In this document: in pieces, positions 1 through 64,000 of the stretch | Layout: each line of letters starts with the position of its first letter | How positions within the stretch are numbered: the first letter of the stretch is position 1 | Assembly: GCA_034434015.1 (NCBI GenBank) | Contig: DAOUAB010000059.1 | Location: forward strand, 26,971 to 90,970 | Source: Anaerolineales bacterium | GTDB taxonomy: Bacteria > Chloroflexota > Anaerolineae > Anaerolineales > UBA6663 | DNA: 64,000 nucleotides | Reading direction: 5' to 3' | Position numbers and translations under genes: made by a program | Notes under the pieces: model-generated | What the model saw: the letters and a program-made list of their open reading frames with translations, nothing else | What the model was told of the DNA's origin: nothing | The model's database searches: none

Positions 1-50
1 AGGAACACGAAGGAACACGAAGGGACACGAAGGAACACGAAGGAACACGA
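1..50. repeat. Tandem decamer repeat (AGGAACACGA)x5, one variant copy; may extend beyond the window edge
   Basis: aggaacacga aggaacacga agggacacga aggaacacga aggaacacga read directly. Confidence 0.9.
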
Positions 51-66
51 AGAGTGAGCCGAGAAC

Positions 67-90
67 GAAAACTCCCGGTTGCCCCGGGAG
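67..90 (-). terminator. Probable intrinsic terminator of the M42 peptidase operon
   Basis: ctcccgg/ccgggag stem with an A-run on + (U-tract on -), just past the stop at 133. Confidence 0.6.
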
Positions 91-132
91 CTATATGGCT
101 GAAGCGGTTTTCAGGCGCAGACGGCGGCGGCC

Positions 133-1134
133 CTATATCTCAATCGGTTTCTTAAGCGTCTCCAGCAGAAGGCTCACCACGCCCTCCACATCCGTCAGGT
201 CCACCATCTCCGACGGCGTGTGCAGGTAGCGGGTGGGGATGGAGACGCAGCCGGCCGGCATGCCGCCGCGCGCGATCTGCATAGCGGCGGCGTCGGTGGT
301 GCCGGCCTCCAGAATCTCGAGCTGGTACGCCAGGCCGGCCTCGCGCGCGCGCTGGACCAGCAAGTCTTTGACGCGCGGGTCGGCCAGCATGCCGGAATCG
401 CGCACCTTGATGGCCGGGCCGCCGCCCAGGCCCACCGCCATCTTCAGGCCGTTGGGCGTGTCGCCGGTGCGGGTGACGTCCACCGCCAGGCCGAGGTCGG
501 CCTCTACGCCGAAGGCCGCCGTGCCGGCGCCGCGCAGGCCGACCTCCTCCTGCACGCTGAAGACGAAGGCCACCTCGTGCGGCGTGCTCTTGAGTGCGCG
601 CATGACCTCGATCAGGATCGCGACGCCGATCCGGTCGTCCAGGCTCTTGGCCACCAGGCGGTGCTCGCCGACCTCCTCCATGGGCCGGAAAAAGCCGGCC
701 ACGTCGCCGACCTTCACCGGGCAATCGGCCTTGCTGGCTGCGCCGAAATCGATGAACAACTCGGACAGCGTCGGGGGCCGGGACGGGTCCTCGCGCCGGG
801 CGTCCATGCCGATGACGCCGGTGACGCCGCTGGCGAAACGCACGCGGCCGCCGAGGCAGGTCAGCGGGCTGACGCCGCCCAGGTTGGTGAAGCGCGCGAA
901 CCCCCCGTCGTCGATGTGCGAGACGATCACGCCGATCTCATCCAGGTGGGCGGAGAGCATCACCTTGCGCCCGGATTTGGATTTCTTCTTGATCACGGCG
1001 ATCAGGTTGCCCAGCGGATCGACCGAGATGTAATCGGGCAGGTTGCGGATCTCCGCGCGCACCAGCTCGCGCACCTGGCCCTCATGGCCGGACGGGCCGT
1101 AGGCTTCGGCGAGTTTCTTGATGAGAGGCTTCAT
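133..1134 (-). CDS. M42 family aminopeptidase (TET/FrvX-like), paralog 1
   Basis: Motifs SAHLDEIG, LDDRIG, VQEEVGLRGA, AVDVT, YLHTPSE. Confidence 0.9.
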   Translation of the reverse strand: MKPLIKKLAEAYGPSGHEGQVRELVRAEIRNLPDYISVDPLGNLIAVIKKKSKSGRKVMLSAHLDEIGVIVSHIDDGGFARFTNLGGVSPLTCLGGRVRFASGVTGVIGMDARREDPSRPPTLSELFIDFGAASKADCPVKVGDVAGFFRPMEEVGEHRLVAKSLDDRIGVAILIEVMRALKSTPHEVAFVFSVQEEVGLRGAGTAAFGVEADLGLAVDVTRTGDTPNGLKMAVGLGGGPAIKVRDSGMLADPRVKDLLVQRAREAGLAYQLEILEAGTTDAAAMQIARGGMPAGCVSIPTRYLHTPSEMVDLTDVEGVVSLLLETLKKPIEI

Positions 1135-1215
1135 GTCGCTTCGCTCCAGTGCTCAAGGCACAAATTCCAAGGCCCAAGGCTCCCTGGCGTATTGCGCCCT
1201 GCGCCTTTGGCGTTC

Positions 1216-1824
1216 TCACGGCGCCAGCCGCGTGATGGTCCAGCTCTCGCCGGCGCGCCGGTACAGCAGCCGGTCGTGCAGGCGCTGCGGGCGCTCCTGC
1301 CAGAACTCCACCTCGTCCGGCACCAGCCGGTAGCCGCCCCAGTAGGCGGGGCGGGGCACCGCTTGGCCCGCGTACTTGGCCTGGAGCTGCAGGAAGCGCG
1401 CCTCCAGCTCGGCGCGGTCGGCGAGCGGCCGGCTCTGCGGCGAGGCCCAGGCGCTCAACTGAGCGTCCAGCGGGCGGGAATGGAAATAGGCGTCGGATTC
1501 GGCGGCGCTGACGCGCTCCACGCGTCCGGCCGCGCGCACCTGGCGCGCGAGCGCGGGCCACAGGAAGACCAGCGCCGCGCGCGGGTTCTCGTCCAGCTCG
1601 CGCGCCTTGCGGCTTTCGTAGTTGGTGAAGAACACAAAGCCGCGCGCGTCGAACTCTTTCATCAACACCACGCGGGCCGACGGCGCGCCGTCCCGGGCCG
1701 CGGTCGCCAGCGTCATGGCGTTGGGTTCGTCCAGGCCGGCGGCCACGGCGTCCGTGAACCAGCGCGCGAACTGCGTGATGGGGTCGGCGCTGACGACGGT
1801 TTCGGACAGTTCTGGCTGAGACAT
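1216..1824 (-). CDS. pdxH: Pyridoxamine 5'-phosphate oxidase
   Basis: PNAMTLAT, ARVVLMK, FFTNYESRKA, YFHSRP, WGGYRLVP-EFWQ-RLHDR. Confidence 0.95.
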   Translation of the reverse strand: MSQPELSETVVSADPITQFARWFTDAVAAGLDEPNAMTLATAARDGAPSARVVLMKEFDARGFVFFTNYESRKARELDENPRAALVFLWPALARQVRAAGRVERVSAAESDAYFHSRPLDAQLSAWASPQSRPLADRAELEARFLQLQAKYAGQAVPRPAYWGGYRLVPDEVEFWQERPQRLHDRLLYRRAGESWTITRLAP

Positions 1825-1865
1825 GCGTCAACGAGCCGGCGCCCCGAGGCCGCGGCGCCGCGGCG

Positions 1866-3035
1866 TCAGCCCTTCCACACCCTGGCGCTCCAGCCCTCCA
1901 GCGCGCGTTGCAGCAGCGCCGCCGTCGCCCGCCAGTCGCTGAGCCGGGCGACGGCCGCCGGGCCGTGCAGATAGCGGCCGGGGACGGAGACGGAGACGCT
2001 GGGCACGCCGGCGCGCGCGCGGTGGATGGCGCCGGCGTCGGTGCCGCCGCCGCCCGGCTGGCGGAACTGGTAAGGCAGGCCGGCGGCCTCGGCCGTGCGC
2101 TGCAAATGCTGGATCAGGCGCTGATCGGAGAGGGTCGCCCGGTCGGCCAGATAGATGGCCGGCCCCAGGCCCAGCCGGGTGTTGTACTCCACGTTCTCGC
2201 GCTCGGCGAAGGAAGGCGGCAGGTCGTAAGCGGGCGTGCAATCCAGCGCGAAGGCGGCGGCCGGGTCAATGGCGTACGCCGCGACCCGGGCGCCGCGCAG
2301 ACCGACCTCCTCCTGGACCGTGAACGCGGCGTGCAGCTCGCACGGGTACGGGCCGCCGCGCAGCAATTCCACCAGCGTCGCGCAGCCCAGCCGGTCGTCG
2401 AGGGCCTTGCCGACCAGGGAGCCGGCGAAACCGCCGCCCGCGCCGACGACGGTCAGCTCGGACGCGAAGGTGCCGCGTTCGCCGACCTTGACCAGCTTCT
2501 TGGCGGCCTCAGCCGTCTCGGCGCCCACGTCGATGCGCAGCGCATTCGCCTTGACCACGCTGTTCCGCCGCTCGTGGTTGAGCAGATGGACCGGCGCCGC
2601 GCCGATCACGCCCGGCACCCGGTTGGGGCCGACGACCACGGGCTTGCCGATCAGGAGGCGGTCGTCCACCCCGCCGACCACCTCGAAGCGTAGCGTGCCG
2701 TCGGACTCGTGCCCGCTGACCATGAAGCCGATCTCGTCCATGTGCGCGGCCACCATCACCCGGTCGTGACGGCCGCCGTTGCGGGCGGCGGCTTTCTTTA
2801 CGGCCAGGACGTTCCCCAGGGCGTCCACCTTCACCGCCTCGACGTGCGGGCGGATGGCCTCCAGGATCAGCCTGCGCACGGCGCCCTCGTCGCCTGAGAC
2901 GGCCACGGCGTCGGCGAGTTTTTTGAGGAACTCGACCTCCGGCGCGGCGGCTGCGGCGGCGCCGCCCGGGGCCGCTTTGGGCTGGGCCGGCGGGCGGGCT
3001 TTGGCGGGAGCCGGTTGGGCGGGTTTCTTGGCCAT
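1866..3035 (-). CDS. M42 family aminopeptidase, paralog 2 (start trimmed to MAKKPAQ at 3035)
   Basis: AAHMDEIGF, LDDRLG, VQEEVGLRGA, GGGTDAG, YLHGP; start abuts the upstream stop at 3037. Confidence 0.9.
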   Translation of the reverse strand: MAKKPAQPAPAKARPPAQPKAAPGGAAAAAAPEVEFLKKLADAVAVSGDEGAVRRLILEAIRPHVEAVKVDALGNVLAVKKAAARNGGRHDRVMVAAHMDEIGFMVSGHESDGTLRFEVVGGVDDRLLIGKPVVVGPNRVPGVIGAAPVHLLNHERRNSVVKANALRIDVGAETAEAAKKLVKVGERGTFASELTVVGAGGGFAGSLVGKALDDRLGCATLVELLRGGPYPCELHAAFTVQEEVGLRGARVAAYAIDPAAAFALDCTPAYDLPPSFAERENVEYNTRLGLGPAIYLADRATLSDQRLIQHLQRTAEAAGLPYQFRQPGGGGTDAGAIHRARAGVPSVSVSVPGRYLHGPAAVARLSDWRATAALLQRALEGWSARVWKG

Positions 3036-3036
3036 A

Positions 3037-4095
3037 TCAGTCCAGGACCAGGGTGCTGACGTAATCCGGCGCCAGGCCGCTGATGAACTCCGCCAGCAGG
3101 CGCCCGGCGCGCTGGACATCCTTGACGGCGACGATCTCGACCGGGGTGTGCATGTTGCGCAACGGCAGGCTGACGACCATCGTCGGCACGCCCTCGCGCG
3201 CCACCTGCACGCCGAACGCGTCGGTTCCGGAGTGCAGGGCCATGGCCTCCACACTGTGCGGCATCTCCAGGCGTTCGGCCGCGGCCTTCAAGCCGGCGTG
3301 CAATTTCGGGTGGATGTTGGGGCCGAGGCCCAGCGTCGGACCGCCGCCCAGGCTGTACGTGCGGTCGGCGAACTCCTTGGTCGCGGCGCCCGCGCCGTAG
3401 GTCGCGTCGATGGCGATGGCGAGCTGCGGCTCCAGGGCGAAGGCGGCGGCGATCGCGCCGCGCAGGCCGACCTCCTCCTGCACGGTCGCCACCGCGATCA
3501 CGTCCCAGGCGTGCGGCCGGGTCTGCAGATCGTCCAGGCAGGCGGTGACGGCGGCCACCGAGGCGCGGTTGTCCAGCCGGTTGGCGACCAGCAGGCCGCC
3601 CGGCAGCTCGCGCGGCGGCTGGGCCACCGAGATGACGTCGCCGACGCGCACCTGCGCGGCCACCTGATCCGCCGGCAGGCCCAGGTCAACCAGCAGTTCC
3701 TCCACCGGCACCACGCCCTCGCGGCTCGCGCGCGGCAGCAGGAAGGCCGGCGGCTGCGCCACCACGCCCGGCAGGTCGGCGCGGCCGTGGACGGTGACCG
3801 GCTGGCCGGGCATCACGCGCGCGTCGATGCCGCCGATGGCCGCGACGCGCAGGAACTCGCCCTCGATCTGCGTCACCATCAGGCCGATGGCGTCCATGTG
3901 GGCGGCGAGCATGAGCCGGGGCCGAGGCGCGGGCCCGGTCCCGCGTCGGACGGCCCATAACGAGCCGAGCCGGTCGACGTGGAGCTCGTGGGTCAGCGGC
4001 GCCCAGGCGGCGCGAATCAGGTCGCGGACGCGGCCTTCATAGCCGGAGACGCCCGGCGCCGCGCACAGGTCTTTAAGATGGGCCAGGAGGTCCAT
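3037..4095 (-). CDS. M42 family aminopeptidase, paralog 3
   Basis: AAHMDAIG, LDNRAS, VQEEVGLRGA, SGTDA, NMHTPVE. Confidence 0.9.
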   Translation of the reverse strand: MDLLAHLKDLCAAPGVSGYEGRVRDLIRAAWAPLTHELHVDRLGSLWAVRRGTGPAPRPRLMLAAHMDAIGLMVTQIEGEFLRVAAIGGIDARVMPGQPVTVHGRADLPGVVAQPPAFLLPRASREGVVPVEELLVDLGLPADQVAAQVRVGDVISVAQPPRELPGGLLVANRLDNRASVAAVTACLDDLQTRPHAWDVIAVATVQEEVGLRGAIAAAFALEPQLAIAIDATYGAGAATKEFADRTYSLGGGPTLGLGPNIHPKLHAGLKAAAERLEMPHSVEAMALHSGTDAFGVQVAREGVPTMVVSLPLRNMHTPVEIVAVKDVQRAGRLLAEFISGLAPDYVSTLVLD

Positions 4096-4101
4096 AAGGG
4101 C

Positions 4102-4662
4102 TTAAGGCGAGCCAGTTGGGGTGAGAGTTGGCGTGGGCGTGTCCGCCGGCGCGGTGTTGGTCGGCGTGGGCGTGTCCGCCGGCGCGGTGTTGGTCGGCGT
4201 CGGCGTCTCAGTCGGCGGGAGCGTGGCGGTCGGCGTCGCGGTCAACAGGGTCGCCGTGATGGACGGCGACGGCGATGGCGTGATGGTGCCGGTCGGGGTC
4301 GGCGTCCAGGTATACGTGGGCGTGGGCGTGTTGGTCGCGGTGTTGGTGGGCGTGCGGCTGGGCGGGACAAACTGCGTCGGCGTCGCCTGGAGCGTGGGGG
4401 TGGGCGCGCCGGGCGTGCTCACCGTCGCTGGGAGGGTCGGCGTCGCCGATGGCGGGAGCGTGATGGTGGCGACCGGGGTCAGGAGCGGGTTGCCGGTGAC
4501 GGTGGCGAGCAGCGTGGCGGTGGGTCCGGGACCGCCGGGCGCACGGTCCGGCGCCAGGGCCAGGGCCAGGATTCCCAGGCAGTAGAACGGGAGGGTGAAC
4601 AGAATGATGCCGATGAGGATTCGGTACGTCCGCTGACGGACGCTGTCTGCGCCTGGCTCCAT
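4102..4662 (-). CDS. Single-pass membrane protein with a Thr/Pro-rich extracellular tail (start trimmed to MEPGADS)
   Basis: Hydrophobic segment ILIGIILFTLPFYCLGILALAL followed by TPT repeats; 33-bp tandem duplication at 4130-4195. Confidence 0.7.
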   Translation of the reverse strand: MEPGADSVRQRTYRILIGIILFTLPFYCLGILALALAPDRAPGGPGPTATLLATVTGNPLLTPVATITLPPSATPTLPATVSTPGAPTPTLQATPTQFVPPSRTPTNTATNTPTPTYTWTPTPTGTITPSPSPSITATLLTATPTATLPPTETPTPTNTAPADTPTPTNTAPADTPTPTLTPTGSP

Positions 4663-4845
4663 CTTGGCCTTTATCTGGCAGTCTGAGGGGACACCGCGCC
4701 GATGATAGCAGAGAGGATTGAAAATCACAAACGCGGTCGGGATCGGGGTACAGCCACCGTGGGGGGTCAGTTTCCGGCGCCCCGATCCTTCCGCCATCTC
4801 GACGAAGCCGAGCCGCTCAGGGTGCAGGCCGAAAGGCGTATTGTT

Positions 4846-6423
4846 TTATGTGAACGAATATGGGGTGAGGATGCGGACCTCGGTGATGCGGTCCACCGGC
4901 AGGCTGTTGCGCATGGCGGCGCGGCGCACGGCCCCCGGCGAGGACGCATCACAGATGCAATAAGCGCGGCACCGGTCGGCGGAGACGTACGTGTGCAACC
5001 AGATCACACCGTCGAGCGCGTCGTCGCCGAGGAGGGGCGACGCCGTGGACGCGCTGGCGCCGTGGGTCGGCGAGCTCAACGGTTCTGCCAGGGTCTGCTC
5101 GACATGCTCAATCTTGAGCGCCAGCGCCAGGGCGCGTTCCAGGAATTCCAGGCCGCGCGCGTGATCGAGATACAGCCAGCACAGCCCGGCGATTTCGTAC
5201 AGGCGCGGCAATTCGCCGTCTTCTTCAAAGTGCCGGGCCAGGGCCAGGCCCTTCTCGGCCATCGCCACGCCGCCGGCGTTGTCGTTGCGGCCGAGTCTCA
5301 GCCAGGCCTCCATGTTGTAGGCGAAGATCAGCTCGCGATTGGGCGTGAGCGGCTCCAGCACCGCCAGCGCGGCCTGGTTGGCGCGCTCGGCTTCGTCCTT
5401 CTGGCTGGTGACTTGCAGCAGCATCGAGAGCGCGCTCAGGGCGCGGAGGCGCGTCAGATCGGCGCGGGCGGCGGGCGAGCGCCGCAGGGCGACGAGCGTC
5501 AGGCGGTGCAGCGCCAGGCGCTGGGTGGGCGGCATGGTCTCGAGGATCGTCTGCCGCGCCAGTTCGTGCCGGAACGACAGCGCCTCGCCGTGCGCGGCCA
5601 GCATGCCCAGGCTCAAACACTCCTCGGCGGCGTAGGCCTCGGCGCTGGTGACCGCGGCCAGCAGCGCCGGCTCGATGCGCGGGCCGATGACGGCGGCGGC
5701 CCGCAGCACCGCCTGCCCCGAGAGCGAGAGACGCGCGGCGCGCGCCAGCACTGCCTCCCGCACCGTGGGCGGAAGGCCGCCGCCGGCGGCGATGGCTTCG
5801 GTGACAAAGAAGGGGTTGCCGCCCGTCTGCTGATGCAGGCTCTCCGCCTCCAGGCGGCGCTCCCCGAGCAGGGTGCGCACGGCGCCGACGGAGAGCGGCG
5901 TAAGGGGCAGGCGGACGACGACGTTCGAGGCGGCCAGATCGACGAGCAGCGCGCGCAGGGGATGGCGAACGCCGAGCTCATCGTCTCGATAGGTGAGCAC
6001 GACGAGCGCCGGCGCGCCGGCAACGCGGCGGCTGAGGTACTTCAGCAGGTCGAGCGTGGCTTCGTCGGCCCAGTGCACATCCTCGACGATGACCAGGCTG
6101 GGGCGCTGGCGCAACTCGGCCAGGAAGACGGCAAAAAGCGCAGCCGGTGGCCCGCCGGCGCTGAGGCGCGCCGGCCACTCGCCCTTGAGCTGGGCCGCCA
6201 TGTCGTGCAGCGGGCCGAGCGGGCGAGGGGTGAAGAGGGCGTCGCACGCGCCCCACAGCACCCGGACCTGATGGCGCTGGTCATGCGTGAACTGCTCGAC
6301 GAGGGCCGTCTTGCCGATGCCGGCCTCCCCGCTGACGAGCACGACACGGCCGCGGCCCGCCAGGGCCCCGTGCAGCGCGGCTTCGAGTTCGGCGAGGGGC
6401 GGTTCGCGTTCCAGAAGAGGCAT
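4846..6423 (-). CDS. AAA-ATPase (MalT/LuxR-type STAND-like) with partial TPR region, fused to a C-terminal DUF4242-like domain; probably a deletion chimera
   Basis: MPLLERE..LVSGEAGIGKT (Walker A), IVEDVHWADEATLDLL; C-terminal GVIWLHTYVS..CICDASSPGAVRRAA..LPVDRITEV; no LuxR HTH. Confidence 0.7.
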   Translation of the reverse strand: MPLLEREPPLAELEAALHGALAGRGRVVLVSGEAGIGKTALVEQFTHDQRHQVRVLWGACDALFTPRPLGPLHDMAAQLKGEWPARLSAGGPPAALFAVFLAELRQRPSLVIVEDVHWADEATLDLLKYLSRRVAGAPALVVLTYRDDELGVRHPLRALLVDLAASNVVVRLPLTPLSVGAVRTLLGERRLEAESLHQQTGGNPFFVTEAIAAGGGLPPTVREAVLARAARLSLSGQAVLRAAAVIGPRIEPALLAAVTSAEAYAAEECLSLGMLAAHGEALSFRHELARQTILETMPPTQRLALHRLTLVALRRSPAARADLTRLRALSALSMLLQVTSQKDEAERANQAALAVLEPLTPNRELIFAYNMEAWLRLGRNDNAGGVAMAEKGLALARHFEEDGELPRLYEIAGLCWLYLDHARGLEFLERALALALKIEHVEQTLAEPLSSPTHGASASTASPLLGDDALDGVIWLHTYVSADRCRAYCICDASSPGAVRRAAMRNSLPVDRITEVRILTPYSFT

Positions 6424-6482
6424 CAGGCGCAGCTGAAGAAAGCCGGTCGCGGTTGCCGGACCGGGCCATTGTATCAAAGTAC

Positions 6483-6509
6483 AAAACGAGCCGGTCATTG
6501 ACCGGCTCG
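6483..6509 (-). terminator. Hairpin terminator downstream of the duplicated OB-fold gene 3' end
   Basis: cgagccggtc-att-gaccggctcg perfect 10-bp stem with aaaa on +. Confidence 0.6.
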
Positions 6510-6531
6510 CCTGTTTGCCTGGGTCGCGTGC

Positions 6532-6573
6532 TCAGTGGGTGGTCAAAAAAGACCTGAATTTGTAGCTGTACAC
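6532..6573 (-). repeat. 42-bp remnant copy of the 3' end of the DUF35/OB-fold gene (direct repeat of 11684..11725)
   Basis: 37/42 identity by manual alignment; translates VYSYKFRSFLTTH* versus VYGYKFRPVLTTN*. Confidence 0.85.
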
Positions 6574-6581
6574 ATGATTTC

Positions 6582-6659
6582 GAACCTGTCTCTAAACCTC
6601 AGCAGAGGCGTCGCCGACGGCACTGCCGTCGGCTATCGGGCGGGTTTAGAGATAAGCTC
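6582..6659. mobile_element. MITE-like element, copy 1 (imperfect TIRs, central GC hairpin)
   Basis: TIRs gaacctgtctctaaacc / gagcttatctctaaacc (14/17); core gccgacggc-act-gccgtcggc; 6607..6656 identical to the reverse complement of 59402..59451. Confidence 0.7.
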
Positions 6660-6754
6660 TTAACGAATTTCGCCAGGCGCGGGGGGCGCGGTGACGAGCG
6701 CAAGTGGTCCGAGCCTGAATGCCGCGACTGTCCTCAGTCGGGCCCTTCGCGCGT

Positions 6755-7582
6755 CTACTCCCACTTGAACTTCCAGGCGGCCAGCGCGCTGAAGCCCACG
6801 GTGTAGGCCGCCAGACCCAGCATCGGCCACCACGGCTCGGCGGGCAGTGACCCATTCGCCAGCAACGGGCTGATGAGGGTGTTCAGCATCGCCGTCGGCA
6901 GGTACGGGCTGATCGTTTGCAGGAACGGCGGCAGGATGTGGGGCGGGAAGCCGCCGCCGAGGAAGAACATCGGCAACAGCGTGAACATGAACGCCGCGCT
7001 GGCGACATCAGGTTTGCTCGCCAGACAGGCGAGGAACAGGCCCAGAGCTATAAAGGCCAGCACCCCAAACACCAGCACAAGCATCGCCGTCACCGCGCCC
7101 GGGCCGTTCACGCCGATCCCCAACGCCAGCCAGCCGAACAGCAGCACGATGGCCGCCTGCGCCGCGCTCACCAGGGCCTGCGCCAACCCGAGCCCGATGA
7201 CCAGGTGGCCGAGCGGGGTGGGCGTAACGGCCAGACGCTGGAACACGCCCTGCGCCCGCCAGTTGACGATGCGCATGGCCGCTGTCTGCCCGCCCAGCAT
7301 CACGGTGAGGCCGACAATGGCCGGGAAGATGAAGGCGACCAGGTCCATATCGCCCGGCTCCTCCGGGCGGCCCACCACCCAGAATAGCACCAGCATGAAC
7401 AGCGGCGTGAGCAGGGTAATGGCGAAAGTGCGCAGATCATTCAGGCTGGCGCGGATCAGGGCCGAGGCGAATTGAATGATCGGACGGAGAGCGGTTCGAG
7501 CAGGGGGGATAGAAATCAGGGTGTTCATGGTTTGCCTGGGAGGTTGCGGACGGCGACGCTTGTGGGGCGGCGCGGCGTTCAC
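6755..7582 (-). CDS. ABC-2 type exporter permease (alternative start 7528)
   Basis: About six TM segments, FPAIVGLTVM, LPMFFLGGGF, ISPYLPT; GTGA overlap with the ATPase stop. Confidence 0.85.
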   Translation of the reverse strand: MNAAPPHKRRRPQPPRQTMNTLISIPPARTALRPIIQFASALIRASLNDLRTFAITLLTPLFMLVLFWVVGRPEEPGDMDLVAFIFPAIVGLTVMLGGQTAAMRIVNWRAQGVFQRLAVTPTPLGHLVIGLGLAQALVSAAQAAIVLLFGWLALGIGVNGPGAVTAMLVLVFGVLAFIALGLFLACLASKPDVASAAFMFTLLPMFFLGGGFPPHILPPFLQTISPYLPTAMLNTLISPLLANGSLPAEPWWPMLGLAAYTVGFSALAAWKFKWE

Positions 7583-8346
7583 GCCTCGCGCAACGCGCGG
7601 CCCGTCAACTGCAAGAAAACTTCCTCAAGATTGAGCGCGCGCCCGTGGGGCGCCGCCGATGGGGCCGCAATGCGGCCCAGCAGGGCCGCGGGCGTATCCA
7701 AGGCGATCAACCGGCCGCCATCCAGGATGCCGACACGGTGACACAACGCCTCGGCTTCTTCGAGGTAATGGGTGGTCAGGATGACGGTGCGCGCCTCCGC
7801 GCCCAGCCCGCGCACCAGATCCCATAGATTGCGCCGCGCCTGCGGGTCGAGGCCGGCGGTCGGCTCATCGAGAAAGACGATCTCCGGATCGTTGACCAGC
7901 GCCAGCGCCAGCGCCAGGCGCTGCTGCTGGCCGCCGCTCAGCCTGGCAGGCAGAGCGTTCGCCTTTTCGGCCAGCGAGACGCGCTCCAGCAATGCCAGGG
8001 CGCTGGCGCGGTTGATCTGACGGCCATACAGATGCGCGAACAGTTCGATCTGCTGAAGCGCCGTCAGGTCAGGCAACAGGCTCGTCCGCTGCAGCTGCAC
8101 GCCGATGCGGCGCTTGACGGCCTGCGCGTGCGCGGCGAGGTCCTGTCCCAGCACGGTGACGCGGCCCGCGTCGGCCCGGCGCAGACCCTGCAAGAGGCCG
8201 AGCGTGGTCGTCTTGCCCGCGCCGTTTGGCCCCAGCAGGCCGAAGATCTCGCCGCGATACACGCTGAAGGAGAGATCGTCCACCGCGCGCACATCGCCGT
8301 AGGCCTTGTGGAGGTGTTCGACGTGAATGGCGATGGAGGCGTTCAT
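7579..8346 (-). CDS. ABC exporter ATP-binding protein (DrrA/CcmA-like)
   Basis: [38 protein letters not shown]. Confidence 0.95.
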   Translation of the reverse strand: MNASIAIHVEHLHKAYGDVRAVDDLSFSVYRGEIFGLLGPNGAGKTTTLGLLQGLRRADAGRVTVLGQDLAAHAQAVKRRIGVQLQRTSLLPDLTALQQIELFAHLYGRQINRASALALLERVSLAEKANALPARLSGGQQQRLALALALVNDPEIVFLDEPTAGLDPQARRNLWDLVRGLGAEARTVILTTHYLEEAEALCHRVGILDGGRLIALDTPAALLGRIAAPSAAPHGRALNLEEVFLQLTGRALREA

Positions 8347-8522
8347 TGGGCCTTATCCTTCGGATCGCGAGCGTTGGACGCCAGCGCCAGCGCGATGGCC
8401 GCGCCCAATCCCACGCCCGGCGCGAGGCCCTCCGGCCCAAAGCTCGCGCCCAGCGCCACGCCGACGCCGATCCCCAGAGCCAGCCACATTCCAACGTTGT
8501 TTGAGCGTCGTCTTTGGTTCAT
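8343..8522 (-). CDS. 59-aa Gly-rich two-helix membrane peptide (below the ORF-track cutoff)
   Basis: Manual translation MNQRRRSNNVGMWLALGIGVGVALGASFGPEGLAPGVGLGAAIALALASNARDPKDKAQ*; AGGAG RBS; ATGA overlap with the ATPase start. Confidence 0.8.
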   Translation of the reverse strand: MNQRRRSNNVGMWLALGIGVGVALGASFGPEGLAPGVGLGAAIALALASNARDPKDKAQ

Positions 8523-8644
8523 AGTATTTGCTCCTGTTGGCTGACACGTTACGCCAGAGTGCGCCGCCGCTCCAGTATCTGGCGAGATAGATCGGGGTAA
8601 ACAAAAAGGCCAACGGGAGGGTTGGCCGGGGGGTGGACAGGCGA

Positions 8645-8662
8645 CTATGACTTTCGGTATAG
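8645..8662. promoter_or_regulatory. Imperfect palindrome, candidate response-regulator box upstream of the ABC operon
   Basis: ctatgac-tttc-ggtatag; similar box at 11253..11270. Confidence 0.5.
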
Positions 8663-8672
8663 GGTGTGGCGC

Positions 8673-9302
8673 TCAATCGAGATGCACGATCCCGCGCTTG
8701 AGCGCCTCGGTCACCGCTTGCGTGCGGTCGGTCACGCCCAGTTTGCCCAGCAGGTTGTTGACGTGGATCTTCACCGTGCCTTCGGCGATGCCCAGGGCTG
8801 CGCCGATCTCTTTGTTGCTCCGGCCGGCCACGATGAGTTTCAGCACCTCGAGCTCGCGGGGGGTCAGGGCCTCGGCCGTCAGCCGGACGGCCAGTTTGGC
8901 GGCCACCTCGGCGGGGATGCGCTTCTGGCCGGCGTGCACGGCGCGGATCGCCTCGAGCAATTCATCGCGGGGCGTGTCCTTGAGCAGGTAAGCTTCGGCC
9001 CCGGCCTGGAGCGCGCGGTAGATGTCCTCGTCGCCGTCGTAGGTGGTGAGGACGATGATGCGGGCCGCGGGCCGCGCGGCCCGAATGTGCGTGATGGCCT
9101 CCACGCCGCCCATCTCCGGCATCCGCAAATCCATCAGGATCACGTCCGGCTTGAGCTGACGGGCCAGTTCCACGGCGCGTCGGCCGTCCTCGGCCTCGGC
9201 GGCGACTTGCATGTCCGCGCGGCGGGCGATCATCGCGGCCAGGCCCTCGCGCACCACGGCATGGTCGTCGGCGATCAGGATGCGGATGAGCGATTCAGGC
9301 AT
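8673..9302 (-). CDS. NarL/LuxR-family response regulator
   Basis: ADDHAVVREG, DVILMDLRMP, YLLKD, LTPRELEVL..SNKEIG..EGTVKIHV. Confidence 0.95.
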   Translation of the reverse strand: MPESLIRILIADDHAVVREGLAAMIARRADMQVAAEAEDGRRAVELARQLKPDVILMDLRMPEMGGVEAITHIRAARPAARIIVLTTYDGDEDIYRALQAGAEAYLLKDTPRDELLEAIRAVHAGQKRIPAEVAAKLAVRLTAEALTPRELEVLKLIVAGRSNKEIGAALGIAEGTVKIHVNNLLGKLGVTDRTQAVTEALKRGIVHLD

Positions 9303-11169
9303 GGGTCGGGATGCGGCATCTGACAGTCGTTCCGCCCGCTGGCGCGCTGGTCACGATCAATTCGCCGCCATGTTGGGCGGCGCGCTCGCGCATGCCCACC
9401 AGGCCGAAGCCGCCCGGCGCGCCAGGGCGGAGGCGCTGCGGATCGAAGCCGCGTCCATTATCGCTGACTTCCATTTCAACGGCGTCCGGCCGGGCGCGCA
9501 AGGCGACGCGCAGGCGCGTGGCGCCGGCGTGCCGGAGGGCGTTGATCACGGCCTCCTGCCCGAGGCGCAGCAGATCAGCCTCCAGACCGGGCGAGAGCGC
9601 TGGCCATTGCTCGGGCCACTGCCATTCCACCGAGAGCGGCGCATCGGTCGTCAGGGCTGTGATCGAATCGCGCAGGGCGCTGGGCAGGGGCTTGCGTTCG
9701 AGCGGCTGTGGGCGCAGGGCATACACCGAGCGGCGCGCTTCGGCCAGACTCTCGCGCGCCAGGTCGCGGGCGCGGGTGAGATGCCGGTTCACGTCGCCCC
9801 CCGGCTCGCCCAGCGCATCCTCAGCGGCCTCGAGTTGGATGACGATGCCGGTGAACCCCTGCGCCAGGGTGTCATGGATTTCGCGCGCCATGCGGTTGCG
9901 CTCCTCCAGCAGGGCCGCCTTTTGATTCTGCTCGGCCAACCGGGTGAGCTGCATGGCGAGGGTCACCTGCTGTGCCAGGGCCTGCGCCAGCTCAATCTCG
10001 TCGACGCTGAAGCGGCGGCGGGTGAGGCAGTTGACGCTAAAGTGGCCGAGCACTTCGGCGCCGAGCAGGAGCGGCACGATCAAAATCGTCTGGAGGCCCT
10101 GCGCCAGGAGCCGTGCGCGCTGCTTCAGGCGCGGATCGTTGGCGACGTCTTCCACCACAAGCGGGCGGCGCGTACTGAGCAGCTCATTCCAGACGGCCAG
10201 GTCGGCGGGCAGCGAGCGCGGGGCGTCATCGCCCAGGTCGGCGGCGCTCATCACCCGGCCGTCGAGATAGGCCAGGTGCAACCTCACCTCGCCCTGCTGG
10301 CCATCGTGCAGGAACAGGCTCACGGAAGGCGCGTCGAGCTGCGCGGCGATGGCCGAGAGAGCCTGTTGGAGGATGCGGTCGAGCGAGGTCTCCGGCGTGA
10401 GCGCATTCAGGGTGTGGGCCAGCGCCAGCGTCTGCCCGCGCGACACTTGCAGGGCGCGCTCCAGAGAGCGCGCGGATAGCCAGCTCAGCCACGCGCCCGC
10501 CGCGTACACGCTCCACCAGAACAAAACCAGCCCCAGGCCCTGCGCGGGCGTGCCCACGGGATACACGGGCGTCCAGCGCCCCGTCTGCTCGCTGAGGGTG
10601 AATAACGCGGTGAGGATCGAGATGGCCATCAGCGACCCGAAGAAGCCGTTGGATCCCAGCACCAGACCGCTGATGAGAATGCCGAGCAGATAGAGCGCGT
10701 TGACCGGGCTGTTCATCCCATAGAACTGCGCATTGAAGGCGACGGGCAGAAAGATGCCGCTCATGAGGCAGCTGGCGGCCCAGAATGACCGGCCGCGCCG
10801 GAGCAGTATCTCGGCCAGGCCGCACAGGGCCAGCAGGCCAACGCCGTCCCACGGGAAGAGCAGATTGAAGGGCACGCCCGCCCACCCGGCGAGCAGGTAG
10901 AGTGTCGCGCCAAGGGCGGTGAGGGCAAGCGCCCAGCGCAGCAGGCGGGCGTTGACGCCGGGCAGGGACGACGTCATGGGAGGCCGCTCGCGCCAAAAGC
11001 GCCATCCGACGGCGGCCAGGCCGCCGGCCACCACGCCCAACGCCAGCCCGACCACCCAGTCGCTGTTCACCCAGCGGCTGAGCGCGACGCCGGCCGCGCC
11101 GCCCAGTGCGGTGCCCGCGCTCCAGGCGACGATGAACTTCCAGGAATAGGGCGTGCGGGAAGCGTGCAT
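9295..11169 (-). CDS. Membrane sensor histidine kinase (multi-TM, GAF, HisKA_3, HATPase)
   Basis: ERNRMAREIHDTLAQGF, QEAVINALRHA, DNGRGFDP, GFGLVGMRERA. Confidence 0.92.
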   Translation of the reverse strand: MHASRTPYSWKFIVAWSAGTALGGAAGVALSRWVNSDWVVGLALGVVAGGLAAVGWRFWRERPPMTSSLPGVNARLLRWALALTALGATLYLLAGWAGVPFNLLFPWDGVGLLALCGLAEILLRRGRSFWAASCLMSGIFLPVAFNAQFYGMNSPVNALYLLGILISGLVLGSNGFFGSLMAISILTALFTLSEQTGRWTPVYPVGTPAQGLGLVLFWWSVYAAGAWLSWLSARSLERALQVSRGQTLALAHTLNALTPETSLDRILQQALSAIAAQLDAPSVSLFLHDGQQGEVRLHLAYLDGRVMSAADLGDDAPRSLPADLAVWNELLSTRRPLVVEDVANDPRLKQRARLLAQGLQTILIVPLLLGAEVLGHFSVNCLTRRRFSVDEIELAQALAQQVTLAMQLTRLAEQNQKAALLEERNRMAREIHDTLAQGFTGIVIQLEAAEDALGEPGGDVNRHLTRARDLARESLAEARRSVYALRPQPLERKPLPSALRDSITALTTDAPLSVEWQWPEQWPALSPGLEADLLRLGQEAVINALRHAGATRLRVALRARPDAVEMEVSDNGRGFDPQRLRPGAPGGFGLVGMRERAAQHGGELIVTSAPAGGTTVRCRIPTHA

Positions 11170-11252
11170 GGCGAGACGGTGTCTGATGCGTGAGCAACCT
11201 CAGGATAGCAGAAGCCGATGCCGGGCGGAGTGAACCTAAGCCAGAGCGGCCA

Positions 11253-11270
11253 CTATAACTGAGGTTATAC
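11253..11270. promoter_or_regulatory. Palindrome upstream of the two-component operon, candidate autoregulatory box
   Basis: c-tataac-tgag-gttata-c, perfect 6-bp arms. Confidence 0.5.
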
Positions 11271-11289
11271 CTCACCGCGTGGGTAATCT

Positions 11290-11526
11290 CAAATGTCCTG
11301 GAACGGCGCAGTTTCCTGGCGAGGCCTCGTATTCGCCGCCCGCATACAGGGCGCAGCCGCTGGCCGCTTTCAGGCCTTCGTGAGCGTCACAGGTGACCAA
11401 TTGCTCCGCTGCGTCGTGCGCTTGTGCTTCCCGACGCCAATCTTCTGCGCCGCTTCCAACTCGATCAGCGCCTGCGCCAGCTACTGCAGTGCCTGGCGCA
11501 GGAAGCCCCGTCCAGCGTCAGGCATC
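11290..11526 (-). pseudogene. Degenerate, internally deleted IS256-family transposase remnant
   Basis: GFLRQALQ*LAQALIELEAAQKIG..KHKRT (IS256 N-terminus-like) joined out of frame to QLVTCDAHEGLKAA (IS256 DDE-region motif). Confidence 0.65.
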
Positions 11527-11621
11527 CAGGCAGGCCGGTGACTCTCAACCGGCTGAGCCGGTGGCCTACTGCCCGGGCATCGTCAGTGCAACCGGGAAGG
11601 GAAAGCGCTTGGGACAAAGCA

Positions 11622-11662
11622 AACAGGCGGCGGACTCCATGAATTGAAGTCCGCCGCCTGTT
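11622..11662 (-). terminator. Terminator of the hmgS-thiolase-DUF35 operon
   Basis: 15-bp perfect stem aacaggcggcggact/agtccgccgcctgtt. Confidence 0.7.
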
Positions 11663-11683
11663 GCCCAACAGATGGTATGGCGT

Positions 11684-12085
11684 TCAGTTGGTGGTCAAAA
11701 CAGGCCTGAATTTGTAACCGTACACCAGCATCCCGCGTTCCCCGTCTTCACGGAGTTTGCGCGTGACCATCTCCACCGGCGTGCCGATGGAGACCTGGCC
11801 ATTCTCGACGTCGGTCAACTGGGCCGTGACCAAAGGGCCCTCTTCAAGCTTGACCAGGGCAACCGTGTAAGGGACGTTGCTCTCGTATCCCTCCGGCGCG
11901 TCATAAACTGTCGTGTAGGAGAAGACCTCACCTCGCCCGGTAAAGACATAAGGAGTCTTGGCCTCACCCGCGCAGTTCGGACAGACGTCACGCGGCGGGA
12001 AGATTTTCACCTCACAATGCGGACAAACCTCTCCAACAAGACCATACCTTTGCTGCTGAAGCCGCCAGTGGCGCGAGATTTCCAT
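11684..12085 (-). CDS. DUF35 Zn-ribbon/OB-fold protein (thiolase-HMG-CoA synthase scaffold type)
   Basis: CPHC..FPPR-VCPNC zinc ribbon; YTTVY..PYTVALVKLEEGPLVTAQL; YGYKF. Confidence 0.92.
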   Translation of the reverse strand: MEISRHWRLQQQRYGLVGEVCPHCEVKIFPPRDVCPNCAGEAKTPYVFTGRGEVFSYTTVYDAPEGYESNVPYTVALVKLEEGPLVTAQLTDVENGQVSIGTPVEMVTRKLREDGERGMLVYGYKFRPVLTTN

Positions 12086-12182
12086 AAAGCTCTCCTTCTG
12101 AATTACCTGCGGGGAATGCTATCTCGATTGCGCTATCAGAAACTATCGGAGAGGCTTTCTAGGGCTATCACTTTGCTTATAG

Positions 12183-13331
12183 TCAATCTACTCTCTCGAA
12201 AATATGCGTAACTACCGTAGATCCTGCACCGCCGATTGATTGAGACATTCCATAACGAGCGCCCTTAACCTGATTTGGACCGGCCTCGCCTCTGAGTTGT
12301 AGGACGGTCTCGGCCACCTGATAAACGCCCGTCGCCCCGCCCGGGTTGCCGCGCGCTTTCAAGCCCCCAAAGGTCGAGATCGGCACTCTTCCATTTATGG
12401 AAATTTCGTTGTCGGCGGCCAGCTTCCAGCCGAGTCCCGGTTCGGCGAATCCGGCCGCTTCCAGGCTGAGCGCGCTGAAGATCGTGAAGGCGTCATATAG
12501 CTCGAACACCTGGATCTGGTTGGGCGTGATGCCTGACGTGCCATACGCCTTGGCGGCCGAAAAACGGGCGGCTTCAAACACCAGCGGGTCCGGACGGTCG
12601 TGGACGGCCAGGGTGTCGGTGGCCATCGTCGAGGCCGCGATGCGGATGGCGGGGTGATCGGGGGTGGGCCGGGACGTGACCAGCAGCGCCGCCGCGCCGT
12701 CGCATTCCGGGGCCGTGTCGAACATGTTGATCGGGTCGGCTACCACGCCGGCCTTGACGAAGGCCTCGGCGGTGAGGGCGTTGCGGAACATCGCGTTCGG
12801 GTTCGACCTGGCGTTGGCGTGCGCGTTGACGCTGAAGTTGGCGAAATCCTTCAACGCGACGCCGTGCGCGTGCATGTAGCGGCGCATGAGCAGGGCCGCC
12901 AGGGCGGTCGGCGTGGCGCCCTGGGCGCTTTCCCAGTCGCTGTCGGCGGAGGTGGCCATCGCGGCGGCCACACCCGGCCCGACCTTGTCCGTCATCTTCT
13001 CGACGCCGACCACGAGCGCGGACTCGGCGGCGCCGGCGGCCACGGCCAGGTACGCCTGGCGCAGCGCCGCGGCGCCCGAGGCGCCGGCCGCCTCGACCGA
13101 GACGGCCTCGATGCCGCGCAGCCCGGCGAAATCGGCGACGAGCGCGCCCAGGTGGGCCTGATGGCTGAGCGGGCCGCCGAGCATGTTGGCCACAAACAGG
13201 GCCTCCGGGTTTGGCCGGGGCGCGTCCCGGGCGACGGCCTCGATGGCGTAGAAGGCCAGCTCGCGCAGCGATTTGTCCCAGTGTTCACCGGCCGGGGTCA
13301 GCCCCACGCCGGCGATAAAAACGTCGCGCAT
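12183..13331 (-). CDS. Archaeal/SCP-x-type thiolase-fold protein lacking canonical catalytic residues
   Basis: MRDVFIAGVG, GVEKM, DGAAA, GGLKARG-PGGATG, GEAGPNQV; EAAGASG instead of EAACASG. Confidence 0.88.
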   Translation of the reverse strand: MRDVFIAGVGLTPAGEHWDKSLRELAFYAIEAVARDAPRPNPEALFVANMLGGPLSHQAHLGALVADFAGLRGIEAVSVEAAGASGAAALRQAYLAVAAGAAESALVVGVEKMTDKVGPGVAAAMATSADSDWESAQGATPTALAALLMRRYMHAHGVALKDFANFSVNAHANARSNPNAMFRNALTAEAFVKAGVVADPINMFDTAPECDGAAALLVTSRPTPDHPAIRIAASTMATDTLAVHDRPDPLVFEAARFSAAKAYGTSGITPNQIQVFELYDAFTIFSALSLEAAGFAEPGLGWKLAADNEISINGRVPISTFGGLKARGNPGGATGVYQVAETVLQLRGEAGPNQVKGARYGMSQSIGGAGSTVVTHIFERVD

Positions 13332-13336
13332 CGTGT

Positions 13337-14527
13337 TCACTCCGCCAGATTGTCGGCCAGGGCCTGCGCCAGCGCGCGGGCCAGGGCCAGGTTGTCGGCC
13401 AGGGCGGCCTGCCGATCGGCCTCCGCCGAGAGCGGCGGCGACTGCAATTGCACCGTGGCCACGTAGCGGCCGACGACGAAGCTGATCTCGGTGACGGCGA
13501 TGGACGCGCCGTCGGCGCTGGTCATCACCTGGCTCCACGCCCGGCTGCTTTCACCCACGCTCGGCGGGGACGAGAGCTCCGCGGCGCCCGGCAGACCGAT
13601 CATGGCCCGCAGACCGCGCGGCGCCGCCGAGGCCTGGCGGTAGGCTGAGATCTGCTGGAACAACGCCGAGCCCGCCACCTGGTCGAACTCCTCCGCGTTC
13701 ACGGGCTTCACCATGTAAAGCTGATAGCCGGCGATCCGGCCGAGCTGGTTGAGGGTGGCGCGGGCGCCCTCGCTGAAATCGGAATTCAAGGTCCAACCGC
13801 CGAGATACTGGTCGCTGATGATCCAGCGTTCGCCCAGGGCCGGGTCCAGGGCCGCAAGCTGCGTCTGGCCGAGGAGCCGGGCGCGCAGGTCCGGCAGACC
13901 CGCCTTCAGCAGGTCGCGCAGGGCGGCGGGTTCGGCGCCGGCCTTGAGTTTGTCCGCCACCCGCTGCGCGTAGCGCAGCGGCTCGTCCGGACCGGGCAGG
14001 ACGTCGGCGGACCCGAACATCGTCACCGAGCCGACGGCGTTCCGGTAGCGGAAGTCCACCCGATACAGGCCCTGGTCCACGTCGATGTCCGGCGGCGTGT
14101 AGCGCCACACCTGGCTCTGCTCGCCGACGGCCGACGCATCCACGCGCTCCCAATCGGCGCCCGGGCTCTCGATGTCCATGCCGGCCTGGGCGTCGGCGAC
14201 GGTGCGATAGAGCAGGATCTGCAGCGTGAAATCCACATAGTCCGAGTCTTCCGGCGGCGTGTAGCGGGCCGTGTACAACTGTTCAACGTTGTGCAGGCTG
14301 CCGGCCGGGACCGTGTCGGTGACGACCGGCGCGGCCGGGTCAACGTCCGGCGGCCGGGACAGATCCACGGCGGTCTGCAGGGTCTGGTCGGTCAACGCCC
14401 AGCCGGCCGGCAGGTCGGCGGTGGTCAACTGGTAATCCCAGGCGTCGCCCAGCACCAGCGCGGGGGCCGGCGCGGCGCAGCCGGCCAGGACGAACAGGCA
14501 GAAAACAAGCAGGAGGTTTCGTTTCAT
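13337..14527 (-). CDS. Lipoprotein with two tandem PknH-like extracellular repeats
   Basis: MKR + hydrophobic stretch + LAGC lipobox; two similar halves (..VGEQSQVW..FRYRNAVGSV / ..VGESSRAW..FVVGRYVATV). Confidence 0.7.
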   Translation of the reverse strand: MKRNLLLVFCLFVLAGCAAPAPALVLGDAWDYQLTTADLPAGWALTDQTLQTAVDLSRPPDVDPAAPVVTDTVPAGSLHNVEQLYTARYTPPEDSDYVDFTLQILLYRTVADAQAGMDIESPGADWERVDASAVGEQSQVWRYTPPDIDVDQGLYRVDFRYRNAVGSVTMFGSADVLPGPDEPLRYAQRVADKLKAGAEPAALRDLLKAGLPDLRARLLGQTQLAALDPALGERWIISDQYLGGWTLNSDFSEGARATLNQLGRIAGYQLYMVKPVNAEEFDQVAGSALFQQISAYRQASAAPRGLRAMIGLPGAAELSSPPSVGESSRAWSQVMTSADGASIAVTEISFVVGRYVATVQLQSPPLSAEADRQAALADNLALARALAQALADNLAE

Positions 14528-14610
14528 ACGCAGGCGCAATGAGATTGCGCGGCGGGGGCGTGAAGCGCTGTCCGCGCCTGGCGCGCCGCCGCGCGGCGAG
14601 AGAGGCGGGG

Positions 14611-15684
14611 TTATTTCATCACCAGCTTGCCGCGCAGCCGCGCGTACACGGCGTAGTCGATCTCGGTCCGGCGGGCGATGTAGTCGCGCGTCTGCGGGGC
14701 GCGGGCGCGCGCCGCGGTGATCCGGTCCGTGACCTGCAGGCCGAAGGCGTCGGAGCCGGCGCCTGAGCCGAAGGAGACCAGCAGCACGCGGTCCCCGGGC
14801 TGGGCCTCGTCCAGCACGGCCGTCAACCCGATCATGGCGCTGCCGGCGTAGGTATTGCCGATCTCGCCGACCAGCAGCCCGGTCTTGATCTGCTCGTCTT
14901 TGAAGCCGAGGGTCTTGGCCGCCTTCTGCGGGAACTTGACGTTGGGCTGGTGCAGGACCACGTACCTGTAGTCGCCCGGTTGCGTGCCGGCCAGCTCCAT
15001 GTACCGGCTGGCGGCGGTGGTGATGTGCTTGAAGTAGGCCGGCTCGCCCGTGAAGCGCTGGCCGTGCTCCGGGTACTTCTCATATTGCCGGCGCCAGAAA
15101 TCGGGCGTGTCGGTGACGAACGAGTACGAGCCGTCGAAGACCGCCAGCGCCTCGTCGGCCGGGCCGAGCAGATAAGCGGCGCCGCCCGCGCCGGCCGTGT
15201 ACTCCAGCGCGTCGCCGGGCCGGCCCTGGGCGGTGTCCATGCCGATGGCCAGGGCGTAATCGGCCATGCCCGAGCCGACAAAGCCAATGCCGGCCTGCAT
15301 GGCCTCGGTGCCGGCCTTGCACGCGAATTGCCAGTCGGCGGCCTGGGTGTTGGGCACCGCGCCGATAGCCTCAGCGACGATGGTCGCTGTGGGCTTGACG
15401 GCGTACGGATGGCTTTCGCTGCCCACCCAGACCGCGCGGATGCGGCTCGGATCAATCCCGGCCCGCTTCAGGGCGTTGCGGGCCGCCTCGATGGACATGG
15501 TCGCCACATCCTCGTCCAGGCCCGGCACGGCCTTTTCCTTGATGGGCAGGGCGCTCGTCCCCTCCGTCCAGACGCGCGCCACTTCTCTGGCCGGCAGCCG
15601 GTAGCGGGGAACATAGGCCCCATAGCCAACGATGCCGACCGGCCGGGCCGGGCGCATTAGTTTTGGCGCATGATCGTGGTCCAT
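14611..15684 (-). CDS. mvaS: Hydroxymethylglutaryl-CoA synthase, archaeal type
   Basis: [33 protein letters not shown] (catalytic Cys), [20 protein letters not shown]. Confidence 0.92.
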
Positions 15685-15755
15685 TATGAAAACTCCCTCG
15701 GTGACAACAGAGTGAATTTTATCATCAGCGGCCTGGCAAAAGCTCTCAGGAGCGA

Positions 15756-16877
15756 TCACTCGAATTGTAACCGGCCGCCCAGCAGGGCTTGCGGTTTCCA
15801 GGGCCGGGCGCGGTCGCTGGACCAGGGGGCCGGCGGCGCGCTGACCAGGGTGCACAGCGCCAGGAGGGTGGCGTCGTAGTTCACGCGCCAGCCGGCGAAG
15901 TCGGACCAGGCCTGGTCCAGGTCCGGCTTGAGCGGCAGGCCGGCGGCGCGCAGACGTTCCACCGCGTCGTCGAACTCGGCGCGCGTGAGGCTGATGGGCT
16001 GGGCCGGGAAATGTGGATCGGGGTGATAGGGGAGGCCGAAGAAATCGCAAATGTGGCGCAGGGCCAGGTAGCCGGCGCGGATGCACAAAGCAGCCTGCGG
16101 GTTCGGCGGGTGGCCCAGCGTGGATTGGTACAATGCAGCGGCATCCAGGATCGCGCCGGCCGCCGTGATCCAGGAGTGATGCGGCTGAGGCGAGCGGAAG
16201 AAGGCCAGCACCGGCAGGGAAGTGTGCGTCTCGTCCAGTTGCGAGAACCAGATCTCCCACTCGCGCCACAGGTCGTTGAAGTGGTCCATGCGGCCGAGCG
16301 GGAAGGCCAGTTCGAACATATACACAGCCGAGGGCGGCGAGCCTGCCCGCGTCTCCAGCAGGTTGACAAGCGTCTCGCGCGCGGAGAAAGCCGAGTAGAT
16401 GGTGGGCAGGTAAGAGATGAGCAGGGCGGCCAGCGTCATGCCGAACGCAGCCTCGGAGAAGGACAGCGCCGCGATCAGCGGAGTCTGGGTGGGCGGGACG
16501 AAGCCGAGCGTCAGCAAGGTGGAGCCGCTCTCCAGGAAAGCGTCAAAGAAAGGCCGGACGCCCAGCGCCCAGAAGAGGCACGCGTAGCCCAGGCACACCA
16601 GCGTCAGCAGCGCCATGGGCAGGACGAGCAGGCTGACGGGCGCGTACATGGCCAGCGCCGCGTCCTGGGCCGCAAAGGACCGCGCTCGTTTCACCCGCAG
16701 ATGAAACGCCAGGCGCACCGCCCGGAAGATAGAGCGCGTGATCCGGTCCGGCGCCGAGCGTGGCAGCACGAAGGTCCGCAGGGCGGAGACCACGGCGCTG
16801 TAGATCAGCCAGACGCCAAGGCCGACCGCCAGGGCGCGCAGAGCGAGGTCGAGGGGGGTGAGGGGCGCATTGGTCAT
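15756..16877 (-). CDS. Membrane protein with an ion-channel-like pore segment
   Basis: TM helices flanking [13 protein letters not shown], followed by a soluble C-terminal domain ([14 protein letters not shown]). Confidence 0.6.
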
Positions 16878-17020
16878 GACGGAACTTAAGGTAAGATGGG
16901 CGGGGTCCAGGAGTGACTATACCGCCCCTGGCGGTTTTCGTCCCCTGCCGGAAACGGCAGCCTGGTTGCCCGCCTGGACAACGCCGTTGGCCGATGGGAA
17001 CCATAGCTCTGCCCACGGAT

Positions 17021-18178
17021 ATGCGCTCTCGCCTGGCCTGTTCCGCCGGGTTGATGGCGGTCTGGCTGGCGGGCGCGCTGCTGGCCGGCGCCTGCGCGGC
17101 GCCCGCGCCGGTCCGCCTGGGTTTCGCCGGGGAGCTGACCGGGAACCAGTCCGACCTGGGCATCGAAGGGCGCGATGGCGCGCTGCTGGCCGTGGCTGAC
17201 CTCAACGCCGCCGGCGGCGTCGCCGGCCGGCCCCTGGAATTAATCGTGCGCGACGACCTGGGGACGCCCGAAGGCGCGGCCGCCGCCGACCGCGCCCTGA
17301 TCGCCGAAGGCGTCGTCGCCATCCTCGGCCACATGACCAGCAGCCAGACGCTGGCCGGCCTGGCCGTTACCGAACCGGCCGGCGTGGTGATGTTCAGCCC
17401 CACCACCTCCACACCCGCGCTGAGCGGCCGCGACGATCTCTTCTTCCGCGTCATCACGCCGACCCCGGACCTGGCCTCCGCCCTCAGCCGCTACGCGGCG
17501 GACGTCGCCGGCCTGCGCCGGGTGGCGATCGTGCTGGACCTCGACAACGCCGGTTACACGCTGCCCTTCGCCGAAGCCTTCAGCGCCGATCTGCAGACGC
17601 GCGGCGGCCAGGTGGTCCGGCGGCTGGAGATCTCGTCAGCGGAGAACCCGGACTTCGCCGCCGTGGCCCGGGAACTGCAGGCCGCCGAACCGGACGGGGT
17701 CCTGCTGGTGTTGTCGGCGGTGGACGCGGCCCTGTTTGCCCAGCAGGCCCGGCTCGCCGGCTGGGCGGTCCCGCTGGTGGCGGCGCCCTGGGCGCAGACG
17801 GAGACGCTGTTGCGGACCGGCGGCGGCGCGGTGGAAGGGATGGTCCTCAGCGCGCCGTATGACCTGGTGCGCGAGGCGCCCGCTTTGCGCGATTTCCAGA
17901 GTCGTTACACGGAGCGTTTCGGGCGCGCGCCGGGCTTCGCGGCTGCCCTGGCCTACGAAAGCGTGCACGTCCTGGCGGCGGCGCTGCAACGCACCGGCGG
18001 GGCGGCGGCCGGCCTGGCCGAAGCCCTGAGCCAGGGCGACCGGGTGACCGTCCTGGGCGGCGAGCTGGCGCTGGATACGCACGGCGACGTCGTGCGGCCG
18101 GTGCCGCTCGTCGTGGTCCAGGCCGGCGCCTTCCGCTCGCTGGAGGCGCTCACGCCGACGACGCCCGGCAGCCCCTGA
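17021..18178 (+). CDS. Branched-chain amino acid-type periplasmic binding lipoprotein (alternative start 16994)
   Basis: LAGAC lipobox, VRLGFAGELTG, INAAGGVAGRPLEL-like DLNAAGGVAGRPLELIVRDD, GHMTSS, AYESV. Confidence 0.85.
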   Translation: MRSRLACSAGLMAVWLAGALLAGACAAPAPVRLGFAGELTGNQSDLGIEGRDGALLAVADLNAAGGVAGRPLELIVRDDLGTPEGAAAADRALIAEGVVAILGHMTSSQTLAGLAVTEPAGVVMFSPTTSTPALSGRDDLFFRVITPTPDLASALSRYAADVAGLRRVAIVLDLDNAGYTLPFAEAFSADLQTRGGQVVRRLEISSAENPDFAAVARELQAAEPDGVLLVLSAVDAALFAQQARLAGWAVPLVAAPWAQTETLLRTGGGAVEGMVLSAPYDLVREAPALRDFQSRYTERFGRAPGFAAALAYESVHVLAAALQRTGGAAAGLAEALSQGDRVTVLGGELALDTHGDVVRPVPLVVVQAGAFRSLEALTPTTPGSP

Positions 18179-18190
18179 GACCGTCCCGGC

Positions 18191-21100
18191 ATGTCCGCCT
18201 CCTCGACTGGCTCTCTCCTGAAGGTGCTGGCGCGGCTTATCGCCGTGCGCCTCGTGCTGCCGTTTTTCGGGCTCCTGCTGGCCTTGAGCGCGTTGACCCT
18301 GTACGTGCGCGGCCAGTCGATCGCGGCCGAGCGCGGCGCCGCCGCGCGCGAGGTGGCCGCCGCCGCCGCGCGCCATGTGGCGTTTGCGCGCGAGTGGCTG
18401 CAGATCGCGGCCGACGGCGGCGGCGACTATGTCGAGCGGTACTTCGACGCCGGCCGGCGCAGCCTGCCTTACTTCGACGTCGTCCATCAGGTGGATGCGG
18501 CCGGCCGCCTGGTGCGGTCCAGCCCGCCCGACCCGCGCTTCCCGGCCAGCTTTGATCTGTCCAACGAGCCCTTCGTCCGCGACGCCGGCCCGGAGCCGAT
18601 CTTGTTCGCGCCGTTCATCTCGCCGCGCACCGGCCGCCCGACGGCTTATCTGGCGCTGCGCCAGGCCGATGGCTCGGTGCTGGCCGGCGAACTGAACCTG
18701 GAATGGCTGCAGAGCCAGGTGCAGGCGAGCGCCGCGCCTGGGACCGCGGCTTTCGTGGTGGATCGGACCGGCCGATTGCTGGCCCACCCGCGCTTTGACC
18801 TGGTACAGCAGCAGCAGAATGTCGGCGACCTGGCCGTCGTGCGGGCCGGCCGCCTGGGGCCGGCGACGCGCCTGTACTTCTCCGGGCCGCGCCTCGTGCA
18901 GGGCAGCGTGGTCCCGGTGCCGGGCACGGACTGGGTGGCGGTCAGCGAGATTGACGTGTGGACCGCCTACGGCGGCTCCCTGGCCGGCCTGAGCGCGATC
19001 CTGGCGCTGGCGCTGGCCCTCTGGCTGGGGCTTCTGCGCGGCCTGCGGCTGCATCTGCGTCAGGAGGTGGCGGCGCCTCTCGAACGCCTCAACCAGGGCG
19101 CTCGCGCCCTGGCCGCCGGCAGTCTCACCGGGCCGGCTTTCCGTCAGTCCACGCGCTATGCCTTTGAGGAGGTCCAGGAACTGGCCGAGAGCTTCACGCG
19201 CATGGACGCCGCCATCCAGGCCCGCCAGGCGTCGCTGGAGGAGCGCGAGGCGCAATACCGGGCCTTGTTTGAGGGCGCGCCGGAGGCCATCCTCGTCTGC
19301 GAGGCCGAGACGGGCCGGATCGTGGACGCCAATCCCAACGCCGAGCGGCTTTTCGGCCTGCCGCGCGCCGCGCTGTTGGAAACCACGCTCGAGCAGTTGA
19401 GCCCGGAACGCCAGCCGGATGGCCGGCGTTCGGCGGACGCCGGCGCCGCTTACCAGGCGCAGGTGCTGGCCGGCGGGACGCCGCGCTTCGAGTGGCAGCA
19501 CCGCGGCGCCGACGGCCGCGCGCTGGTGTGCGAGGTGTCTCTGGCGCGCCTTCCGGCCGCCGATCGGGCGCTGATCCGCGTCAGCCTGATTGACATCGCC
19601 GAGCGCAAGCGGGCCCAGGCTGCCCTGGCCGAATCGGAGCAGCGCCTGGCCGCGATCTTCCGTGAGATGTCGTCGGCCATCGTGGTCTCCGCGCTGGACG
19701 ACGACTGCATCCTGGAAGTGAACGACGCCTTTGTGCGGCTCTCCGGCCATCCCCGCGAGGCCGCCCTCGGGCGCACCACGGTGGAACTGGGCCTGATCTC
19801 GGCCAAGGACCGCGAGCGCCTCATCGCCGAACTGCGCGAACACGGCGCCGCGCGCGGCGCCGAATGGACGTTGCGCAATCGCTCGGGCCAGGTCATCACC
19901 GGCCTGGCCTCCGCCTCGGCCATCACGATCAACGGCCGGCCGTGCCTCCTGACCCTGCTGACCGACATCACCGACCTGCGCCGGGCGGAGGCGCAATTGC
20001 GTCAGCTGTCGCGGGCGGTGGAACAGAACCCGGCCTCGATCATCATCACCGACCCGTCCGGCGCTATCGAGTACGTCAACCCCCGTTTCGAGGTGGTCAC
20101 CGGTTACACGCTGGCGGAGGTGCGCGGTCAGAATCCGCGCCTGTTGCGCTCCGGCGAAACGCCGCCCGAGGTCTACCAGCAGCTCTGGGAGACCATCGCG
20201 GCCGGCCGTGAATGGCGTGGGGAGTTTCACAATCGCAAGAAAAGCGGCGAGCTGTTCTGGGAGTCGGCCTCGATCTCGGCCATCACCGACGCCGCCGGCC
20301 GGATCACGCACTACGTCGCCGTCAAGGAGGACATCACCGAGCGCAAGCAGCGCGAGCGCGAGATGGAGACCCTGGTGCGCTTCAGCGCCAGCCTGCGGGC
20401 GGCGGCCTCGCGGGCGGAGATGCTGGCCATCATCCTGGACGAGGTGCTCGACCTGCTGGACGTCGAAGCGGCCGTGTTGATCATGCCGGACCCGCGCGGC
20501 GACCAGTTGGAGGTGGTGTCGGCGCGCGGCGCCTGGTCCGACTACGCCGGCCAGCGCCTGCCGCTGGCGGGCAGCCTGTCCGAGCGCCTGATGCACGAAG
20601 GGCTGGTGTACTGGAGCGATCGGCCGTTCACGGACCTGACGCCGGAGCAGGCCGACCGCTTCGGGACGATGCGGATCACGGCCGGCGCACCGCTGACGGT
20701 GCAGGCCCAGCTGGCCGGGGCTTTGTGGGTCGGCCGACGGGAACGCGGCCTGACGGCCAGCGAGGTGCGCCTGCTCGCCACCATCGCCGAGACCGCGGCC
20801 AACGCCCTGATGCGGGCCGACCTGCACGAGCAGACCGCGCGCCGCGCCGAACGCCTGGCCGTCCTGCACCTGATCGACACCGCCATCAACGAGAGCCAAG
20901 ACTTGCAGGCGACGTTGAGGGTGTTCCTGGGACACCTGGTGACTCAACTGGCCGTGGACGCCGCCGCCGTGTTGTTGTTCGACCCGGCCCGCCAGGTGCT
21001 GAACTACGCCGCCGGCTGGGGTTTCCGGACCACGGCGATCGAGGAGACCCTCCTGCGCCTGAACGAGACGGCGGCCGGCCGCGCGGCCATGCAGCGGCAA

Positions 21101-21934
21101 CCGGTCCGGGTGACGGACCTCTCGGCGGACGACGATTCGGACCGGCTGGCCCTACTGGGCAGCGAGGCGTTCCGCGCCTACTTCGCCCTGCCGCTGGTGA
21201 CCAAGGGCACGCTGAAGGGCGTGCTGGAAGTCTTCCACCGCCAGCCGCTGGACCCGGACCGCGACTGGCTCGATTTCCTGGAGGCCCTGGGAGCGCAGGC
21301 GGCCCTGGCGATCGACAACGCCCGCCTGTTCGAGGACTTGCAGCGCTCCAACCAGCAGCTGGCCGCGGCCTACGACGCCACCATCGAGGGCTGGTCGCGC
21401 GCCCTGGACCTGCGCGACCGGGAGACCGAGGGTCACACCCAGCGCGTGACGGCGATGACGCTGCGTTTGGCGCGCGCCCTGGGCGTGCCGGAGGCCGACT
21501 TGGAGCATATCCGGCGCGGCGCGCTGCTGCACGACATCGGCAAGATGGGCGTGCCGGACCGCATCCTGCTCAAACCCGGTCCGCTGACGGACGACGAATG
21601 GGTGATTATGCGCCAGCACCCCCTGCTGGCGGTGGATATGCTCGGCCCGGTCGAATATCTTCGCCCGGCGCTGGAGATCCCGTATTGCCATCACGAGCGC
21701 TGGGACGGCGCCGGTTACCCCAGCGGGCTGCGCGGAGAAGCCATCCCCAGGGCGGCGCGCATCTTCGCCGTGGTCGATGTCTGGGACGCGCTGCGGTCGG
21801 ACCGCCCCTACCGGCCGCGCTGGAGCCGGGCCGAGGCGCGCGAGCACATCGCGCGCGGCGCCGGGTCGCATTTCGATCCGGAGGTCGCCCGGGTCTTTTT
21901 GGAGCTGGAGGCCGACGGGGCGTTCGAATTCTAA
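18191..21934 (+). CDS. Membrane Cache-HAMP-PAS(x3)-GAF(x2)-HD-GYP c-di-GMP phosphodiesterase
   Basis: TM-periplasmic-TM, HAMP (EEVQELAESF), PAS repeats, GAFs, ETEGHTQRV, LLHDIGK, HHERWDGAGYP. Confidence 0.9.
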   Translation: MSASSTGSLLKVLARLIAVRLVLPFFGLLLALSALTLYVRGQSIAAERGAAAREVAAAAARHVAFAREWLQIAADGGGDYVERYFDAGRRSLPYFDVVHQVDAAGRLVRSSPPDPRFPASFDLSNEPFVRDAGPEPILFAPFISPRTGRPTAYLALRQADGSVLAGELNLEWLQSQVQASAAPGTAAFVVDRTGRLLAHPRFDLVQQQQNVGDLAVVRAGRLGPATRLYFSGPRLVQGSVVPVPGTDWVAVSEIDVWTAYGGSLAGLSAILALALALWLGLLRGLRLHLRQEVAAPLERLNQGARALAAGSLTGPAFRQSTRYAFEEVQELAESFTRMDAAIQARQASLEEREAQYRALFEGAPEAILVCEAETGRIVDANPNAERLFGLPRAALLETTLEQLSPERQPDGRRSADAGAAYQAQVLAGGTPRFEWQHRGADGRALVCEVSLARLPAADRALIRVSLIDIAERKRAQAALAESEQRLAAIFREMSSAIVVSALDDDCILEVNDAFVRLSGHPREAALGRTTVELGLISAKDRERLIAELREHGAARGAEWTLRNRSGQVITGLASASAITINGRPCLLTLLTDITDLRRAEAQLRQLSRAVEQNPASIIITDPSGAIEYVNPRFEVVTGYTLAEVRGQNPRLLRSGETPPEVYQQLWETIAAGREWRGEFHNRKKSGELFWESASISAITDAAGRITHYVAVKEDITERKQREREMETLVRFSASLRAAASRAEMLAIILDEVLDLLDVEAAVLIMPDPRGDQLEVVSARGAWSDYAGQRLPLAGSLSERLMHEGLVYWSDRPFTDLTPEQADRFGTMRITAGAPLTVQAQLAGALWVGRRERGLTASEVRLLATIAETAANALMRADLHEQTARRAERLAVLHLIDTAINESQDLQATLRVFLGHLVTQLAVDAAAVLLFDPARQVLNYAAGWGFRTTAIEETLLRLNETAAGRAAMQRQPVRVTDLSADDDSDRLALLGSEAFRAYFALPLVTKGTLKGVLEVFHRQPLDPDRDWLDFLEALGAQAALAIDNARLFEDLQRSNQQLAAAYDATIEGWSRALDLRDRETEGHTQRVTAMTLRLARALGVPEADLEHIRRGALLHDIGKMGVPDRILLKPGPLTDDEWVIMRQHPLLAVDMLGPVEYLRPALEIPYCHHERWDGAGYPSGLRGEAIPRAARIFAVVDVWDALRSDRPYRPRWSRAEAREHIARGAGSHFDPEVARVFLELEADGAFEF

Positions 21935-21938
21935 CATT

Positions 21939-21975
21939 ATATTCCTTGACAAGAATATTCCTTTTGGGGTATATT
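21939..21975 (+). promoter_or_regulatory. Sigma70 promoter overlapped by tandem operators; leaderless arsR transcript likely
   Basis: TTGACA 21946-51, 18 nt, TATATT 21970-75, ATG 5 nt later; ATATTCC-N5-x4-ATAT twice, 16 bp apart. Confidence 0.7.
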
Positions 21976-21980
21976 AGGGT

Positions 21981-22316
21981 ATGCTTCCCATGTTGACGGC
22001 GTTGGCCGAGCCGAATCGCCTGCGGATCATCGAACTCCTGCGCGAGGGCCCTCGCCCGGTGGGGGAGATTGCCGCGCGGCTCCAGCTCCGCCAGCCACAG
22101 GTCTCCAAGCATCTCCGCGTGCTGAGTGACGCCGGGTTGGTCGAGGTGCACCCGTCCGCCCAACAGCGTATCTACCGGTTGCGGACCGAGCCGTTCCAGG
22201 CGCTCGATGCCTGGCTGGAGTCCTACCGCCAGCTCAAGGAAGCCAGCTACGACCGGCTGGAAGAGCATCTACAGGCGCTACAAGCTAAGGAGAAAGAACA
22301 TGGCCGCACCGACTGA
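21981..22316 (+). CDS. ArsR/SmtB-family transcriptional regulator
   Basis: ALAEPNRLRIIELL, VSKHLRVL..AGLV, QQRIYRL. Confidence 0.92.
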   Translation: MLPMLTALAEPNRLRIIELLREGPRPVGEIAARLQLRQPQVSKHLRVLSDAGLVEVHPSAQQRIYRLRTEPFQALDAWLESYRQLKEASYDRLEEHLQALQAKEKEHGRTD

Positions 22317-22791
22317 ATCCGCTTACCGGATCACACTGCCCTCCGACCGGGAGCTCGTCATGACGCGCGTCTTCAAGGCGCCGCGCGAACTGGTGTTCCG
22401 CGCTCACCTGGACCCCGCGCTGATCCCGCAATGGTGGGGGCCGCGGGGCAGCACGGCCAGCGTGGAAAAGCTGGACGCCCGCCCCGGCGGCCCATGGCGC
22501 TTCGTCGTGCGCCGGGACGACGGCACCGGCGAAGTCGCTTTCTTCGGCGAGTTCCGGGAGATCGTGCCGCCCGAACGCTTTACCTGGACGTTCGGGTTTG
22601 ACGGCCTGCACGGCCCGCCCGGCCTGGAAACCTATGTGTTTGAAGAGCGCGACGGCCAGACCACGCTGACATCCACCGCTTACTTCGGTTCGGCGGAGGA
22701 GCGCGACGCGTTGCTGGCCTCGGGCATGGAGGCCGGGGCCAACGAGTCCGCGGACCGCCTCGACGAGCTGCTGGCCCGCCTGCAGGCCTGA
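22300..22791 (+). CDS. SRPBCC/AHSA1 (START-like) domain protein
   Basis: RELVMTRVFKAPRELVF..WWGP..DARPGG-WRF..GEFREIVPPER..GMEAG. Confidence 0.9.
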   Translation: MAAPTESAYRITLPSDRELVMTRVFKAPRELVFRAHLDPALIPQWWGPRGSTASVEKLDARPGGPWRFVVRRDDGTGEVAFFGEFREIVPPERFTWTFGFDGLHGPPGLETYVFEERDGQTTLTSTAYFGSAEERDALLASGMEAGANESADRLDELLARLQA

Positions 22792-22811
22792 ACAGCCGCC
22801 GGCCCAACAAA

Positions 22812-22851
22812 CCGCAAGCCCCGGGCGCTCCGTCGGGGGCTTGCGGCGTTT
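22812..22851 (+). terminator. Probable terminator after arsR-SRPBCC
   Basis: ccgcaagcccc / ggggcttgcgg stem then gttt. Confidence 0.55.
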
Positions 22852-23060
22852 GGCCCCCGTCGGCCCGCGACAGGTCGCGGCAGACCGGCTATACGAGGCC
22901 GTATCCCGATGCCTGTGTCAAAGCGTTGGCTGGTGGGGAAGTACACAAAATTCGAAAAACGACCCTATACTGACTTGGGGATAAGCCCCTGGTCGCTGGC
23001 GTTGCCTGGCCCTGAGCGAGGCCGGAGGCGCGCGGCGGGCGGCGGAACAGGAGGGTCGCG

Positions 23061-24851
23061 ATGCAGGCAGCAGACCGGACGGCCGAAGAACGCTCCGCCC
23101 TGTGGATCGCGGCCGTGTACGCGGGCGTGGCGGCGGCCTGGATCTTCTTCTCGGACCGGCTGCTGGAAGTCGTCTTCGGCCCGATCGCCCAGGAGTGGCA
23201 GACGCCCAAGGGCCTGCTCTTCGTCCTGGTGACGGCGGGCCTTCTGTACACGCTCATGCGGCGTGAGTTCGCCGAGCTCAACCGGGCGCAGGCCGCGGTG
23301 CGCGAGAGCGAGGCCCGCTACCGGACCCTGTTCGAGCACAGCTCCGACGCCATCTTCATCGCCGACGCGCACGGCCGCTATGTGGACGTTAACGCGCGCG
23401 GCTGCGCGCTGCTCGGCTACACGCGGGACGAGCTGCTGCGACTCCGTACGACTCATCTGATCCCGCCGGAGGACCTGGCGGCGCCACCTTTCCAGACGGA
23501 CGATCTGCGCTCCGGGCGCGCGGTGCTGGTGGAGCGGCGGCTCCAGCGCAAAGACGGCGCGCCGGTGCCGGTGGAGATCAGCGCCCGCCAGCTGCCGGAT
23601 GGCCGGCTGCAGGCGTTCGTGCGCGATATCAGCGAGCGCCGGCAGGCGGCAGAGCGGCTGCGCCAGCAGTTCGAGATGCTGACGGCGTTGTACGCCGTCG
23701 CCCGCCGTCTGTCGCTCTCGCTCGAACTGGACGAGGTGGCCGTCGCCGTCGCCCGCGAATGTGTGGAGGCTTTCGGCGCGCGGCTGGCCTGGTTGGGGGA
23801 GGCCCGGCCGGACGGTGAGGTGGCGCCCCTGGCTCACTGGCCGCCCGAGCACCCTTATCCGCGCCAGATCCATGTGCGCTGGGACGCCGGGCCGGAAAGC
23901 GCCGGCCCCACCGGGCGCGCCATCCGGGAGGGCCGGCCCGTCGTGGCCGCGGATGTCGCCGCCGACGGCGACCTGGCGCCCTGGCAGGCGCCGCTGGCCG
24001 CCGCCGGGCTGTGCGCCAGCGCCGCCTTCCCGCTCATCAGCCGGGATCAGGCGCTGGGCGCATTCAACGTCTACAGCGACCAGCCGGGTTTCTTCACGCC
24101 CGAGCGCGTCGAACTCTTCCAGGCCTTCGCTCACCAGGCCGGGGCGGCGCTGGCCAACGCCCGCCTGTTTCGGTCGGTCACCGAGCAGCGTGAGCAGTTG
24201 CGCGGCCTGGCCGCGCGCCTGGCCGAGGTGGACGAAGCCGAGCGCCGGCGCGTCGCGCACGAACTGCACGACAGCGTCGGCGCCAACCTGACCGCGCTCA
24301 ACCTCAACCTGACTCTGATCCGCAGCCAGCTTGCGTCGCAGGCCGAGGCCGCCGTCGGCGCCCGCCTGGACGACACGGCCGCGCTGCTGCAGGAGACCAT
24401 GGCCCAGGTGCGCGGCGTCATGATGGATCTCCGGCCGTCGGTGCTGGACGATTACGGCCTGCTGGCCGCGCTGCGCTGGCACACGGAGCAGGTGGCGCGG
24501 CGCAGCGGCCTGCGCCTGGTCGTGACCGGCGATGAGCCGGACCCGCGCCTGCCGCCCGCGGCCGAGACGGCCCTGTTCCGCATCGCGCAGGAGGCGCTCA
24601 CGAACGTTGTCAAGCACGCTCAGGCCGCGTGCGTCCGGTTGCAGGTAGAGACGGACGGGGCCGCGGTGCGCCTGACCATCGCCGACGATGGCCGCGGGTT
24701 TGAGCCGTCCGCCGCCCCGGACTCGCGCGGCGGCGCCCATGGCTGGGGGCTGAGCCTGATGCGCGAACGGGCGCTGGCGGTGGGCGCGGAACTGCGCCTG
24801 GAATCGGCGCCGGGGCAGGGGACCCGGGTGATCGTCGAGGCGCCGCGATGA
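23061..24851 (+). CDS. Sensor histidine kinase (2 TM, PAS, GAF, HisKA_3)
   Basis: YRTLFEHSSDAIF, ERRRVAHELHDSVGANL, QEALTNVVKHA, DDGRGF. Confidence 0.92.
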   Translation: MQAADRTAEERSALWIAAVYAGVAAAWIFFSDRLLEVVFGPIAQEWQTPKGLLFVLVTAGLLYTLMRREFAELNRAQAAVRESEARYRTLFEHSSDAIFIADAHGRYVDVNARGCALLGYTRDELLRLRTTHLIPPEDLAAPPFQTDDLRSGRAVLVERRLQRKDGAPVPVEISARQLPDGRLQAFVRDISERRQAAERLRQQFEMLTALYAVARRLSLSLELDEVAVAVARECVEAFGARLAWLGEARPDGEVAPLAHWPPEHPYPRQIHVRWDAGPESAGPTGRAIREGRPVVAADVAADGDLAPWQAPLAAAGLCASAAFPLISRDQALGAFNVYSDQPGFFTPERVELFQAFAHQAGAALANARLFRSVTEQREQLRGLAARLAEVDEAERRRVAHELHDSVGANLTALNLNLTLIRSQLASQAEAAVGARLDDTAALLQETMAQVRGVMMDLRPSVLDDYGLLAALRWHTEQVARRSGLRLVVTGDEPDPRLPPAAETALFRIAQEALTNVVKHAQAACVRLQVETDGAAVRLTIADDGRGFEPSAAPDSRGGAHGWGLSLMRERALAVGAELRLESAPGQGTRVIVEAPR

Positions 24852-25492
24852 CCATCCGCATCCTCCTGGCCGACGATCACGCCGTCATGCGCGACGGGCT
24901 GCGCGCGCTCCTCGAGGCGGCGCCCGGTCTGCGCGTGGTCGGCGACGCCGCCGACGGGCGCGCGGCCGTCCAACAGGCCATCCATCTGCGCCCGGACGTG
25001 GCCCTGCTGGACATCGCCATGCCGGGCCTCAACGGCATCGACGCCGCGCGCCAGATCCGGGAGGCCTGCCCGGACACGCAGGTGATCATCCTGTCCATGC
25101 ACAGCGCCACCGAATACATCTTCCGGGCGCTGCAGGCCGGGGCGCGCGGCTATCTGCTGAAGGACTCGGCCGGCGCGGCCGTGGTGGAGGCGGTGCGGAC
25201 CGTCCACGGCGGCCGGCGTTACCTCAGTCCGGCCCTGTCCGAAGCCGTCCTCGACGACTACGTGCGCCAGCACGCCGCTCAGGACCCGCTGGCGGCCCTC
25301 AGCCCGCGCGAACGCGAGATCCTCCAGTTGATCGTCGAGGGCCATTCCAATGCGGAAGTCGGCCGGCGTCTGTCTCTCTCGGTGAAGACCGTGGAGACCT
25401 ATCGCAGCCGCCTCATGGAGAAGCTCGGCATTGACAATCTCCCCGGCCTGGTCAAGTTTGCCCTTCAGCACGGCTTGATCACCCTGGACTAG
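24848..25492 (+). CDS. NarL/LuxR-family response regulator
   Basis: LADDHAVMRDG, LLDIAMPGLNG, LSPREREIL..SVKTVETYRSRLMEKL; ATGA overlap with the kinase. Confidence 0.95.
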   Translation: MTIRILLADDHAVMRDGLRALLEAAPGLRVVGDAADGRAAVQQAIHLRPDVALLDIAMPGLNGIDAARQIREACPDTQVIILSMHSATEYIFRALQAGARGYLLKDSAGAAVVEAVRTVHGGRRYLSPALSEAVLDDYVRQHAAQDPLAALSPREREILQLIVEGHSNAEVGRRLSLSVKTVETYRSRLMEKLGIDNLPGLVKFALQHGLITLD

Positions 25493-25652
25493 GCGGTTTC
25501 CCTGACGCCCTCCTGGTCCACGCCCCTTAAGCCTGCGGGTTTCCCCTGACAAAAGCATCAAACTTCCCCGACAGACGCGGGCGGCCCGCTGGTATAGAGT
25601 CAGGCGATATCGGCGGCCGCTTCCCTCTTCTCCGGCCCCCAAGGATGATGAC

Positions 25653-26075
25653 ATGCTCCTGACCCCCTCCAGTAACCCGGCCCGCGCGCCACGCGAAGGC
25701 GACCTCACCATCTTGATTGTCGAGGACCACGTCCGCACGCGTGAGGTGGTGCGCGACTGGCTGGGTTTCGTCTTTCCGCAGGCCCGCTTTGTCGAGGTCG
25801 GCACGGGTGAGGAGGCCCTGGCGGCGGTGGCGAAACAGCCGCCGCAGCTCGTCCTCATGGACGTCGAGATGCCCGGCATGAAAGGCATCGAGGCGACGCG
25901 TCGTATCAAGCTTCTGGCCCCGGGAACGCAGGTGGTGATCCTGTCAATCTACCAGGCGCCGGAGTATCAGAGCGCCGCCATCGCCGCCGGGGCCAGCGCC
26001 TACCTCCCGAAGGCGTCGATGCACACCGAGCTGATCCCGCTCTTGCGCACCCTCCTCGGCCGGCCGGCGGCCTGA
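25653..26075 (+). CDS. Stand-alone receiver (REC) domain protein
   Basis: IVEDH, LVLMDVEMPGMKG, ASAYLPK; no output domain. Confidence 0.85.
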   Translation: MLLTPSSNPARAPREGDLTILIVEDHVRTREVVRDWLGFVFPQARFVEVGTGEEALAAVAKQPPQLVLMDVEMPGMKGIEATRRIKLLAPGTQVVILSIYQAPEYQSAAIAAGASAYLPKASMHTELIPLLRTLLGRPAA

Positions 26076-26131
26076 ACGGCCGCCGAGACGCCCGGGATCA
26101 GCCGGCGGCTCACGCCGCCAGCCGGTCGGCG

Positions 26132-26869
26132 CTACAGTTCCAGCCCGGCCATCACGTCCACGATCGGCTGGACGGAGTGGGCGGCGTCATTCTTCAGCTC
26201 CTTGACGAGCCGCCCGTCCTTGATGAACACCACCCGGTCGGCGAAGGACGCCGCCCGCGGGTCGTGCGTCACCATCACGATGGTCGCTTTCAACTCGTCG
26301 CACGTCTTGCGCAGCAGCGCCAGGATGGCCGCGCCGGATTTCGAATCCAGGTTGCCCGTCGGCTCATCGGCCAGCACGATCTCCGGGTCGTTGACGAACG
26401 CGCGCGCGATGGCCACCCGCTGCTGCTGGCCGCCGGAGAGCTGGTCCGGCCGATGGTCCTTGCGGTCGGCCAGCCCCACCAGCGCCAGCAGCCGCGTGAT
26501 CTTGTCGCGGTGCTTCTCGAGGTTTTGTCCGTCGATGAGCAGCGGCAGGCCGACGTTCTCCTCGGCCGTCAGAGTGGGCAGCAGGTTGTAGAACTGGAAG
26601 ATGAAGCCCAGCTTGCGCCGGCGCACGAGCGTGATCTCGTCGTCGCTCAGGCGGGCCAGCGGCTGGCCGGCCAGGGTGATCTCGCCGTCGCTGGGGCCGT
26701 CCAGGCCGCCGAGCAGGTGCAGGAGCGTGGACTTGCCCGAGCCGGACGGGCCCATGACGGCCACGAACTCGCCTTTCTCCACGGTCAGGCTGACGCCGGC
26801 CAGGGCGTCCACGGTCACTGCGCCCATCTGGTACTGCTTCTTCACCTGGTGAGTTTCGAGAACGGCCAT
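26132..26869 (-). CDS. MacB/LolD-type ABC ATP-binding protein
   Basis: [46 protein letters not shown]; AGGAG RBS in the gap after the giant gene. Confidence 0.95.
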
Positions 26870-26938
26870 CGCTGAGTCTCCTCTTCTTCTTGCAGGGCGC
26901 CGGCTTCCGGCGCGCGATCTCGCGGCTGGAAGGCGCTC

Positions 26939-29900
26939 TTATCGGACGGCGTAGACGCGCACCGGCTGGCTCTTGCCGCGGATCTCGGCCTCGCCCAGGT
27001 CCACCAGCGCATGGCGCGCCGCGGCCTCGCCCAGCGCCGCGACCGTGTACTCGCTGATGAGCAGGTCATGCTCGGGATAGGTCTTGGTCAGGGCCTGGAT
27101 ACGCGCCCCGGTGTTCATGGCGTCGCCGATGACGGTGTATTCCTGGCGCTCCTCCGAGCCGGTGGCGCCGGCCACCACCTCGCCGGTGTTAATCCCCAGC
27201 CCGAAGCGCAGGGTCGGCTGGCCGAGCGTCTCGCGCCTGGCGTTGACGTAGGCCAGGCCCTGGCGGATGGCCAGCGCGGCCTGGACCGCGCGCTCGGCGT
27301 GGTCGGGATGTTCCGTGGGCGCGCCGAAGACGCACACCGCCTCGTCGCCGACGAAGCGGTTGACGATGCCGCCGTGCGCCTCCACCGCCAGGATGACCAC
27401 TTCGAAATACTGGTTGAGCGCCGCCATCACTTCCTCGGGCGGCCGGCTCTCGGCAAAGGCCGTCGAGCCGCGCATGTCCACGTACAGGACCGTGATGGTC
27501 TTGCGCTCGCCGGCCAGCGAGACGCGCCCGGCCAGCACCGCCTCGCCCACCTCGCGGCTGACGTAGCGCCCGAACAGGTCGCGCAGGCGTTCGCGCTCGC
27601 GCAGGCCGGCCACCATCTCGTTGAAGGCGCCGGCCAGTTGCGCCAGCTCGTCCCCCGAGCCGGCCTGGAAACGTGCGCGCAAATCGCCCTGGGCCACGCG
27701 CCGCGCGCCGCCCGCCAGCTGCTCCACCGGCGCGGCCACCGCCGCCCCCAGCGCCTGCGCCAGCAGCACGCCGGCCAGCAGCGCGCTCAGCCCGATCAGG
27801 CCGAAGAGCGTGCGGCTCTCGGCCAGGAAGGCCTCGACGCTGGCCCGCCGCAGCCCGATGTTCAGCGTGCCGAGTTGTTCGCCCTGCCGGCCGCGGCGCA
27901 AGGGGGCCGCCGCCACCCACACCGCCTCGCCCCGCCAGCGCGCGTCGGCCACGCGCGCCTCGCTCGCGGTCACGCCGGGCTCGCCCTGCAGGTTGAGCTG
28001 GTCGGAGAACACGATGCGGCCATCCCGATCCACCCAGGCCGTGTACGCGATCAGGTCGCCCCGGAACCGGGCGACGATGTCTTGCAGCCGGCCGAAGTCC
28101 AGGCCGGCCGCTCCCGCCGGCCCCCCGCCTCCCGGTTGTCCCATCTGCCCGGCGAGATTCAGGGGATCCGGCAGGGACGCGGTGGCGGTCATCGGCTGGC
28201 CGGCCAGCTCCGAAAACGTGTCCCCGAACCAGCGGGCCGAGGTCAGCACCGACGTCTGCACGGTGCGTTCCACCTCGCGGCGCTCGATGGGGATGACGAT
28301 CAGGCCCAGGCCGCCCACCAGGCCGGCCACCAACAGCGTCATCAGGATCGTCAGCCGGGTCCGCATGGAGACGCGGCCGGCGCGGATTTCGAGCGGCGTG
28401 TAGTCGCCCGCCTGCACGCGAGTGGCCTGCGCCGCCAGCCCGCGGGCGGCGCGCGCCAGCGGCCTGATCAGGGCGGAGCCGAGCGCCAGGCCCGCCAGCA
28501 CGATCAGGCCGCCGCCCAGCCAGAGCGTGCGCTGGAGGTTGCCCAGGAACTGGCGCAGCGTGTCGAAGCGCAGGGTGACGCGCACGTAGCCGAGCACGAC
28601 GCCGGCCCGGTTCTTCACCGGCGCCACGGCCGCGAGCAGGGGCGCGCCGGCCTCATCGGCGCCCTCGGTGACCGTGACGGTCTCACGCTCAGCCGGCGGC
28701 GGCCGAGTCTCGCCGACCTGGTCCGGATCCAGGCCGAAGAGCACCACGCCGTCGGCCGTGGTCAGCGCGTACTCGGCGACGCCGTTCTCGCTGAAGCTGT
28801 CCAACAACGATTGGAAGCGCAGCAGCGCCGGCGCGTCCAGCGGGAACGCGCTGCCGGACAGCGCCGTGAAGTCCAGGCGGTCGGCCTCCGGCGGCAGGGC
28901 CGCCTCCACCGTGGCCGCGTTCCAATCCGCCAGCGCCGCCAGCATGTCGCGCGACTGCGCCCGCAGGTAACCGCCGGCGTGCTGGACCACGGCCAGCACG
29001 AGCACGGCCAGCACGGCCAGCAGCAGCGCGGCCGTGCCCAGCACGAAGCGGGTCTGGAGCGAGCCGCGGCCCAGGAAGCCGGCCACGCGCCGCGCCGTGA
29101 GGGGCGCCGGCTGCTCCGGCTTGAGCGTCTCGAGGGCGGCGCCGCGCAGGACCGCGTTGGCGGGAAGGTAGGCGGCCAGGGCGCAGACGAGCGGGGACGT
29201 GATCAGGCCGACCAGGCCGATGGCCAGCACGCCGGGCAGTGTGCGGCCAAGCGCGCTCCAGGGGTCATAAGCCGTCGCGCCCACGCTGCTGCCGCCGTAG
29301 ACGGCCGTGAAGACCAGGGTCAGACCGGCGGCGGCGAGCAGGCCCACCCCGCCGGCCAGCAGGCCCATCAGCGCGGCCTCGCCCACCACGACGGCGCGGA
29401 CCTGCCTGCGGGTCGCGCCCAGCGCGCGCAGTTGGCCGAACTCCCGCCGCCGTTCGGTGACGCTCAGCAGAGTCGTGTTCACCACGCCGAGCGCCGCCGC
29501 CACGACGGCCAGCAGCAGGAAGGCGTTGAAGAGCGTCGGCACGGTGTCCATGGCCTGCAAGATCAGGTCCGAGTACTGGCGCATCGTGTCGAAGGACAGC
29601 CCGTGCCGTTCAGCCACCCCCCGCAGGTCGGCCTCCAGCGCGGGCAGGTCGGCGTCCGGCCGCGCCTGGATGAACAGGCTGAACGGCTGGCCGCTGTCGA
29701 AGCGGTCCTCGACCACGTTGCTGATGAGCGTGGCGCCCACGAACGTCGTTCCCAGGCCGGCGACGGTGCACGCCACCGGCCCGTCGGCGCCGGTGACCGT
29801 TAACGCGTCGCCCAGGCCGACGTTGTTCCGGGCGGCCACAGCCGGCGTCATCAGCAGGCCACAGCCGCGCTCCATGATCGGCAACGCCGTCTCCCAACCG

Positions 29901-32900
29901 CCCTCCTTGAAGCGTATAAAGAGCGTGTCCGCCTGCCGCAACTGGCGCGGGTCGAGCACGAACGAGAAGTAGGCGTCGCCCAAGAACGCCAGCTCGGGGA
30001 CGATGACGAACTTGAACGGCATCACCTCGGCGCGTCCGTTGGCGGCGGCGCTGAACTCATCGATCGCGGCCTGCGGCACCCGCATCGAGTCCATCTCGGT
30101 GTAGGCGGCCAGCCCCTCTTCGATGCGGATGACCGACGTCACCCAACTGTCCTCCCGCCGCAGGGCCTCCAGTTGCGGGCCGAACGACTCGTAGAGGAAG
30201 AAGGTGATGAAGCCCGTCAGCCCCCCGATCATGGTCAGGCTGACCGCCAGCGTCGCCACGGTCAACAGGACGCGCCCGCGCCCGCGGCGCACGTTGTCGG
30301 CCATCAGGCGGCCGGCCGCGCCGCCCAGCCGCGCCAGGAGCGGCCGCGCGGTCGCGCCGATCCCGCCGACCAGGGCCGGCATCAGCAGCGCTACGCCGGC
30401 CAGCCAGGCGGCGCCGAAGCCCACCGTTGCCCAGACGTTGGCCGGCGGCGAGAGCCACAGCGCCGGCGGGGCCAGCAGCAGGTAGGCCGGGACGGCCAGC
30501 AACAGCGCGGCCCCGCCCAGCCCCAGGCGCCCCGAGGCGTGTTCGAGACCGGCGGCCTCGGCGGCGCGCAGGGCCGTCAGCGGCGAGACGCGCATGGCCT
30601 GCCGGGCCGGGACGAGCGCGGCCAGCAGCGTGACCCCCAGGCCGGCGGCCGTGGCCAGCGCGAAGCTGAAGGCGGACGGCGCACCCGGCGCGAAAGCGTT
30701 CAGGATCGGGTTGTCGAGCGAGCGGATCAGCGCGATCACGCCCTGGCCGAAGACCGGGCCGAGGGCGACCCCCAGCAGCACGCCCAGCCCGCCGATGAAG
30801 ACGGCCTCGGCCAGCACCAGGCGCACGATCTGGGCGCGCGTCATGCCCAGCGCGCGCAGCAGGCCGATCTGCTGGCGGCGCTGCGTGATGGACATGGCGA
30901 AGGTGTTGAACACCAGGAAGCCGGCCGCGAGTGTGAGGCCGACCCCGACGCCCTTGAACATCGGGTCGAGCTGGCTCCACAACCCCTCGCCGATGGCGCG
31001 CAAGTCCTCGGTGCGCGTGACCACGCCGATGATGGCGCCGGCCAGCACATCGCCGCCGACGGTCATGGCGGCGCCGAGCAGGACGGCCAGCACGCTCAGG
31101 GTGGCGCGCGTGCGTTGCTGTGCCAGGCTGCGCCACATCAACGTCCACGCCAGCGAGCGCGGCAACCGGCGGCGCGGGGGAGCCGGTCGTTTCGCGGCCG
31201 GCGACGCGAACCCCGCCGCGCCCTCGGCGCGCATGGCCACGGCCGGGTCCACCTCCGCGGCGCGCCCGGCCGGCCAGAGCGCGGCCAGCATGGCGATGAC
31301 GGGGCCGATGACGAGCGCGGCCAGCGCCAGCGGCCAGGGCAGCGGCAGCCCTTCCAGCGGGCTGGCGCCCGTCATCGCCTCCATGGCCGTGTTCATGCCC
31401 TGCCCGAACAGCGCCGCCAGCCCCAGGCCGCCCAGCGCGCCCAGCGCCGCCCCGCCGAAACCCAGCAGGCCGGCCTCCAGCACCACCAGGCCGCGCACCT
31501 CGCCGCGCGTCAGGCCGACCGCGCGCAGCGCGCCGATCTCGCGCTGGCGTTCCAGCACGGACGCGAACAGCGTCACGACGATGCCCAGCGCCGCCACCAG
31601 CCCGGAGAGCGAGGTCAGCCCGCCGAAGAGCGCCTGGATCGGGCCGATGAGCTGATCCACGACGCCGGTCAACTGCGCCGTGTCGAACAGGCCCAGCTCG
31701 GTGCGATGCCGCTCGCGCAGCGCGCCCACCCGCGCTTCTAAGTCGGCGCGCTCAACGCCGGCTTTCGGCGTGAACAGGATTCCGAACGGGTGCGAGCCGA
31801 AGTATTCGGCGGCGGCGGCCGGGCTGATCACCGGGAAGCCGCCGCCCACGGCCGCCACCGTGAACGCGACCCGGCCCTTGAGTGTGTCGATCTCCAGCGT
31901 GTCGCCGGGGTGCTTGTCCAGCTTGCGTCCGGTCAACTCCGGCAACAGGATGGCCGGCTCGTTTTCGGCAAAGCGGCGCTCGGCTTCCTCCCAGGACCCT
32001 TCGGCGATGGGGAAAGTGCGTTTGCCGCGAATGGCGGATATCGGCAGGGCGAAGGCGTACTGGTCGCCGGCGCCGCTCTCCACGCCCACGCCGGGGATGG
32101 CGACGTTGGCGAAGTAGTTGATCTCGGCCACAGCGCGCAACGAGTCGATGTCGGCCTGCACGTCGGGCGGGATGGGCGGCAGGCTCGGCAGGGCGGCCGA
32201 GGCGCCTAGCGAGGTGCCGGGCGGGAAGGGCCGGATCAGCACGACCTGCCCGCTGAACATGGAGGTGTTGAACGAGAGCAGGAACTCGCTCATGAACAGC
32301 GCCAGGCCGGTGAGGGCGATGACGAGCATGAAACTGAGGGTGAGGGCGGCGGCGGTCAGCGGCGCGCGCGAACCCTGCCGGCGCAGGCTGGCCGCCGCCA
32401 GCCGGCCGGCCAGCCAACGGCCGCGCTCCAGCAGCGCGAGCAGGCCGTCCAGCGCCAGCGGCAAGGCGGCCGCCACCGCCGCGCTGAAGGTCAGCGCCGG
32501 CGCAAAGATCGGGCCGTAACTGGGCGTGAGGGCCGTGCGCGCGTATTCGACGCCCCAGGCGTACAGGCCGGCGGTCGCGGCCAGCAGGCCGATCACGACC
32601 GCGACCAGCCAGGCGCGCCGGCTGCGGCGTTTCGCTTCGCCGGCCAGAGGCGGCTTGAACGCCTCCAGCGGGCTCACTCGCGCCGCCGCGCGCGCCAGGC
32701 CGAAGGTCACGGCCACCGTCACCAGCACGCCGGCGCCCGCGGCCAGCAGCCAGGCATCCCAGGGGATAACGGCGCCGGCAGCGCCCTCGTCCCCATTGAG
32801 GGCGCGGACGACGGCTACCATGCCGGCCCCCAGCCCCAGGCCGAACAGCAGGCCAAGCGCCGAGCCGAGCCCGCCCACCAGGCCGGCCTCCAGCAGAGCC

Positions 32901-33811
32901 TGGGCCAGCACCTGCCGGCGCGTCATGCCCAGCGTGCGCAGCTGACCGATCTCGCGCTTGCGTTCCGCCAGCGTGATGGCGAAGGCGTTGAAGACCAGGA
33001 AGCCGCCGGCCAGCAGCACGGCGAAGCCGGACACCGGCAGGGCCAGGTTGACGAGGCTGTAGAGGGAGTTCAGGCTGCTGCTGCCGGCCGCGCTGGTGAC
33101 GATATACTGGTCCCCGAGCGCGGCCTGCAGTGAGACCCGAACCGTTTCCGGGTTCTGGCCGGGCGCGAGCCGGACCTGGACGGCCGTGGCCGCGCCGGGC
33201 GCGTCGAAGGCCGCGCTCAGCGCCGCGATCGGCAACCAGGCTGTGGGCGTCGTCGCCGCCGCTTCGCGGCGCGGCTTCAGCAGGCCGACGATGGTATAGG
33301 TGTGAGTCTGAGCGCCGGTGGTCAGCCTGATCTGGCCGCCGACGCTGTGGCCGCGCGGCGCGGCCCAATCCGAGGGCAGGAGGACGGCCCGGCTGTCGCC
33401 GGCCTGCAGAAACCGGCCGGCCGCCAGCTCGTAGGGTGTGAGCGTGCGGGCGGGGTCCACCCCCAGCAGGGCCAGACCGGTGCCCTCCAGGGTTAGGCCG
33501 CCCATGCTGAAGGTCGCGTCGCGGCCCGGTTTGCCTTCCAGGCCGCGATACAGCGGCGCGGCCACTTCCACTTCCGGCCGCGCCGCTAACGTTTCCAGGA
33601 GGGTGAGGGGAATTTGGGCGCTGGCCGCGCTGGTGATCTCCAGGTCGGCGCCGGCCAGGCGGCTCTCACGGGCCAGGCGCGCGCTCTCCGTGACCGTAGC
33701 GCCCACCAGGCGCATGGCGAAGATCATGGCCACGCCCAGGGCGATGGCGGTGGCCGTAAAGGCGGTGCGGGCCACGCGTGCGCGCAGGTTGCGGACGGCC
33801 AGAAGGAGCAA
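26939..33811 (-). CDS. Giant fusion: four FtsX/MacB permease modules + two TM-sensor-TM-HAMP units + class III adenylate/guanylate cyclase (~2290 aa; probable TTG start at 33811)
   Basis: Four ER-REIG-LR-LG-T-type FtsX motifs; HAMP GDELAQLAGAFNEM; cyclase VLYVDMRGST, RFVGDE, GLGINTGEVVAG, YTVIGDAMNTGAR; one uninterrupted frame; GGGAG RBS before TTG. Confidence 0.9.
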   Translation of the reverse strand: MLLLAVRNLRARVARTAFTATAIALGVAMIFAMRLVGATVTESARLARESRLAGADLEITSAASAQIPLTLLETLAARPEVEVAAPLYRGLEGKPGRDATFSMGGLTLEGTGLALLGVDPARTLTPYELAAGRFLQAGDSRAVLLPSDWAAPRGHSVGGQIRLTTGAQTHTYTIVGLLKPRREAAATTPTAWLPIAALSAAFDAPGAATAVQVRLAPGQNPETVRVSLQAALGDQYIVTSAAGSSSLNSLYSLVNLALPVSGFAVLLAGGFLVFNAFAITLAERKREIGQLRTLGMTRRQVLAQALLEAGLVGGLGSALGLLFGLGLGAGMVAVVRALNGDEGAAGAVIPWDAWLLAAGAGVLVTVAVTFGLARAAARVSPLEAFKPPLAGEAKRRSRRAWLVAVVIGLLAATAGLYAWGVEYARTALTPSYGPIFAPALTFSAAVAAALPLALDGLLALLERGRWLAGRLAAASLRRQGSRAPLTAAALTLSFMLVIALTGLALFMSEFLLSFNTSMFSGQVVLIRPFPPGTSLGASAALPSLPPIPPDVQADIDSLRAVAEINYFANVAIPGVGVESGAGDQYAFALPISAIRGKRTFPIAEGSWEEAERRFAENEPAILLPELTGRKLDKHPGDTLEIDTLKGRVAFTVAAVGGGFPVISPAAAAEYFGSHPFGILFTPKAGVERADLEARVGALRERHRTELGLFDTAQLTGVVDQLIGPIQALFGGLTSLSGLVAALGIVVTLFASVLERQREIGALRAVGLTRGEVRGLVVLEAGLLGFGGAALGALGGLGLAALFGQGMNTAMEAMTGASPLEGLPLPWPLALAALVIGPVIAMLAALWPAGRAAEVDPAVAMRAEGAAGFASPAAKRPAPPRRRLPRSLAWTLMWRSLAQQRTRATLSVLAVLLGAAMTVGGDVLAGAIIGVVTRTEDLRAIGEGLWSQLDPMFKGVGVGLTLAAGFLVFNTFAMSITQRRQQIGLLRALGMTRAQIVRLVLAEAVFIGGLGVLLGVALGPVFGQGVIALIRSLDNPILNAFAPGAPSAFSFALATAAGLGVTLLAALVPARQAMRVSPLTALRAAEAAGLEHASGRLGLGGAALLLAVPAYLLLAPPALWLSPPANVWATVGFGAAWLAGVALLMPALVGGIGATARPLLARLGGAAGRLMADNVRRGRGRVLLTVATLAVSLTMIGGLTGFITFFLYESFGPQLEALRREDSWVTSVIRIEEGLAAYTEMDSMRVPQAAIDEFSAAANGRAEVMPFKFVIVPELAFLGDAYFSFVLDPRQLRQADTLFIRFKEGGWETALPIMERGCGLLMTPAVAARNNVGLGDALTVTGADGPVACTVAGLGTTFVGATLISNVVEDRFDSGQPFSLFIQARPDADLPALEADLRGVAERHGLSFDTMRQYSDLILQAMDTVPTLFNAFLLLAVVAAALGVVNTTLLSVTERRREFGQLRALGATRRQVRAVVVGEAALMGLLAGGVGLLAAAGLTLVFTAVYGGSSVGATAYDPWSALGRTLPGVLAIGLVGLITSPLVCALAAYLPANAVLRGAALETLKPEQPAPLTARRVAGFLGRGSLQTRFVLGTAALLLAVLAVLVLAVVQHAGGYLRAQSRDMLAALADWNAATVEAALPPEADRLDFTALSGSAFPLDAPALLRFQSLLDSFSENGVAEYALTTADGVVLFGLDPDQVGETRPPPAERETVTVTEGADEAGAPLLAAVAPVKNRAGVVLGYVRVTLRFDTLRQFLGNLQRTLWLGGGLIVLAGLALGSALIRPLARAARGLAAQATRVQAGDYTPLEIRAGRVSMRTRLTILMTLLVAGLVGGLGLIVIPIERREVERTVQTSVLTSARWFGDTFSELAGQPMTATASLPDPLNLAGQMGQPGGGGPAGAAGLDFGRLQDIVARFRGDLIAYTAWVDRDGRIVFSDQLNLQGEPGVTASEARVADARWRGEAVWVAAAPLRRGRQGEQLGTLNIGLRRASVEAFLAESRTLFGLIGLSALLAGVLLAQALGAAVAAPVEQLAGGARRVAQGDLRARFQAGSGDELAQLAGAFNEMVAGLRERERLRDLFGRYVSREVGEAVLAGRVSLAGERKTITVLYVDMRGSTAFAESRPPEEVMAALNQYFEVVILAVEAHGGIVNRFVGDEAVCVFGAPTEHPDHAERAVQAALAIRQGLAYVNARRETLGQPTLRFGLGINTGEVVAGATGSEERQEYTVIGDAMNTGARIQALTKTYPEHDLLISEYTVAALGEAAARHALVDLGEAEIRGKSQPVRVYAVR

Positions 33812-33966
33812 GCCTGACTCCCTGTCCCCGCCCCTGCGGGGTTTACGATCTGAGTTTTTATGGAAGCGCACCCGATTGTAGCACTTACTGCGCGTTCTGC
33901 TGGGACCAAACCAGAAAGGGTGCCTTCGGGCTTTTGGGCTGACCCGTCCGCCTGACAGACAGCCAT

Positions 33967-34224
33967 CACCCACGTCATGCCGGCGAAAGCCGGCACCAGG
34001 AGCAGACGCGCGCAGAAGAGCGGGAGCTTCTGGGCCCCGGCCTTCGCCGGGGCGACGGTGGAAATGGTGGCGCCCAGGCGCGGCGCCTGTTCCCGTCATC
34101 CAGCACCCACGTCATGCCGGCGAAAGCCGGCCTCCAGGAGCAGACGCGCGCAGAAGAGCGGGAGCTTCCGGGCCCCGGCCTTCGCCGGGGCGGCGGTGGA
34201 AATGGTTGGGCCAGGGCGCGGCGG
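33967..34224. repeat. Two near-identical ~120-bp REP-like palindromic units, 137-bp period
   Basis: cacccacgtcatgccggcgaaagccggc..ccccggccttcgccgggg at 33967 and 34104. Confidence 0.85.
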
Positions 34225-34272
34225 CCGGGAGATTGACCACCATCGGCGAATGCAGCCAACCGAAAACGGAAA

Positions 34273-34300
34273 TTGACATACGGGTGAGCCGGAGTATAAT
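34273..34300 (+). promoter_or_regulatory. Consensus sigma70 promoter for the infA leader
   Basis: TTGACA-N16-TATAAT. Confidence 0.8.
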
Positions 34301-34391
34301 TACATTAGTAATTGGTGAGCCTGGTCCAATTAGAGAGGCGACGACGATTTATTGCAGTCCACCCGTCGGCTTGCTCTGTCAGCGCATTTCT

Positions 34392-34429
34392 ACGGCGCAA
34401 CCCAGGCCTCCGGTTGCGCCGTTTTCTTT
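34392..34429 (+). terminator. Intrinsic terminator-like hairpin inside the infA 5' leader (attenuator candidate)
   Basis: 11-bp stem acggcgcaacc/ggttgcgccgt + tttcttt, 22 nt before the ATG. Confidence 0.65.
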
Positions 34430-34451
34430 GATTTAGAGAGGTGAGTGAAGG

Positions 34452-34715
34452 ATGCCGAAAAGCGACGACAAAATCATGGTTGAGGGGGTGGTCGTGGAGG
34501 CCATGCCGAGCACCACGTTCCGGGTCCAACTGGACAACGGCCACACGGTGCTGGCCTACCTCTCCGGCCGGCTGCGCAAGAACTACATCCGCATCCTGCT
34601 GGGCGACCGCGTCAAGCTTGAGCTTTCGCCCTACGACCTGACCCGCGGGCGCATCACGTATCGTTTCACCGCGCAGCAGCAGCAGCCCGTCCAGCCGCCG
34701 GCCGAAGCCGCTTAG
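34452..34715 (+). CDS. infA: Translation initiation factor IF-1 with a short C-terminal extension
   Basis: [51 protein letters not shown]. Confidence 0.95.
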
Positions 34716-34755
34716 CGCGGCATCGCGTCCGTCTGCGCGCCTCGGCTTGCAGAGG

Positions 34756-34782
34756 CCGCCCCGGTTGGGGCGGTTTTCGTTT
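34756..34782 (+). terminator. infA terminator
   Basis: ccgcccc-ggtt-ggggcgg + ttttcgttt. Confidence 0.7.
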
Positions 34783-35305
34783 AACGGGCGGCGTCCAGCC
34801 ATTGCTCGGCGGCCCGCGCCGAGCGCAGGCGCACCCACTGCAGGTGGGCGTAGGCCGGCCGGCCCAGGTCGGCCAGGAACTCGCGCCGGTAGCGGGCGTG
34901 CGTCTGGAGCGCCCAGAGGAAGAGCGAGTCCCGGCTGAGGAACTGCGCGCGCCACGTCTCGCGGTTTCCGGCCCACAACTCTTCCTGGGTGATGATCCGG
35001 CGCAGCGTGCGCCGCAGCAGCCGCCCGAGCACGAACGGCAGCGGGTAGTCCAGCCAGACCAGTGTTTCGGCTCGCGCCCAGATCAGGTCGCGGGCCATCC
35101 CATAATTGCCGCCGACCGTCCAGCGCTCGCCTGCCAGCGCGGCGGCCACACGCTCACGGAAGATCTCCGTTGGCGTGCGCGTCCAGCCCGGCCCCCAGAA
35201 CAAGGCATCCAATTCGACGAATGGGCAAGGGAGCGTCCGGGCCAACCGTTCGGCCAGGGTGGTCTTGCCCGAACCGGTGGTGCCGACGACGGCGATGCGT
35301 TGCAT
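34781..35305 (-). CDS. P-loop kinase, adenylate kinase/FlaR (topology modulation protein)-like
   Basis: RIAVVGTTGSGKTTLA, ELDALFWGPGW, GGNY, LVWLDYP. Confidence 0.8.
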   Translation of the reverse strand: MQRIAVVGTTGSGKTTLAERLARTLPCPFVELDALFWGPGWTRTPTEIFRERVAAALAGERWTVGGNYGMARDLIWARAETLVWLDYPLPFVLGRLLRRTLRRIITQEELWAGNRETWRAQFLSRDSLFLWALQTHARYRREFLADLGRPAYAHLQWVRLRSARAAEQWLDAAR

Positions 35306-35363
35306 GCGTGGCGGGATGTGGAGGGGCCGGTCTCAGGCCGGCCCCTATCCGGAATATCGTCGG

Positions 35364-36296
35364 CTAAGGCGAACCGTGCACGGTCGGCCGGCGCGCGATG
35401 ATCGCCGCCCAGTCGTCGAGGTGTTCCTGGGCGGCCAGCGTCAGGCCGTGACGTTCCAGGGCGGCGCGCACTTCGTACGCCTGGGTGTCCAGGATGCCGG
35501 AGAGGATCAGCAGGCCGCCCGGCTCGACCAGGTCGGCCAGCCCCTCGTCGAAGAGCTTGACGATGACGCGCGCCAGGATGTTGGCCAGCACCAGCGGCGC
35601 GCGGGCGCCGGCGGCGCGCAACTCGGCCAGCGAGCCGAGGGCCACCTGGACATGTCCGGCGACGCCGTTGAGGGCGGCGTTCTCGCCCGCCACGCGCACC
35701 GCCTCCGGGTCGATGTCGTAGGCCAGGATTCGGCCGGAGCCGAGTTTGGCGGCGGCGATAGCCAGGATGCCCGAGCCGGTGCCCAGGTCGATGACGGCCT
35801 GGCCTGGCCTGAGATGACGCTCTACGGCCGCCAGACAGAGCTGGGTGGTGGGATGAGTGCCGGTGCCGAAAGCCATGCCGGGGTCCAGGAGGATCGGCAC
35901 CTCGCCTCGCGCGGCGTCGACGGGCGTCGCCGCCGCCAGCCAGACCGGGACGATGATCAGGCGGCGGCCGATGCGGATGGGCTTGAAGTTGGCTTTCCAG
36001 GCCTCCGACCAGTCCGTCTCGGCGATGGGCTTGTACTCGGGCGCCGGCAGGGGCAGGATGCGGCCCAGGTGCCACAGGCTCTCCTCGAGGCGGGCGCGGG
36101 TCGCCTCAAGCTGGTCGTCGGCGGGCAGATAAGCGCGGACCACCACCGGGCCGACCGGCGTGGCATGGTCGTCGGGCGCGACCTCGAAGCGCGTGGCCTC
36201 CAGGGCGACGCCGTTCGGCGCAAAGCGGGCCAGGACCTCGCTCACGGCTTCGGCCGCCTCGGCGCTGACGGTGAGGGAGACCTCGAGCCAGCTCAT
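35364..36296 (-). CDS. prmA: Ribosomal protein L11 methyltransferase
   Basis: LDPGMAFGTGTHPTT, DLGTGSGILAI, ANILA, LILSGIL. Confidence 0.95.
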   Translation of the reverse strand: MSWLEVSLTVSAEAAEAVSEVLARFAPNGVALEATRFEVAPDDHATPVGPVVVRAYLPADDQLEATRARLEESLWHLGRILPLPAPEYKPIAETDWSEAWKANFKPIRIGRRLIIVPVWLAAATPVDAARGEVPILLDPGMAFGTGTHPTTQLCLAAVERHLRPGQAVIDLGTGSGILAIAAAKLGSGRILAYDIDPEAVRVAGENAALNGVAGHVQVALGSLAELRAAGARAPLVLANILARVIVKLFDEGLADLVEPGGLLILSGILDTQAYEVRAALERHGLTLAAQEHLDDWAAIIARRPTVHGSP

Positions 36297-36348
36297 ACGC
36301 GGGGGCCGGGTAAGCGCACGTCGCGCTGCGCCCCAACGCCGGGTCTGG

Positions 36349-37470
36349 TCATCCCCCCAGCACCTCGCGCAACCGGTCGAGCAGGCCGTGTTCCAGGGGT
36401 TGAGCCTCGCCGCCGAGGGTCTTCTTTAATTCTTCGACCAGCTTTCGCTGTTCGCGGCTCAGGTTGCCGGGCGTGGCGACGTTGACGATGACGTACAGGT
36501 CGCCCTTGCCGCTGCGCTGCAGGCGCGGAACGCCCTTGCCGCGCAACTGGAAGATGGTGCCGGATTGCGTGCCCGCCGGGACCTTGAGTTTTTCGGGGCC
36601 GTAGGGGGTCTGGACGACGACGTCGCCGCCCAGGGCGGCCAGGGCCATGTTGACGCTCACTTCCAGGTACAGGTCATCGTCGCGGCGCCGGAAATAGCGG
36701 TGAGCGGCGACGTTGATGACGACGTACAGGTTGCCGTTCGGGCCGCCGTTGAGCCCCGGCTCGCCCTCGTTGCTCAGGCGGATCTGCGTGCCGGTGTTGA
36801 CGCCCGGCGGCACGTTGATGGTCAGGCGGCGCGTGCGGCGCACCTGGGTCCGGCCGCCGCACGTCCGGCAGGGGGTGTTGATGACCTCGCCGGTGCCGCG
36901 GCAGGCCGGGCAGGTCGTGACGTTGACCATCGCGCCCAGCAGGGTCTGGCGCACCTGGCGCACTTCGCCGCTGCCTTTACAGGTGGCGCAGCGCACGGGC
37001 GAGGTGCCCGGCTCGGCGCCGGTGCCGCGGCAGGTCTCGCAGGTCTCGTTCTTGGTGACCTCGATCTCCTTTTCGACCCCGGCGATGGAGTCTTCGAATG
37101 AGATCGACAGGTCGTAACGCAGGTCGGCGCCCCGGCGCGGCGCGCGGCGCGCGGCGCGGCCGCCCGCGCCGCCGAAGCCGCCGAAGAAAGTCTCGAACAG
37201 GTCGTCGAAGCCGGTGAAGTCCGCCGGCGCGGCCCCGAAACCGGCGTTGACGCCGGCATGGCCGAAGCGGTCATAGGCGGCGCGTTTCTCGGCGTCCGAG
37301 AGCACGGCGTACGCCTCGTTGATCTCCTTGAAGCGCTCGTCGGCGCCCGCGTCCTTGTTGACGTCCGGGTGGTATTGCTTGGCGAGCTTGCGGTAGGCGG
37401 ACTTCAGCTCGTCCGCGCTCGCGTTGCGCTGGACGCCGAGCGTCTCGTAGTAATCGCGCTTGTCGGCCAT
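36349..37470 (-). CDS. dnaJ: Chaperone DnaJ
   Basis: [13 protein letters not shown] region, four CxxCxGxG repeats. Confidence 0.97.
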
Positions 37471-37543
37471 AAAGGGGGCGGAGGGCCGCTGGCGGATGGC
37501 GGCTGGCGTGTTTGCTCCGCCAGCCGCCAGCCGCTACCGGCTA

Positions 37544-39496
<1,953 letters not shown>

Positions 39497-39536
39497 TCAA
39501 TTGTCAAGGGGGTATTGTGCCTTGAGGATGGCGAAT

Positions 39537-40100
39537 TCATTTCGCGACCTTGACCAGCGCCGGCCGGATGACGCGGTCGCCGAGCTTGTAGCCGTGCCGC
39601 AGGACTTCGACGACGTGGCCGGACGGATGCGTCTCGCTGTCCTCGTGCACCACGGCTTCGTGCAGGTTCGGGTCGAAAGGCTTGCCGTCGGCGTCGATGC
39701 GGGTCACGCCCTCGGCGTCCAGCAGGTTCTGGAATTTTCGGTAGATCAGGGCCACGCCCTCGGCCCATTTGGCCAGCGCCTCGGCGCCGTCGCCCTCGGT
39801 CGGTTTGCCGCGCAGGGCGCGGTCGAAATCGTCCACCACGTCCAGATAACGGCTGATGACGCGGCTGGTCGCGTTCGCGTACATGTCCGCCTGCTCGCGC
39901 TCCACGCGTTTCTTATAGTTGGCGAACTCGGCGCGCGCCCGCTGCCAGCCATCCAGGTATTCGGCGGCCTTGGCCTGAGCGGCCTCCAGCTCGCGCTGAG
40001 CGGCCTCGGGTTCGCGCGGGGCGGCCTCCGGGGCGGCCTCCGGCCTGTCCGCGGCCGGCTCAGCCGGCGTCTCGGGGGCGATGATTTTCTCGTCGTCCAT
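39537..40100 (-). CDS. grpE: Nucleotide exchange factor GrpE
   Basis: RARAEFANYKKR, FDPNLHEAV, GYKLGDRVIRPALVKV. Confidence 0.95.
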   Translation of the reverse strand: MDDEKIIAPETPAEPAADRPEAAPEAAPREPEAAQRELEAAQAKAAEYLDGWQRARAEFANYKKRVEREQADMYANATSRVISRYLDVVDDFDRALRGKPTEGDGAEALAKWAEGVALIYRKFQNLLDAEGVTRIDADGKPFDPNLHEAVVHEDSETHPSGHVVEVLRHGYKLGDRVIRPALVKVAK

Positions 40101-40214
40101 CCTCACTTCCCTTGTTCAACGGATTTCACGGATGGGACGGCGCAGGCCGGCTCCATCCGTGAAACTGGTCGGCGACCCGGTCCCGGCTTTCGCCGGGAGG
40201 AACACCCGCCGGGC

Positions 40215-41246
40215 CTACTCGAAATAGATTTCGTAAATCAGCTCGCTCATCAGCCCGGCCACGAACCGGACGGTGGAGATGGCGCGGCTGTAGGCCATCC
40301 GCTGCGGCCCGAGCACGCCGAGCGCGCCGGTGGCGTAGCCCGGCACGCCGTAACGCGCCAGCACCATCGAGCACTCCTTCAACTCCTGCCAGGCGTTCTC
40401 GCCGCCGATCACCACCTGCACGCCGCCGATGGTGGGCGAGACGGCCTTGGACAGAAACTCCTCCAGGAAGGTGCGCTCCTCCAGCACCCGCAGCGCCTGG
40501 CGCGCGGACTCGGACGACTCGAACTCGGGTTCGGCCAGCACGTTGGCCACGCCGTCCCGGAAGACGTCCCAGGCCGCAAACGACTCGCTCTTGCGCATCA
40601 TGGCGACGACCAGCCCGAGCACCTCCTGCTCCAGGGTGGGCAGGCTGCTCAGGTGCGCGGCAATGCTGTCGGCGTCCAGCCCGGCGCCCAGGGCGTTGAG
40701 ACGGGCCGCGGCGGCGCTCAGCGCCGCTTGTGGCACCGGCTCGGCCAGGGTCAACATCTGCTGGCGGACCTCGCCGCCGTTGAGCACCAGCACCAGCAGG
40801 ACCAGACGGCCCTGGGTGGAGATCAGCTCCAGGTGCTTGAAACGGGCCTGTTCCTGGCGCGGCGCCGTGACCAGGCTGGCGCCGCGGCCATGCTGCGCCA
40901 GCACGGACGCCGCCAGCCGCATCCACTGATCCATCTCGCCGCGCGCCTGATAGAACTGGTGGCTGATGGTGCGCTGCTCCGCCACGGGCAGCTCGCTCTC
41001 CCCGATCAGACGCTGCACAAAGAGCCGGAAGCCCGCCTCGGTCGGCTCGCGCCCGGCCGAGGTGTGCGGCTGGCGCAGGTAGCCCAGCTCGGTCAGCACC
41101 GCCAGTTCGTTCCGCACCGTTGCCGAACTGATGCCGAGGTTGTACTTCTCCACCAGCGCCTTGGAGCTGACCGGCATCGCCGAATCGGTATACTCCCGGA
41201 TCACCAGGCTGAGCAACATCTGCTGGCGCTCGGTCAGGGGTTCCAT
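40215..41246 (-). CDS. hrcA: Heat-inducible transcription repressor HrcA
   Basis: LTERQQ-LL, PVSSKAL, SSATVRNEL, PHTSAGR-PT, LGVLGPQRMAY. Confidence 0.96.
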   Translation of the reverse strand: MEPLTERQQMLLSLVIREYTDSAMPVSSKALVEKYNLGISSATVRNELAVLTELGYLRQPHTSAGREPTEAGFRLFVQRLIGESELPVAEQRTISHQFYQARGEMDQWMRLAASVLAQHGRGASLVTAPRQEQARFKHLELISTQGRLVLLVLVLNGGEVRQQMLTLAEPVPQAALSAAAARLNALGAGLDADSIAAHLSSLPTLEQEVLGLVVAMMRKSESFAAWDVFRDGVANVLAEPEFESSESARQALRVLEERTFLEEFLSKAVSPTIGGVQVVIGGENAWQELKECSMVLARYGVPGYATGALGVLGPQRMAYSRAISTVRFVAGLMSELIYEIYFE

Positions 41247-41259
41247 ACGTTTACCTCGA

Positions 41260-41286
41260 TTAGCACTCTCGCGTGGAGAGTGCTAA
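41260..41286. promoter_or_regulatory. CIRCE element
   Basis: Perfect TTAGCACTC-N9-GAGTGCTAA upstream of hrcA. Confidence 0.97.
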
Positions 41287-41299
41287 CTGGTCGAGAAAG

Positions 41300-41329
41300 A
41301 TTATACTCCTCCTGAAAGCGGGGTGTCAA
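41300..41329 (-). promoter_or_regulatory. Sigma70 promoter of the hrcA operon
   Basis: TTGACA-N18-TATAAT on the minus strand. Confidence 0.8.
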
Positions 41330-41435
41330 TAATGCAGATAAAAACGATGGTAAATCCAGCCGGCCATTAACTTTTATCGCTCTCCGGCTATAATTCGGGA
41401 TGCGTTCCGGGCGACGGCCCTCTCAGGAGTCCTGT

Positions 41436-42344
41436 ATGCGCCTTATCACACGAGCCGATTGGGACGGTCTGGTCTGCGCGGTCCTGCTTTCGACCGTGGA
41501 GCATATCGAGGCGATCCAGTTCGCCTATCCCAAGGATATCCAGGACGGCAAGGTGATCGTGCCGGACAACTCGGCCATCGCCAACCTGCCCTACCATCCC
41601 AACTGCGTGCTGTGGTTTGACCATCACGCCTCGGAGGAGGAGCTCGGCGCGCCGATGGCGGCCTTCACCGGCATCAAGGGCAAGTTCGGGATGTCGCCCA
41701 GCGCGGCGCGCCTGATCTACGACTACTACGGCGGCGATGCCGTCTTCGGCAAATACAAGGAACTGGTGGAGGCCACCGACCGGGTGGACAGCGCCCAGCT
41801 GACGATGGACGACGTCGTCCGGCCGTCCGGCTACGTCCTGCTGGCCTACACGGTGGACCCGCGCAGCGGCCTGAAGGACCTGGAGCTGCAGATGTACTTC
41901 ATCATGCTCATCGACTGGCTCAAGAGCAAGCCGATCGACGAGATCCTGCAAATCCCGGAAGTGAAGCTGATGACCGAGCGCCTGCTGGCCGAGGACCAGA
42001 ACTTCCGCGAGGCCCTGCTGCAGCACTCGCGGCTGGACGGCAACGTGGTCATCACCGACTTCCGCGGCCTGCCGGCGGTGCCGCCCGGCAACCGCTTCAC
42101 CATCTACACGCTCTTCCCGCAGGCGAACGTCTCGGCGCGCCTGTACGACGGCAAGGACGGCAGCATCAGCACCATCGCCCTGGGCCACAGCATCTTCAAC
42201 CGGACCTGCCAGACGAATGTCGGCAAGCTGCTGGCCGAGTACGGCGGCGGCGGCCACAAGGGCGCCGGCACGGCCCAGTTCCCCAAGGCCGAGGCCGAGG
42301 CCAAATTCCAGGAGATCATCGCCCGCCTCAAAGAGGCCGGATAG
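41436..42344 (+). CDS. DHH-family phosphoesterase (exopolyphosphatase-like/NrnA-like)
   Basis: MRLITRADWDGLVC, WFDHH, GGGGHKGAG. Confidence 0.85.
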   Translation: MRLITRADWDGLVCAVLLSTVEHIEAIQFAYPKDIQDGKVIVPDNSAIANLPYHPNCVLWFDHHASEEELGAPMAAFTGIKGKFGMSPSAARLIYDYYGGDAVFGKYKELVEATDRVDSAQLTMDDVVRPSGYVLLAYTVDPRSGLKDLELQMYFIMLIDWLKSKPIDEILQIPEVKLMTERLLAEDQNFREALLQHSRLDGNVVITDFRGLPAVPPGNRFTIYTLFPQANVSARLYDGKDGSISTIALGHSIFNRTCQTNVGKLLAEYGGGGHKGAGTAQFPKAEAEAKFQEIIARLKEAG

Positions 42345-42437
42345 CCGCATCTGCGAAAACCCCGCGAGGCGGCAGCTGGCAGGCGGCGGTTGGCCGAGCT
42401 GCCGGCTGCCGCCTGCCGGTTGCCGATTAAGAGGACC

Positions 42438-43523
42438 ATGCTGGATAAACTGGCGGCCATCGCGGCCCGCTACGAGGAACTGAATCAATTGATGGCCGCC
42501 GGCGCCAACGGCGACTACGCCCGGATCGCCGAGTACGCCAAGGAGCGCGCGGGCCTCGAGGAGGTCGTCGGCGCCTTCCGCGAGTACCAGGCGCTGCTCA
42601 AGGACCTGGAGGGCGCGCGCGAACTTCTGGCGGACCCGGCCATGGCCGACATGGCCGCCGAGGAGGTCCGCCAACTGGAGGCCCGCCGCGGCCCGCTGGA
42701 GGAGCGCCTCAAGCGCCTGCTCGTGCCCAAAGACCCGCGCGATGACAAGAACGTGATCGTCGAGATTCGGGCCGGGGCGGGCGGCGACGAGGCCGGCATC
42801 TTCGCCGCCGACCTGTTCCGGATGTACCTGCGTTACGCCGAGGCGCGCGGCTGGAAGACCGAGATCCTCTCGGCCAACGCCACCGGCGTCGGCGGCTACA
42901 AGGAAGTCATCTTCGAGGTCCGGGGCAAGGGCGCCTACTCCCGGCTGAAGTTCGAGTCCGGCGTGCACCGCGTCCAGCGCGTGCCGGCCACCGAGTCCGC
43001 CGGCCGTATCCACACCTCCACCGCCACCGTCGCCGTGCTGGCCGAGATGGACGAGGTCGAGATCAGCGTGCCGGAGCGCGATATCAAGATCGACACCTAC
43101 CGGGCCTCCAGCGCCGGCGGCCAGAACGTGCAGAAGAACGCCACCGCCATCCGCATCACGCACCTGCCCAGCGGCCTGGTGGTGACCTGCGAGGACGAGC
43201 GCTCGCTCACCCAGAACCGCCAGCGCGCCATGAGCATCCTGCGCGCGCGCCTGTACGAGCAGGAGGTCGCCAAGCGCCAGAAGGCCGAGGCGGCCGAGCG
43301 CAAATCGCAGGTGGGCACCGGCGAGCGCTCGGAGAAGATCCGCACCTACAACTTCCCCCAGTCGCGCGTCACCGATCACCGCATCGGGCTCTCCATCTAC
43401 AACCTGGCGGCGGTGCTGGACGGCGACCTCGACCAGTTCATCGACGAGTTGTCCGCCCGCGAGGAGGCCGCCCGGCTGAGCGGCGAGGCGCTCCCGGCGG
43501 CAGCGGGCGAGGATGACGAGTGA
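42438..43523 (+). CDS. prfA: Peptide chain release factor 1
   Basis: GVHRVQRVPAT (RF1 PxT), GGQ, SEKIRTYNFPQ. Confidence 0.96.
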   Translation: MLDKLAAIAARYEELNQLMAAGANGDYARIAEYAKERAGLEEVVGAFREYQALLKDLEGARELLADPAMADMAAEEVRQLEARRGPLEERLKRLLVPKDPRDDKNVIVEIRAGAGGDEAGIFAADLFRMYLRYAEARGWKTEILSANATGVGGYKEVIFEVRGKGAYSRLKFESGVHRVQRVPATESAGRIHTSTATVAVLAEMDEVEISVPERDIKIDTYRASSAGGQNVQKNATAIRITHLPSGLVVTCEDERSLTQNRQRAMSILRARLYEQEVAKRQKAEAAERKSQVGTGERSEKIRTYNFPQSRVTDHRIGLSIYNLAAVLDGDLDQFIDELSAREEAARLSGEALPAAAGEDDE

Positions 43524-44421
43524 GCCGGGCGCCGTCAGCCGTCAGCAGAAAGCAGGGGCCGATGACCGGCCGACTGCCGACCGCCTCCTGCTTTCTGCCG
43601 TCCGGACCCTGGCGGCCGCCGGCGCCGACTCCCCCCGCCTCACCGCCGAAGCCCTGCTGGCCGGCGTCCTCGGCCTGAGCCGCGCGCAGCTGCTGGCCCG
43701 CCCGGAACAGACGCTGCCCGCCGGGGCCCAGGCCCGCTTCGCGGACCTGGTCGCCCGCGCCGCGCAGGGCGAGCCGCTCGCCTACCTCACCGGCCGCCGC
43801 GAGTTCCATGGCCTGGAGTTCATCGTCGACCGGCGGGTGCTCATCCCGCGGCCGGAGACGGAACTGCTGGTGGACGAGGCGTTGAAGTTCCTCGCCTCGA
43901 CGGAACGCGCCGAGGCGAAAGTGCTCGACGTCGGCACCGGGTCCGGGTGCATCGCCGTGACGCTGGCCGTCCGGCGCCCGCGGGCCGCCGTCACGGCGCT
44001 GGATATTGCCGAGGACGCGCTGGACGTCGCCCGCCTCAACGCCGAACGGCACGGCGTCGCCGGCCGCGTGGCCTTCTTCCGCTCCGATCTGCTGGAGGGC
44101 CTGCGCCTCCTGCGCCCCGGCTTCGACCTGGTCTGCGCCAACCTGCCCTACATCCCCACCGCGGCCCTGGCGGGCCTGCCGGTCGCGCGCTTCGAGCCGG
44201 TCCGGGCGCTGGACGGCGGGCCGGACGGCCTGTTGTGGGTCCGGCGTCTGCTGGTCGATCTGCCGCGCGCGCTGCGGCCGGGCGGGGCCGCGCTCCTGGA
44301 GATCGAAGACACGCGCGGCGCCGACGCCCTGGCGCTGGCCCGCGCCGCGTTCCCCGAGGCGCGCGTCGAGCTGCAGCAGGACCTGGCCGGACTGGATCGC
44401 ATCGTGGAGATTTTTACCTGA
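43513..44421 (+). CDS. prmC: Release factor glutamine methyltransferase
   Basis: GEPLAYL-G, VLIPRPETE, LDVGTGSGCIA, NLPY, LDGGPDGL. Confidence 0.95.
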   Translation: MTSEPGAVSRQQKAGADDRPTADRLLLSAVRTLAAAGADSPRLTAEALLAGVLGLSRAQLLARPEQTLPAGAQARFADLVARAAQGEPLAYLTGRREFHGLEFIVDRRVLIPRPETELLVDEALKFLASTERAEAKVLDVGTGSGCIAVTLAVRRPRAAVTALDIAEDALDVARLNAERHGVAGRVAFFRSDLLEGLRLLRPGFDLVCANLPYIPTAALAGLPVARFEPVRALDGGPDGLLWVRRLLVDLPRALRPGGAALLEIEDTRGADALALARAAFPEARVELQQDLAGLDRIVEIFT

Positions 44422-44423
44422 AC

Positions 44424-45236
44424 ATGATCCGACTCATCGCCTGCGACATTGACGGCACGCTCGTCGGCCGCGATCTGCAGCTCTCGCCACGCGTCAGGCA
44501 CACCATCGCCCGGGCGCTGGAGCGCGGCCTGCTGGTCACGCTGGCCACCGGGCGCGGCCCGTCGCCCACCGATTACTTCGCCGAGCAGCTCGGCCTGACC
44601 GCGCCGCTGGTCTGCCTGCAGGGCGGCGTGATCTACGACTACCGGCTGGGCCGGGCGCTGCACGAGACGCGCCTCCCGCCGGCCGTCATCCCCTGGATCG
44701 TGGGCCACGCCCGCGCGCGCGGCTGGCACCTGCATTTCGAGACCACCAACCTGGTCTATATGCCCTACGGCGTGGAGACGCCCGACGAGCTGGCGGCGCT
44801 GTTCCGCGTGGCGAACCTGACGCGCGTGAAGGATTTCCTGACCGGGATGCCCGAGCCGCCCCACAAATTCATCGTCTCCGTCCACCACCCCGCGGAGCGC
44901 GATGGCGTGCAGCGCGAACTGGACGCGCTGGTCCAGGCGGCGGGCCTGCCGCTCGACGTGTTCCCCTCGCACCCGGTCCTGCTGGAAGGCCTGCCGGCCG
45001 GGATCAACAAGGCGACCGGCCTGGCCTGGCTCGCCCGGCATCTGGGGGTCGAGCGCGACCAGGTGCTGGCCATCGGCGACAACGACAATGATATCCCGAT
45101 GCTCCGATGGGCGGGCGTCGGCGTGGCGATGGCGGGCGGCTCGCCCGGCGCGCTGGCCGCCGCCGATTGGGTGGCGCCGGGCGTGGACGCCGACGGCGCC
45201 GCCGTCGCCATCGAAAAATACGCCCTGAATCCGTAG
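44424..45236 (+). CDS. Cof-type HAD-IIB hydrolase
   Basis: ACDIDGTL, LATGR, KATGL, AIGDNDND. Confidence 0.9.
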   Translation: MIRLIACDIDGTLVGRDLQLSPRVRHTIARALERGLLVTLATGRGPSPTDYFAEQLGLTAPLVCLQGGVIYDYRLGRALHETRLPPAVIPWIVGHARARGWHLHFETTNLVYMPYGVETPDELAALFRVANLTRVKDFLTGMPEPPHKFIVSVHHPAERDGVQRELDALVQAAGLPLDVFPSHPVLLEGLPAGINKATGLAWLARHLGVERDQVLAIGDNDNDIPMLRWAGVGVAMAGGSPGALAAADWVAPGVDADGAAVAIEKYALNP

Positions 45237-45247
45237 AAAATCTGTGC

Positions 45248-45276
45248 TTGACCGGCGCGAACATCCGGTCTACAAT
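45248..45276 (+). promoter_or_regulatory. lexA promoter with a candidate SOS box between -35 and -10
   Basis: TTGACC-N17-TACAAT; GAAC-atcc-GGTC at 45259-45270 (one mismatch to GAAC-N4-GTTC). Confidence 0.7.
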
Positions 45277-45335
45277 AAAGGCCAGAATCGCTCATTTGTG
45301 CGGGCCGCCCGGCGGGACCGCGGATGGAGGCGCTT

Positions 45336-45986
45336 ATGGCCAAAGGCAAGCTTTCCCCACGACAGCAGGACATCCTGAAATTCATCGGCCGGTTCACGCA
45401 GGAGCGCGGCTACCCGCCCACCATCCGCGAGATCGGCGAAGCCGTCGGCATCTCATCCACCTCGGTCGTCAACTACAACCTCAACAAGCTGGAGAAGGAG
45501 CACCACATCGTGCGCGACCTGAAAGTCTCGCGCGGCGTGCGACTGTCGGAAACGGCGCACCGGCCCTCGCTGAGCGAAGTGCTGTCCGTGCCGCTGGCCG
45601 GCTTCATCTTCGCCAGCCAGCCCGTGATGGTGGGCGACACCGCGCAGACCGCCGCCGATGAGACGCTGGAGCTGACGCGCGGCATGGTGAATGAGACCGG
45701 CGACCTGTACGCCCTGCGCGTCAAGGGCGACTCGATGATCGACGCCATGGTGAGCGATGGCGACATCGTGGTGATGAAGAAGACCGACCAGGCCCGCAAC
45801 GGCGAGATGGTGGCGGTCTGGCTGCCCGACCGGAACGAGACCACGCTCAAGTACTTCTATCAGGAGAACGGCCGCATCCGGCTGCAGCCCGCCAACCCCA
45901 CCATGCAGCCGATCTATATCGATAACCCCAGCCGGGTCCAGGTGCAGGGCAAGGTTGTCCTGGTGATGCGCCAGTTAGACCGGTGA
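45336..45986 (+). CDS. lexA: SOS repressor LexA
   Basis: GYPPTIREIG, SSTSVV-Y-L, VKGDSMID, RNGEMV, TLKYF. Confidence 0.95.
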   Translation: MAKGKLSPRQQDILKFIGRFTQERGYPPTIREIGEAVGISSTSVVNYNLNKLEKEHHIVRDLKVSRGVRLSETAHRPSLSEVLSVPLAGFIFASQPVMVGDTAQTAADETLELTRGMVNETGDLYALRVKGDSMIDAMVSDGDIVVMKKTDQARNGEMVAVWLPDRNETTLKYFYQENGRIRLQPANPTMQPIYIDNPSRVQVQGKVVLVMRQLDR

Positions 45987-46007
45987 ACCCATGGTTCACG
46001 ACGTCAT

Positions 46008-46038
46008 GGGCCGGGCCGGCAAGCCCGGCCTTTTTGTT
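46008..46038 (+). terminator. lexA terminator
   Basis: ggccgggc-cggcaa-gcccggcc + tttttgttt. Confidence 0.7.
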
Positions 46039-46088
46039 TGTCGCGTATGGTAGGATGGCGGCAGTTTTGAGAGGGAGAAACAAGCGGA

Positions 46089-46901
46089 GTGTCACAACCC
46101 AAGCTGATCCTACTGACCAACGACGACGGCATCGGCTCGCCCGGCCTGTGGGCGGCGGCCGGCGCGCTTGAGCCGCTCGGCCAGGTGGTCGTCGCCGCGC
46201 CGAAGAACCAGTGCACGAGCGTCGGCCGCAGCATGCCGCCCGGGTTCTCGGGCCGGATCGAGACCCTGACGATGACCGTGAACGGCCGGCCGCACACGGC
46301 CTATGCCGTGGACGGCACGCCGGCGCTGGCCGTGCAGCATGCCCTGCTGGAGCTCCTGCCGCGCGCGCCCGACCTGGTGGTGGCCGGCATCAACTATGGC
46401 GTCAACATCGGCAGCGGCGTGACCATCTCCGGCACCATCGGCGCGGCGCTGGAGGCGGCCAGCTGGGGCCTCCCGGCGCTGGCGGTGTCTCAGGACACCG
46501 ATCCCCGCCATCACTACAGCCACTCGGACGAGGTGGACTTTTCAGGCGCCGCGCACTTCACCGGGTATTTCGCCGAGCGCCTGCTCGCCCTGCGCCTGCC
46601 GCCGGACGTGGACATCCTGAAGGTCGACGTCCCGCTGGGCGCCACGCCGCAGACCGCCTGGGCCATGACGCGCGTCTCGCGCACCCGTTTCTACTTCCCG
46701 GTCAAGGCGGCGCGCGCCGACCTGAGCCAGCCCGGCCCGCTCGGCTATCGCGTCCAGCTCGAGCCGGACCGCGTGGAAGCCGACTCCGATGTGCAGGCGG
46801 TCGCCCAGGGCTTGGTGGCCGTCTCGCCCCTCAGCCTGGACCTGACCTCGCGCGTTGATCTGGCCGGCCTGGCGCGCCTGGTGGGCGCGCCCCGGAGCTA
46901 G
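46089..46901 (+). CDS. surE: 5'/3'-nucleotidase SurE
   Basis: ILLTNDDGI, VDGTPA, GINYGVNIG, SGTIGAA. Confidence 0.93.
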   Translation: MSQPKLILLTNDDGIGSPGLWAAAGALEPLGQVVVAAPKNQCTSVGRSMPPGFSGRIETLTMTVNGRPHTAYAVDGTPALAVQHALLELLPRAPDLVVAGINYGVNIGSGVTISGTIGAALEAASWGLPALAVSQDTDPRHHYSHSDEVDFSGAAHFTGYFAERLLALRLPPDVDILKVDVPLGATPQTAWAMTRVSRTRFYFPVKAARADLSQPGPLGYRVQLEPDRVEADSDVQAVAQGLVAVSPLSLDLTSRVDLAGLARLVGAPRS

Positions 46902-49162
46902 ACGACGGGCTGGGTCTGCGCCCGCGGCTGCCAGGTGACGTGGATGCGCGTCCCGCGGCCCGGCTGCGCGTAAAGCCGCAGGGCGGCGCCGATCAGGGCC
47001 GCCCGCTCATGCACGCCGGCCAGACCGAAGTGCCGCCGTTCGATCAACACCGAAAGGTCGCCCAGCGCCTCCGGCGGCAGGCCGCGCCCGTCATCCTCGA
47101 TCGAGAGATCCGCGTAATTCGGGGCCAGTCGGGCCGAGAGGCGCAGGCGGCGGGCCCCGGCGTGTTTCAGGGCGTTTTCGCCGGCCTGCTGGGCGATGCG
47201 GAAGAGGTGCTGCTCCACGTGCGCGGGGTAGCGCGCCTCCCCCTCCACGCTGACGCTGACGGCCAGGGCGCCCCCGGCGCGCTCGTCCAGGTCATCGCCC
47301 AGTTGCTCCAGCGCGCCGCGCAGTCCATAGGCCAGCATGGCCGGACGCAGGCCGCTGATGATCTGCCGCACCCGCTGCACGGCGCGCTGGTAGGCGGCCT
47401 GCGCTTCCAGCTCCGAGGGCCGGGCGTCGCGCCCCGGCGCAATCAGCGCCAGCTCGTTCAGGATGTCGTCGTGCAGCTCCAGGGCCAGCGCGGCGCGTTC
47501 CTGTTCGTCCCGGTCGATGTTGGCCTGGTGCATCTGCCGGAGGCGCTCGGTCTGCAGCAGGTGCGCCAGGGCGATGGCGGTCTGGTCGGCCAGGGCGCGC
47601 AGGCTGGCGATTTCGGCCTGGGCGTACAGGTCATCCGGGTCCCGGCGGCCGAGCAGCCACACGCCGATCACCTGGTCAGCCAGACGGAGCGGCAGCACCA
47701 GGCGCACCCACGGCAGGGATTGTGGCCGGTCGCTGGCGTCGGGCGGCAGCCGGTAGCGTTCGGCCTCGGCCAGCAGGCCGGCGAGCTCGGACGCGCCGGG
47801 AATCTGCGGCGCCTGCTGAGCGTAGAGGACGTGCGGGCCGCCGGCGTCGTCAAGGCGCAGCAGGGCGGATTGCCGGACCATCAGGCTGGGCAAAATCTCG
47901 TCCCGCAGCAGGCGGATCATGCTCTTCAGGTCCGGGCTGGCGGCCAGGCGGCCGGAATATTCCTGGAGCAGTCGCGTCGGCGGCAGCGGCATCCCGAGGA
48001 GATAACGGTCCACGCCGCGCTGGAACGGGCGATACAGGCCCAGGGCGCTGAGCGCGCCGGCCACGGCTGCCAGCACGGCGCCGAGCAGCGGATCGCGCTC
48101 GAGGGGCAGCCAGGTGTTGACGGTCGACAGCAGCGGGCCGATGGCCATACACAGGAGGAACAGGAACAGGTAGAAACCGATCGTCCGGTTGGCCCGCGTC
48201 TCCAGGGTGCCCAGTTGGCGGCGGTAGGCGGCGTAGAAATACAGCGCCGGGAGCAGCGGCCAACCGAACAGCACGCCGATCCGGCCGTATTCGGCCGGCC
48301 AGGCCGGGGCCAGCAAGGCGGCGACGCCGACGATAATGGTCGGCCCAACGGCGACGATAGCGGCCAGCCACAGGGCGCGGGTCCCCGGCGGGGCCTGCCG
48401 TCGAAGCAGCCGGAGGCCCAGGGGGACCACGATGCCCAGCAGGGCCGCCAGCAAGCCGAACAGATATAGCCTGGTGGGCAGGAGTTGCAGCCACTCGAGG
48501 CCGGCCACCAGGCCGGCGGCCAGGTACGCCGCCGCCCACATCCGCTTCGGGATTCGCCGCAAGGGTTCGGGGAAGACCCAGTGCAGGTGCCAGTACGCGG
48601 GGACGCTGAGCCAGGCGACCATCCGGCCGACGATGGCGCTCTCGGCAACGTGGTCGCGGGCCAGGACGCTGGTGATCAGCGTCAGCGCGGTCAAATCACA
48701 GAAGGCCACCAGCAGCCGCCAGCGGCTGTCGCGCGGCCGGACGAGCAGCAGCGTCAGGGCGCCGAACCCCCAGAAGACCCAGGCCAGGAACCACTGGTTC
48801 CAGACGCGATAGGCGAGCATCGTCCCGGTCTGGGCAGACAACGGCCAGGCGATGGTCATCGGCTGACCGGCCCGCTCCACAACCAGCGTGAGGGTATCCG
48901 CCCGGCCGGCGGGGGGGAAGAGGCGCAGGCGCTGGTTGGCGAGGTAGTCCGCCACCCGGACCTGGTTGACCTGGATGAGGCGGTCGCCGGCCTGCAGGCG
49001 GCCGCTGGAGTCGACGGCGATGATCACGCCGGTGCGCGGGTCCCACAAAAAGCCCGGCTGCATCACGTCGAAGAAATGGAGATAAGTGTAGATCAGCAGC
49101 AAGATGCCGGCGCAGGCGTTCGCCACAAACGTGAAGTAGGTCCGCAGGCGGTCGGTGGACAT
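46898..49162 (-). CDS. Multi-TM sensor histidine kinase (PDZ-like extracellular domain, GAF, HisKA_3)
   Basis: LQAGDRLIQVN, about eight TM segments, LELHDDILNEL, ENALKHA, DDGRG, HFGL. Confidence 0.85.
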   Translation of the reverse strand: MSTDRLRTYFTFVANACAGILLLIYTYLHFFDVMQPGFLWDPRTGVIIAVDSSGRLQAGDRLIQVNQVRVADYLANQRLRLFPPAGRADTLTLVVERAGQPMTIAWPLSAQTGTMLAYRVWNQWFLAWVFWGFGALTLLLVRPRDSRWRLLVAFCDLTALTLITSVLARDHVAESAIVGRMVAWLSVPAYWHLHWVFPEPLRRIPKRMWAAAYLAAGLVAGLEWLQLLPTRLYLFGLLAALLGIVVPLGLRLLRRQAPPGTRALWLAAIVAVGPTIIVGVAALLAPAWPAEYGRIGVLFGWPLLPALYFYAAYRRQLGTLETRANRTIGFYLFLFLLCMAIGPLLSTVNTWLPLERDPLLGAVLAAVAGALSALGLYRPFQRGVDRYLLGMPLPPTRLLQEYSGRLAASPDLKSMIRLLRDEILPSLMVRQSALLRLDDAGGPHVLYAQQAPQIPGASELAGLLAEAERYRLPPDASDRPQSLPWVRLVLPLRLADQVIGVWLLGRRDPDDLYAQAEIASLRALADQTAIALAHLLQTERLRQMHQANIDRDEQERAALALELHDDILNELALIAPGRDARPSELEAQAAYQRAVQRVRQIISGLRPAMLAYGLRGALEQLGDDLDERAGGALAVSVSVEGEARYPAHVEQHLFRIAQQAGENALKHAGARRLRLSARLAPNYADLSIEDDGRGLPPEALGDLSVLIERRHFGLAGVHERAALIGAALRLYAQPGRGTRIHVTWQPRAQTQPVV

Positions 49163-49246
49163 GTTCGCGCCAGGCGCGCTCAGCACGGGCCGGCTGGCGC
49201 CATTATACGCCGGCAGCGGGGAACCGGCGGCCCGGGAGGTCCGGGG

Positions 49247-49936
49247 TTACGGGGCCGGCGGCGGATAGGGCGTGATCAGGCTGCGGCGGCGGGCTTCGGC
49301 TACGGCGCCGGCCCGCGTGCTCACCCCCAGGCGCAGGTAAGCGCCGGACAGCAGGTTGCGCAGCGTCGAGGGCGCAATGTTGAGCCGGGCGGCGAGTTCG
49401 TAGGTCGTGGCGTCCGGATACGCCGCGCACAGCGACAACACCTCCGACTGGCGCTGGGTGACCGGCTCCAGGGCGTCCGTGCTGCGTCGCTTCCACAGGG
49501 CGTAGGCCTGGGCGCTCAGGCAGATATCCCCGCGGGCGGCGCCGCGCACCACGTCCGCCAGGCGCTGGAGGTTGTCCTGGTCATCCTTGAGCAGGTAGCC
49601 GCTGGCCCCGGCCCGCATCATGGCCCGGATCAGACTGCTCTCCGCGTGCATCGTGATCACGATGATCACCAGGGAGGGGTGGGCCTGAAGCAGGCGCGGC
49701 AGGACGGTGAGGATCGGGTAGGGGTTGCGGTTCTCGGCCGAAGTGGGCACGCTGACGTCGAGCAGCAGCACGTCGGTCGGATGCGCGGCCAGGAGCGGCT
49801 CCAGGTCCTCTCCCACGCTGGCCACGCCGACGATCTCAAACCGGGCCGGATCGCTCAGCCGGTAGCGGTAGCCGTCCACGATGGGCGGGTGATCCTCCAG
49901 GATGGCGACGCGCAGCGGGGCCTCAAACGCCAACAT
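49247..49936 (-). CDS. NarL/LuxR-family response regulator
   Basis: ILEDHP, LLLDVSVP, GYLLKD, C-terminal HTH (TQRQSEVL..STLRNLL). Confidence 0.9.
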   Translation of the reverse strand: MLAFEAPLRVAILEDHPPIVDGYRYRLSDPARFEIVGVASVGEDLEPLLAAHPTDVLLLDVSVPTSAENRNPYPILTVLPRLLQAHPSLVIIVITMHAESSLIRAMMRAGASGYLLKDDQDNLQRLADVVRGAARGDICLSAQAYALWKRRSTDALEPVTQRQSEVLSLCAAYPDATTYELAARLNIAPSTLRNLLSGAYLRLGVSTRAGAVAEARRRSLITPYPPPAP

Positions 49937-50211
49937 CTACAGAAATCTCCATACTTCCAGAATAGGCAGAACTGAACCGCCTGGCAAGGGCCGGCGCTCA
50001 GAAACAGTACATCTGCCTATTCCCTTAAACGCCGGCAGGGCGTATAACCACGATGCACGCACTTCGCAAGCGCGCGGCTGCGCCGACGAGGGAGAAAACG
50101 CGCAGCCAGGTGAAAAGGCGTTCAGCGGGTTGTCGGGCAGGGAGGCCGCTGAAGGCCTTTTCTTTTATCGAAACCGACTTGACAAATTGCTGGCGCTGCC
50201 GATAATTGGAG

Positions 50212-50259
50212 TTGGCAAGCTTCCGGGTGCCCCCCTCACCCGGGGGCTTGCCAATTTTT
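50212..50259 (+). ncRNA. Candidate ~50-nt small RNA (promoter immediately followed by hairpin + U-tract)
   Basis: TTGACA(50179)-N16-GATAAT then ttggcaagc..ccgggtg/cacccgg..gcttgccaa + ttttttg. Confidence 0.4.
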
Positions 50260-50282
50260 TGTGACGGAAACGTGACCGCGTC

Positions 50283-50310
50283 AAAAAAAACGGGCCGCCA
50301 TGGCCCGTTT
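50283..50310 (-). terminator. tRNA-Val terminator
   Basis: aaacgggcc/ggcccgttt with an A8 run on +. Confidence 0.75.
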
Positions 50311-50323
50311 CGTACAAGAGGTG

Positions 50324-50397
50324 TGGGCAATATAGGGCTCGAACCTATGACCTCACGGATGTGAACCGTGCGCTCTGACCAGCTGAGCTAATTGCCC
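50324..50397 (-). tRNA. tRNA-Val(CAC), CCA not encoded
   Basis: GGGCAAT/ATTGCCC acceptor, TAGCTCAGCTGG D-arm, CACGG-TTCACAT-CCGTG anticodon arm, GGTTCGAGCC T-arm. Confidence 0.95.
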
Positions 50398-50579
50398 GTC
50401 CTGACGATCAGCGCCATTATAACATGGGGACCGAGGGCCGGCAAGATTCCGGCCCGGCGCGGGCGCATCCGCCGTTGGCGATCAATTTCCGGCGCGCCGA
50501 CTGAGAAACGCGAAGGCGCTCGCCCGGCGGCAAAAATGTGATAAACTTCACGTATCCATTTTCGGCTGGAGACATTATC

Positions 50580-50789
50580 ATGACGCAACGTATAAAAGGA
50601 GTCGTCCGCTGGTTCGACGGCTCGAAGGGCTACGGTTACATCCACTCTCAGGGGCAGGATGTGTTCGTCCACTATACGGCCATCGCCAACAGCGGCCTGC
50701 GCAACCTGCGCGAGGGCGAACAGGTTGAGTTCACGGTCGAAGACTCGTACCGCGGCCCGCAGGCCGTGCAGGTCATCCGCCTGAACTGA
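50580..50789 (+). CDS. Cold-shock domain protein
   Basis: GVVRWFDGSKGYGYI, DVFVHYTAI, LREGEQVEF, GPQA. Confidence 0.95.
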   Translation: MTQRIKGVVRWFDGSKGYGYIHSQGQDVFVHYTAIANSGLRNLREGEQVEFTVEDSYRGPQAVQVIRLN

Positions 50790-50812
50790 CGCTCTGCGCC
50801 TGCCTGCCCGCA

Positions 50813-50843
50813 CCCCGCCAGCAGCATCGGCGGGGCTTTTGTG
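50813..50843 (+). terminator. csp terminator-like hairpin
   Basis: ccccgcc/ggcgggg + ctttt. Confidence 0.55.
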
Positions 50844-50885
50844 TTAAACTCGTTTCCGCCAATAGAGATAGAAAGGTTTGCCGCT

Positions 50886-52532
50886 ATGGCACAAAAACTG
50901 CGCGTCATCCCCGTCGGGGGGCTGGGCGAGATCGGCAAGAACATGACGTACATCGAGTACGGCAACAACGCGCTGATCGTGGACGCCGGCCTGATGTTCC
51001 CCGAGAACGACATGCTCGGCATCGACTACATCATCCCGGATTTCCGCCACCTGCTCGACAAGAAGGACCTCGTGCGCGGCATCGTCATCACGCACGGGCA
51101 CGAGGACCACACCGGCGCCATCAAGCACGTGATGAGCGAGTTCGACGCGCCGCTGTATGCCACCCCGCTCACCCGCGGCCTGCTGGAAGTCAAACTGCGC
51201 GACGCCAAGCTCTTCGACCGGGTGACGCTCAACACCGTCAACGCCGGCGACCGCATCAACATCGGCCCGTTCGCGGTCGAGCTCTTCCACGTCTGCCACT
51301 CCATCCCGGACGGCGTCGGCCTGGGCATCACCACGCCGGCCGGCCTGATCGTGCACTCCGGCGACTTCAAGTTCGACCACACGCCCGTGGACGGCTGGCC
51401 GACCGACTACGCCAAGCTGGCCGAGTTCGCCGGCCGCGGCGTGCTGGCCCTGTTCTCGGACTCGACCAACGCCGACAAGGCCGGCTGGACGCCGTCCGAG
51501 GCCGTGATCGACCCGGCCTTCGACGCCGTGTTCCGCGAGGCGCCCGGACGCATCATCATCGCCACCTTCGCCTCGCTCATTTCGCGCATCCAGCAGGTGG
51601 CCAACGCCGCCGCCCGGCACGGGCGCAAGATGACGCTGGTGGGCACCAGCATGGTCGAGAACGCGCGCATGGCCCAGAAGCTCGGCTACCTGGAGGTGCC
51701 GGACGGCCTGATCGTGCCGACCGATGAGGCCCTGCGCCTGCCGCCCAAGAAGGTGGTCATCATGACCACCGGCACCCAGGGCGAGCCGTCGTCCATCCTC
51801 AGCCGCCTGTCCGAGGGCCGCAACCGGCAGTTCGACCTGCTGACGAACGACACGGTCGTGCTCTCCTCGCACCCGATCCCGGGCAACGAGGAGATGGTCC
51901 ACCGCACCATCAACAAACTGCTGCAACGCGGCGCGCGCGTGATCTACGACCCGATCGCGTCGGTGCACGTCAGCGGCCACGCCAGCCAGGAGGAGATGAA
52001 GCTGCTCATCCACCTGGTGAAGCCCAAGTTCTTTGTGCCCATCCACGGCGAACTGCGCCACCTGCACCAGCACGCCGCCCTGGCGCGCGAGGTCGGCCTC
52101 CCGGCCGAGAACATCGCCGTGGTCGAGAACGGCGCCGTGCTGGAATTCCAGAACGACACCATGACGGTGGGCGACCGTATCCCGGGCGGCTATGTCTTCG
52201 TGGACGGCACCGGCGTGGGCGACATCGGCCCGAGCGTCATGCGCGAGCGCGAGGCCCTGGCCGAGAGCGGCGTGGTCATCGTCAACCTGCGCGTCGGCGC
52301 CGGCGGCCAGCTGGCCGGCAAACCCGAGATCATCTCGCGCGGTTTCGTGTTCGTGAAAGACGAGACCGAGATGTTCGAGGCGGCCCAGGAGCACGTCTCC
52401 CGGGTCGCGGCCCGCCATGCCAGCGCCAACGGCAACCTGCAGGCCAAGGTCGAGGCCGAGCTCTCCGATTTCTTCTACGCCGAGACCAAGCGCCGGCCGA
52501 TGATCTTCGCGCTGGTCAATCCGGTCGGCTGA
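50886..52532 (+). CDS. rnj: Ribonuclease J
   Basis: GGLGEIGKN, THGHEDH, HSIPD, SDSTNA, GTQGEP, HVSGHA, PIHGE. Confidence 0.96.
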   Translation: MAQKLRVIPVGGLGEIGKNMTYIEYGNNALIVDAGLMFPENDMLGIDYIIPDFRHLLDKKDLVRGIVITHGHEDHTGAIKHVMSEFDAPLYATPLTRGLLEVKLRDAKLFDRVTLNTVNAGDRINIGPFAVELFHVCHSIPDGVGLGITTPAGLIVHSGDFKFDHTPVDGWPTDYAKLAEFAGRGVLALFSDSTNADKAGWTPSEAVIDPAFDAVFREAPGRIIIATFASLISRIQQVANAAARHGRKMTLVGTSMVENARMAQKLGYLEVPDGLIVPTDEALRLPPKKVVIMTTGTQGEPSSILSRLSEGRNRQFDLLTNDTVVLSSHPIPGNEEMVHRTINKLLQRGARVIYDPIASVHVSGHASQEEMKLLIHLVKPKFFVPIHGELRHLHQHAALAREVGLPAENIAVVENGAVLEFQNDTMTVGDRIPGGYVFVDGTGVGDIGPSVMREREALAESGVVIVNLRVGAGGQLAGKPEIISRGFVFVKDETEMFEAAQEHVSRVAARHASANGNLQAKVEAELSDFFYAETKRRPMIFALVNPVG

Positions 52533-52605
52533 GCGACGGGTGACGGGCGCTCTCCGGCAGGCCGCCCTCACCCGCCGCCCGTCACCGCCTCACGTTTGCA
52601 TCCCC

Positions 52606-53541
52606 ATGCCCCGTGTGTATAATCGACGCTCGACTTTAACCCTGCTGGTCCTGGGCCTGGCGCTGGCGGCGTGCGGCGGCCCGTCGCCGACCGCCGCGCC
52701 CGGCCTCACGCCGGCGCCGCCGACCGTCGCGGCCCCGACCCCGGCGCCAACCGCCACCGCCACCGCCGCGCCGGCGCCGACGGAGACGCCGGAGCCGCTG
52801 GCGGCGCGTGTGGACGGCCGCCCGATCCGTCTGGCCGACTACCAGGCCGAGGTCGGCCGCTGCCAGGCGGCGCAGGCGTTCCCAGACTGCCCGGAGCGCG
52901 CGCTGCGGAGCCTGATCGAGCAGGCGGTGACGGCGCAGGCCGCGCAAGCCGCCGGCCTGAGCGTCGGCGACGCCGAGCTGGACGCCGAGCTGGACCGGAT
53001 CACGCGGAGCCGGGGCGGGGCGGAGGCCTTCGCGGCCTGGCTGGAAGCCAACGGGTACACGGCCGAGGCCTTTCGCGCGGCGCTGCGCCAGGACCTGTTG
53101 CGCGCGCGCCTGGCGGACCAGGTGACGGCCGCCATCGGCGAGACCGCCGAGCAGGTGCACGCGCAGGCCCTGCTGGTCCGGGACGAGGCGCTGGCGCGCG
53201 ATCTGCTGGCGCAGTTGCAGGCCGGCGCGGATTTTGCAACGCTGGCCCTGGCGCATTCGCTCGACCTGAGCAGCCGCGTCGCCGGCGGCGATCTGGGCTG
53301 GTTCCCGCGCGGCTGGCTGACCGTGCCCGAGGTGGAGCAGGCGGCTTTCGCGCTCCAGCCGGGCGAGACCAGCGCCGTGATCCAGAGCGCGCTCGGCTTT
53401 CACATCGTGCGGGTGCTGGAGCGTGACCCGGCCCGGCCGCTCAGCCCGGCCGCACAACGGGCCCTGCGCGAGCAGACCTGGCAGGCCTGGCTCGACGCCC
53501 GGCTGGCGCAGGCCGTGATCGAAACACCGGTCGGCCCGTGA
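52606..53541 (+). CDS. PrsA/SurA-like peptidyl-prolyl isomerase lipoprotein
   Basis: LAAC lipobox, SurA-like N-domain, FATLA..S.D..GGDLGWF, GFHIVRV. Confidence 0.85.
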   Translation: MPRVYNRRSTLTLLVLGLALAACGGPSPTAAPGLTPAPPTVAAPTPAPTATATAAPAPTETPEPLAARVDGRPIRLADYQAEVGRCQAAQAFPDCPERALRSLIEQAVTAQAAQAAGLSVGDAELDAELDRITRSRGGAEAFAAWLEANGYTAEAFRAALRQDLLRARLADQVTAAIGETAEQVHAQALLVRDEALARDLLAQLQAGADFATLALAHSLDLSSRVAGGDLGWFPRGWLTVPEVEQAAFALQPGETSAVIQSALGFHIVRVLERDPARPLSPAAQRALREQTWQAWLDARLAQAVIETPVGP

Positions 53542-53584
53542 CCCGCCTCTGGCGGCGCGGGGCGGCTCTTGAGGGAGTCGACGT

Positions 53585-54394
53585 ATGCGGAAGAAGCGTG
53601 GGACAAGCGCCGGGTGTGCGGTGGTGTTCAATCTGCTGGCGGCCTTGCTGCTGGTCATGACCTGCCTCAGCGGCGCGGCGTATGCCGCCCTGTTCGCCAA
53701 CCCGCAGCTGAACCCGATCGTGGCCCTGCGCCCGTCCGGCGGCGCGGTCGGCGTGCCGACGTTGATCCCGACGTTCGGCGTCGGGCAGATCACGCCGACC
53801 CCGACCGGCTCGAGCGGCGGCCTGCCGACGCTCCCCCCGGCCTGGACCGCGACCAACACGCCGCCCGCCAGCAATACGCCGCCCGCCAGCAGCACGCCGG
53901 AGAATACGGCCACCCGGACGCTCGTGCCGCCCACCCGGACGCCGACCCACACCGTGACCTGGACCCCCACGCCGACGGCGACCGGGCCGACGCCGACGGC
54001 GTCCATCACGCGCTCGGCGTTTCAGTTCACGCCCGGCGCCGGCTCGCCCAGCTATGTGGCCAACATCTCCCCGAACTACAGCGCGCAGGGCTGCAACTGG
54101 TTCGGCATCGCGGGCCAGGTCTTCGACCTGGACAAACGCGGGATGGTCGGTCTGCTGGTCCACCTGGAGGGCCCCAACGGCCTGTCGGTGGATGCGGTCA
54201 CCGGCAGCCAGCCGCGCTACGGCCCCAGCGGCTGGGAGATCGTCCTGGGCAACGCCCCGGTCGCCACGACCGGCTCGTATCGCATCCAGCTCCGCAACGG
54301 GTCCGGCCAACCCCTCTCTGAGACGATCGTCTTCTCCACGTTCCAGGATTGCTCGCGGAACCACATCCTCTTCAATTTTGACCGGAACCATTGA
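53585..54394 (+). CDS. Membrane-anchored Thr/Pro-rich protein with a C-terminal beta-sandwich-like domain
   Basis: N-terminal TM, TPT linker, CNWFGIAGQVFDL..GPSGWEI..C. Confidence 0.7.
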   Translation: MRKKRGTSAGCAVVFNLLAALLLVMTCLSGAAYAALFANPQLNPIVALRPSGGAVGVPTLIPTFGVGQITPTPTGSSGGLPTLPPAWTATNTPPASNTPPASSTPENTATRTLVPPTRTPTHTVTWTPTPTATGPTPTASITRSAFQFTPGAGSPSYVANISPNYSAQGCNWFGIAGQVFDLDKRGMVGLLVHLEGPNGLSVDAVTGSQPRYGPSGWEIVLGNAPVATTGSYRIQLRNGSGQPLSETIVFSTFQDCSRNHILFNFDRNH

Positions 54395-54496
54395 CCGGCA
54401 GGGGCGGGCGGTTCCCGACCAGGCCGCCTCACGCCCCAAAATAAAACAGATGCCCATTTGACAAATAGGGCCGGCTTGTTAGAATAACATTACGCT

Positions 54497-55492
54497 ATGG
54501 CCCTTGATCGCTTCGGACGCGACATCCACTATTTGCGCATCAGCCTGACGGATCGTTGCAACCTGCGCTGTGTGTACTGCATGCCGGAGGCGATGACGTT
54601 CCGGCCGCGCGCCGAGTTGATGCAGGATGGCGAGCTGCTGACGCTGGTGCGCCTGTTCACGCAACTGGGCTTCCACAAGTTCCGGCTGACGGGCGGCGAG
54701 CCGACCGTGCGCGCCAACATCGTCGAGATTGTGCGCGGCATCGCGGACACGCCCGGCGTGCGCTCGCTGTCGATGACGACCAACGGCGTGCTGCTCAAGC
54801 AACTGGCGCGTCCGCTCAAGGACGCCGGCCTGCAGCGCGTCAATGTGTCCATCGACACGCTCGATCCGGCGCGCTTCAAGCGCCTGACGCGCTGGGGGAC
54901 GCTGGAGGATGTCTGGGACGGCATCCTGGAGGCCGAGCGGGTGGGGCTGCTGCCGATCAAGCTGAACGCCGTCGTCGTCCGCGGCTACAACGAGGACGAC
55001 GTGGTGGCGCTGGCCGCGCTCACGCTCAAGCACAACTGGCAGATGCGTTTCATCGAGATGATGCCGTTCGGCGAGGTCTCCGGCTTTCAACAGGCGCAGG
55101 TGGTGACCGAACGCGAGATGCGCGACCGGATCGCGGCGGCGCTGGGCCCGCTGGAGCCCGTGAACGGCGGCCAGCTGGACGGCGAGGCGCGCCTGTTCCG
55201 CCTGGCCGGCGACGGCCAGGGCCCCGGCCGCGGCGATGTGGGGTTCATCAGCTCGGTGTCCGAGCCGTTCTGCGCTGCGTGCACGCGCGCCCGCCTGACC
55301 GCCGACGGCAAGCTGCGGATGTGCCTGCTGCGCGAGTACGAGGTGGACCTGCTCACGCCGCTGCGGGCCGGCGCCACCCTGGACGACCTGCAGGCCCTGA
55401 TCAGGAAGGCCGTGTACCACAAGCCCTGGGGCCACGGCCTGGCCCAGAACGTGGTGCCGATGAACCGCGTGATGAGCGAGATCGGGGGCTGA
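54497..55492 (+). CDS. moaA: GTP 3',8-cyclase
   Basis: YLRISLTDRCNLRCVYCMP, TGGEP, FCAAC-RARLT, C-terminal IGG. Confidence 0.96.
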   Translation: MALDRFGRDIHYLRISLTDRCNLRCVYCMPEAMTFRPRAELMQDGELLTLVRLFTQLGFHKFRLTGGEPTVRANIVEIVRGIADTPGVRSLSMTTNGVLLKQLARPLKDAGLQRVNVSIDTLDPARFKRLTRWGTLEDVWDGILEAERVGLLPIKLNAVVVRGYNEDDVVALAALTLKHNWQMRFIEMMPFGEVSGFQQAQVVTEREMRDRIAAALGPLEPVNGGQLDGEARLFRLAGDGQGPGRGDVGFISSVSEPFCAACTRARLTADGKLRMCLLREYEVDLLTPLRAGATLDDLQALIRKAVYHKPWGHGLAQNVVPMNRVMSEIGG

Positions 55493-55650
55493 CGTTCTCG
55501 GTCCGCGAAGGCCTGCCCCGCCCGCCGTCCGCCTCCGGCGGCGACGCGCTCCTGCTGTCGACCCTTGGGAGAAGAGTACCGCGCCGCGCGGCCGGGATCC
55601 GGCCCGAGACGGGGTAGAATTGCGGGACCCAATTGTCCGCAGGAGACCAT

Positions 55651-56391
55651 GTGACTCAACTGACCGCGCCGCTGGCCGGCATCCGCGCCGTGCTCTTCGA
55701 CCTGGACGGCACGCTGCGCCATAACGACCCAACCGGCTTTGAGACCTTCACCGCCTACCTGAGCGAGCTGGGCTGCGTGTTCACCGCGGAGCAGCTGGCC
55801 CGCGCCGAGCGCTGGACGCATTATTACTGGTCCATCGCGCCGGAGTTGAAGAGCGACATCGAGGCGCTCGGCGCGGACACGCCCGCCTTCTGGCGCCGGC
55901 ACGCCGAGCGCCAGGTGCTGGCCTTTGACCTGAAGGACGGCCAGGCCGCGGAACTGGCGGAGCAGGTGAACCAGATGTTCCTGGACCGTTACCGCCCGGT
56001 GAACCGCGTGGACGCCGACGTTCGGCCCACGCTTGAGCGCCTGCGCGCCGCCGGCTTCCGGGTGGGGCTGGTCTCCAACCGTTCTCAGCCGCTGGAGCCG
56101 ATCGCGCAGGAGCTCGGGCTGGCGGACCTGTTCCACTTCACCCTGGCGGCCGGCCAGATCGGCTACTGGAAGCCCGCGCCCCAGATTTTTCTGCGGGCGA
56201 CGGAGATGGCGGCCTGCGACCCGGCGCAGGCCGTGTACGTGGGCGACAACTTCTACGCCGATATCGAAGGCGCGCGCGGCGCCGGCCTGCAACCGGTGCT
56301 CATCGACCCGCGCGGTCTGTTCCCGGAGCCGGGCTGCCCCGTCATCCGCGCCATCGGCGAGATCCTGCCGTGGCTGGGCCAGCCCGCCTGA
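55651..56391 (+). CDS. HAD-IA family hydrolase
   Basis: LFDLDGTL, VSN, KPAP, VGDNFYADI. Confidence 0.88.
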   Translation: MTQLTAPLAGIRAVLFDLDGTLRHNDPTGFETFTAYLSELGCVFTAEQLARAERWTHYYWSIAPELKSDIEALGADTPAFWRRHAERQVLAFDLKDGQAAELAEQVNQMFLDRYRPVNRVDADVRPTLERLRAAGFRVGLVSNRSQPLEPIAQELGLADLFHFTLAAGQIGYWKPAPQIFLRATEMAACDPAQAVYVGDNFYADIEGARGAGLQPVLIDPRGLFPEPGCPVIRAIGEILPWLGQPA

Positions 56392-56550
56392 CCAGGCTCG
56401 ACGAACCGCGTCGAATGGCGCGCCTGAACGCGCATCGGGCGCGGCGCTCCCGTCTCGCCGCGGCGCGGCGCCCGGCGTTTTGCCGCCCGGAACCTTAAAC
56501 CCGCCGCCGGCGTCTATTTCCATGAAACCGAATCACATGGAGATGACGCT

Positions 56551-57294
56551 ATGCTTCGCAGTCCTTCCTTCCGTTCGCTGCTCCTAGCCGGCGTGGCCGG
56601 CTTGAGCCTGCTGGCCGCCGCCTGCGCGCCGCTCAGCGTGCCGGCCCAGGCGGGCGAGCCCACGCGCAACACGCTCTCGGTCACCGGCACCGGCAGCGCG
56701 TACGGCGCGCCGGACATCGCCACCCTCCAGATCGGCGTGCAGAGTCGCAACGCCGACCCCAAGGCGGCGGTGGACGAGAACACCGCCCGGATGAACGCCC
56801 TCACCCAGACGCTGACCGGCCTGGGCCTGGACGCCCAGGACCTGCAGACCGCCAATTTCTCGGTCTCGGTCCAGCAGGACTATGACCCCGTGACCGGCCA
56901 GCCGAAGAGCACGTTCACGTACGTCGTCGACAACACCCTGACGGTGCGTGTGCGCGATCTCGCCCGTCTGGGCGACGTGCTGGGCCAGGCCGTGGGCGCG
57001 GGCGCGAACAGCGTCTATGGCGTGTCGTTCACGGTCAGCGAGCCGGCCCGGCTGGAGGCCGAGGCGCGCGAGCGGGCGATGGCCGACGCCCGGGCCCGGG
57101 CCGAGGCGCTGGCCCAGGCGGCCGGCGTGACGCTGGGCGACCCGATCACGATCAGCGAATACCTCAGCGGCCCGCAGCCCTTGCTGTACGCCGACAAGCT
57201 CGGCATCGGCGGCGCCGGCGCGGCCCCGGTTCCGGTGGCGGCCGGCCAGCTCGAGATCAGCCTGCAGGTGAACGTCACCTACGAGATCCGCTGA
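56551..57294 (+). CDS. SIMPL (DUF541) domain lipoprotein
   Basis: LAAAC, LSVTGTG...PDIA, AVGAGANSVYGVSF, AGQLEI..V-VTY. Confidence 0.88.
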   Translation: MLRSPSFRSLLLAGVAGLSLLAAACAPLSVPAQAGEPTRNTLSVTGTGSAYGAPDIATLQIGVQSRNADPKAAVDENTARMNALTQTLTGLGLDAQDLQTANFSVSVQQDYDPVTGQPKSTFTYVVDNTLTVRVRDLARLGDVLGQAVGAGANSVYGVSFTVSEPARLEAEARERAMADARARAEALAQAAGVTLGDPITISEYLSGPQPLLYADKLGIGGAGAAPVPVAAGQLEISLQVNVTYEIR

Positions 57295-57439
57295 TCGCGA
57301 GTGCGTCCACGGCCGCGCCGGCGGCGGATGAGGCCCTCGTCCGCCGCCGGCGTTTTCAGGCGGGCGGTCCGTTTGCGTTTTTCTAATACTTCCGGCATAA
57401 ATTGGGGAGCGCTCATAATCCGTCTTGAGGTAACGCGCG

Positions 57440-59317
57440 ATGACCAACGCTACGGCCCCCGAGACCGTCCCCTTCCGCACCGAAATCCGCCAGCTGCTCA
57501 ACATCCTCATCCACTCCCTGTACACCGACCGCGAGATTTTCCTGCGCGAGCTGATCTCCAACGCCTCCGACGCCCTGCACCGCCTGCAGTTCGAGATGCT
57601 GACCAATGCGCATGTGCTCGACCCCGACGCGGAGCTGGCGATCCGGATCACGGCCGACAAGGAGGCGCGCACGCTGACCATCAGCGACACCGGCCTGGGC
57701 ATGACGCACGATGAGCTGGTGGAGAACCTGGGCACCATTGCGCACTCGGGCGCGGCCGAGTTCCTGAAGTCGCTTCAGGCCGGCAAGAAGATGTCCGACC
57801 TGATCGGCCAGTTCGGCGTGGGCTTCTACTCGGTCTTCATGGTGGCCGACGAGGTGCGGGTGACGTCGCGCTCCTTCCGCCCGGAGGCCGCCGCCTGGAC
57901 CTGGATCTGCGCCGGCGAGGACCGCTTCACGCTGGAGCCGGCGCAGAAAGAGAAGCGCGGCACGGACATCGTCGTCAGGCTCAAGGAGGATGCGGCCGAG
58001 TTCGCCGAGGCCTGGCGCCTGGAACAGGTGATCCATAAGCACTCGGATTTCATCTCCTTCCCGGTCTACGTCGGCGACAAGATCGTTAACCGCCAGACGC
58101 CGCTCTGGCGCCAGCCGCGGACCGAGATCACGGACGAGGCCGCCCACGAGTTCTACAAGCAGTTGACGCTGGACTTCGAGGCGCCGCTGCTGCGGATTCA
58201 CATGCACACGGACTCGCCGGTGCAGATTTACGCCCTGCTGTTTGTGCCGGCCAAGGCCGAGCCGGGCGTGTTCAGCCTGCGCAAGGAGCCCGGCCTCAAG
58301 CTGTACTCGCGCAAGATCCTGATTCAGGAATACGCCAAAGACCTGCTCCCGAATTATCTGCGCTTCATGCAGGGCGTGGTCGAGTCCGAGGACCTGCCGC
58401 TCAACGTCAGCCGCGAGACGGTGCAATCCAGCAAGTTCATGGAGCGCATCCGGAACGCCCTGACGCACAAAGTGATCGAGAGCTTCAAGGAGCTGGCGGC
58501 CAAAGACCCGGACAAGTACCAGGTCTTCTGGAAGACCTACGGCCCGTTCCTGAAGGAGGGTCTGGCCACCGACCCGTCGGCGCGCGACAAGCTCAAGCCG
58601 CTGCTGCGTTTCCAGTCATCGCAGACCGTGGACGACGAGCGCATCTCGCTGGCGCAATACGTCGGGCGCATGAAGCCCGAGCAGCGCGAGATCTACTACC
58701 TGCTGGCCGACGATCCGCAGTCCGCGGCGCGCAGCCCGCACCTGGATCCCTTCCGCCAGGCCCGGCTGGAAGTGCTCTTTCTGACGGATCCGCTCGACTC
58801 GTTTATGCTGGCCGGCCTGCAGAATTACGAGGGCTTCGCCCTGAAGAACGCGGCCAGCGCCGACGTCGACGTGGCCAAAGGCGACGACCCCGCGGAAACG
58901 CCGGCGGCCGAGGCCCTGCCGCCGGGCGAGCTGGAGGCGCTGATCGCGCGTTTCAAGACCCAGCTGGGCGAGCGCGTTACGGATGTGCGCGTCTCCGAGC
59001 GCCTGGTGGACAGCCCGCTGCGGCTGGCGGCGCCCGGCGACGGCCGTGAGCAGGAGATGGACCGGGTCCGCCGGCTGATTGAAAAAGACTACAGCGTGCC
59101 CAAGCGTCTGGTGGAGGTCAATGCGCGCCACCCGCTGATCAAGGGGCTGGCCGGCCGGCTGGCGGCCGGCGGCGACGACCGCCTGGTGAGCGACGCGATC
59201 GAGCAGCTCTACGAGAACGGCCTGTTGCTGGAGGGCCTGCACCCCAACCCGGCGCAGATGGTCGGCCGGATTCAGGCTCTGATGGAAGCGGCCGTGAGCG
59301 GCGACCGTCGGCAGTAG
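57440..59317 (+). CDS. htpG: Chaperone HtpG (Hsp90)
   Basis: YTDREIFLRELISNASDA, DTGLGM, IGQFGVGFYS, LPLNVSRE. Confidence 0.97.
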   Translation: MTNATAPETVPFRTEIRQLLNILIHSLYTDREIFLRELISNASDALHRLQFEMLTNAHVLDPDAELAIRITADKEARTLTISDTGLGMTHDELVENLGTIAHSGAAEFLKSLQAGKKMSDLIGQFGVGFYSVFMVADEVRVTSRSFRPEAAAWTWICAGEDRFTLEPAQKEKRGTDIVVRLKEDAAEFAEAWRLEQVIHKHSDFISFPVYVGDKIVNRQTPLWRQPRTEITDEAAHEFYKQLTLDFEAPLLRIHMHTDSPVQIYALLFVPAKAEPGVFSLRKEPGLKLYSRKILIQEYAKDLLPNYLRFMQGVVESEDLPLNVSRETVQSSKFMERIRNALTHKVIESFKELAAKDPDKYQVFWKTYGPFLKEGLATDPSARDKLKPLLRFQSSQTVDDERISLAQYVGRMKPEQREIYYLLADDPQSAARSPHLDPFRQARLEVLFLTDPLDSFMLAGLQNYEGFALKNAASADVDVAKGDDPAETPAAEALPPGELEALIARFKTQLGERVTDVRVSERLVDSPLRLAAPGDGREQEMDRVRRLIEKDYSVPKRLVEVNARHPLIKGLAGRLAAGGDDRLVSDAIEQLYENGLLLEGLHPNPAQMVGRIQALMEAAVSGDRRQ

Positions 59318-59336
59318 CACAAGGCCGCCGCCAGGC

Positions 59337-59373
59337 GAAGAGCCGACGGTAAGCCCCCGTCGGCTCTTTTTTT
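59337..59373 (+). terminator. htpG terminator
   Basis: aagagccgacgg/ccgtcggctctt + T-run. Confidence 0.8.
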
Positions 59374-59396
59374 TGTCGTCCGTCCCGGCGTCTGCC

Positions 59397-59465
59397 TAGA
59401 ACTTATCTCTAAACCCGCCCGATAGCCGACGGCAGTGCCGTCGGCGACGCCAGAGACAGGCTCTA
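59397..59465. mobile_element. MITE-like element, copy 2 (inverted relative to copy 1), overlapping the pepF stop codon
   Basis: TIRs tagaacttatctct / tagagcctgtctct (11/14); 50-bp identity to 6607..6656. Confidence 0.7.
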
Positions 59466-61226
59466 ATGGAGTTGCTCGAGCTCGTTGATCATGCGGCTGA
59501 TGACGTCGAAGCCGCCCTGCCAGAACTGCGCTGAGGCGATGTTGATGCCGGCCTCCTTGAGGATGCGCGCCGGGGCCTCGGAGCCGCCGTAGGACAGGAT
59601 CTTGAGATAGCGGGGTATGAACGACGCGCCCTCGCGTTTGTAGCGCTCGTAGAGGGCCAGCACCAGCAGCTGGCCGAAGGCGTAGGCGTACACGTAGAAC
59701 GGCGTGCCGTAGAAGTGCGGCACCGCCACCCACTCCCACTTGAACTCGTCGCTCACCTGCACCGCGTCGCCGAACTGCTCGCGGAGCGTCTCCAGGTAGC
59801 GCGCGGCCATCTCGTCGGTCGTCTTGCCCTGGGCGATCAGCGTGTGCGCCTCCTTCTCCCATAACGCAAAGAACCCCTGCCGCCCGACGGTGGCGTAGGC
59901 GTCGTCGAGGGCGCCGGCCAGCAGGTCGCGCCGCACGGCCGGGTCCGGTTCCTGGGCCACCAGCTTCTCGGTCAGCAGCATCTCGGAGAAGACCGAAGCC
60001 GTCTCGGCCAGGGGCAGGGAGGCGTCGAAGACCAGCGTCGGGTGGTCGCCGGCCAGCAGGTAGTGGATGGCGTGGCCCAGCTCGTGGGCGATGGTGGCGA
60101 CGTCGCGGGCCTGGCCGTTATAGTTAATCAGCACCCAGGGCGAGAGGCCGGGCAGCGCGCCGTAGCAGAACGCGCCGCCGCGCTTGCCGGGACGCAGCTC
60201 GGCGTCCACGTGGCCATCGGCGAACACCTGCCGGGCCAACTGGCCGACGCGCGGCGAGAAGGCCTGGAACGTGTCCAGCACCATCTGCACGCCGTCGCTG
60301 TAGGCGATCTTGCGGTCGGATTTGGCCAGCGGGGCGTAGATGTCGTAGCGGCGCAGTTGTTCCAGCCCAAGCCACCTGGCCTTGAGCTTGAAATAGCGCT
60401 GGAAGACGCCGGCGTTCCGGCGGATGACGTCCAGCAGCGTGTCCACCACCTTGTCCGGCAGATTGTTGGCCAGGTTGCGCACGGCGATCGGGCTTTTAAA
60501 CCGGCGCAGGCCGACGTTCTCGTTGCGCCAGTCGGTCATCATGCTGCGGTAGACCTGGGCCAGCACCGGCGCCTGGGCGCTGTAGACGCGGTACAGTTCC
60601 TGGTAGGCCGCCCGGCGCAGGTCCGGGTCCGGGTGGTAGGCGTAGGCCATCAGCGCGTCGCGCGTCAGGGTCCGGCGCTCGCCGTCGACCTCGAGCGTGA
60701 ACTCGAAGCCGCTGGTCAGCATGTCGTAGAGGTTGTCCAGGGCCTGGAAGCCGGTCACGTCCTTGAGGTTGATGACCTTCTCCTCGGCCTCCGAGAGGGT
60801 GTAGGGCTTGAAATTGCGGAGCTGCTCCAGCCAGTAACGCAGGTCGCCGGCCGCGGCCATCAGTCTGGCCGCGCGCTGGTCGTCCAGGGCCTTCCACCAC
60901 AGCGAGAAGAACAGCGTGCGGTTCTGCACCTCAGCCGCGCGGGCCTGGATCTGGCTGAACAGGGCCAGCGCCGCCGAGTCCTGCGTGTCGGCGTAGAAGC
61001 GCAGCGCGGCGTAGACGAACAGCCGCCGGCCGGCGTGGGTCATGGTCTCATAATCGCGCAGCAGCGCCTGGAAGTCCTTGACGGCGATCGTGGGCTTGAG
61101 TTTCTTGCGCCAGGCTTCGACCTTTTTGACCGTCTTGTCGTGGGCGGCCAGCGCCCGGTCGATGGCGGCCTGGTCGCCGCCCGGGATCAGGGCGTCGAGC
61201 GTCCAGCGGGTGGGGGTATAGGGCAT
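59463..61226 (-). CDS. pepF: M3B oligoendopeptidase F
   Basis: AHELGHAIH zinc motif, LAETAS-FSE, HFY..YVYAY. Confidence 0.92.
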   Translation of the reverse strand: MPYTPTRWTLDALIPGGDQAAIDRALAAHDKTVKKVEAWRKKLKPTIAVKDFQALLRDYETMTHAGRRLFVYAALRFYADTQDSAALALFSQIQARAAEVQNRTLFFSLWWKALDDQRAARLMAAAGDLRYWLEQLRNFKPYTLSEAEEKVINLKDVTGFQALDNLYDMLTSGFEFTLEVDGERRTLTRDALMAYAYHPDPDLRRAAYQELYRVYSAQAPVLAQVYRSMMTDWRNENVGLRRFKSPIAVRNLANNLPDKVVDTLLDVIRRNAGVFQRYFKLKARWLGLEQLRRYDIYAPLAKSDRKIAYSDGVQMVLDTFQAFSPRVGQLARQVFADGHVDAELRPGKRGGAFCYGALPGLSPWVLINYNGQARDVATIAHELGHAIHYLLAGDHPTLVFDASLPLAETASVFSEMLLTEKLVAQEPDPAVRRDLLAGALDDAYATVGRQGFFALWEKEAHTLIAQGKTTDEMAARYLETLREQFGDAVQVSDEFKWEWVAVPHFYGTPFYVYAYAFGQLLVLALYERYKREGASFIPRYLKILSYGGSEAPARILKEAGINIASAQFWQGGFDVISRMINELEQLH

Positions 61227-61238
61227 GCTTGTCCTCTC

Positions 61239-62339
61239 TTATTTCTTCGCCGGGGGGCTGAAGCGGATGTTCAGGATGTCGCCGTCCTGCACGGCGTACT
61301 CTTTGCCTTCCAGCCGGAACCGGCCTTTGGCCTTGAGTTCGGCCACGCCCCCGAATTGTATCAGGTCTGCATAGCTGTAGACCTCGGCCCGGATGAAGCC
61401 TTCGCGCAAGTCGGTGTGGATTTCGCCGGCCGCCTCCGGGGCGGTGGCGCCGCGCCGGGTGGTCCAGGCGCGCACCTCGTCCTCGCCCACGGTGAAGAAG
61501 GACTGCAGGCCGAGCAGGTCGTACGAGATCTGGATGACGCGGTCCAGGCCGAGCTGGGCGATGCCGTATTCCTGCATGAACAGGGCAGCGTCCTCGGGCG
61601 GGAGCTGGGCCAGCTCCATCTCCAGCTTGCCCTTGAGCTTCACGGACCGCGCGCCCGCGCCCACCTGCGCCGGCGTCGGCACGCTGTCCTCGTCGCCGAT
61701 GTTGAAAACCACCAGCATCGGCTTGCGGGTGAGCAACTGGTAACTGGAGATTTGCTTTTCTTCCAGCGGCGAAAGCTCCAGAGCGCGCAGGGGCTGGCCG
61801 GCGGCCAGGGTGTCTTTGAGCCGCGTGAACAGCGCGATCTCCTGGGCGTGCAGGCCCTTGTCCTTGACGAGGCCCTTGCGCGCGTCCTCGTTCAGGCGTT
61901 CCAGCTTGCGCTCCACGGCCAGCAGGTCGTTGAGCAGCAGCTCGCCGTCCACGGTCGCCAGGTCGCGGGCCGGGTCCACCGCGCCGGAGGGGTGGGGGAC
62001 GGTCGGGTTCTCGAAGGCGCGGACGACGTGCAGGAAGCCGTCCATGGTGGCCAGCGCGTTGAGCAGCGGGCCGGAGAAACCGGTCTTCTCGGCCGCCGCG
62101 TCGCCGGCGGCCTCCAGGCCGGCGATGTCGGCGTAGGTCACCTGGGCGTAGATGGTCTTGCGCGGCTTGAAGATCGCGGACAGGCGGTCGACGCGCTCAT
62201 CCGGCACCGGGACGACGGCGGTCTGGACCTCGAAGCGCCCGACCTGGCGCGCGCCGCCGACCGGCTTGTCGCCGCGGGTCAGGGCGTTGAAGACCGTGGT
62301 TTTGCCTGCCTGCGGCAGGCCGAGGATGCCGAGTTTCAT
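61239..62339 (-). CDS. ychF: Redox-regulated ATPase YchF
   Basis: GLPQAGKTT, DIAGL, FFTVGEDEVRAWT, IHTDL..GFIRAEV, EGKEY-VQDGD. Confidence 0.95.
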   Translation of the reverse strand: MKLGILGLPQAGKTTVFNALTRGDKPVGGARQVGRFEVQTAVVPVPDERVDRLSAIFKPRKTIYAQVTYADIAGLEAAGDAAAEKTGFSGPLLNALATMDGFLHVVRAFENPTVPHPSGAVDPARDLATVDGELLLNDLLAVERKLERLNEDARKGLVKDKGLHAQEIALFTRLKDTLAAGQPLRALELSPLEEKQISSYQLLTRKPMLVVFNIGDEDSVPTPAQVGAGARSVKLKGKLEMELAQLPPEDAALFMQEYGIAQLGLDRVIQISYDLLGLQSFFTVGEDEVRAWTTRRGATAPEAAGEIHTDLREGFIRAEVYSYADLIQFGGVAELKAKGRFRLEGKEYAVQDGDILNIRFSPPAKK

Positions 62340-62398
62340 AGGCGGTGGGTGACTTGTGGCCGTAGACCGGGCGTTCTATAAGGGCGACACTGACAGGG

Positions 62399-63223
62399 AT
62401 GACTGAGCCTGTGCATTCTAACTCAGAAGAACTCCGGCGTCTGTATGTGGTCGAAGGCCTGACGGTGGAAGCGATGGCGCGCTGGCTGGGCTGCGGCGCG
62501 ACGACCGTCATCCGCCGGCTGGCGGCGCTGGGCGTGCCGCGCCGGCCGCGCGGGCCTCAACCGGCGTCGCGCACGGACTTCGCCGGCTGGTCCGCGCCGC
62601 TGGCGTATGCCGTGGGCCTGATTGCGACGGATGGCAATCTGTCGCCAGATGGTCGACACATCAGCCTCACCTCCAAGGACACCGATCTGCTGCAAACCGT
62701 GAAAACGATCCTGGGGCTTCCCAACGCGATCACGGCGAATAGCAACGGGCAGGGGGGCTTTGCCTGCCGAATCCAGTGGGGGGACCGTGTCATGTATCAA
62801 TGGTTGCTCTCCATTGGTTTGATGCCGGCTAAAAGCCTTCGCCTCGGTCCGCTGCTGATCCCCGACGAGTTCTTCCGCGATTTTCTGCGTGGTTGTATTG
62901 ACGGCGACGGCTCCATCATCACTTACACCGACCGTTACAACACAGTCAAGAACGCGAAGTACGTCTATGAACGGTTGTTCGTCATACTGGTGTCCGCCAG
63001 CCGACCATTCCTCGAATGGAGCCACGACACCGTGACCCGGCTAATTGGCCTTCGCGGTGCTGTGATCACTCGGGAATTAAAGCCACTCAAACATGCTATT
63101 TCGATGTTGAAGTACGCCAAGCATGACTCGATCCGGCTCTTGAACTGGCTCTACTATGCGCCAGACGTCCACTGCCTGGCTCGCAAGAAGGCAATCGCGC
63201 TGCCCTTTCTCCATCGCCCATGA
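62399..63223 (+). CDS. Free-standing LAGLIDADG endonuclease-like protein with an N-terminal HTH
   Basis: LAYAVGLIATDGNL and DFLRGCIDGDGSI (two motifs); TVEAMARWLGCGATTV HTH. Confidence 0.85.
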   Translation: MTEPVHSNSEELRRLYVVEGLTVEAMARWLGCGATTVIRRLAALGVPRRPRGPQPASRTDFAGWSAPLAYAVGLIATDGNLSPDGRHISLTSKDTDLLQTVKTILGLPNAITANSNGQGGFACRIQWGDRVMYQWLLSIGLMPAKSLRLGPLLIPDEFFRDFLRGCIDGDGSIITYTDRYNTVKNAKYVYERLFVILVSASRPFLEWSHDTVTRLIGLRGAVITRELKPLKHAISMLKYAKHDSIRLLNWLYYAPDVHCLARKKAIALPFLHRP

Positions 63224-63268
63224 CTTCACACTTCGCCCAGGTCTCAGCTATAATTTGAATATCCCCAT

Positions 63269-63351
63269 GCCGAGGTGGCGGAAAGGCTTACGCGGTGGTC
63301 TCAAAAACCACTGTCCTCACGGACATGAGGGTTCAAATCCCTCCCTCGGCA
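63269..63351 (+). tRNA. tRNA-Leu(CAA), long variable arm, CCA not encoded
   Basis: GCCGAGG/CCTCGGC acceptor, GTGGT-CTCAAAA-ACCAC anticodon arm, GGTTCAAATCC T-arm. Confidence 0.92.
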
Positions 63352-63428
63352 CTCAGAACGCGACGGCGCGCCCGTCGCGTTTTGCTTCTGTTTGCGGCGC
63401 GGCGCTGTTCTGTGGCACAATCCCGGTG

Positions 63429-63791
63429 ATGTCACGCGGCGCGGTGATCACGTTCCTCGTCACGCTGGCGCTCGGCCTGGGCGCCGGGCTGTATATCGGC
63501 TGGGTGGCGGCGCCGGTCCAGTACGTGAACACCGCGCCGGCCTCGCTGCGCCAATCGGCCAAAGATGACGCCGTCCTCATGATCGCCACGGTCTATGCCA
63601 ACGACGGCGACCGGGAGGCCGCGCGCGCCCGCCTGGCCGAGCTGGGCTTCGCCGACCCCGGCTCCGCCGTCGCCGCCGCCGGCCTGCGCGCCCTGGAGGC
63701 CGGCGCGGCGGAGGCCGATGTGCGCCGCCTGGCGGGCCTGGCCGCCGCCTTCGGGCCGCTCCCGCCCCAACTCCAGCCTTTTCAACCATGA
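63429..63791 (+). CDS. Small membrane-anchored hypothetical protein
   Basis: TM segment then YIGWVAAPVQYVNTAPASL..ATVYA-DGD. Confidence 0.75.
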   Translation: MSRGAVITFLVTLALGLGAGLYIGWVAAPVQYVNTAPASLRQSAKDDAVLMIATVYANDGDREAARARLAELGFADPGSAVAAAGLRALEAGAAEADVRRLAGLAAAFGPLPPQLQPFQP

Positions 63792-64000
63792 AGCGCCTGA
63801 TGGCTTTCCTTGGCCTGGCCGCCGGACTCGGCCTGGGGCTCCTGTACGCCTGGGTGCTCAGCCCGGTCGAGTACGTGAACACGGAGCCGGCCTCGCTGGC
63901 CCCGCAGTATCAGGCGGCCTGGATGCAATGGGCGGCTGAGGCTTACGCCGTGGACGGCGACGTGGAGCGCGCCCGCGCTCGGGTGGCGATCCTGGGTGTG
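63788..64000 (+). CDS. Paralogous membrane-anchored protein, truncated by the window end
   Basis: MKRLMAFLGLAAGLGLGLLYAWVLSPVEYVNTEPASL..YAVDGD; ATGA overlap with the previous gene. Confidence 0.75.
   Translation, partial: MKRLMAFLGLAAGLGLGLLYAWVLSPVEYVNTEPASLAPQYQAAWMQWAAEAYAVDGDVERARARVAILGV

Follow-up and report, generated by a model that had tools for sequence, protein, structure and literature searches.

Evidence for insertion of a regulator–exporter cassette at the 3′ end of a DUF35 gene in an Anaerolineales bacterium

The window analysed here, a 64,000-nt stretch of Anaerolineales DNA read on one strand, carries the last 42 nt of a DUF35 gene twice in the same orientation. One copy ends the live gene and the other stands beyond a set of genes for a histidine kinase, a response regulator and an ABC exporter. 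Our comparison with related genomes supports the reading that the stretch between the repeats entered by insertion and pushed the original DUF35 end aside. How it arrived can be read only from the scar that it left; the explanation that we favour, at a probability of roughly 55%, is recombination in which DUF35 homology served as the anchor and a second, illegitimate junction would have displaced the native gene end.

A duplicated gene end with two terminators

DUF35 is the last of three adjacent genes, encoding HMG-CoA synthase, thiolase and DUF35, the last with an OB_ChsH2_C domain and a zinc ribbon. The HMG-CoA synthase upstream of DUF35 matches the NCBIfam equivalog NF003274 at 552 bits (cut-off 244), and the adjacent thiolase matches PRK06064 at 400 bits, just under the cut-off of 420. 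An earlier sequence-only reading had named an isoprenoid-pathway gene as the target, and the archaeal-type HMG-CoA synthase/thiolase/DUF35 set agrees with it; the role of this complex is described elsewhere (PMC12960953). Base composition was considered as a sign of transfer and dropped, since the low-GC dip at DUF35 occurs in all relatives and the GC content of the cassette is genome-like. The features that bear on the duplicated end are as follows, in window coordinates.

11684–12085, minus strand: DUF35 gene, 133 aa (Pfam OB_ChsH2_C and zf-ChsH2)
11684–11725, minus strand: copy A, the final 42 nt of the live DUF35 gene (repeat search)
11622–11662, minus strand: terminator 1, behind the live DUF35 gene (hairpin 11662–11622, 18 pairs, fold z −6.5)
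6532–6573, minus strand: copy B, the probable orphan last 13 codons and stop of the pre-insertion DUF35 gene, decaying (repeat search)
6484–6512, minus strand: terminator 2, the probable original DUF35 terminator (hairpin 6512–6484, 13 pairs, fold z −3.2)
4846–6423, minus strand: decayed MalT/LuxR-type regulator, a second accessory block, absent from the closest genome, L007
4702–4732, minus strand: point at which synteny with L007 resumes; promoter-like site of the next core gene

Copies A and B are identical at 37 of 42 positions. The runner-up match to the 42-mer in the 64-kb window reaches 23/42, and the top score across 200 Markov-1 random windows is 25/42, so that the duplicated 3′ end recognised in the sequence-only reading lies far beyond chance. 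Similarity begins abruptly at GTGTAC (6573 and 11725), upstream of which the two sequences are unrelated. On the minus strand, copy B keeps its frame and its stop codon, reading VYSYKFRSFLTTH plus stop, against VYGYKFRPVLTTN plus stop at the live end. All five differences are non-synonymous, and two of them fall within the motif YGYKFRP, which among the matches listed is identical in most of ~130 DUF35 relatives and near-identical in the remainder. A chance match or an unrelated dispersed repeat, for which nothing speaks beyond the GC-rich background repeats of the window, is already refuted and deserves virtually no weight: the score exceeds every random one, frame and stop are kept, a DUF35-type downstream region follows copy B, and no other copy exists in the window, nor any 42-mer-like sequence to the right of the cassette in the genomes K, G3 and N described below (best 20/42). 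The 42-mer is thus not the widespread repeat that the earlier reading had named as a way to be wrong.

Each copy is followed by its own hairpin terminator, as had been claimed, and both were called on the minus strand. The spacer, hairpin and tail of terminator 1 (11608–11683) have a single homologous counterpart, downstream of DUF35 in genome L008, which is the sole blastn match (80% over 75 nt), and the 17-mer tail was found, among 174 loci, only in this strain and L008. The window contains the pattern of terminator 2, GCCGGTCNNNGACCGGC, just once. A comparison of 94 loci found it nowhere except in this same strain, strain N and L007; in L007 it directly follows DUF35, and a four-way alignment places terminator 2 as the orthologue of this L007 hairpin. 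The downstream regions of copies A and B are therefore of different lineage types, which duplication in place would not yield. Strain N (L093) was tried as the ancestral junction and ruled out. Its hairpin lacks the outer 5′ arm and its 3′ arm retains an unpaired CTCG, which makes N a 219-nt deletion derivative.

L007, at about 79% nucleotide identity the closest genome available, contains an empty site. Its DUF35 gene is joined directly to the terminator-2-like hairpin, everything between is missing, and after the hairpin L007 is homologous to window 4732–140 at 79%. The junction of DUF35 with the terminator at 6483, which the sequence-only reading had offered as a check on insertion, is thus found in L007 together with an orthologous hairpin. 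In the window, copy B adjoins terminator 2 and the regulator block, which indicates that before the event no cassette stood between DUF35 and terminator 2.

The regulator at 4846–6423, which the L007 empty site also lacks, has lost 279 nt in frame and now forms a fusion with the tail of an SCO4226-like gene. Strain N has a full-length, 888-aa version that is 98% identical, and in K the order is regulator, 1114-aa gene, 222-aa gene and SCO4226-like gene. Homologues of this LuxR-type regulator form a multi-copy family in varied contexts.

The cassette and its counterparts in other species

The ABC exporter and two-component genes that had been reported between the repeats were recovered with Pfam and NCBIfam, with every NCBIfam score of the module under its family cut-off. 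The cassette and its flanking elements comprise the following.

6743–11293, minus strand: transferable cassette, ~4.6 kb, with ends set by homology to G3
about 11253–11270: palindromic operator-like site CTATAACCTCAGTTATAG, conserved in orthologues
9295–11169, minus strand: GAF/HisKA_3 histidine kinase (Pfam, NCBIfam)
8673–9302, minus strand: NarL-type regulator (Pfam, NCBIfam)
8343–8522, minus strand: 59-aa membrane ORF (conserved ORF)
7579–8346, minus strand: ABC ATPase (nearest TIGR01188 drrA)
6755–7528, minus strand: ABC-2 permease (nearest drrB)
11294–11621, no strand: spacer holding an IS256-like motif, with no homologue in any fetched locus
6582–6659, no strand: MITE-like palindromic repeat, 78 nt, with 17-nt inverted arms
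59398–59465: second, partial copy of the MITE-like repeat

Kinase, regulator, ATPase and permease form one block, with the same order in L087, L088, L091 and L185, and no flanking repeats were found around the orthologous cassettes in L087, L088 and L091. Judged from the domains, the membrane kinase would sense a signal and phosphorylate the NarL-type regulator. Through the palindrome upstream of the kinase gene, the regulator would drive the DrrAB-like ABC-2 exporter, which probably expels a toxic compound. A Pfam search of the cassette ORFs returned only kinase, regulator and ABC domains and no recombinase domain, in keeping with the reported absence of an integrase.

Two other species, K and G3, carry DUF35, a terminator of their own, a spacer of 170–225 nt and then the cassette. 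G3 (L185/L186) lies on a 495-kb contig, and the structure of K rests on two pieces (contigs L178/L179 and L187/L188), since L178 and L187, though drawn from one pair of samples, have no overlap. G3 matches the window at 93.2% from 11293 to 6743, and K matches it at 99.3% from 11269 and at 97.1% to 6741. The sequence-only reading had drawn a unit of ~5.2 kb (6532–11725); its insertion stands, and the unit shared between genomes is only 6743–11293, not the whole span.

The cassettes of K and G3 are 93–99% identical to that of the window, against 75–79% for the adjacent DUF35 genes. At third codon positions, the window and K differ by 0–5% in the cassette and by 45% in DUF35, and the window and G3 differ by 10–12% and 52%, respectively. 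Divergence of 0–12% in the cassette against 45–52% in DUF35 indicates recent cross-species transfer into one fixed locus, and the presence of a near-identical cassette behind DUF35 in two far more distant species marks it as a travelling accessory module. Relatives with the module in the same place and no duplicated end had been named as evidence against insertion. K and G3 are formally such relatives, but they leave the insertion standing, because their cassettes are nearly those of the window and their DUF35 genes are not. The terminator and spacer left of the cassette differ from the window's in both K and G3, which argues that neither genome gained its cassette by simple DUF35-anchored co-transfer from one common source.

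The proposed search for the module at other loci found more distant orthologous cassettes (64–70% kinase identity) at unrelated loci. In two related MAGs and in the L007 assembly, an orthologous cassette lies on a contig other than that of DUF35. Among the matches listed, none of ~130 DUF35 relatives with a readable downstream region carries the cassette behind the gene, and a metagenome scan of DUF35 (at least 80 relatives, identity at most 91%) gave neither the cassette nor the LTTN tail in any of the matches listed. No second genome among those examined combines DUF35, terminator 1 and the cassette.

The spacer between the cassette and terminator 1 gave no blast or tblastx match to the fetched loci, and its similarity to the spacer of K is not above that of shuffled controls. 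It contains, at 11362–11400 on the minus strand, the motif LV..DAHEGLKAA, in a region identical to a real IS256 transposase at 13 of 21 positions (pairwise E 9e-5). Pfam found nothing in the translated frames at E up to 10, and tblastn against plasmids reached only E = 8. The HLRLPTR part of the apparent match lies within sequence shared with G3 and hence belongs to the cassette. The IS256 remnant proposed earlier is therefore not established beyond a 9-residue motif. The MITE proposed inside one boundary is confirmed as a palindromic repeat, 8 nt from copy B. It is present twice in 64 kb, one copy being partial, shows no target duplication, and is absent from all other loci examined; it may be a later arrival or a part of the event. 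The repeat, which lies next to the junction, looks native and is known only from this genome.

Possible routes of insertion

In the scenario that we favour, terminator 2 would have stood directly behind thiolase and DUF35 before the event, with either the regulator block or the next core gene beyond it. The donor would have been a related Anaerolineales bacterium with the cassette already just downstream of DUF35, whose DNA recombined with the chromosome. One end would have paired through DUF35 homology, and the other would have formed an illegitimate joint 42 nt short of the stop codon of the recipient, beside the present MITE-like repeat, either by a single crossover of a circularised fragment or by homology-facilitated illegitimate recombination of a linear one. 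The live gene would now end in the insert-borne copy A and terminator 1, and the recipient's own copy B and terminator 2 would have been pushed 5.1 kb downstream, where copy B gained five substitutions. Linkage to the conserved mevalonate genes may be what brings the cassette to the same address across species.

Several observations fit homology-anchored recombination. The foreign DNA starts right behind the stop codon with a DUF35 downstream region, which implies that DUF35 and the insert were already linked in the source genome, and K and G3 show that potential donors with the cassette linked to the anchor gene exist. In addition, the GTGTAC boundary is a second junction without extended homology. 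Sliding identity along DUF35 located no crossover point, the gene being saturated with all pairs at 75–80%. This counts against the homology-anchored reading, as do the absence of a donor among the genomes examined, the differing terminators and spacers of K and G3, the native look of the MITE-like repeat and the two-piece structure of K.

The likeness of the two copies bears on the donor. Copy B matches copy A at 37/42 and the DUF35 ends of K and G3 at 25/42 and 27/42, and in hand counts the DUF35 ends of the same length in L008 and L011 match copy A at 34/42 and 35/42. TTG ACC ACC is common to copies A and B. The copies are thus each other's closest relatives and, as a point against the homology-anchored reading, too alike for a distant donor. 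Alike copies with unlike terminator types suggest a very close donor, a crossover at the extreme terminus of the gene, or homogenisation of the copies by gene conversion.

Mobile elements near the junctions offer another route, in which an IS256-family element and/or the MITE-like repeat moved the cassette, or a DUF35 gene interrupted by the MITE was repaired from a cassette-bearing relative. In the repair route, the MITE would interrupt DUF35 at position −42, and DUF35 and the MITE would supply two homologies. The closeness of the MITE-like repeat to copy B and the IS256-like motif left of the cassette favour such a route, and a genome-specific MITE family together with the likeness of A and B would fit a very close donor. 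We nevertheless consider it unlikely. A second IS copy is lacking, the cassette is not bounded by terminal inverted repeats, no short target duplication is seen, the case for IS256 is one Pfam-negative motif, and K, G3 and N have no MITE to the right of the cassette; a target duplication of 42 bp is not known as the mark of a transposase. The direct repeats around the insert, the restored gene end and the position behind DUF35 in three species could also reflect a site-specific integrative element with the 42-mer as att core, a replacement gene end, and an integrase lost or acting in trans. That is a decidedly unlikely origin, since the insert contains no recombinase domain and its outer flanks are core DNA syntenic with L007, since in K and G3 the gene end is not repeated to the right of the cassette and the left flanks differ from the window's up to the cassette edge, and since the presumed attP side (terminator 1 plus spacer) varies between 99%-identical cassettes. 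The sequence-only reading had seen a pattern of integration into a gene 3′ end; displacement holds, and homology-anchored recombination fits the pattern better than an integrase-type element does.

An older association is improbable as well. The cassette could have stood behind DUF35 since a common ancestor and been lost in L007, L008 and others, its similarity stemming from later homologous exchange; the empty site of L007 would then mark a deletion with copies A and B at its ends, and direct repeats are able to cause such losses. In favour of this view, gene order is the same in the window and in K, running from DUF35 through the cassette and the LuxR-type regulator to further genes and an SCO4226-like gene, and their LuxR-type regulators, at 71% nucleotide identity, have diverged like core DNA. 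However, copies A and B differ at only 5 of 42 positions, and a neutral remnant as old as the DUF35 split should be unrecognisable at the third-position divergence of 45–52% seen between the window and K or G3. Copy B also lies right of the cassette and directly on terminator 2, from which it follows that the native gene end once touched terminator 2; the carriers do not form one clade, the window being nearest to L007 and G3 to L008; and the L007 gene ends in PAVAEAN, unlike either copy. Very little weight goes to the view that the cassette is an integrase-less mobile unit that homes behind DUF35 across Anaerolineales species by a dedicated mechanism, for example a host or trans-acting recombinase acting on the gene end or terminator and leaving the 42-nt repeat as its footprint.

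The event is an ordinary kind of genome change and reveals no new class of system. It gives a clean natural example, from an uncultured Chloroflexota lineage, of a regulator–exporter cassette spreading between species 20–30% apart in core genes, with a leftover gene stub that records the pre-insertion state and near-identical cassettes that share one address. Linkage to a conserved housekeeping operon may thus serve as an integrase-free homing device. For annotation, the locus is a warning that the end and the terminator of an essential gene may be imported.

Comparison with known systems

Islands borne by integrases and integrative conjugative elements target the 3′ ends of genes for tRNAs or proteins and bring a substitute end with them. 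Like them, the locus has direct repeats at both ends, a restored gene end and a displaced old end; unlike them, the cassette lacks an integrase, genes for excision or transfer, and an attP side that stays constant, and its other copies do not have the repeats. In its cargo, the cassette resembles DrrAB-type exporters and the LnrJK-LnrLMN and YvfTU-YvfRS modules of Bacillus, which are detoxification modules of a HisKA_3 kinase, a NarL-type regulator and an ABC-2 exporter. It has the same domain set and gene adjacency, and it differs in the GAF domain and long multi-pass N-terminus of the kinase and in the extra 59-aa ORF.

In its proposed mode of entry, the cassette resembles single-crossover integration, in which circular DNA leaves a segment of the homologous locus duplicated to either side of the insert (PMC3240628), and homology-facilitated illegitimate recombination (de Vries & Wackernagel 2002 and Prudhomme et al. 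2002, as cited in PMC5361080). The shared features are one homologous anchor, one homology-free junction, foreign DNA trapped beside a conserved gene, and a duplicated piece of the locus. Those laboratory events had defined substrates, whereas here a natural scar points back to the process and the duplicate is just 42 nt. A natural parallel in form is given by the displacement arrays of T6SS effector–immunity, Rhs and CDI loci, for which homology-facilitated illegitimate recombination that leaves displaced 3′ ends has been proposed (PMC5361080). There, as would be the case here, a module enters through homology to the conserved upstream gene, and the former 3′ end moves downstream, where it decays. 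Those arrays are toxin–immunity loci in which selection keeps orphan immunity genes (PMC5361080), whereas the present locus combines a housekeeping mevalonate anchor with a regulator–exporter cargo and a useless 42-nt stub.

The DUF35 locus and its duplicated gene end

All genes across window positions 4.8–16 kb lie on the minus strand, with the upstream order HMG-CoA synthase, an uncharacterized 396-aa gene, thiolase and DUF35. HMG-CoA synthase, thiolase and DUF35 constitute a tripartite mevalonate set (PMC12960953), confirming the sequence-only reading that the insertion target is an isoprenoid-pathway gene. The 396-aa gene (13337–14527) and a 373-aa gene (15756–16877), both on the minus strand, are conserved, have no Pfam or NCBIfam match, and lie inside or beside this set. 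The ABC exporter and two-component content claimed for the module between the repeats is borne out by Pfam and NCBIfam domains.

Features of the locus
Upstream set, minus: archaeal-type HMG-CoA synthase, above the NCBIfam equivalog cut-off
11684–11725, minus: last 42 nt of the live DUF35 gene (copy A)
Between the repeats, minus: kinase with multi-pass N-terminus, GAF domain and HisKA_3 domain
Between the repeats, after the kinase, minus: NarL/GerE regulator (domain match)
8343–8522, minus: glycine- and alanine-rich 59-aa ORF overlapping the ABC ATPase start
Between the repeats, minus: ABC ATPase, nearest drrA
Between the repeats, minus: ABC-2 permease, nearest drrB
6532–6573, minus: orphan repeat of the DUF35 end (copy B)

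The 59-aa ORF is 41% identical to the same-place ORF in L087, and the intergenic region before it (8598–8656, minus) contains a terminator-like hairpin (8608–8627) and is 76% conserved in L090–L092.

The DUF35 3′ end is indeed duplicated, copies A and B being identical at 37 of 42 positions. Elsewhere in the window the 42-mer matches at 23/42 at best, and the maximum among 200 random windows is 25/42; with no further occurrence, the 42-mer is not a widespread repeat within the window. Copy B retains the reading frame and stop codon (VYSYKFRSFLTTH, versus VYGYKFRPVLTTN in copy A). It looks like a decaying stub, because all five differences from copy A are non-synonymous and two hit the YGYKFRP motif, invariant in most of the relatives listed and nearly unchanged in the others. 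A terminator scan with computed folds places a T-tract hairpin behind each copy, as proposed: terminator 1 (11662–11622) behind copy A and terminator 2 (6512–6484) behind copy B.

GC content drops from ~70% to 42–55% across the thiolase 3′ end, the intergenic region and DUF35 (11600–12600). All five aligned relatives show this dip too (L007–L012 comparison); it is therefore a conserved feature, and was rejected as a sign of transfer.

Origin of the gene ends and state of the flanking DNA

The exact DUF35 protein is encoded on ten contigs, and the module is present in all six places shown (L001–L006). In L007, the best match to this uncultured Anaerolineales bacterium among species-representative genomes (thiolase 81% identical in amino acids), the hairpin GGCCGGTCAGAGACCGGCC lies 28 nt after the DUF35 stop, and homology to window 4732–140 (79%) begins 53 nt past that stop. 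The hairpin pattern GCCGGTCNNNGACCGGC is unique within the window and, among 94 loci, is confined to the same strain, strain N (L093) and the post-DUF35 spot in L007. This distribution identifies terminator 2 as the DUF35 terminator native to the clade that contains the window and L007. L007 is thus the predicted empty site, joining DUF35 to a terminator-2-type hairpin; the regulator gene at 4846–6423 is missing there as well. Behind the live gene, by contrast, the stretch of spacer, hairpin and tail (11608–11683) matches only L008 (80% over 75 nt, with a common 17-mer).

Downstream of DUF35, L008 carries a nucleotidyltransferase/HEPN-like gene pair flanked by ~110-nt direct repeats (4370–4470, 5330–5445), which again points to the region behind DUF35 as variable in this group. 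L009, the DUF35 contig of MAG SAW132, ends at 7806, inside DUF35 at codon 115, which may be an assembly break at a repeat.

A second accessory block (window 4733–6470) is absent from L007 (counterpart L007:10750–10760). It is seemingly flanked by short, imperfect direct copies of the target (TTTGATACAAT at ~6462–6472, TTTGTGATTTTCAAT at ~4718–4732; TTTGTGATATTCG in L007), which may be chance. The regulator at 4846–6423 (minus; MalT/LuxR-type, AAA_16) is a decayed fusion that has an in-frame loss of 279 nt (93 aa) at 5446/5447 and runs into the tail of an SCO4226-like gene after residue 440; an intact 888-aa version, 98% identical, is present in L093.

Strain N, 97–98% identical to the window, has the permease, 22 nt, a clipped terminator 2 and the full-length 888-aa regulator, and lacks window 6507–6725, where the window has two spacers, one of them 24 nt long, together with the MITE-like repeat and copy B. 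N is a deletion derivative, since the outer part of its hairpin's 5′ arm is gone but CTCG is still present in the 3′ arm (fold z −0.75).

The cassette in other species and at unrelated loci

The kinase, regulator and exporter unit (the cassette, window 6743–11293) also lies behind DUF35 in two other species, K and G3. K, found through exact-protein look-ups (L178/L179), has a different DUF35 allele (79.5% nt), its own terminator resembling that of L105, 223 nt of unrelated spacer and then the cassette, which matches the window at 99.3% from position 11269 on. Its right flank is L187/L188, from the same two samples, where cassette identity to the window is 97.1% as far as window 6741. Behind the cassette come K's own terminator and promoter, a LuxR-type regulator that matches the window's at 71% nt, and then genes of 1114 aa and 222 aa and an SCO4226-like gene. 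The gene after this block (L187:9182–9810) is 87% identical to window 45231–45859, 40 kb away in the window, so the two genomes are rearranged relative to each other here.

G3 (L185/L186, a 495-kb contig) has the order HMG-CoA synthase, uncharacterized gene, thiolase, DUF35 and its own terminator, resembling those of L011 and L108. After ~95 nt of spacer comes the cassette, 93.2% identical to window 11293–6743, and 185 nt past it a convergent esterase gene. G3 core genes are only 70–74% identical to the window's. Similar-sized genes, likewise without Pfam match, occupy the positions of the 396-aa and 373-aa genes.

Third-codon-position divergence from the window is 0–5% in the cassette genes of K versus 45% in the adjacent DUF35, and 10–12% versus 52% in G3. 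Because divergence is low in the cassette and high beside it, the shared post-DUF35 address reflects recent horizontal exchange, not common descent. No DUF35-end remnant lies right of the cassette in K, G3 or N.

The suggested search for the module elsewhere returned orthologous cassettes of the same gene order at unrelated loci (kinase identity 64–70% by tblastn, 63–70% by BLASTP): L087, in MAG SAW132 on a different contig from L009; L088, in MAG CAZCEC, which also contains L013, a DUF35 locus without the cassette; and L091, from the same assembly as L007, with similar coverage, on a contig different from the DUF35 contig. Homology among all these cassettes begins ahead of the kinase gene, at a palindrome (CTATAnCCnnnGnTATAG) that the orthologous cassettes keep; in the window it reads CTATAACCTCAGTTATAG (11253–11270, minus) and precedes the kinase start by ~85 nt. 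This palindrome is probably an operator bound by the NarL-type regulator.

Proposed route of insertion

The DUF35 end that the recipient had before the event is represented by copy B with terminator 2. The region downstream of copy A is of another lineage type, starting exactly at the stop codon, which argues that the incoming DNA would have brought along the sequence downstream of a DUF35 gene and paired with the recipient through DUF35 homology. The other junction, 6573/6574, lacks homology. The scar fits single crossover of a circularised fragment or homology-facilitated illegitimate recombination (HFIR). Donors in which the cassette is linked to DUF35 do exist, as K and G3 demonstrate. Three observations sit less easily with this event: the donor is not among the sampled genomes, the left flanks of the cassette differ in K and G3, and copies A and B share 37/42, a closer match than either has with the other sampled DUF35 ends (copy A versus L008 34/42 and L011 35/42, hand count; copy B versus K 25/42 and G3 27/42).

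The alternatives are less well supported. An integrase-type element is disfavoured by the absence of recombinase domains between the repeats, where transposase domains are likewise absent, in line with the earlier statement that there is no integrase. As for IS- or MITE-mediated events, the MITE reported inside one boundary was recovered as a MITE-like repeat (6582–6659; 17-nt arms, central hairpin) 8 nt from copy B, and the claimed IS256 remnant is not established, its sole basis being the motif LV..DAHEGLKAA. A second, partial copy of this 78-nt palindromic repeat lies at 59398–59465, directly after a stop codon and adjoining a further terminator hairpin; no other fetched locus contains the family. 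Ancestral residence of the cassette followed by losses is likewise less well supported than recombination through DUF35.

The scar is a real, well-resolved insertion scar, and the cassette moves between species to one fixed locus. The process is of a known kind, with experimental and comparative precedents for such recombination (PMC3240628, PMC5361080).

Follow-up and report, generated by a model that had tools for sequence, protein, structure and literature searches.

As listed in Table 1, the window, i.e. the whole 64-kb stretch of DNA that was analyzed, carries on its minus strand an operon with the gene order HMG-CoA synthase (HMGCS), lipoprotein-like insert, thiolase-fold protein (hereafter THL) and DUF35 protein, in which THL is thus clustered with an archaeal-type HMGCS and a DUF35 partner. 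The HMGCS scored 552 bits with NF003274 and 544 bits with TIGR00748, each above the cut-off, and was aligned with 6esq_I at 1.1e-132. All four residues of its E82/C114/H238/N270 tetrad (Glu/Cys/His/Asn) are retained, and the tetrad was intact in 41 of 41 operons. The original prediction of an intact neighbouring HMGCS therefore held with respect to its catalytic residues, but not to its position, since a lipoprotein-like gene lies between HMGCS and THL. The stop codon of this insert is located 5 nt before the THL start codon; the ORF gave no match in Pfam or NCBIfam, is restricted to the 8 closest relatives and exhibits a dN/dS of 0.3–0.57. For the DUF35 protein, Pfam matches to OB_ChsH2_C (8.3e-21) and zf-ChsH2 were obtained, the best PDB match being the DUF35 protein of the archaeal complex (6esq_E, 7.7e-33; ChsH2 DUF35, 2e-10). 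Its four zinc-ribbon Cys are retained in the window (all four are kept in 37 of 39 loci) and its dN/dS is 0.02–0.06. No Rfam element was found in positions 11000–17000, the spacer between THL and DUF35 included, and no sigma-70-like promoter was found at the operon. HMG-CoA reductase is encoded directly upstream of the operon in 16 related genome loci and likewise in loci L083, L085 and L086.

Table 1. Features of the THL operon, with positions counted from the first letter of the window.
Feature	Position	Strand	Basis or remarks
Intrinsic-terminator-like hairpin after DUF35, end of the operon	11622-11662	(-)	18-bp stem and T-rich tail
DUF35 (zinc ribbon and OB fold), last operon gene	11684-12085	(-)	Pfam, PDB
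Low-GC spacer between THL and DUF35, 97 nt	12086-12182	(-)	GATAG (four repeats); ribosome-binding site GGAG
THL, archaeal/SCP2-type thiolase-fold protein, 382 aa	12183-13331	(-)	Pfam, PDB alignments, AF2
Ser365 (codon TCA), place of the C-terminal N(I/V)GG Asn	12237-12239	(-)	comparison with active relatives
Asn329 (codon AAC), place of the GHP His	12345-12347	(-)	PDB alignments
Tyr279 (codon TAT), place of the HDxF His	12495-12497	(-)	PDB alignments
Gly83 (codon GGC), place of the acyl-accepting Cys (CxS motif)	13083-13085	(-)	PDB alignments
Lipoprotein-like ORF, 396 aa, between HMGCS and THL	13337-14527	(-)	signal peptide ending LAGC
Archaeal-type HMG-CoA synthase	14611-15684 (alternative start ATG 15657)	(-)	NCBIfam, 6esq_I

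The THL ORF is intact on the minus strand, with an ATG at 13329-13331 and a TGA at 12183-12185. It matched Thiolase_C_1 (1.1e-42) and Thiolase_N in Pfam and could be aligned over its full length with 7yvy, the thiolase of Pyrococcus furiosus (E 3.5e-102), and with 6esq_A, the thiolase of the Methanothermococcus thermolithotrophicus complex (E 3.3e-72); weak matches to 5m3k_C and 9skm_I were in the range of 2.5e-20 to 4.7e-24. The scores with NF004720 (subfamily, 400 bits) and NF053570 (equivalog, 347 bits) were below the respective NCBIfam cut-offs of 420 and 600. The AF2 model (pLDDT 90.4) matched 6esq_A with a TMq of 0.96 and an rmsd of 1.8 Å and 7yvy with a TMq of 0.88–0.90, so that Pfam and the predicted structure agree on the five-layer fold of the SCP2/archaeal-type thiolases. 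Nevertheless, the nucleophilic Cys, the HDxF His and the GHx His of archaeal-type thiolases are missing: compared with the 7yvy and 6esq alignments, THL reads EAAGASG instead of EAACASG (EAAC(A/G)SG in active relatives), LYDAF instead of (V)HDAF/HDCF and GNP instead of GHP/GHA. These alignments confirmed G83, Y279 and N329 as the replaced catalytic residues that had been proposed earlier from the window itself. A fourth loss, which had not been named, concerns the Asn of the N(I/V)GG motif, invariant in active relatives. As for the consequences of such exchanges, thiolysis was almost gone in the H294Y variant of PfACAT (PMC12960953), and the same report states that H284A in the HDxF motif of the archaeal complex thiolase abolished HMG-CoA formation (PMC12960953).

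The homologue survey comprised the 120 closest database homologues of THL (62–100% identity), all from Anaerolineae of the phylum Chloroflexota. At position 83 Gly was found in 119 of them, Asn in one and Cys in none, and position 329, which is part of a strongly conserved GNPGGA loop, was Asn in 120 of 120; the substitutions at these sites are thus common to the closest relatives and are not private sequencing errors. Position 279 varied between His (77), Tyr (23) and Phe (20). Of the genome loci, 42 have an operon of HMGCS and thiolase, and in 33 of these the thiolase copy is Cys-less. Among 32 Cys-less operon copies the Cys site was occupied by G/D/N/S/A and never by Cys (0/32), Gln being seen in a single distant cluster (P0126) only; this free variation argues against a catalytic role of the site. 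Asn329 was kept in 28 of the 32 copies, and position 279 ranged over H/Y/F/W/N/S and, in deeper orthologues, Asp. Position 207, at which the window protein carries Ala instead of a Ser that we take to be the pantetheine-contacting Ser of classical thiolases, was likewise Ala in 28/32. Of 89 positions that are invariant in all active groups, the THL family keeps 58 at ≥90% and 21 partly, whereas 10 are lost, C83, H279, H329, N365 and S207 among them. Judging from these residues, THL almost certainly has no thiolase activity. The family tree was calculated by neighbour-joining.

The dN/dS of THL versus relatives was about 0.13–0.21. The ratio of dN of the thiolase-fold gene to dN of HMGCS amounted to 1.94 in the window's clade versus 0.79 in operons with an intact thiolase, and the corresponding ratio of protein distances to 1.48 (dead) versus 0.76 (intact). 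To judge from these values, constraint on THL is relaxed yet still strong. The view that the substitutions are a lineage trait, and an old one, rather than decay is hence upheld by purifying selection and by the homologue survey. It is the survey that settles the matter, and not composition: the original argument that the substitutions fall into both compositional halves of the gene is weak, since the dip in GC3, considered also as a possible trace of recombination, spans the 3′ end of THL, runs into the 5′ end of DUF35 and recurs in the related loci L003 and L006.

A second, active thiolase was sought by tblastn with archaeal-type and classical queries; none was found in the 64-kb window or in the Anaerolineae loci examined, but an intact paralogue was identified in one related genome. 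In this Anaerolineales MAG (GCA_016715195.1) HMGCS, THL (G/H/F) and DUF35 are located on JADKBB010000062.1 and the intact paralogue (EAACGSG/HDAFS/GHPVGA) on another contig, JADKBB010000009.1; as the co-occurrence of dead and intact copies comes from one MAG, it is subject to the caveat of binning. No further case emerged when adjacent NCBI accessions and assembly records were checked. Mutual exclusivity of dead operon and intact stand-alone copies, which had been considered, is refuted by this MAG. That no assembly among 80 scanned loci had both is due to the scan, which relied on exact 8-mer matches only, such as GVEKMTDK, and divergent THL genes lack the 8-mers searched. The stand-alone paralogue has a median pairwise identity of 0.83 over 40 genomes with a GC content of 0.44–0.63, and none of its 120 best-matching database clusters falls below 89% identity. 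It deviates at 10 positions that are common to THL and the intact operon thiolases, including M181, F182, R230 and D245, and is surrounded by genes for an aminotransferase, a GNAT protein, a PilZ protein and two PlsC-like acyltransferases, without any mevalonate gene. In a Thermoplasmata MAG, HMGCS, a Cys-to-Ser thiolase and DUF35 were found, with the gene of an intact classical thiolase next to them in divergent orientation. The separate intact paralogue, like the variable nucleophile site (G/D/N/S/A/Q) and the unconserved Tyr of YDAF, had not been foreseen in the original prediction.

We propose, with a probability of roughly 0.6, that THL is a pseudo-thiolase which is kept as a structural or CoA-site partner of HMGCS and DUF35, while another thiolase makes the acetoacetyl-CoA. 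THL would have descended from the acetoacetyl-CoA thiolase subunit of an archaeal-type thiolase/HMGCS/DUF35 complex and would no longer be able to form the acyl-cysteine intermediate. Presumably translated from the same operon as HMGCS and DUF35, it would owe its retention to a continuing need of the active HMGCS for a partner with the thiolase fold, and it would assemble with DUF35, completing the interfacial (fused) CoA-binding chamber. The scaffold role, whether structural or at the CoA site, and the formation of a complex are inferred here. A separate intact thiolase encoded elsewhere in the genome would supply acetoacetyl-CoA to the HMGCS site; the stand-alone archaeal-type paralogue may be this supplier, at least in one Anaerolineales relative. 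It counts against a partner subunit that a dead thiolase loses the channelling of the intermediate, which is the accepted rationale of the complex. Furthermore, with Ala207 in 28/32 copies the CoA chamber could be degenerating on its thiolase side as well, and the strong conservation of Asn329 and its GNPGGA loop would be compatible with some residual or novel chemistry. A more general version, which we put forward only tentatively and hold to be somewhat less probable than its negation, is that archaeal-type HMGCS depends structurally on a thiolase-fold partner and DUF35, so that this partner, once another thiolase has taken over the production of acetoacetyl-CoA, is retained and fossilises repeatedly as an obligate pseudo-subunit. 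Such fossilisation would then have occurred in several Anaerolineae lineages (G/D/N/S/A/Q at the nucleophile site) and in one Thermoplasmata lineage (Ser), and only the architecture, not the channelling, would be indispensable. As another possibility, channelling might be restored by docking of the intact paralogue onto the pseudo-subunit.

In a related arrangement THL would team up with the intact stand-alone paralogue, either in a heterodimer or inside the dodecamer, in the manner of KS-CLF. Channelling to HMGCS would thereby be preserved: THL would provide the contacts to DUF35 and HMGCS and the paralogue the chemistry. The occurrence of both proteins in one MAG and the unusual conservation of the paralogue are in line with such a pair, and its 10 specific positions would fit divided contact surfaces. 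The neighbourhood of the paralogue, however, is devoid of mevalonate genes; we regard the pairing as unlikely.

Still less probable is a new function of THL in another acyl-CoA reaction without a covalent intermediate, e.g. retro-aldol/aldol cleavage or malonyl-CoA decarboxylation. The YDAF of the window resembles the Y-D-x-F/Y motif of Ltp2, Sal and the trypanosomal SCP2-thiolase-like protein, and in TcLtp2 (Y294DHF) and CtSal (Y302DCY) the Tyr is the catalytic base, TbSLP having YDCF (PMC12329534). The Ltp2 and Sal aldolases likewise work with DUF35 domains, the fold of THL matches 6ok1, 9myr and 5ab4-7 with a TM of 0.82–0.88, and the strong conservation of the GNPGGA loop would suit a catalytic function. 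Against this, Tyr279 is replaced by Phe, which is no base, in close orthologues and by His/Trp/Asn/Ser/Asp in deeper ones, Ala or Ser stands at the x of YDxF where the aldolases have His or Cys, and the nucleophile site varies freely. The DUF35 protein is, in addition, of the free-standing archaeal-complex type, as the PDB scores given above indicate, and THL is accompanied by an intact HMGCS and, in relatives, by HMG-CoA reductase, with no hydratase. An Ltp2-like aldolase identity, as might be read from YDAF, was rejected because the Tyr is unconserved.

That THL is still a thiolase by virtue of an unconventional nucleophile or acid/base, such as Cys210 of TAPECDG, is very improbable. Cys210 lies close to the active-site region of the window protein, and a rescue by this residue had been named in advance as a possible objection. 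It was found in only 8 of 32 orthologues (A 19, G 4, V 1), intact relatives having Ala or Gly; both catalytic His and the equivalent of the Asn at position 365 are lost too, and an alternative Cys as nucleophile was rejected as the THL family has no conserved Cys column, none reaching 50%. Decay into a pseudogene, or an error of sequencing or assembly, to which the in-frame stop of dnaK elsewhere in the window might point as a sign that assembly or genome is not flawless, is practically refuted by the intact ORF, by the identical protein on 7 contigs from independent runs, by hundreds of orthologues with the same substitutions and by the dN/dS.

The pseudo-thiolase reading has practical consequences. 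THL proteins are named acetyl-CoA C-acetyltransferase by JGI, and pathway reconstructions of Anaerolineae thus credit the thiolase step to a protein that is almost certainly incapable of it. Anaerolineae are abundant in sludge, sediments and aquifers. The operon may furthermore be regarded as a natural experiment on the archaeal complex, asking whether it is the body of the thiolase and not its chemistry that HMGCS needs, and whether the thermodynamically unfavourable first step truly has to be channelled. For engineering, transfer of an archaeal-type HMGCS to a foreign host may require that a thiolase-fold partner be moved along with it, even if another enzyme supplies acetoacetyl-CoA. A literature search revealed no account of a pseudo-thiolase from a mevalonate operon or from Anaerolineae.

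Among known systems, the archaeal complex comprises the closest sequence relatives of all three products (thiolase 6esq_A, HMGCS 6esq_I and DUF35 6esq_E, with the E-values reported above) and shares its thiolase fold with THL; its genes are clustered as here, where relatives additionally link the cluster to HMG-CoA reductase. In contrast to the archaeal thiolase, THL lacks the Cys, both His and the Asn of NxGG, so that this subunit can neither carry out the first reaction nor channel acetoacetyl-CoA, and the clade of the window has an extra lipoprotein gene in the operon. In the KS-CLF pair (KSalpha/KSbeta) of type II polyketide synthases, a Cys-less paralogue of the thiolase superfamily is the obligate partner of the catalytic subunit. 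CLF carries a conserved Gln at the Cys site and has a decarboxylase function, whereas in THL, a member of another branch of the superfamily, the site is variable and mostly Gly.

The steroid side-chain aldolases Ltp2-ChsH2 and Sal-Shy and the T. brucei SCP2-thiolase-like protein exhibit the same fold without the thiolase reaction and have Tyr for the His of HDxF (PMC12329534). In Ltp2 and Sal, however, this Tyr is conserved and catalytic, as is a further residue (Tyr344 and Cys304, respectively), while the Tyr of THL alternates with Phe and His, the x position holds Ala or Ser and a counterpart to the further residue appears to be lacking. Their partner is a MaoC hydratase with a fused DUF35 domain in a steroid-degradation cluster; at the THL locus HMGCS and a free DUF35 protein were found instead.

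A parallel in organization is offered by PhlABC (PpATase), MucABC (SmaATase) and the P. fluorescens ACAT/HMGS-DUF35 system, which are tripartite complexes derived from HMGS, ACAT and DUF35 (PMC12960953). As in the putative THL complex, one thiolase-fold subunit of PhlABC and MucABC is catalytically dead and yet retained. There, the HMGS-like PhlA and MucA are the dead subunits, lacking the E-C-H-N residues, and the ACAT-like PhlC and MucB keep their Cys (Cys88 and Cys87, respectively), in agreement with the original prediction of a reversed PhlABC (PMC12960953): in the THL operon the Cys of the thiolase is gone and the tetrad of HMGCS is kept. The context differs as well, being primary mevalonate metabolism with HMG-CoA reductase adjacent in relatives for the one and secondary-metabolite clusters for the others. 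The THL operon would thus supply the missing mirror image of PhlABC and MucABC, suggesting that either catalytic subunit of such a complex can die and yet stay.

Full-length alignments of the thiolase-like protein THL* to the Pyrococcus furiosus thiolase 7yvy (E 3.5e-102) and to 6esq_A (E 3.3e-72), the thiolase of the Methanothermococcus thermolithotrophicus complex of thiolase, HMG-CoA synthase (HMGCS) and the zinc-ribbon/OB-fold protein DUF35, both unveiled the same replacements: EAACASG reads EAAGASG (Gly83), HDAF/HDCF reads YDAF (Tyr279) and GHP/GHA reads GNP (Asn329). The exchange of the catalytic residues stated by the original prediction was thereby confirmed, and its second statement, an intact HMGCS, held as well, with E82, C114, H238 and N270 all kept in the alignment to 6esq_I (1.1e-132). 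DUF35 aligned best to the DUF35 of the archaeal complex (7.7e-33) and retains its four Cys. According to PMC12960953, the archaeal thiolase subunit (ACAT) is defined by the motifs CxS, HDxF and GHx; H284A abolished HMG-CoA formation in the archaeal complex and H294Y nearly abolished thiolysis in a Pseudomonas homologue. None of the catalytic characters of ACAT was found in THL*, which also stays below the curated NCBIfam cut-offs; by descent it is a member of the archaeal ACAT clade.

Seven contigs from independent runs encode a protein identical to THL*. Among its best 120 database matches (62-100% identity; where named, Anaerolineales/Chloroflexi MAGs) position 83 is Gly in 119 and Asn in one, position 329 is Asn throughout, and position 279 varies among His (77), Tyr (23) and Phe (20). 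Compared with eight to nine relatives, dN/dS was 0.13-0.21 for THL*, 0.08-0.17 for HMGCS and 0.02-0.06 for DUF35. The seven contigs, the homologues and the dN/dS values rule out sequencing error and recent decay, and the substitutions constitute a lineage trait, as had been proposed.

As outlined in the table, HMGCS, a lipoprotein-like ORF, THL* and DUF35 form one minus-strand unit. The immediate adjacency of HMGCS and thiolase assumed initially was incorrect, since the lipoprotein-like ORF lies between them. This ORF begins MKRNLLLVFCLFVLAGC, occurs in no more than the 8 nearest relatives and is fast-evolving (dN/dS 0.31-0.57), a putative exported protein amid a cytosolic mevalonate operon. 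The THL* ATG follows 5 nt past its stop codon, a position which suggests translational coupling. No Rfam family matched in the operon region. GC3 decreases from ~0.95 to ~0.6 over the final 90 THL* codons and the initial 60 DUF35 codons, a dip also present in two relatives (loci L003 and L006), and the dS of DUF35 (1.9-3.0) is far above that of the neighbouring genes. The operon is adjoined by a GAF/HisKA_3 histidine kinase and a LuxR-type response regulator; the kinase lies downstream of DUF35 in the window and upstream of HMG-CoA reductase in several distant relatives, its family occurring in 7 loci (among them L054, 5606-7318, and L083, 4013-5701), which hints at dedicated regulation.

Features of the operon and of other regions of the window
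Feature	Position	Strand	Remarks
HMGCS, archaeal-type	14611-15684 (alternative ATG 15657)	-	NF003274 552 bits, TIGR00748 544 bits, both far above cut-off
Lipoprotein-like ORF	13337-14527	-	no family match (Pfam, NCBIfam)
THL*, thiolase-like, 382 aa	12183-13331	-	
THL*-DUF35 spacer	12086-12182		97 nt, low GC, four GATAG repeats
DUF35 zinc-ribbon/OB-fold protein	11684-12085	-	
Terminator-like hairpin, 3' of DUF35	11662-11622	-	18-bp stem
GC3 dip	~11900-12500		
GAF/HisKA_3 histidine kinase and LuxR-type response regulator	9295-11169 and 8673-9302	-	
dnaK	~37544-39493	-	in hrcA-grpE-dnaK-dnaJ-prmA cluster
In-frame TAG in dnaK	38876-38878		
Three consecutive M42-family aminopeptidase genes	133-4095 (133-1134, 1866-3254, 3037-4095)	-	pyridoxamine-phosphate oxidase gene among them

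Elsewhere in the window, dnaK is split into ORFs of 205 and 430 aa by an in-frame TAG, which falls in the conserved (Y/F)DLGGGTFD motif one base from a Tyr codon and may reflect a sequencing error, pseudogenization or read-through. The second and third M42 ORFs overlap by ~200 nt, so that one start codon is probably over-extended.

A scan of the genome collection, which sees exact peptide words only and thus not divergent THL* copies without those words, yielded 80 loci, in Chloroflexota MAGs except for two probably misassigned bins. Three kinds of archaeal-type thiolase were distinguished in Anaerolineae. In A1 (33 loci, two being Logan contigs of the window organism) the thiolase of the HMGCS-thiolase-DUF35 operon lacks the Cys, replaced mostly by Gly, also by Asp, Asn, Ser or Ala; in place of the second His most copies have Asn, some Phe, Asp or Glu, and one A1 locus (L050) has lost the Cys alone. 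In A2 (9 loci, including Candidatus Roseilinea and Thermoflexales) the operon is the same, its thiolase having the C/H/H residues intact, and B (40 loci) is a stand-alone intact enzyme (EAACGSG/HDAFS/GHPVGA) without HMGCS within 10 kb. HMG-CoA reductase, absent from the window, lies directly upstream of HMGCS in 16 A1 loci and in the long contigs L083, L085 and L086; given this adjacency in relatives, the operon belongs to the upper mevalonate pathway. In a neighbor-joining tree the intact A2 branched within the operon lineages that lack the Cys. This points to more than one loss of the Cys, the placement being uncertain owing to long branches. In several Anaerolineales contigs a stand-alone DUF35 gene adjoins and slightly overlaps a pair of large serine-recombinase genes (L067 1362-5110, L088 7529-11237, L089 7501-11209); in the latter two, genes for a small HTH protein and a ParA-like protein come next, together with short ORFs. 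This looks like an integrative element with its insertion site at the DUF35 3' end.

Of the 89 alignment positions at which A2, B and the two archaeal references are all invariant, 58 are kept in A1 (>=90%), 21 are partly kept and 10 are lost: C83, H279, H329, N365, S207, F141, L252, L203, T122 and A128. The Asn of the C-terminal N(I/V)GG loop is N365; in classical thiolases the corresponding place is held by the loop with the second catalytic Cys. In no alignment column does Cys reach a majority in A1, and the TAPECDG Cys, considered at the outset as a substitute nucleophile, was discarded because it occurs in 8 of 32 A1 proteins and the intact groups carry Ala or Gly there. The dN(THL)/dN(HMGCS) ratio was 1.94 in the window's clade versus 0.79 in A2 (protein-distance ratios 1.48 versus 0.76), and median pairwise thiolase identity was 0.57 in A1 and 0.83 in A2 and B; THL* evolves at about twice the expected rate. 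Its AlphaFold2 model (pLDDT 90.4, pTM 0.92) superimposes on the complex-forming 6esq_A with a TMq of 0.96 and an rmsd of 1.8 A. Together with the kept framework, this confident model indicates that the fold is maintained while the chemistry-bearing residues were specifically freed from selection.

In a wider set of THL* relatives, clustered at 50% identity and represented by 122 near-full-length proteins (>=340 aa), only 57 showed the C/H/H triad; in many, the Cys gives way to D, S, G, E, P, Q, N, A or T. Three of these were looked up. A cluster with Gln in place of the Cys also lies between HMGCS and DUF35; a Thr variant is a stand-alone gene. As the third, a Thermoplasmata MAG (GCA_031961725.1, L094 3454-7559) encodes an intact HMGCS, DUF35 and a thiolase with Ser for the nucleophilic Cys (ESASASG) and both His kept. 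Divergently upstream lie a 3-hydroxyacyl-CoA dehydrogenase and an intact bacterial-type classical acetoacetyl-CoA thiolase (411 bits to 4wyr; equivalents of Cys89, His348 and Cys378 present).

No further thiolase-like gene was found in the 64-kb window, and none of the Anaerolineae loci examined has a classical thiolase within 10 kb. A mutual exclusivity of A and B copies proved wrong: it had appeared because the scan's exact peptide words are missing in divergent THL* copies. Assembly GCA_016715195.1, reached via the DUF35 of a B-type locus, carries both. Contig JADKBB010000062.1 holds HMGCS, an esterase, a dead THL* (EAAGASG/YHDAFS/GFPGGA) and, 6 kb on, DUF35, and JADKBB010000009.1 holds the intact B-type thiolase MBK8822464.1, whose accession is 2,402 from that of the DUF35 MBK8824866.1. 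Thus at least one Anaerolineales MAG, the one in which this co-occurrence was seen, combines a dead operon copy with an intact stand-alone paralogue. The best 120 database clusters of the B-type enzyme are all >=89% identical to the query, and its conserved neighbourhood (aminotransferase, GNAT, PilZ protein, two PlsC-like acyltransferases) is unrelated to mevalonate.

As no acetyl-Cys intermediate is possible and both His and the Asn are gone, THL* is very probably not a thiolase. The most economical reading, to which we assign a probability of roughly 60%, is that of a non-catalytic structural subunit, which would allow HMGCS to assemble with DUF35 and would complete the CoA chamber at the interface, acetoacetyl-CoA being supplied by another thiolase. 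It draws on the fixed place of THL* between intact HMGCS and DUF35, on its complex-thiolase fold and on a precedent, PhlA and MucA: these HMGS-like subunits are dead, and the active subunit fails in their absence (PMC12960953). Mixed complexes of THL* with the intact paralogue, on the model of KS and CLF, appear unlikely; ten positions common to the operon-type proteins and replaced in B lend this variant a little weight. New chemistry of the Ltp2/Sal type, suggested by the YDAF motif (PMC12329534), is more doubtful still, since Phe or His takes the place of the Tyr in other orthologues and a second catalytic residue is absent.

No description of a pseudo-thiolase of this kind was found in the searchable literature, and in the accessible part of a 2026 survey of 1,030 bacterial HMGS/ACAT/DUF35 loci the dead units discussed are HMGS only (PMC12960953). 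The structural subunit proposed here resembles the dead subunit of the tripartite acyltransferases PhlABC and MucABC and would probably work like it. It differs from them in that the polarity is reversed, the thiolase being the dead partner, and in that its operon serves primary metabolism.

What the first reader, a model, noticed from the sequence alone, without database searches (positions are those of the whole stretch)
26132..33811. Candidate new system: ABC (FtsX/MacB) permease fused to a nucleotidyl cyclase, with its own ATPase
A single ~2290-aa frame contains four FtsX modules (ERKREIGQLRTLG, ERQREIGALRAVG, QRRQQIGLLRALG, ERRREFGQLRALG), i.e. two tandem double-FtsX permeases. These are followed by two TM-extracellular-TM-HAMP units and an intact-looking class III cyclase, and the next gene is a LolD/MacB ATPase with its own RBS. 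MacB/FtsX/BceB-type ABC systems work by mechanotransmission, and Bce-type transporters signal to separate histidine kinases. I do not know of a described covalent permease-HAMP-cyclase fusion. Inference: a transporter-receptor in which ATP-driven conformational cycling or substrate binding directly sets cNMP synthesis.
Basis: partly seen in the sequence, partly recalled or inferred. Interest (0 to 1): 0.93.

Follow-up and report, generated by a model that had tools for sequence, protein, structure and literature searches.

The report
ABC permease fused to receptor cyclase
A real, recurrent 2,290-residue membrane protein of uncultured Chloroflexota joins two MacB/BceB-type ABC-transporter permeases to a Cache-HAMP-adenylyl-cyclase receptor and travels with its own ATPase gene, so the transporter's work cycle is probably read out directly as a second-messenger signal; I found no paper describing this arrangement.

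Summary
One uninterrupted minus-strand ORF (TTG 33811 to TAA 26939, 2,290 aa) carries 4 FtsX modules, a HAMP domain and a class III cyclase. A LolD/MacB-type ATPase gene follows 69 nt downstream.

It is not an assembly accident. About 60 other database proteins have the same fusion at 36-58% identity, all from Chloroflexota MAGs or metagenomes. They carry one, two or three permease units.

- **Permease:** each unit has 10 TM helices; the model of unit B is closest in fold to E. coli YbbP and B. subtilis BceB.
- **Sensor:** it consists of two TM-Cache-TM units. Only the second has a true HAMP.
- **Cyclase:** the catalytic residues are intact, but the purine-specifying Lys is an invariant Arg in this clade.
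- **Partner gene:** the ATPase (68-91% identical between loci) is the only conserved neighbour. It is often shared by tandem arrays of fusion genes, and is found in about half of the loci.
- **Variants:** sister proteins replace the cyclase with a PP2C phosphatase. One variant, seen on four contigs, lacks the Cache units, so the last permease helix runs straight into HAMP.

Coupling of the ABC cycle to cAMP synthesis, a covalent analogue of Bce modules, is the best-supported mechanism but remains an inference. I rate it a new variant of a known kind.

The parts
26939..33811 (-). Fusion gene, 2,290 aa plus stop: permease A, permease B, two Cache sensor units, HAMP and a class III cyclase. TTG start at 33809-33811.
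   Evidence: identical length in P0001/P0228; collinear homologues P0002, P0004, P0014, P0016 and P0039
33818..33822 (-). GGGAG ribosome-binding site 6 nt before the TTG start. A TACAAT -10-like box lies about 60 nt further upstream.
   Evidence: read directly from the sequence
31190..33811 (-). Permease unit A (aa 1-874): 10 TM helices, with two large MacB_PCD extracytoplasmic domains (aa 41-255 and 508-734). Coupling-helix motifs ERKREIGQLRTLG (32927-32965) and ERQREIGALRAVG (31514-31552). Conserved post-TM10 block AMRAEGAAG (31211-31237).
   Evidence: 51-63% identical to the permease of the short forms
29132..31159 (-). Permease unit B (aa 885-1560): 10 TM helices, a short TM11-12 loop and one large extracytoplasmic domain between TM17 and TM18 (the BceB/YbbP layout). 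Motifs QRRQQIGLLRALG (30845-30883) and ERRREFGQLRALG (29417-29455).
   Evidence: AF2 pLDDT 82.3, pTM 0.78; Foldseek top hits YbbP 9GE6 at 5e-16 and BceB 8S5G/8G4C/7TCG at 1e-13 to 2e-12 over about 650-715 columns
28349..29062 (-). Sensor unit 1 (aa 1584-1821): TM21, a PDC/sCache-like extracellular domain, TM22, and an AS1-plus-connector HAMP remnant (28385-28465).
   Evidence: (sCache_3_2, below cutoff)
27752..28348 (-). Sensor unit 2 (aa 1822-2020): TM23, a second PDC/sCache-like extracellular domain, and TM24.
   Evidence: homologous to the single Cache unit of the short forms, which passes the Pfam sCache_3_2 cutoff
27596..27745 (-). HAMP domain (aa 2023-2072).
   Evidence: 48.5 bits, cutoff 25; HtrII
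26966..27505 (-). Class III nucleotidyl cyclase catalytic domain (aa 2103-2282). Key residues: D2112, D2156, R2152 (at the Lys position, codon 27356-27358), T2226, N2233, R2237.
26132..26869 (-). LolD/MacB-type ABC ATPase, 245 aa. Motifs: Walker [10 protein letters not shown], signature LSGGQQQR, Walker B VLADEPT (E169), H-loop VTHD. GAGGAG RBS. No terminator was predicted in the 69-nt spacer after the fusion gene.
   Evidence: orthologues 68-91% identical sit next to fusion genes in other loci

Best explanation
**What it is (shown).** A genuine single-chain membrane protein of a Chloroflexota (Anaerolineales-like) bacterium. It belongs to an uncharacterised family built on one chassis: [10-TM double-FtsX Type VII ABC permease] x 1-3, then [TM-Cache-TM] x 0-2, then HAMP, then an output domain. 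The output is a class III cyclase, or in sister proteins a PP2C phosphatase. A dedicated LolD-like ATPase gene lies in the cluster.

**How it most likely works (inferred).**
1. ATPase dimers dock on the four coupling helices of each chain.
2. ATP binding and hydrolysis drive MacB-type mechanotransmission in the permease units. The pace or conformation of that cycle depends on an envelope- or membrane-associated substrate engaged by the variable extracytoplasmic domains.
3. These movements pass to the sensor TM bundle and HAMP. The likely routes are the highly conserved post-TM linker (the minor coupling helix region), lateral TM contacts, and possibly contacts between the extracytoplasmic domains and the Cache domains.
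4. HAMP sets the geometry of the homodimeric cyclase and therefore the rate of cNMP synthesis. The product is most probably cAMP.
5. The Cache domains add or tune a ligand input.

Functionally this would be a covalent, cyclase-output analogue of the BceAB-BceS 'transporter as sensor' module.
For: **Architecture and integrity.**

**Recurrence.** 60 further 90%-identity clusters carry FtsX plus Guanylate_cyc, collinear with this protein at 36-58% identity. There are 20 loci in Anaerolineales, Anaerolineae, Chloroflexia and Ardenticatenales MAGs and 79 metagenome loci.

**No split orthologue.** The double-sensor module occurs only in fused proteins. Two apparently unfused 795-aa entries turned out to be a contig-edge truncation and a frameshifted fused gene.

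**The ABC part looks functional.**
- All four coupling-helix motifs are kept (their position after TM2 follows PMC5985334).
- All ATPase motifs are intact.
- The ATPase is the only conserved neighbour. It is 68-91% identical across loci whose permeases are only 40-60% identical, and it often lies within 50 bp of a fusion gene.
- Gene arrays such as [long][ATPase][short] and [short][long][ATPase] occur.

**Fold.** Permease B matches YbbP and BceB over its full length.

**Coupling hints.**
1. The post-TM10 linker block has column identity 0.83. That equals the catalytic core and is far above the extracytoplasmic domains at 0.27-0.58.
2. The same chassis drives a PP2C output (P0043, P0067; SpoIIE 1e-54).
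3. P0024 lacks all four sensor TM helices and both Cache domains, so TM20 continues directly into an intact HAMP and cyclase. It is seen full-length on four contigs, with an ATPase 1 kb upstream.

**Cyclase competence.** D, D, N and R are invariant in 59 members (one has Asn at the second Asp), and Thr is present at the second specificity site in 58.

**Precedent.** BceS signalling requires BceAB and its ATPase, and BceB-BceS form a membrane complex with a HAMP (PMC10314905, PMC4513084, PMC5985334).
Against: - No experiment exists, and every member comes from a MAG or a metagenome.
- The sensor has its own Cache domains. A conventional ligand-to-HAMP-to-cyclase route could work without any input from the permease.
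- An ATPase was found in the same locus for only 18 of 38 fusion genes. Three loci with at least about 5.4 kb of flank on both sides have none (L001, L026, L031), so those copies would need an ATPase supplied in trans.
- My AF2 models are single-chain fragments and say nothing about contacts between permease and sensor.
- The Cache-less form is a single cluster.
- The invariant Arg at the Lys position (39 of 59 members) leaves both activity and product unverified.
- The stoichiometry implied is 2 chains with 8 NBDs. This is large and untested.
Confidence: 0.55

Rival explanations
1. **Ordinary Cache-HAMP receptor cyclase with an independent transporter attached.** An extracellular ligand binds the Cache domain(s) and alone controls the cyclase. 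The fused ABC permease does separate work, such as detoxifying or extracting the same compound, or it serves as a membrane scaffold. Under this reading the fusion only secures co-localisation and 1:1 expression (a Rosetta-stone fusion).
For: - Both extracellular sensor domains fold as PDC/Cache domains resembling WalK, CitA and KinD.
- sCache_3_2 passes the Pfam cutoff in the short forms.
- TM-Cache-TM-HAMP-output is a self-sufficient receptor design in many proteins. This point rests on general knowledge and on the generic HAMP hits.
- The ATPase is missing from about half of the loci.
Against: - The double-sensor module was never found unfused.
- The Cache-less P0024 keeps an intact HAMP and cyclase directly on the permease.
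- The linker is as conserved as the catalytic core.
- Cache domains are among the least conserved parts, at 0.40-0.55.
Confidence: 0.3
2. **Reverse coupling.** The Cache-HAMP module, or locally made cNMP, regulates the transporter. The transporter is the output and the cyclase is not the endpoint.
For: The only support is that the parts are physically linked, and that HAMP domains could in principle transmit in either direction. No tool result supports this reading specifically.
Against: - Neither the permease nor the 245-aa ATPase has a cNMP-binding or other regulatory domain.
- The output position is interchangeable with PP2C, a typical signalling output.
- No conserved cNMP effector lies next door.
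Confidence: 0.05
3. **Same architecture, different product.** The window's clade does not make cAMP. The invariant Arg at the purine-specifying position could redirect the enzyme to another nucleotide (cGMP or a non-canonical cNMP), or it could make the enzyme a poor or regulatory pseudo-cyclase.
For: - R2152 replaces the canonical Lys in 39 of 59 family members. The sister clade keeps Lys.
- The closest solved relative is the guanylyl cyclase Cya2 (2W01), which has Glu/Gly at these two positions.
Against: - Lys to Arg is a conservative change.
- The partner residue is Thr, as in the cAMP-forming OaPAC/bPAC that align alongside.
- All metal-binding and transition-state residues are intact.
- The PycC matches are no stronger than generic class III homology.
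Confidence: 0.2
4. **Artefact.** A chimeric assembly, or a read-through of separate genes: a permease gene or genes plus a receptor-cyclase gene.
For: None was found. Its only basis is that the window comes from a high-GC, presumably metagenome-assembled contig, which carries one obvious in-frame stop elsewhere, in dnaK.
Against: - The ORF is continuous, with coding GC3 throughout.
- All junctions are reproduced in dozens of independent assemblies at 36-58% identity.
- The errors seen in relatives split the gene rather than fuse it.
Confidence: 0.02

Closest known systems
Bce-type modules (BceAB ABC transporter with the BceS-BceR two-component system, Bacillota)
   Same: - A 10-TM single-chain double-FtsX permease with a separate NBD dimer.
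[quoted passage not shown]
- The transporter itself is the sensor, and signalling needs its ATPase (PMC10314905, PMC9169098, PMC4513084).
- Permease B has the BceB layout and matches BceB structures over its full length.
   Different: - Here the partner is covalently fused, so permease and sensor are 1:1 instead of 1 BceB to 2 BceS.
- The output is a class III cyclase or a PP2C phosphatase, not a histidine kinase.
- The sensor carries Cache ectodomains, which BceS lacks.
- Up to three permease units occur per chain.
- The host phylum is Chloroflexota.
- There is no specific sequence relationship to BceB: 12-14% identity, TM-score about 0.45, and no hit in sequence searches.
E. coli YbbAP(-TesA) Type VII ABC system
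   Same: - It is the best structural match to permease B (9GE6/9GE7, E 5e-16).
- The permease has 10 TM helices and works with a LolD-like ATPase. The window ATPase matches YbbA at 1.5e-66.
- It extracts hydrophobic compounds from the membrane (PMC12646458), which is a plausible type of substrate here.
   Different: - YbbP has no signalling domain.
- Its partner is the TesA hydrolase.
- Identity is 17%.
Receptor-type class III adenylyl/guanylyl cyclases with TM-sensor-TM-HAMP-CHD organisation. Examples: the mycobacterial HAMP cyclases (from memory) and Synechocystis Cya2 (closest solved catalytic domain).
   Same: The C-terminal 450-700 aa have exactly this design. The CHD matches Cya2/IlaC at 1e-31 to 1e-34 and OaPAC/bPAC at 1e-19 to 1e-23, with all catalytic residues aligned.
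   Different: - None of those carries an ABC permease.
- The window clade has Arg where adenylyl cyclases have Lys and Cya2 has Glu.
Other transporter-fused or transporter-dependent sensors (from memory, not tested here): Amt-fused histidine kinases, the SLC5-like domain of CbrA, DctA/DcuB co-sensors, and K+-channel-cyclase fusions of ciliates and apicomplexans.
   Same: The principle is shared: a transport protein is used as the input device of a signalling enzyme.
   Different: The transporter classes are different, none of them an ATP-driven Type VII ABC. The outputs also differ, except in the protist channel-cyclases.
CARF-LolE_TM effectors of type III CRISPR systems (PADLOC model CARF_m8--CARF_LolE_TM)
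   Same: An FtsX/LolE-like membrane module is fused to a nucleotide-signalling domain. It matches the window protein at 1e-23 through the FtsX part.
   Different: The logic is the opposite: a cyclic-oligonucleotide sensor (CARF) controls a membrane effector. There is no cyclase, no HAMP, and no ATPase partner is implied. The match reflects generic FtsX homology.

Membership tests
Type VII ABC transporter permease (MacB/FtsX fold) | FtsX 4-TM module (PF02687) | tested here: met
   Four stretches, E 6e-61, 204 bits against a cutoff of 25.5. Sequence hits to MacB, LolC/E/F, YtrF and 5XU1.
Type VII ABC transporter permease (MacB/FtsX fold) | Large extracytoplasmic domain between the first two helices of a module (MacB_PCD / Porter-Sabre) | tested here: met
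   Pfam finds MacB_PCD x2, 88.7 bits. The third extracytoplasmic domain, in permease B, is modelled as an alpha/beta domain, and the model matches the MacB periplasmic domain 3FTJ. The module at TM11-14 has only a loop of about 30 aa.
Type VII ABC transporter permease (MacB/FtsX fold) | Major coupling helix after TM2, and a cognate LolD/MacB-clade NBD | tested here: met
   The motif E/Q-R-x-R/Q-E/Q-I/F-G-x-L-R-x-L/V-G is present in all four modules. Its position follows PMC5985334. The adjacent ATPase matches LolD at 1e-74 and the MacB NBD at 4e-73. This is sequence evidence only.
Type VII ABC transporter permease (MacB/FtsX fold) | ATP-driven mechanotransmission, meaning work done outside the membrane | not testable with these tools
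   Requires biochemistry or structures of the complex.
Bce-type antimicrobial-peptide sensing module | 10-TM BceB-type permease with a single large extracytoplasmic domain between TM7 and TM8 | tested here: inconclusive
   Permease B has this layout and matches BceB at E 1e-13 over about 710 columns, though YbbP scores better. Permease A has two large extracytoplasmic domains. Sequence searches do not retrieve BceB.
Bce-type antimicrobial-peptide sensing module | Partner is an intramembrane-sensing histidine kinase (BceS) with a response regulator, encoded as separate genes | tested here: not met
   The signalling part is fused, has Cache ectodomains, and ends in a cyclase or a PP2C. The protein therefore works like a Bce module but is not a member of the family.
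Bce-type antimicrobial-peptide sensing module | Signalling depends on the transporter's ATPase activity (flux sensing) | not testable with these tools
   This is the key experiment.
Class III nucleotidyl cyclase (CHD, PF00211) | Domain match above the curated threshold | tested here: met
   65.6 bits against a cutoff of 21.9. PDB relatives Cya2, IlaC, OaPAC, bPAC, CyaB and CyaC.
Class III nucleotidyl cyclase (CHD, PF00211) | Two metal-binding Asp plus the transition-state Asn and Arg | tested here: met
   D2112, D2156, N2233 and R2237. D, N and R are invariant in 59 family members, and the second Asp is present in 58 of 59.
Class III nucleotidyl cyclase (CHD, PF00211) | Adenine-specifying Lys paired with Asp or Thr | tested here: not met
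   The Lys position holds Arg (R2152) in the window protein and in 39 of 59 members. The other 20 have Lys. Thr is present at the second site (T2226). The product is therefore unverified.
Class III nucleotidyl cyclase (CHD, PF00211) | Active as a dimer with active sites at the interface | not testable with these tools
   All six residues lie in one CHD, so a homodimer is expected. This is an inference from established knowledge of class III cyclases.
HAMP domain | PF00672 match directly after a TM helix | tested here: met
   aa 2023-2072, 48.5 bits against a cutoff of 25, right after TM24. The segment after TM22 is only an AS1-plus-connector remnant and gives no Pfam hit.
Cache/PDC extracellular sensor domain | Long N-terminal helix, a 5-stranded sheet with flanking helices, placed between two TM helices | tested here: met
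   The AF2 model (pLDDT 83.8) shows this fold twice. Foldseek hits include WalK, CitA, KinD and PctA-C. In Pfam, sCache_3_2 is below its cutoff in the window protein (20.8 against 28.4) but above it in the short forms and the PP2C forms (33.7-34.1 bits).

The most novel reading that the evidence does not exclude
A family of single-chain 'transporter-receptors' in which the ATP-powered conformational cycle of a Type VII ABC unit is the primary input to a HAMP-coupled output, either a cyclase or a PP2C phosphatase. Under this reading, Chloroflexota would hold tandem arrays of paralogous flux sensors for envelope-active compounds, differing in their extracytoplasmic domains. These sensors would signal through a cyclic nucleotide instead of a phosphorelay. 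The clade-invariant Arg at the base-recognition site might also point to an unusual nucleotide product.
Probability: 0.4. Interest if true: 0.85.

Novelty: new variant of a known kind. Interest (0 to 1): 0.72.

Why it matters
**For ABC transporter signalling.** How Type VII ABC transporters talk to signalling proteins is known from a single paradigm, BceAB-BceS. There the contact is non-covalent, partly mediated by lipids, and hard to dissect. A natural covalent fusion has three practical advantages:
- the stoichiometry is fixed;
- the output (cNMP) is easy to measure and can be scored in an E. coli cya strain;
- natural variants already exist, with or without Cache domains, with one to three permease units, and with a cyclase or a PP2C output.

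Together these would make transporter-to-signal coupling directly testable.

**For cyclic-nucleotide signalling.** This adds a new class of membrane input module to class III cyclases. It is a real case of the old idea that cyclase membrane anchors might be transporter-like.

**For Chloroflexota biology.** It suggests how these abundant, mostly uncultured filamentous bacteria sense envelope-active compounds.

Tried and rejected
1. **Assembly artefact or split genes: rejected.** The junctions are reproduced in many assemblies. A whole-library search with the double-sensor module found only fused proteins or fragments. Two apparently unfused proteins, P0079 and P0085, proved to be a contig-edge truncation and a frameshifted fused gene.
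2. **Membership of the Bce family proper: rejected.** There is no histidine kinase, Cache domains are present, and BceB is not found by sequence.
3. **Anti-phage defence (Pycsar or CARF-LolE): rejected.** The PADLOC matches are generic homology to class III cyclases and to FtsX. No effector gene is present.
4. **Other conserved partner genes: none found.** I looked for an MFP/HlyD adaptor, a cNMP-binding effector or a hydrolase in the window and in about 60 loci. Only the ATPase recurs. The neighbour clustering was noisy because of shadow ORFs in high-GC DNA.
5. **A regulatory RNA in the upstream region: none found.** Rfam returned only chance-level matches.
6. **TAG recoding as an explanation for the dnaK stop: rejected.** TAG ends 12 of 40 genes in the window.
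7. **Literature on Arg at the Lys position: nothing usable.** Searches gave nothing. In all, seven literature searches found no paper on this fusion.
8. **P0197, a second apparently Cache-less form: not used as evidence.** Its HAMP looks degenerate and its GGD motif reads GRE.

Full report

Yes. On the minus strand there is one open frame from 34099 to the TAA at 26939. Its third-position GC is 0.92, the coding signature of this ~70% GC window. The most plausible start is the TTG at 33811, preceded by GGGAG at a 6-nt spacing. This gives 2,290 aa, exactly the length of the database entry P0001 and of a second record, P0228, from another archive.

Pfam finds the following:
- four FtsX modules (E 6e-61);
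- two MacB_PCD domains;
- one HAMP (aa 2023-2072);
- a class III cyclase domain (aa 2103-2282).

The next gene, 69 nt downstream with its own GAGGAG/ATG, is a 245-aa ABC ATPase. It is closest to LolD, the MacB NBD and YbbA, and all its catalytic motifs are intact. No terminator is predicted between the two genes.

**2. Anatomy**

A hydropathy scan gives 24 TM helices.
- **Permease A (aa 1-874)** has 10 TM helices and two large extracytoplasmic domains.
- **A Pro/Arg-rich linker** follows.
- **Permease B (aa 885-1560)** also has 10 TM helices. Its first loop is short and it has one large domain between its 7th and 8th helices.
- **Coupling helices.** Each of the four FtsX modules keeps the E-R-x-R-E-I-G-x-L-R-x-L-G motif. 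This motif follows TM2, where MacB has its major NBD-coupling helix (PMC5985334).
- **Fold of permease B.** An AlphaFold2 model built from a 24-sequence alignment (pLDDT 82.3, pTM 0.78) matches the single-chain double-FtsX permeases over its full length: E. coli YbbP (9GE6/9GE7, E 5e-16) and B. subtilis BceB (8S5G, 8G4C, 7TCG; E 1e-13 to 2e-12). MacB, LolC/E and HrtB match over half the length.
- **Sensor region (aa 1584-2100; pLDDT 83.8).** It folds as two consecutive TM-PDC/Cache-TM units. Foldseek matches WalK, CitA, KinD and PctA-C sensor domains.
- **HAMP.** Only the second sensor unit is followed by a full HAMP. After the first, only an AS1-plus-connector remnant is left, and it runs into TM23.

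**3. The cyclase**

The closest solved relatives are Synechocystis Cya2 and its engineered derivative IlaC (E 1e-31 to 1e-34), followed by the photoactivated adenylyl cyclases. Both metal Asp (D2112, D2156), the transition-state Asn and Arg (N2233, R2237), and the Thr at the second specificity position (T2226) are present.

The base-recognising Lys is replaced by Arg (R2152). Across 59 family cyclases, D, N and R are invariant, and the second metal Asp is present in 58. The specificity pair splits the family in two. It is Arg/Thr in 39 members (the window's clade, both short and long forms). It is the canonical Lys/Thr in 19, and one further Lys member has Ala in place of Thr. The domain therefore looks catalytically competent. 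cAMP is the most likely product, but this has not been verified.

**4. It is a family, not an accident**

- **Database proteins.** A search returned 60 further clusters with FtsX plus cyclase. They are collinear with the window protein at 36-58% identity and are named only by automatic pipelines.
- **Length classes.**
  - Short forms (~1,330-1,400 aa): a permease A-type unit, one Cache unit, HAMP and cyclase.
  - P0035 (1,409 aa): permease B, two Cache units, HAMP and cyclase.
  - ~2,300-aa forms: both permeases.
  - ~2,800-3,200-aa forms: three permease units.
- **Taxonomy.** A scan of one genome per species found 20 loci, all in MAGs labelled Anaerolineales, Anaerolineae, Chloroflexia or Ardenticatenales. 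One MAG had at least seven copies.
- **Metagenomes.** A metagenome scan added 79 loci.
- **Closest orthologue.** It is 82% identical in permease A and lies in an Anaerolineales MAG (L018). The window most likely comes from that lineage; this is an inference.
- **Split orthologues.** A search of 1.84 billion representatives with the double-sensor-plus-HAMP segment found 26 clusters at E<=1e-30, all long proteins or fragments. The two that looked unfused are a contig-edge truncation (L108) and a fused gene with a frameshift inside the permease (L109).

**5. The ATPase partner**

tblastn with the window ATPase finds orthologues at 68-91% identity in the fusion loci. Other ABC ATPases nearby are only ~36-38% identical.
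- Of 38 complete or near-complete fusion genes, 18 have this ATPase in the same locus, and 10 of them within 50 bp. In the window's clade it usually lies downstream. In the Lys clade it lies upstream.
- Fusion genes often sit in tandem arrays that share one ATPase gene: [2,285 aa][ATPase][1,343 aa] in L105; [1,331][2,297][ATPase], followed after two small ORFs by a plain double-FtsX permease, in L106; and [ATPase][3,008] in L107.
- Clustering all the flanking ORFs shows no other conserved neighbour. There is no MFP adaptor, no cNMP effector and no hydrolase.
- Three loci with at least about 5.4 kb of flank on each side lack an ATPase (L001, L026, L031). 'With its own ATPase' is therefore true here and common, but not universal.

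**6. Evidence bearing on mechanism**

Three observations favour real coupling between the permease and the output.
- **The linker is highly conserved.** In 34 short forms, the block after the last permease helix has column identity 0.83. This block covers the region of the minor coupling helix and the linker to the sensor helix. Its conservation equals that of the catalytic core. The extracytoplasmic domains (0.27-0.58) and the Cache domain (0.40-0.55) are the most variable parts. This pattern is expected if paralogues differ in what they recognise but share a transmission device.
- **The output can be swapped.** The same chassis carries a different output in P0043 and P0067: FtsX x2, sCache_3_2, HAMP and SpoIIE/PP2C (E 1e-54). 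One such gene is also followed by the ATPase (L012).
- **A Cache-less variant exists.** P0024 (1,781 aa) has lost all four sensor helices and both Cache domains. The last helix of permease B continues directly into an intact HAMP and cyclase, and the topology is preserved. The form occurs full-length on four contigs of 30-72 kb, and an ATPase lies 1 kb upstream.

By analogy with Bce modules, BceS cannot sense without BceAB and its ATPase, and the two form a membrane complex through the BceS TM/HAMP region (PMC10314905, PMC4513084, PMC5985334). On that basis the most likely mechanism is that the ATP-driven conformational cycle of the permease units modulates HAMP and the dimeric cyclase. The cycle would be gated by an envelope- or membrane-associated substrate. 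The Cache domains would provide an additional or tuning input.

All of this is inference; nothing here measures activity. I give this mechanism about 0.55. I give about 0.3 to the rival in which the Cache domains alone drive the cyclase and the permease does independent work.

**7. Surroundings**

- **Upstream, same strand:** the hrcA-grpE-dnaK-dnaJ-prmA heat-shock cluster and a small P-loop kinase-like gene.
- **Between that cluster and the fusion gene:** infA on the plus strand, with a perfect sigma-70 consensus promoter.
- **Downstream, opposite strand:** a stand-alone receiver, a LuxR-type response regulator, a PAS-GAF histidine kinase and a large Cache-PAS-GAF-HD protein.

None of these recurs next to homologues, so they are not part of the system.

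**8. Comparison and novelty**

The protein works like a Bce module but is not one: it has no histidine kinase, it has Cache domains, and it shows no specific sequence relationship to BceB. Its permease unit is a YbbP/BceB-type Type VII ABC permease. Its C-terminus is a standard Cache-HAMP receptor cyclase.

What is new is the covalent union, its modular expansion (1-3 permease units, 0-2 Cache units, two outputs), and its arrays that share one ATPase. Seven full-text searches found no paper describing it. The proteins exist in databases only under automatic names. I rate it a new variant of a known kind, with interest 0.72.

Noticed in passing
window 38876-38878 (minus strand), inside dnaK (37544-39496): An in-frame TAG replaces the Tyr codon of the conserved [10 protein letters not shown] motif. 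It splits dnaK into ORFs of 206 and 443 aa (Pfam HSP70 positions 1-190 and 192-598). TAG is an ordinary stop in 12 of 40 genes in the window, so recoding is unlikely. A sequencing error, a population variant or a pseudogene is more likely.
   Followed up: partly
window 33960-34223: Two copies of a ~137-bp direct repeat (93-94% identical) with internal GC-rich hairpins such as GCCGGC-GAAA-GCCGGC. They lie between the infA promoter and the start of the fusion gene. There is no other copy in the window and no Rfam match. Function unknown; it might be a regulatory region of the fusion gene.
   Followed up: partly
window 34273-34300 (+) and 34452-34715 (+): A perfect 12/12 sigma-70 consensus promoter (TTGACA-16-TATAAT) in an AT-rich island drives infA (IF-1, 87 aa), divergent from the fusion gene. 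An IF-1 gene also lies 2.7 kb from the fusion genes in L106, which hints at local synteny.
   Followed up: no
L004 1897-6099; L012 ~2441-6500; P0043, P0067: Sister proteins have the same permease-Cache-HAMP chassis but a SpoIIE/PP2C phosphatase in place of the cyclase. In L012 the gene is followed by the same ATPase clade.
   Followed up: partly
L110 8001-13346 (P0024); also P0197: A natural deletion form lacks both Cache units and all four sensor helices, so the last permease helix is joined directly to HAMP. It occurs on four contigs. P0197 is a second deletion form that looks decayed.
   Followed up: yes
L109 80-3632; L108 21-2402; L018 ~16027-16071: Database proteins that look like unfused sensor-cyclases come from a frameshift (L109) or a contig edge (L108). 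The closest orthologue of the window gene (L018) also changes frame between the second Cache unit and HAMP.
   Followed up: partly
L002/L003/L049 173-5878; L110 6195-7804: In the Lys clade, a DUF4058 gene lies between the ATPase and the fusion gene. In L002 a 1,318-aa STAND-type (AAA_16/TPR) cyclase lies there as well. It is unclear whether these belong to the system.
   Followed up: no
window 133-4101 (minus strand): Three tandem paralogues of the M42 glutamyl aminopeptidase family lie here, with a pyridoxamine-phosphate oxidase gene between the first and second.
   Followed up: no
window 16895-21931 (plus strand): A Peripla_BP_6 binding protein is followed directly by a 1,251-aa Cache-PAS x3-GAF x2-HD (HD_5) protein, a large sensor phosphohydrolase candidate. 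The window is generally rich in signalling genes.
   Followed up: no
L106 22597-23996: An 873-aa double-FtsX permease with no output domain lies just after the [short][long][ATPase] array. It may represent the ancestral, unfused transporter of the family.
   Followed up: no
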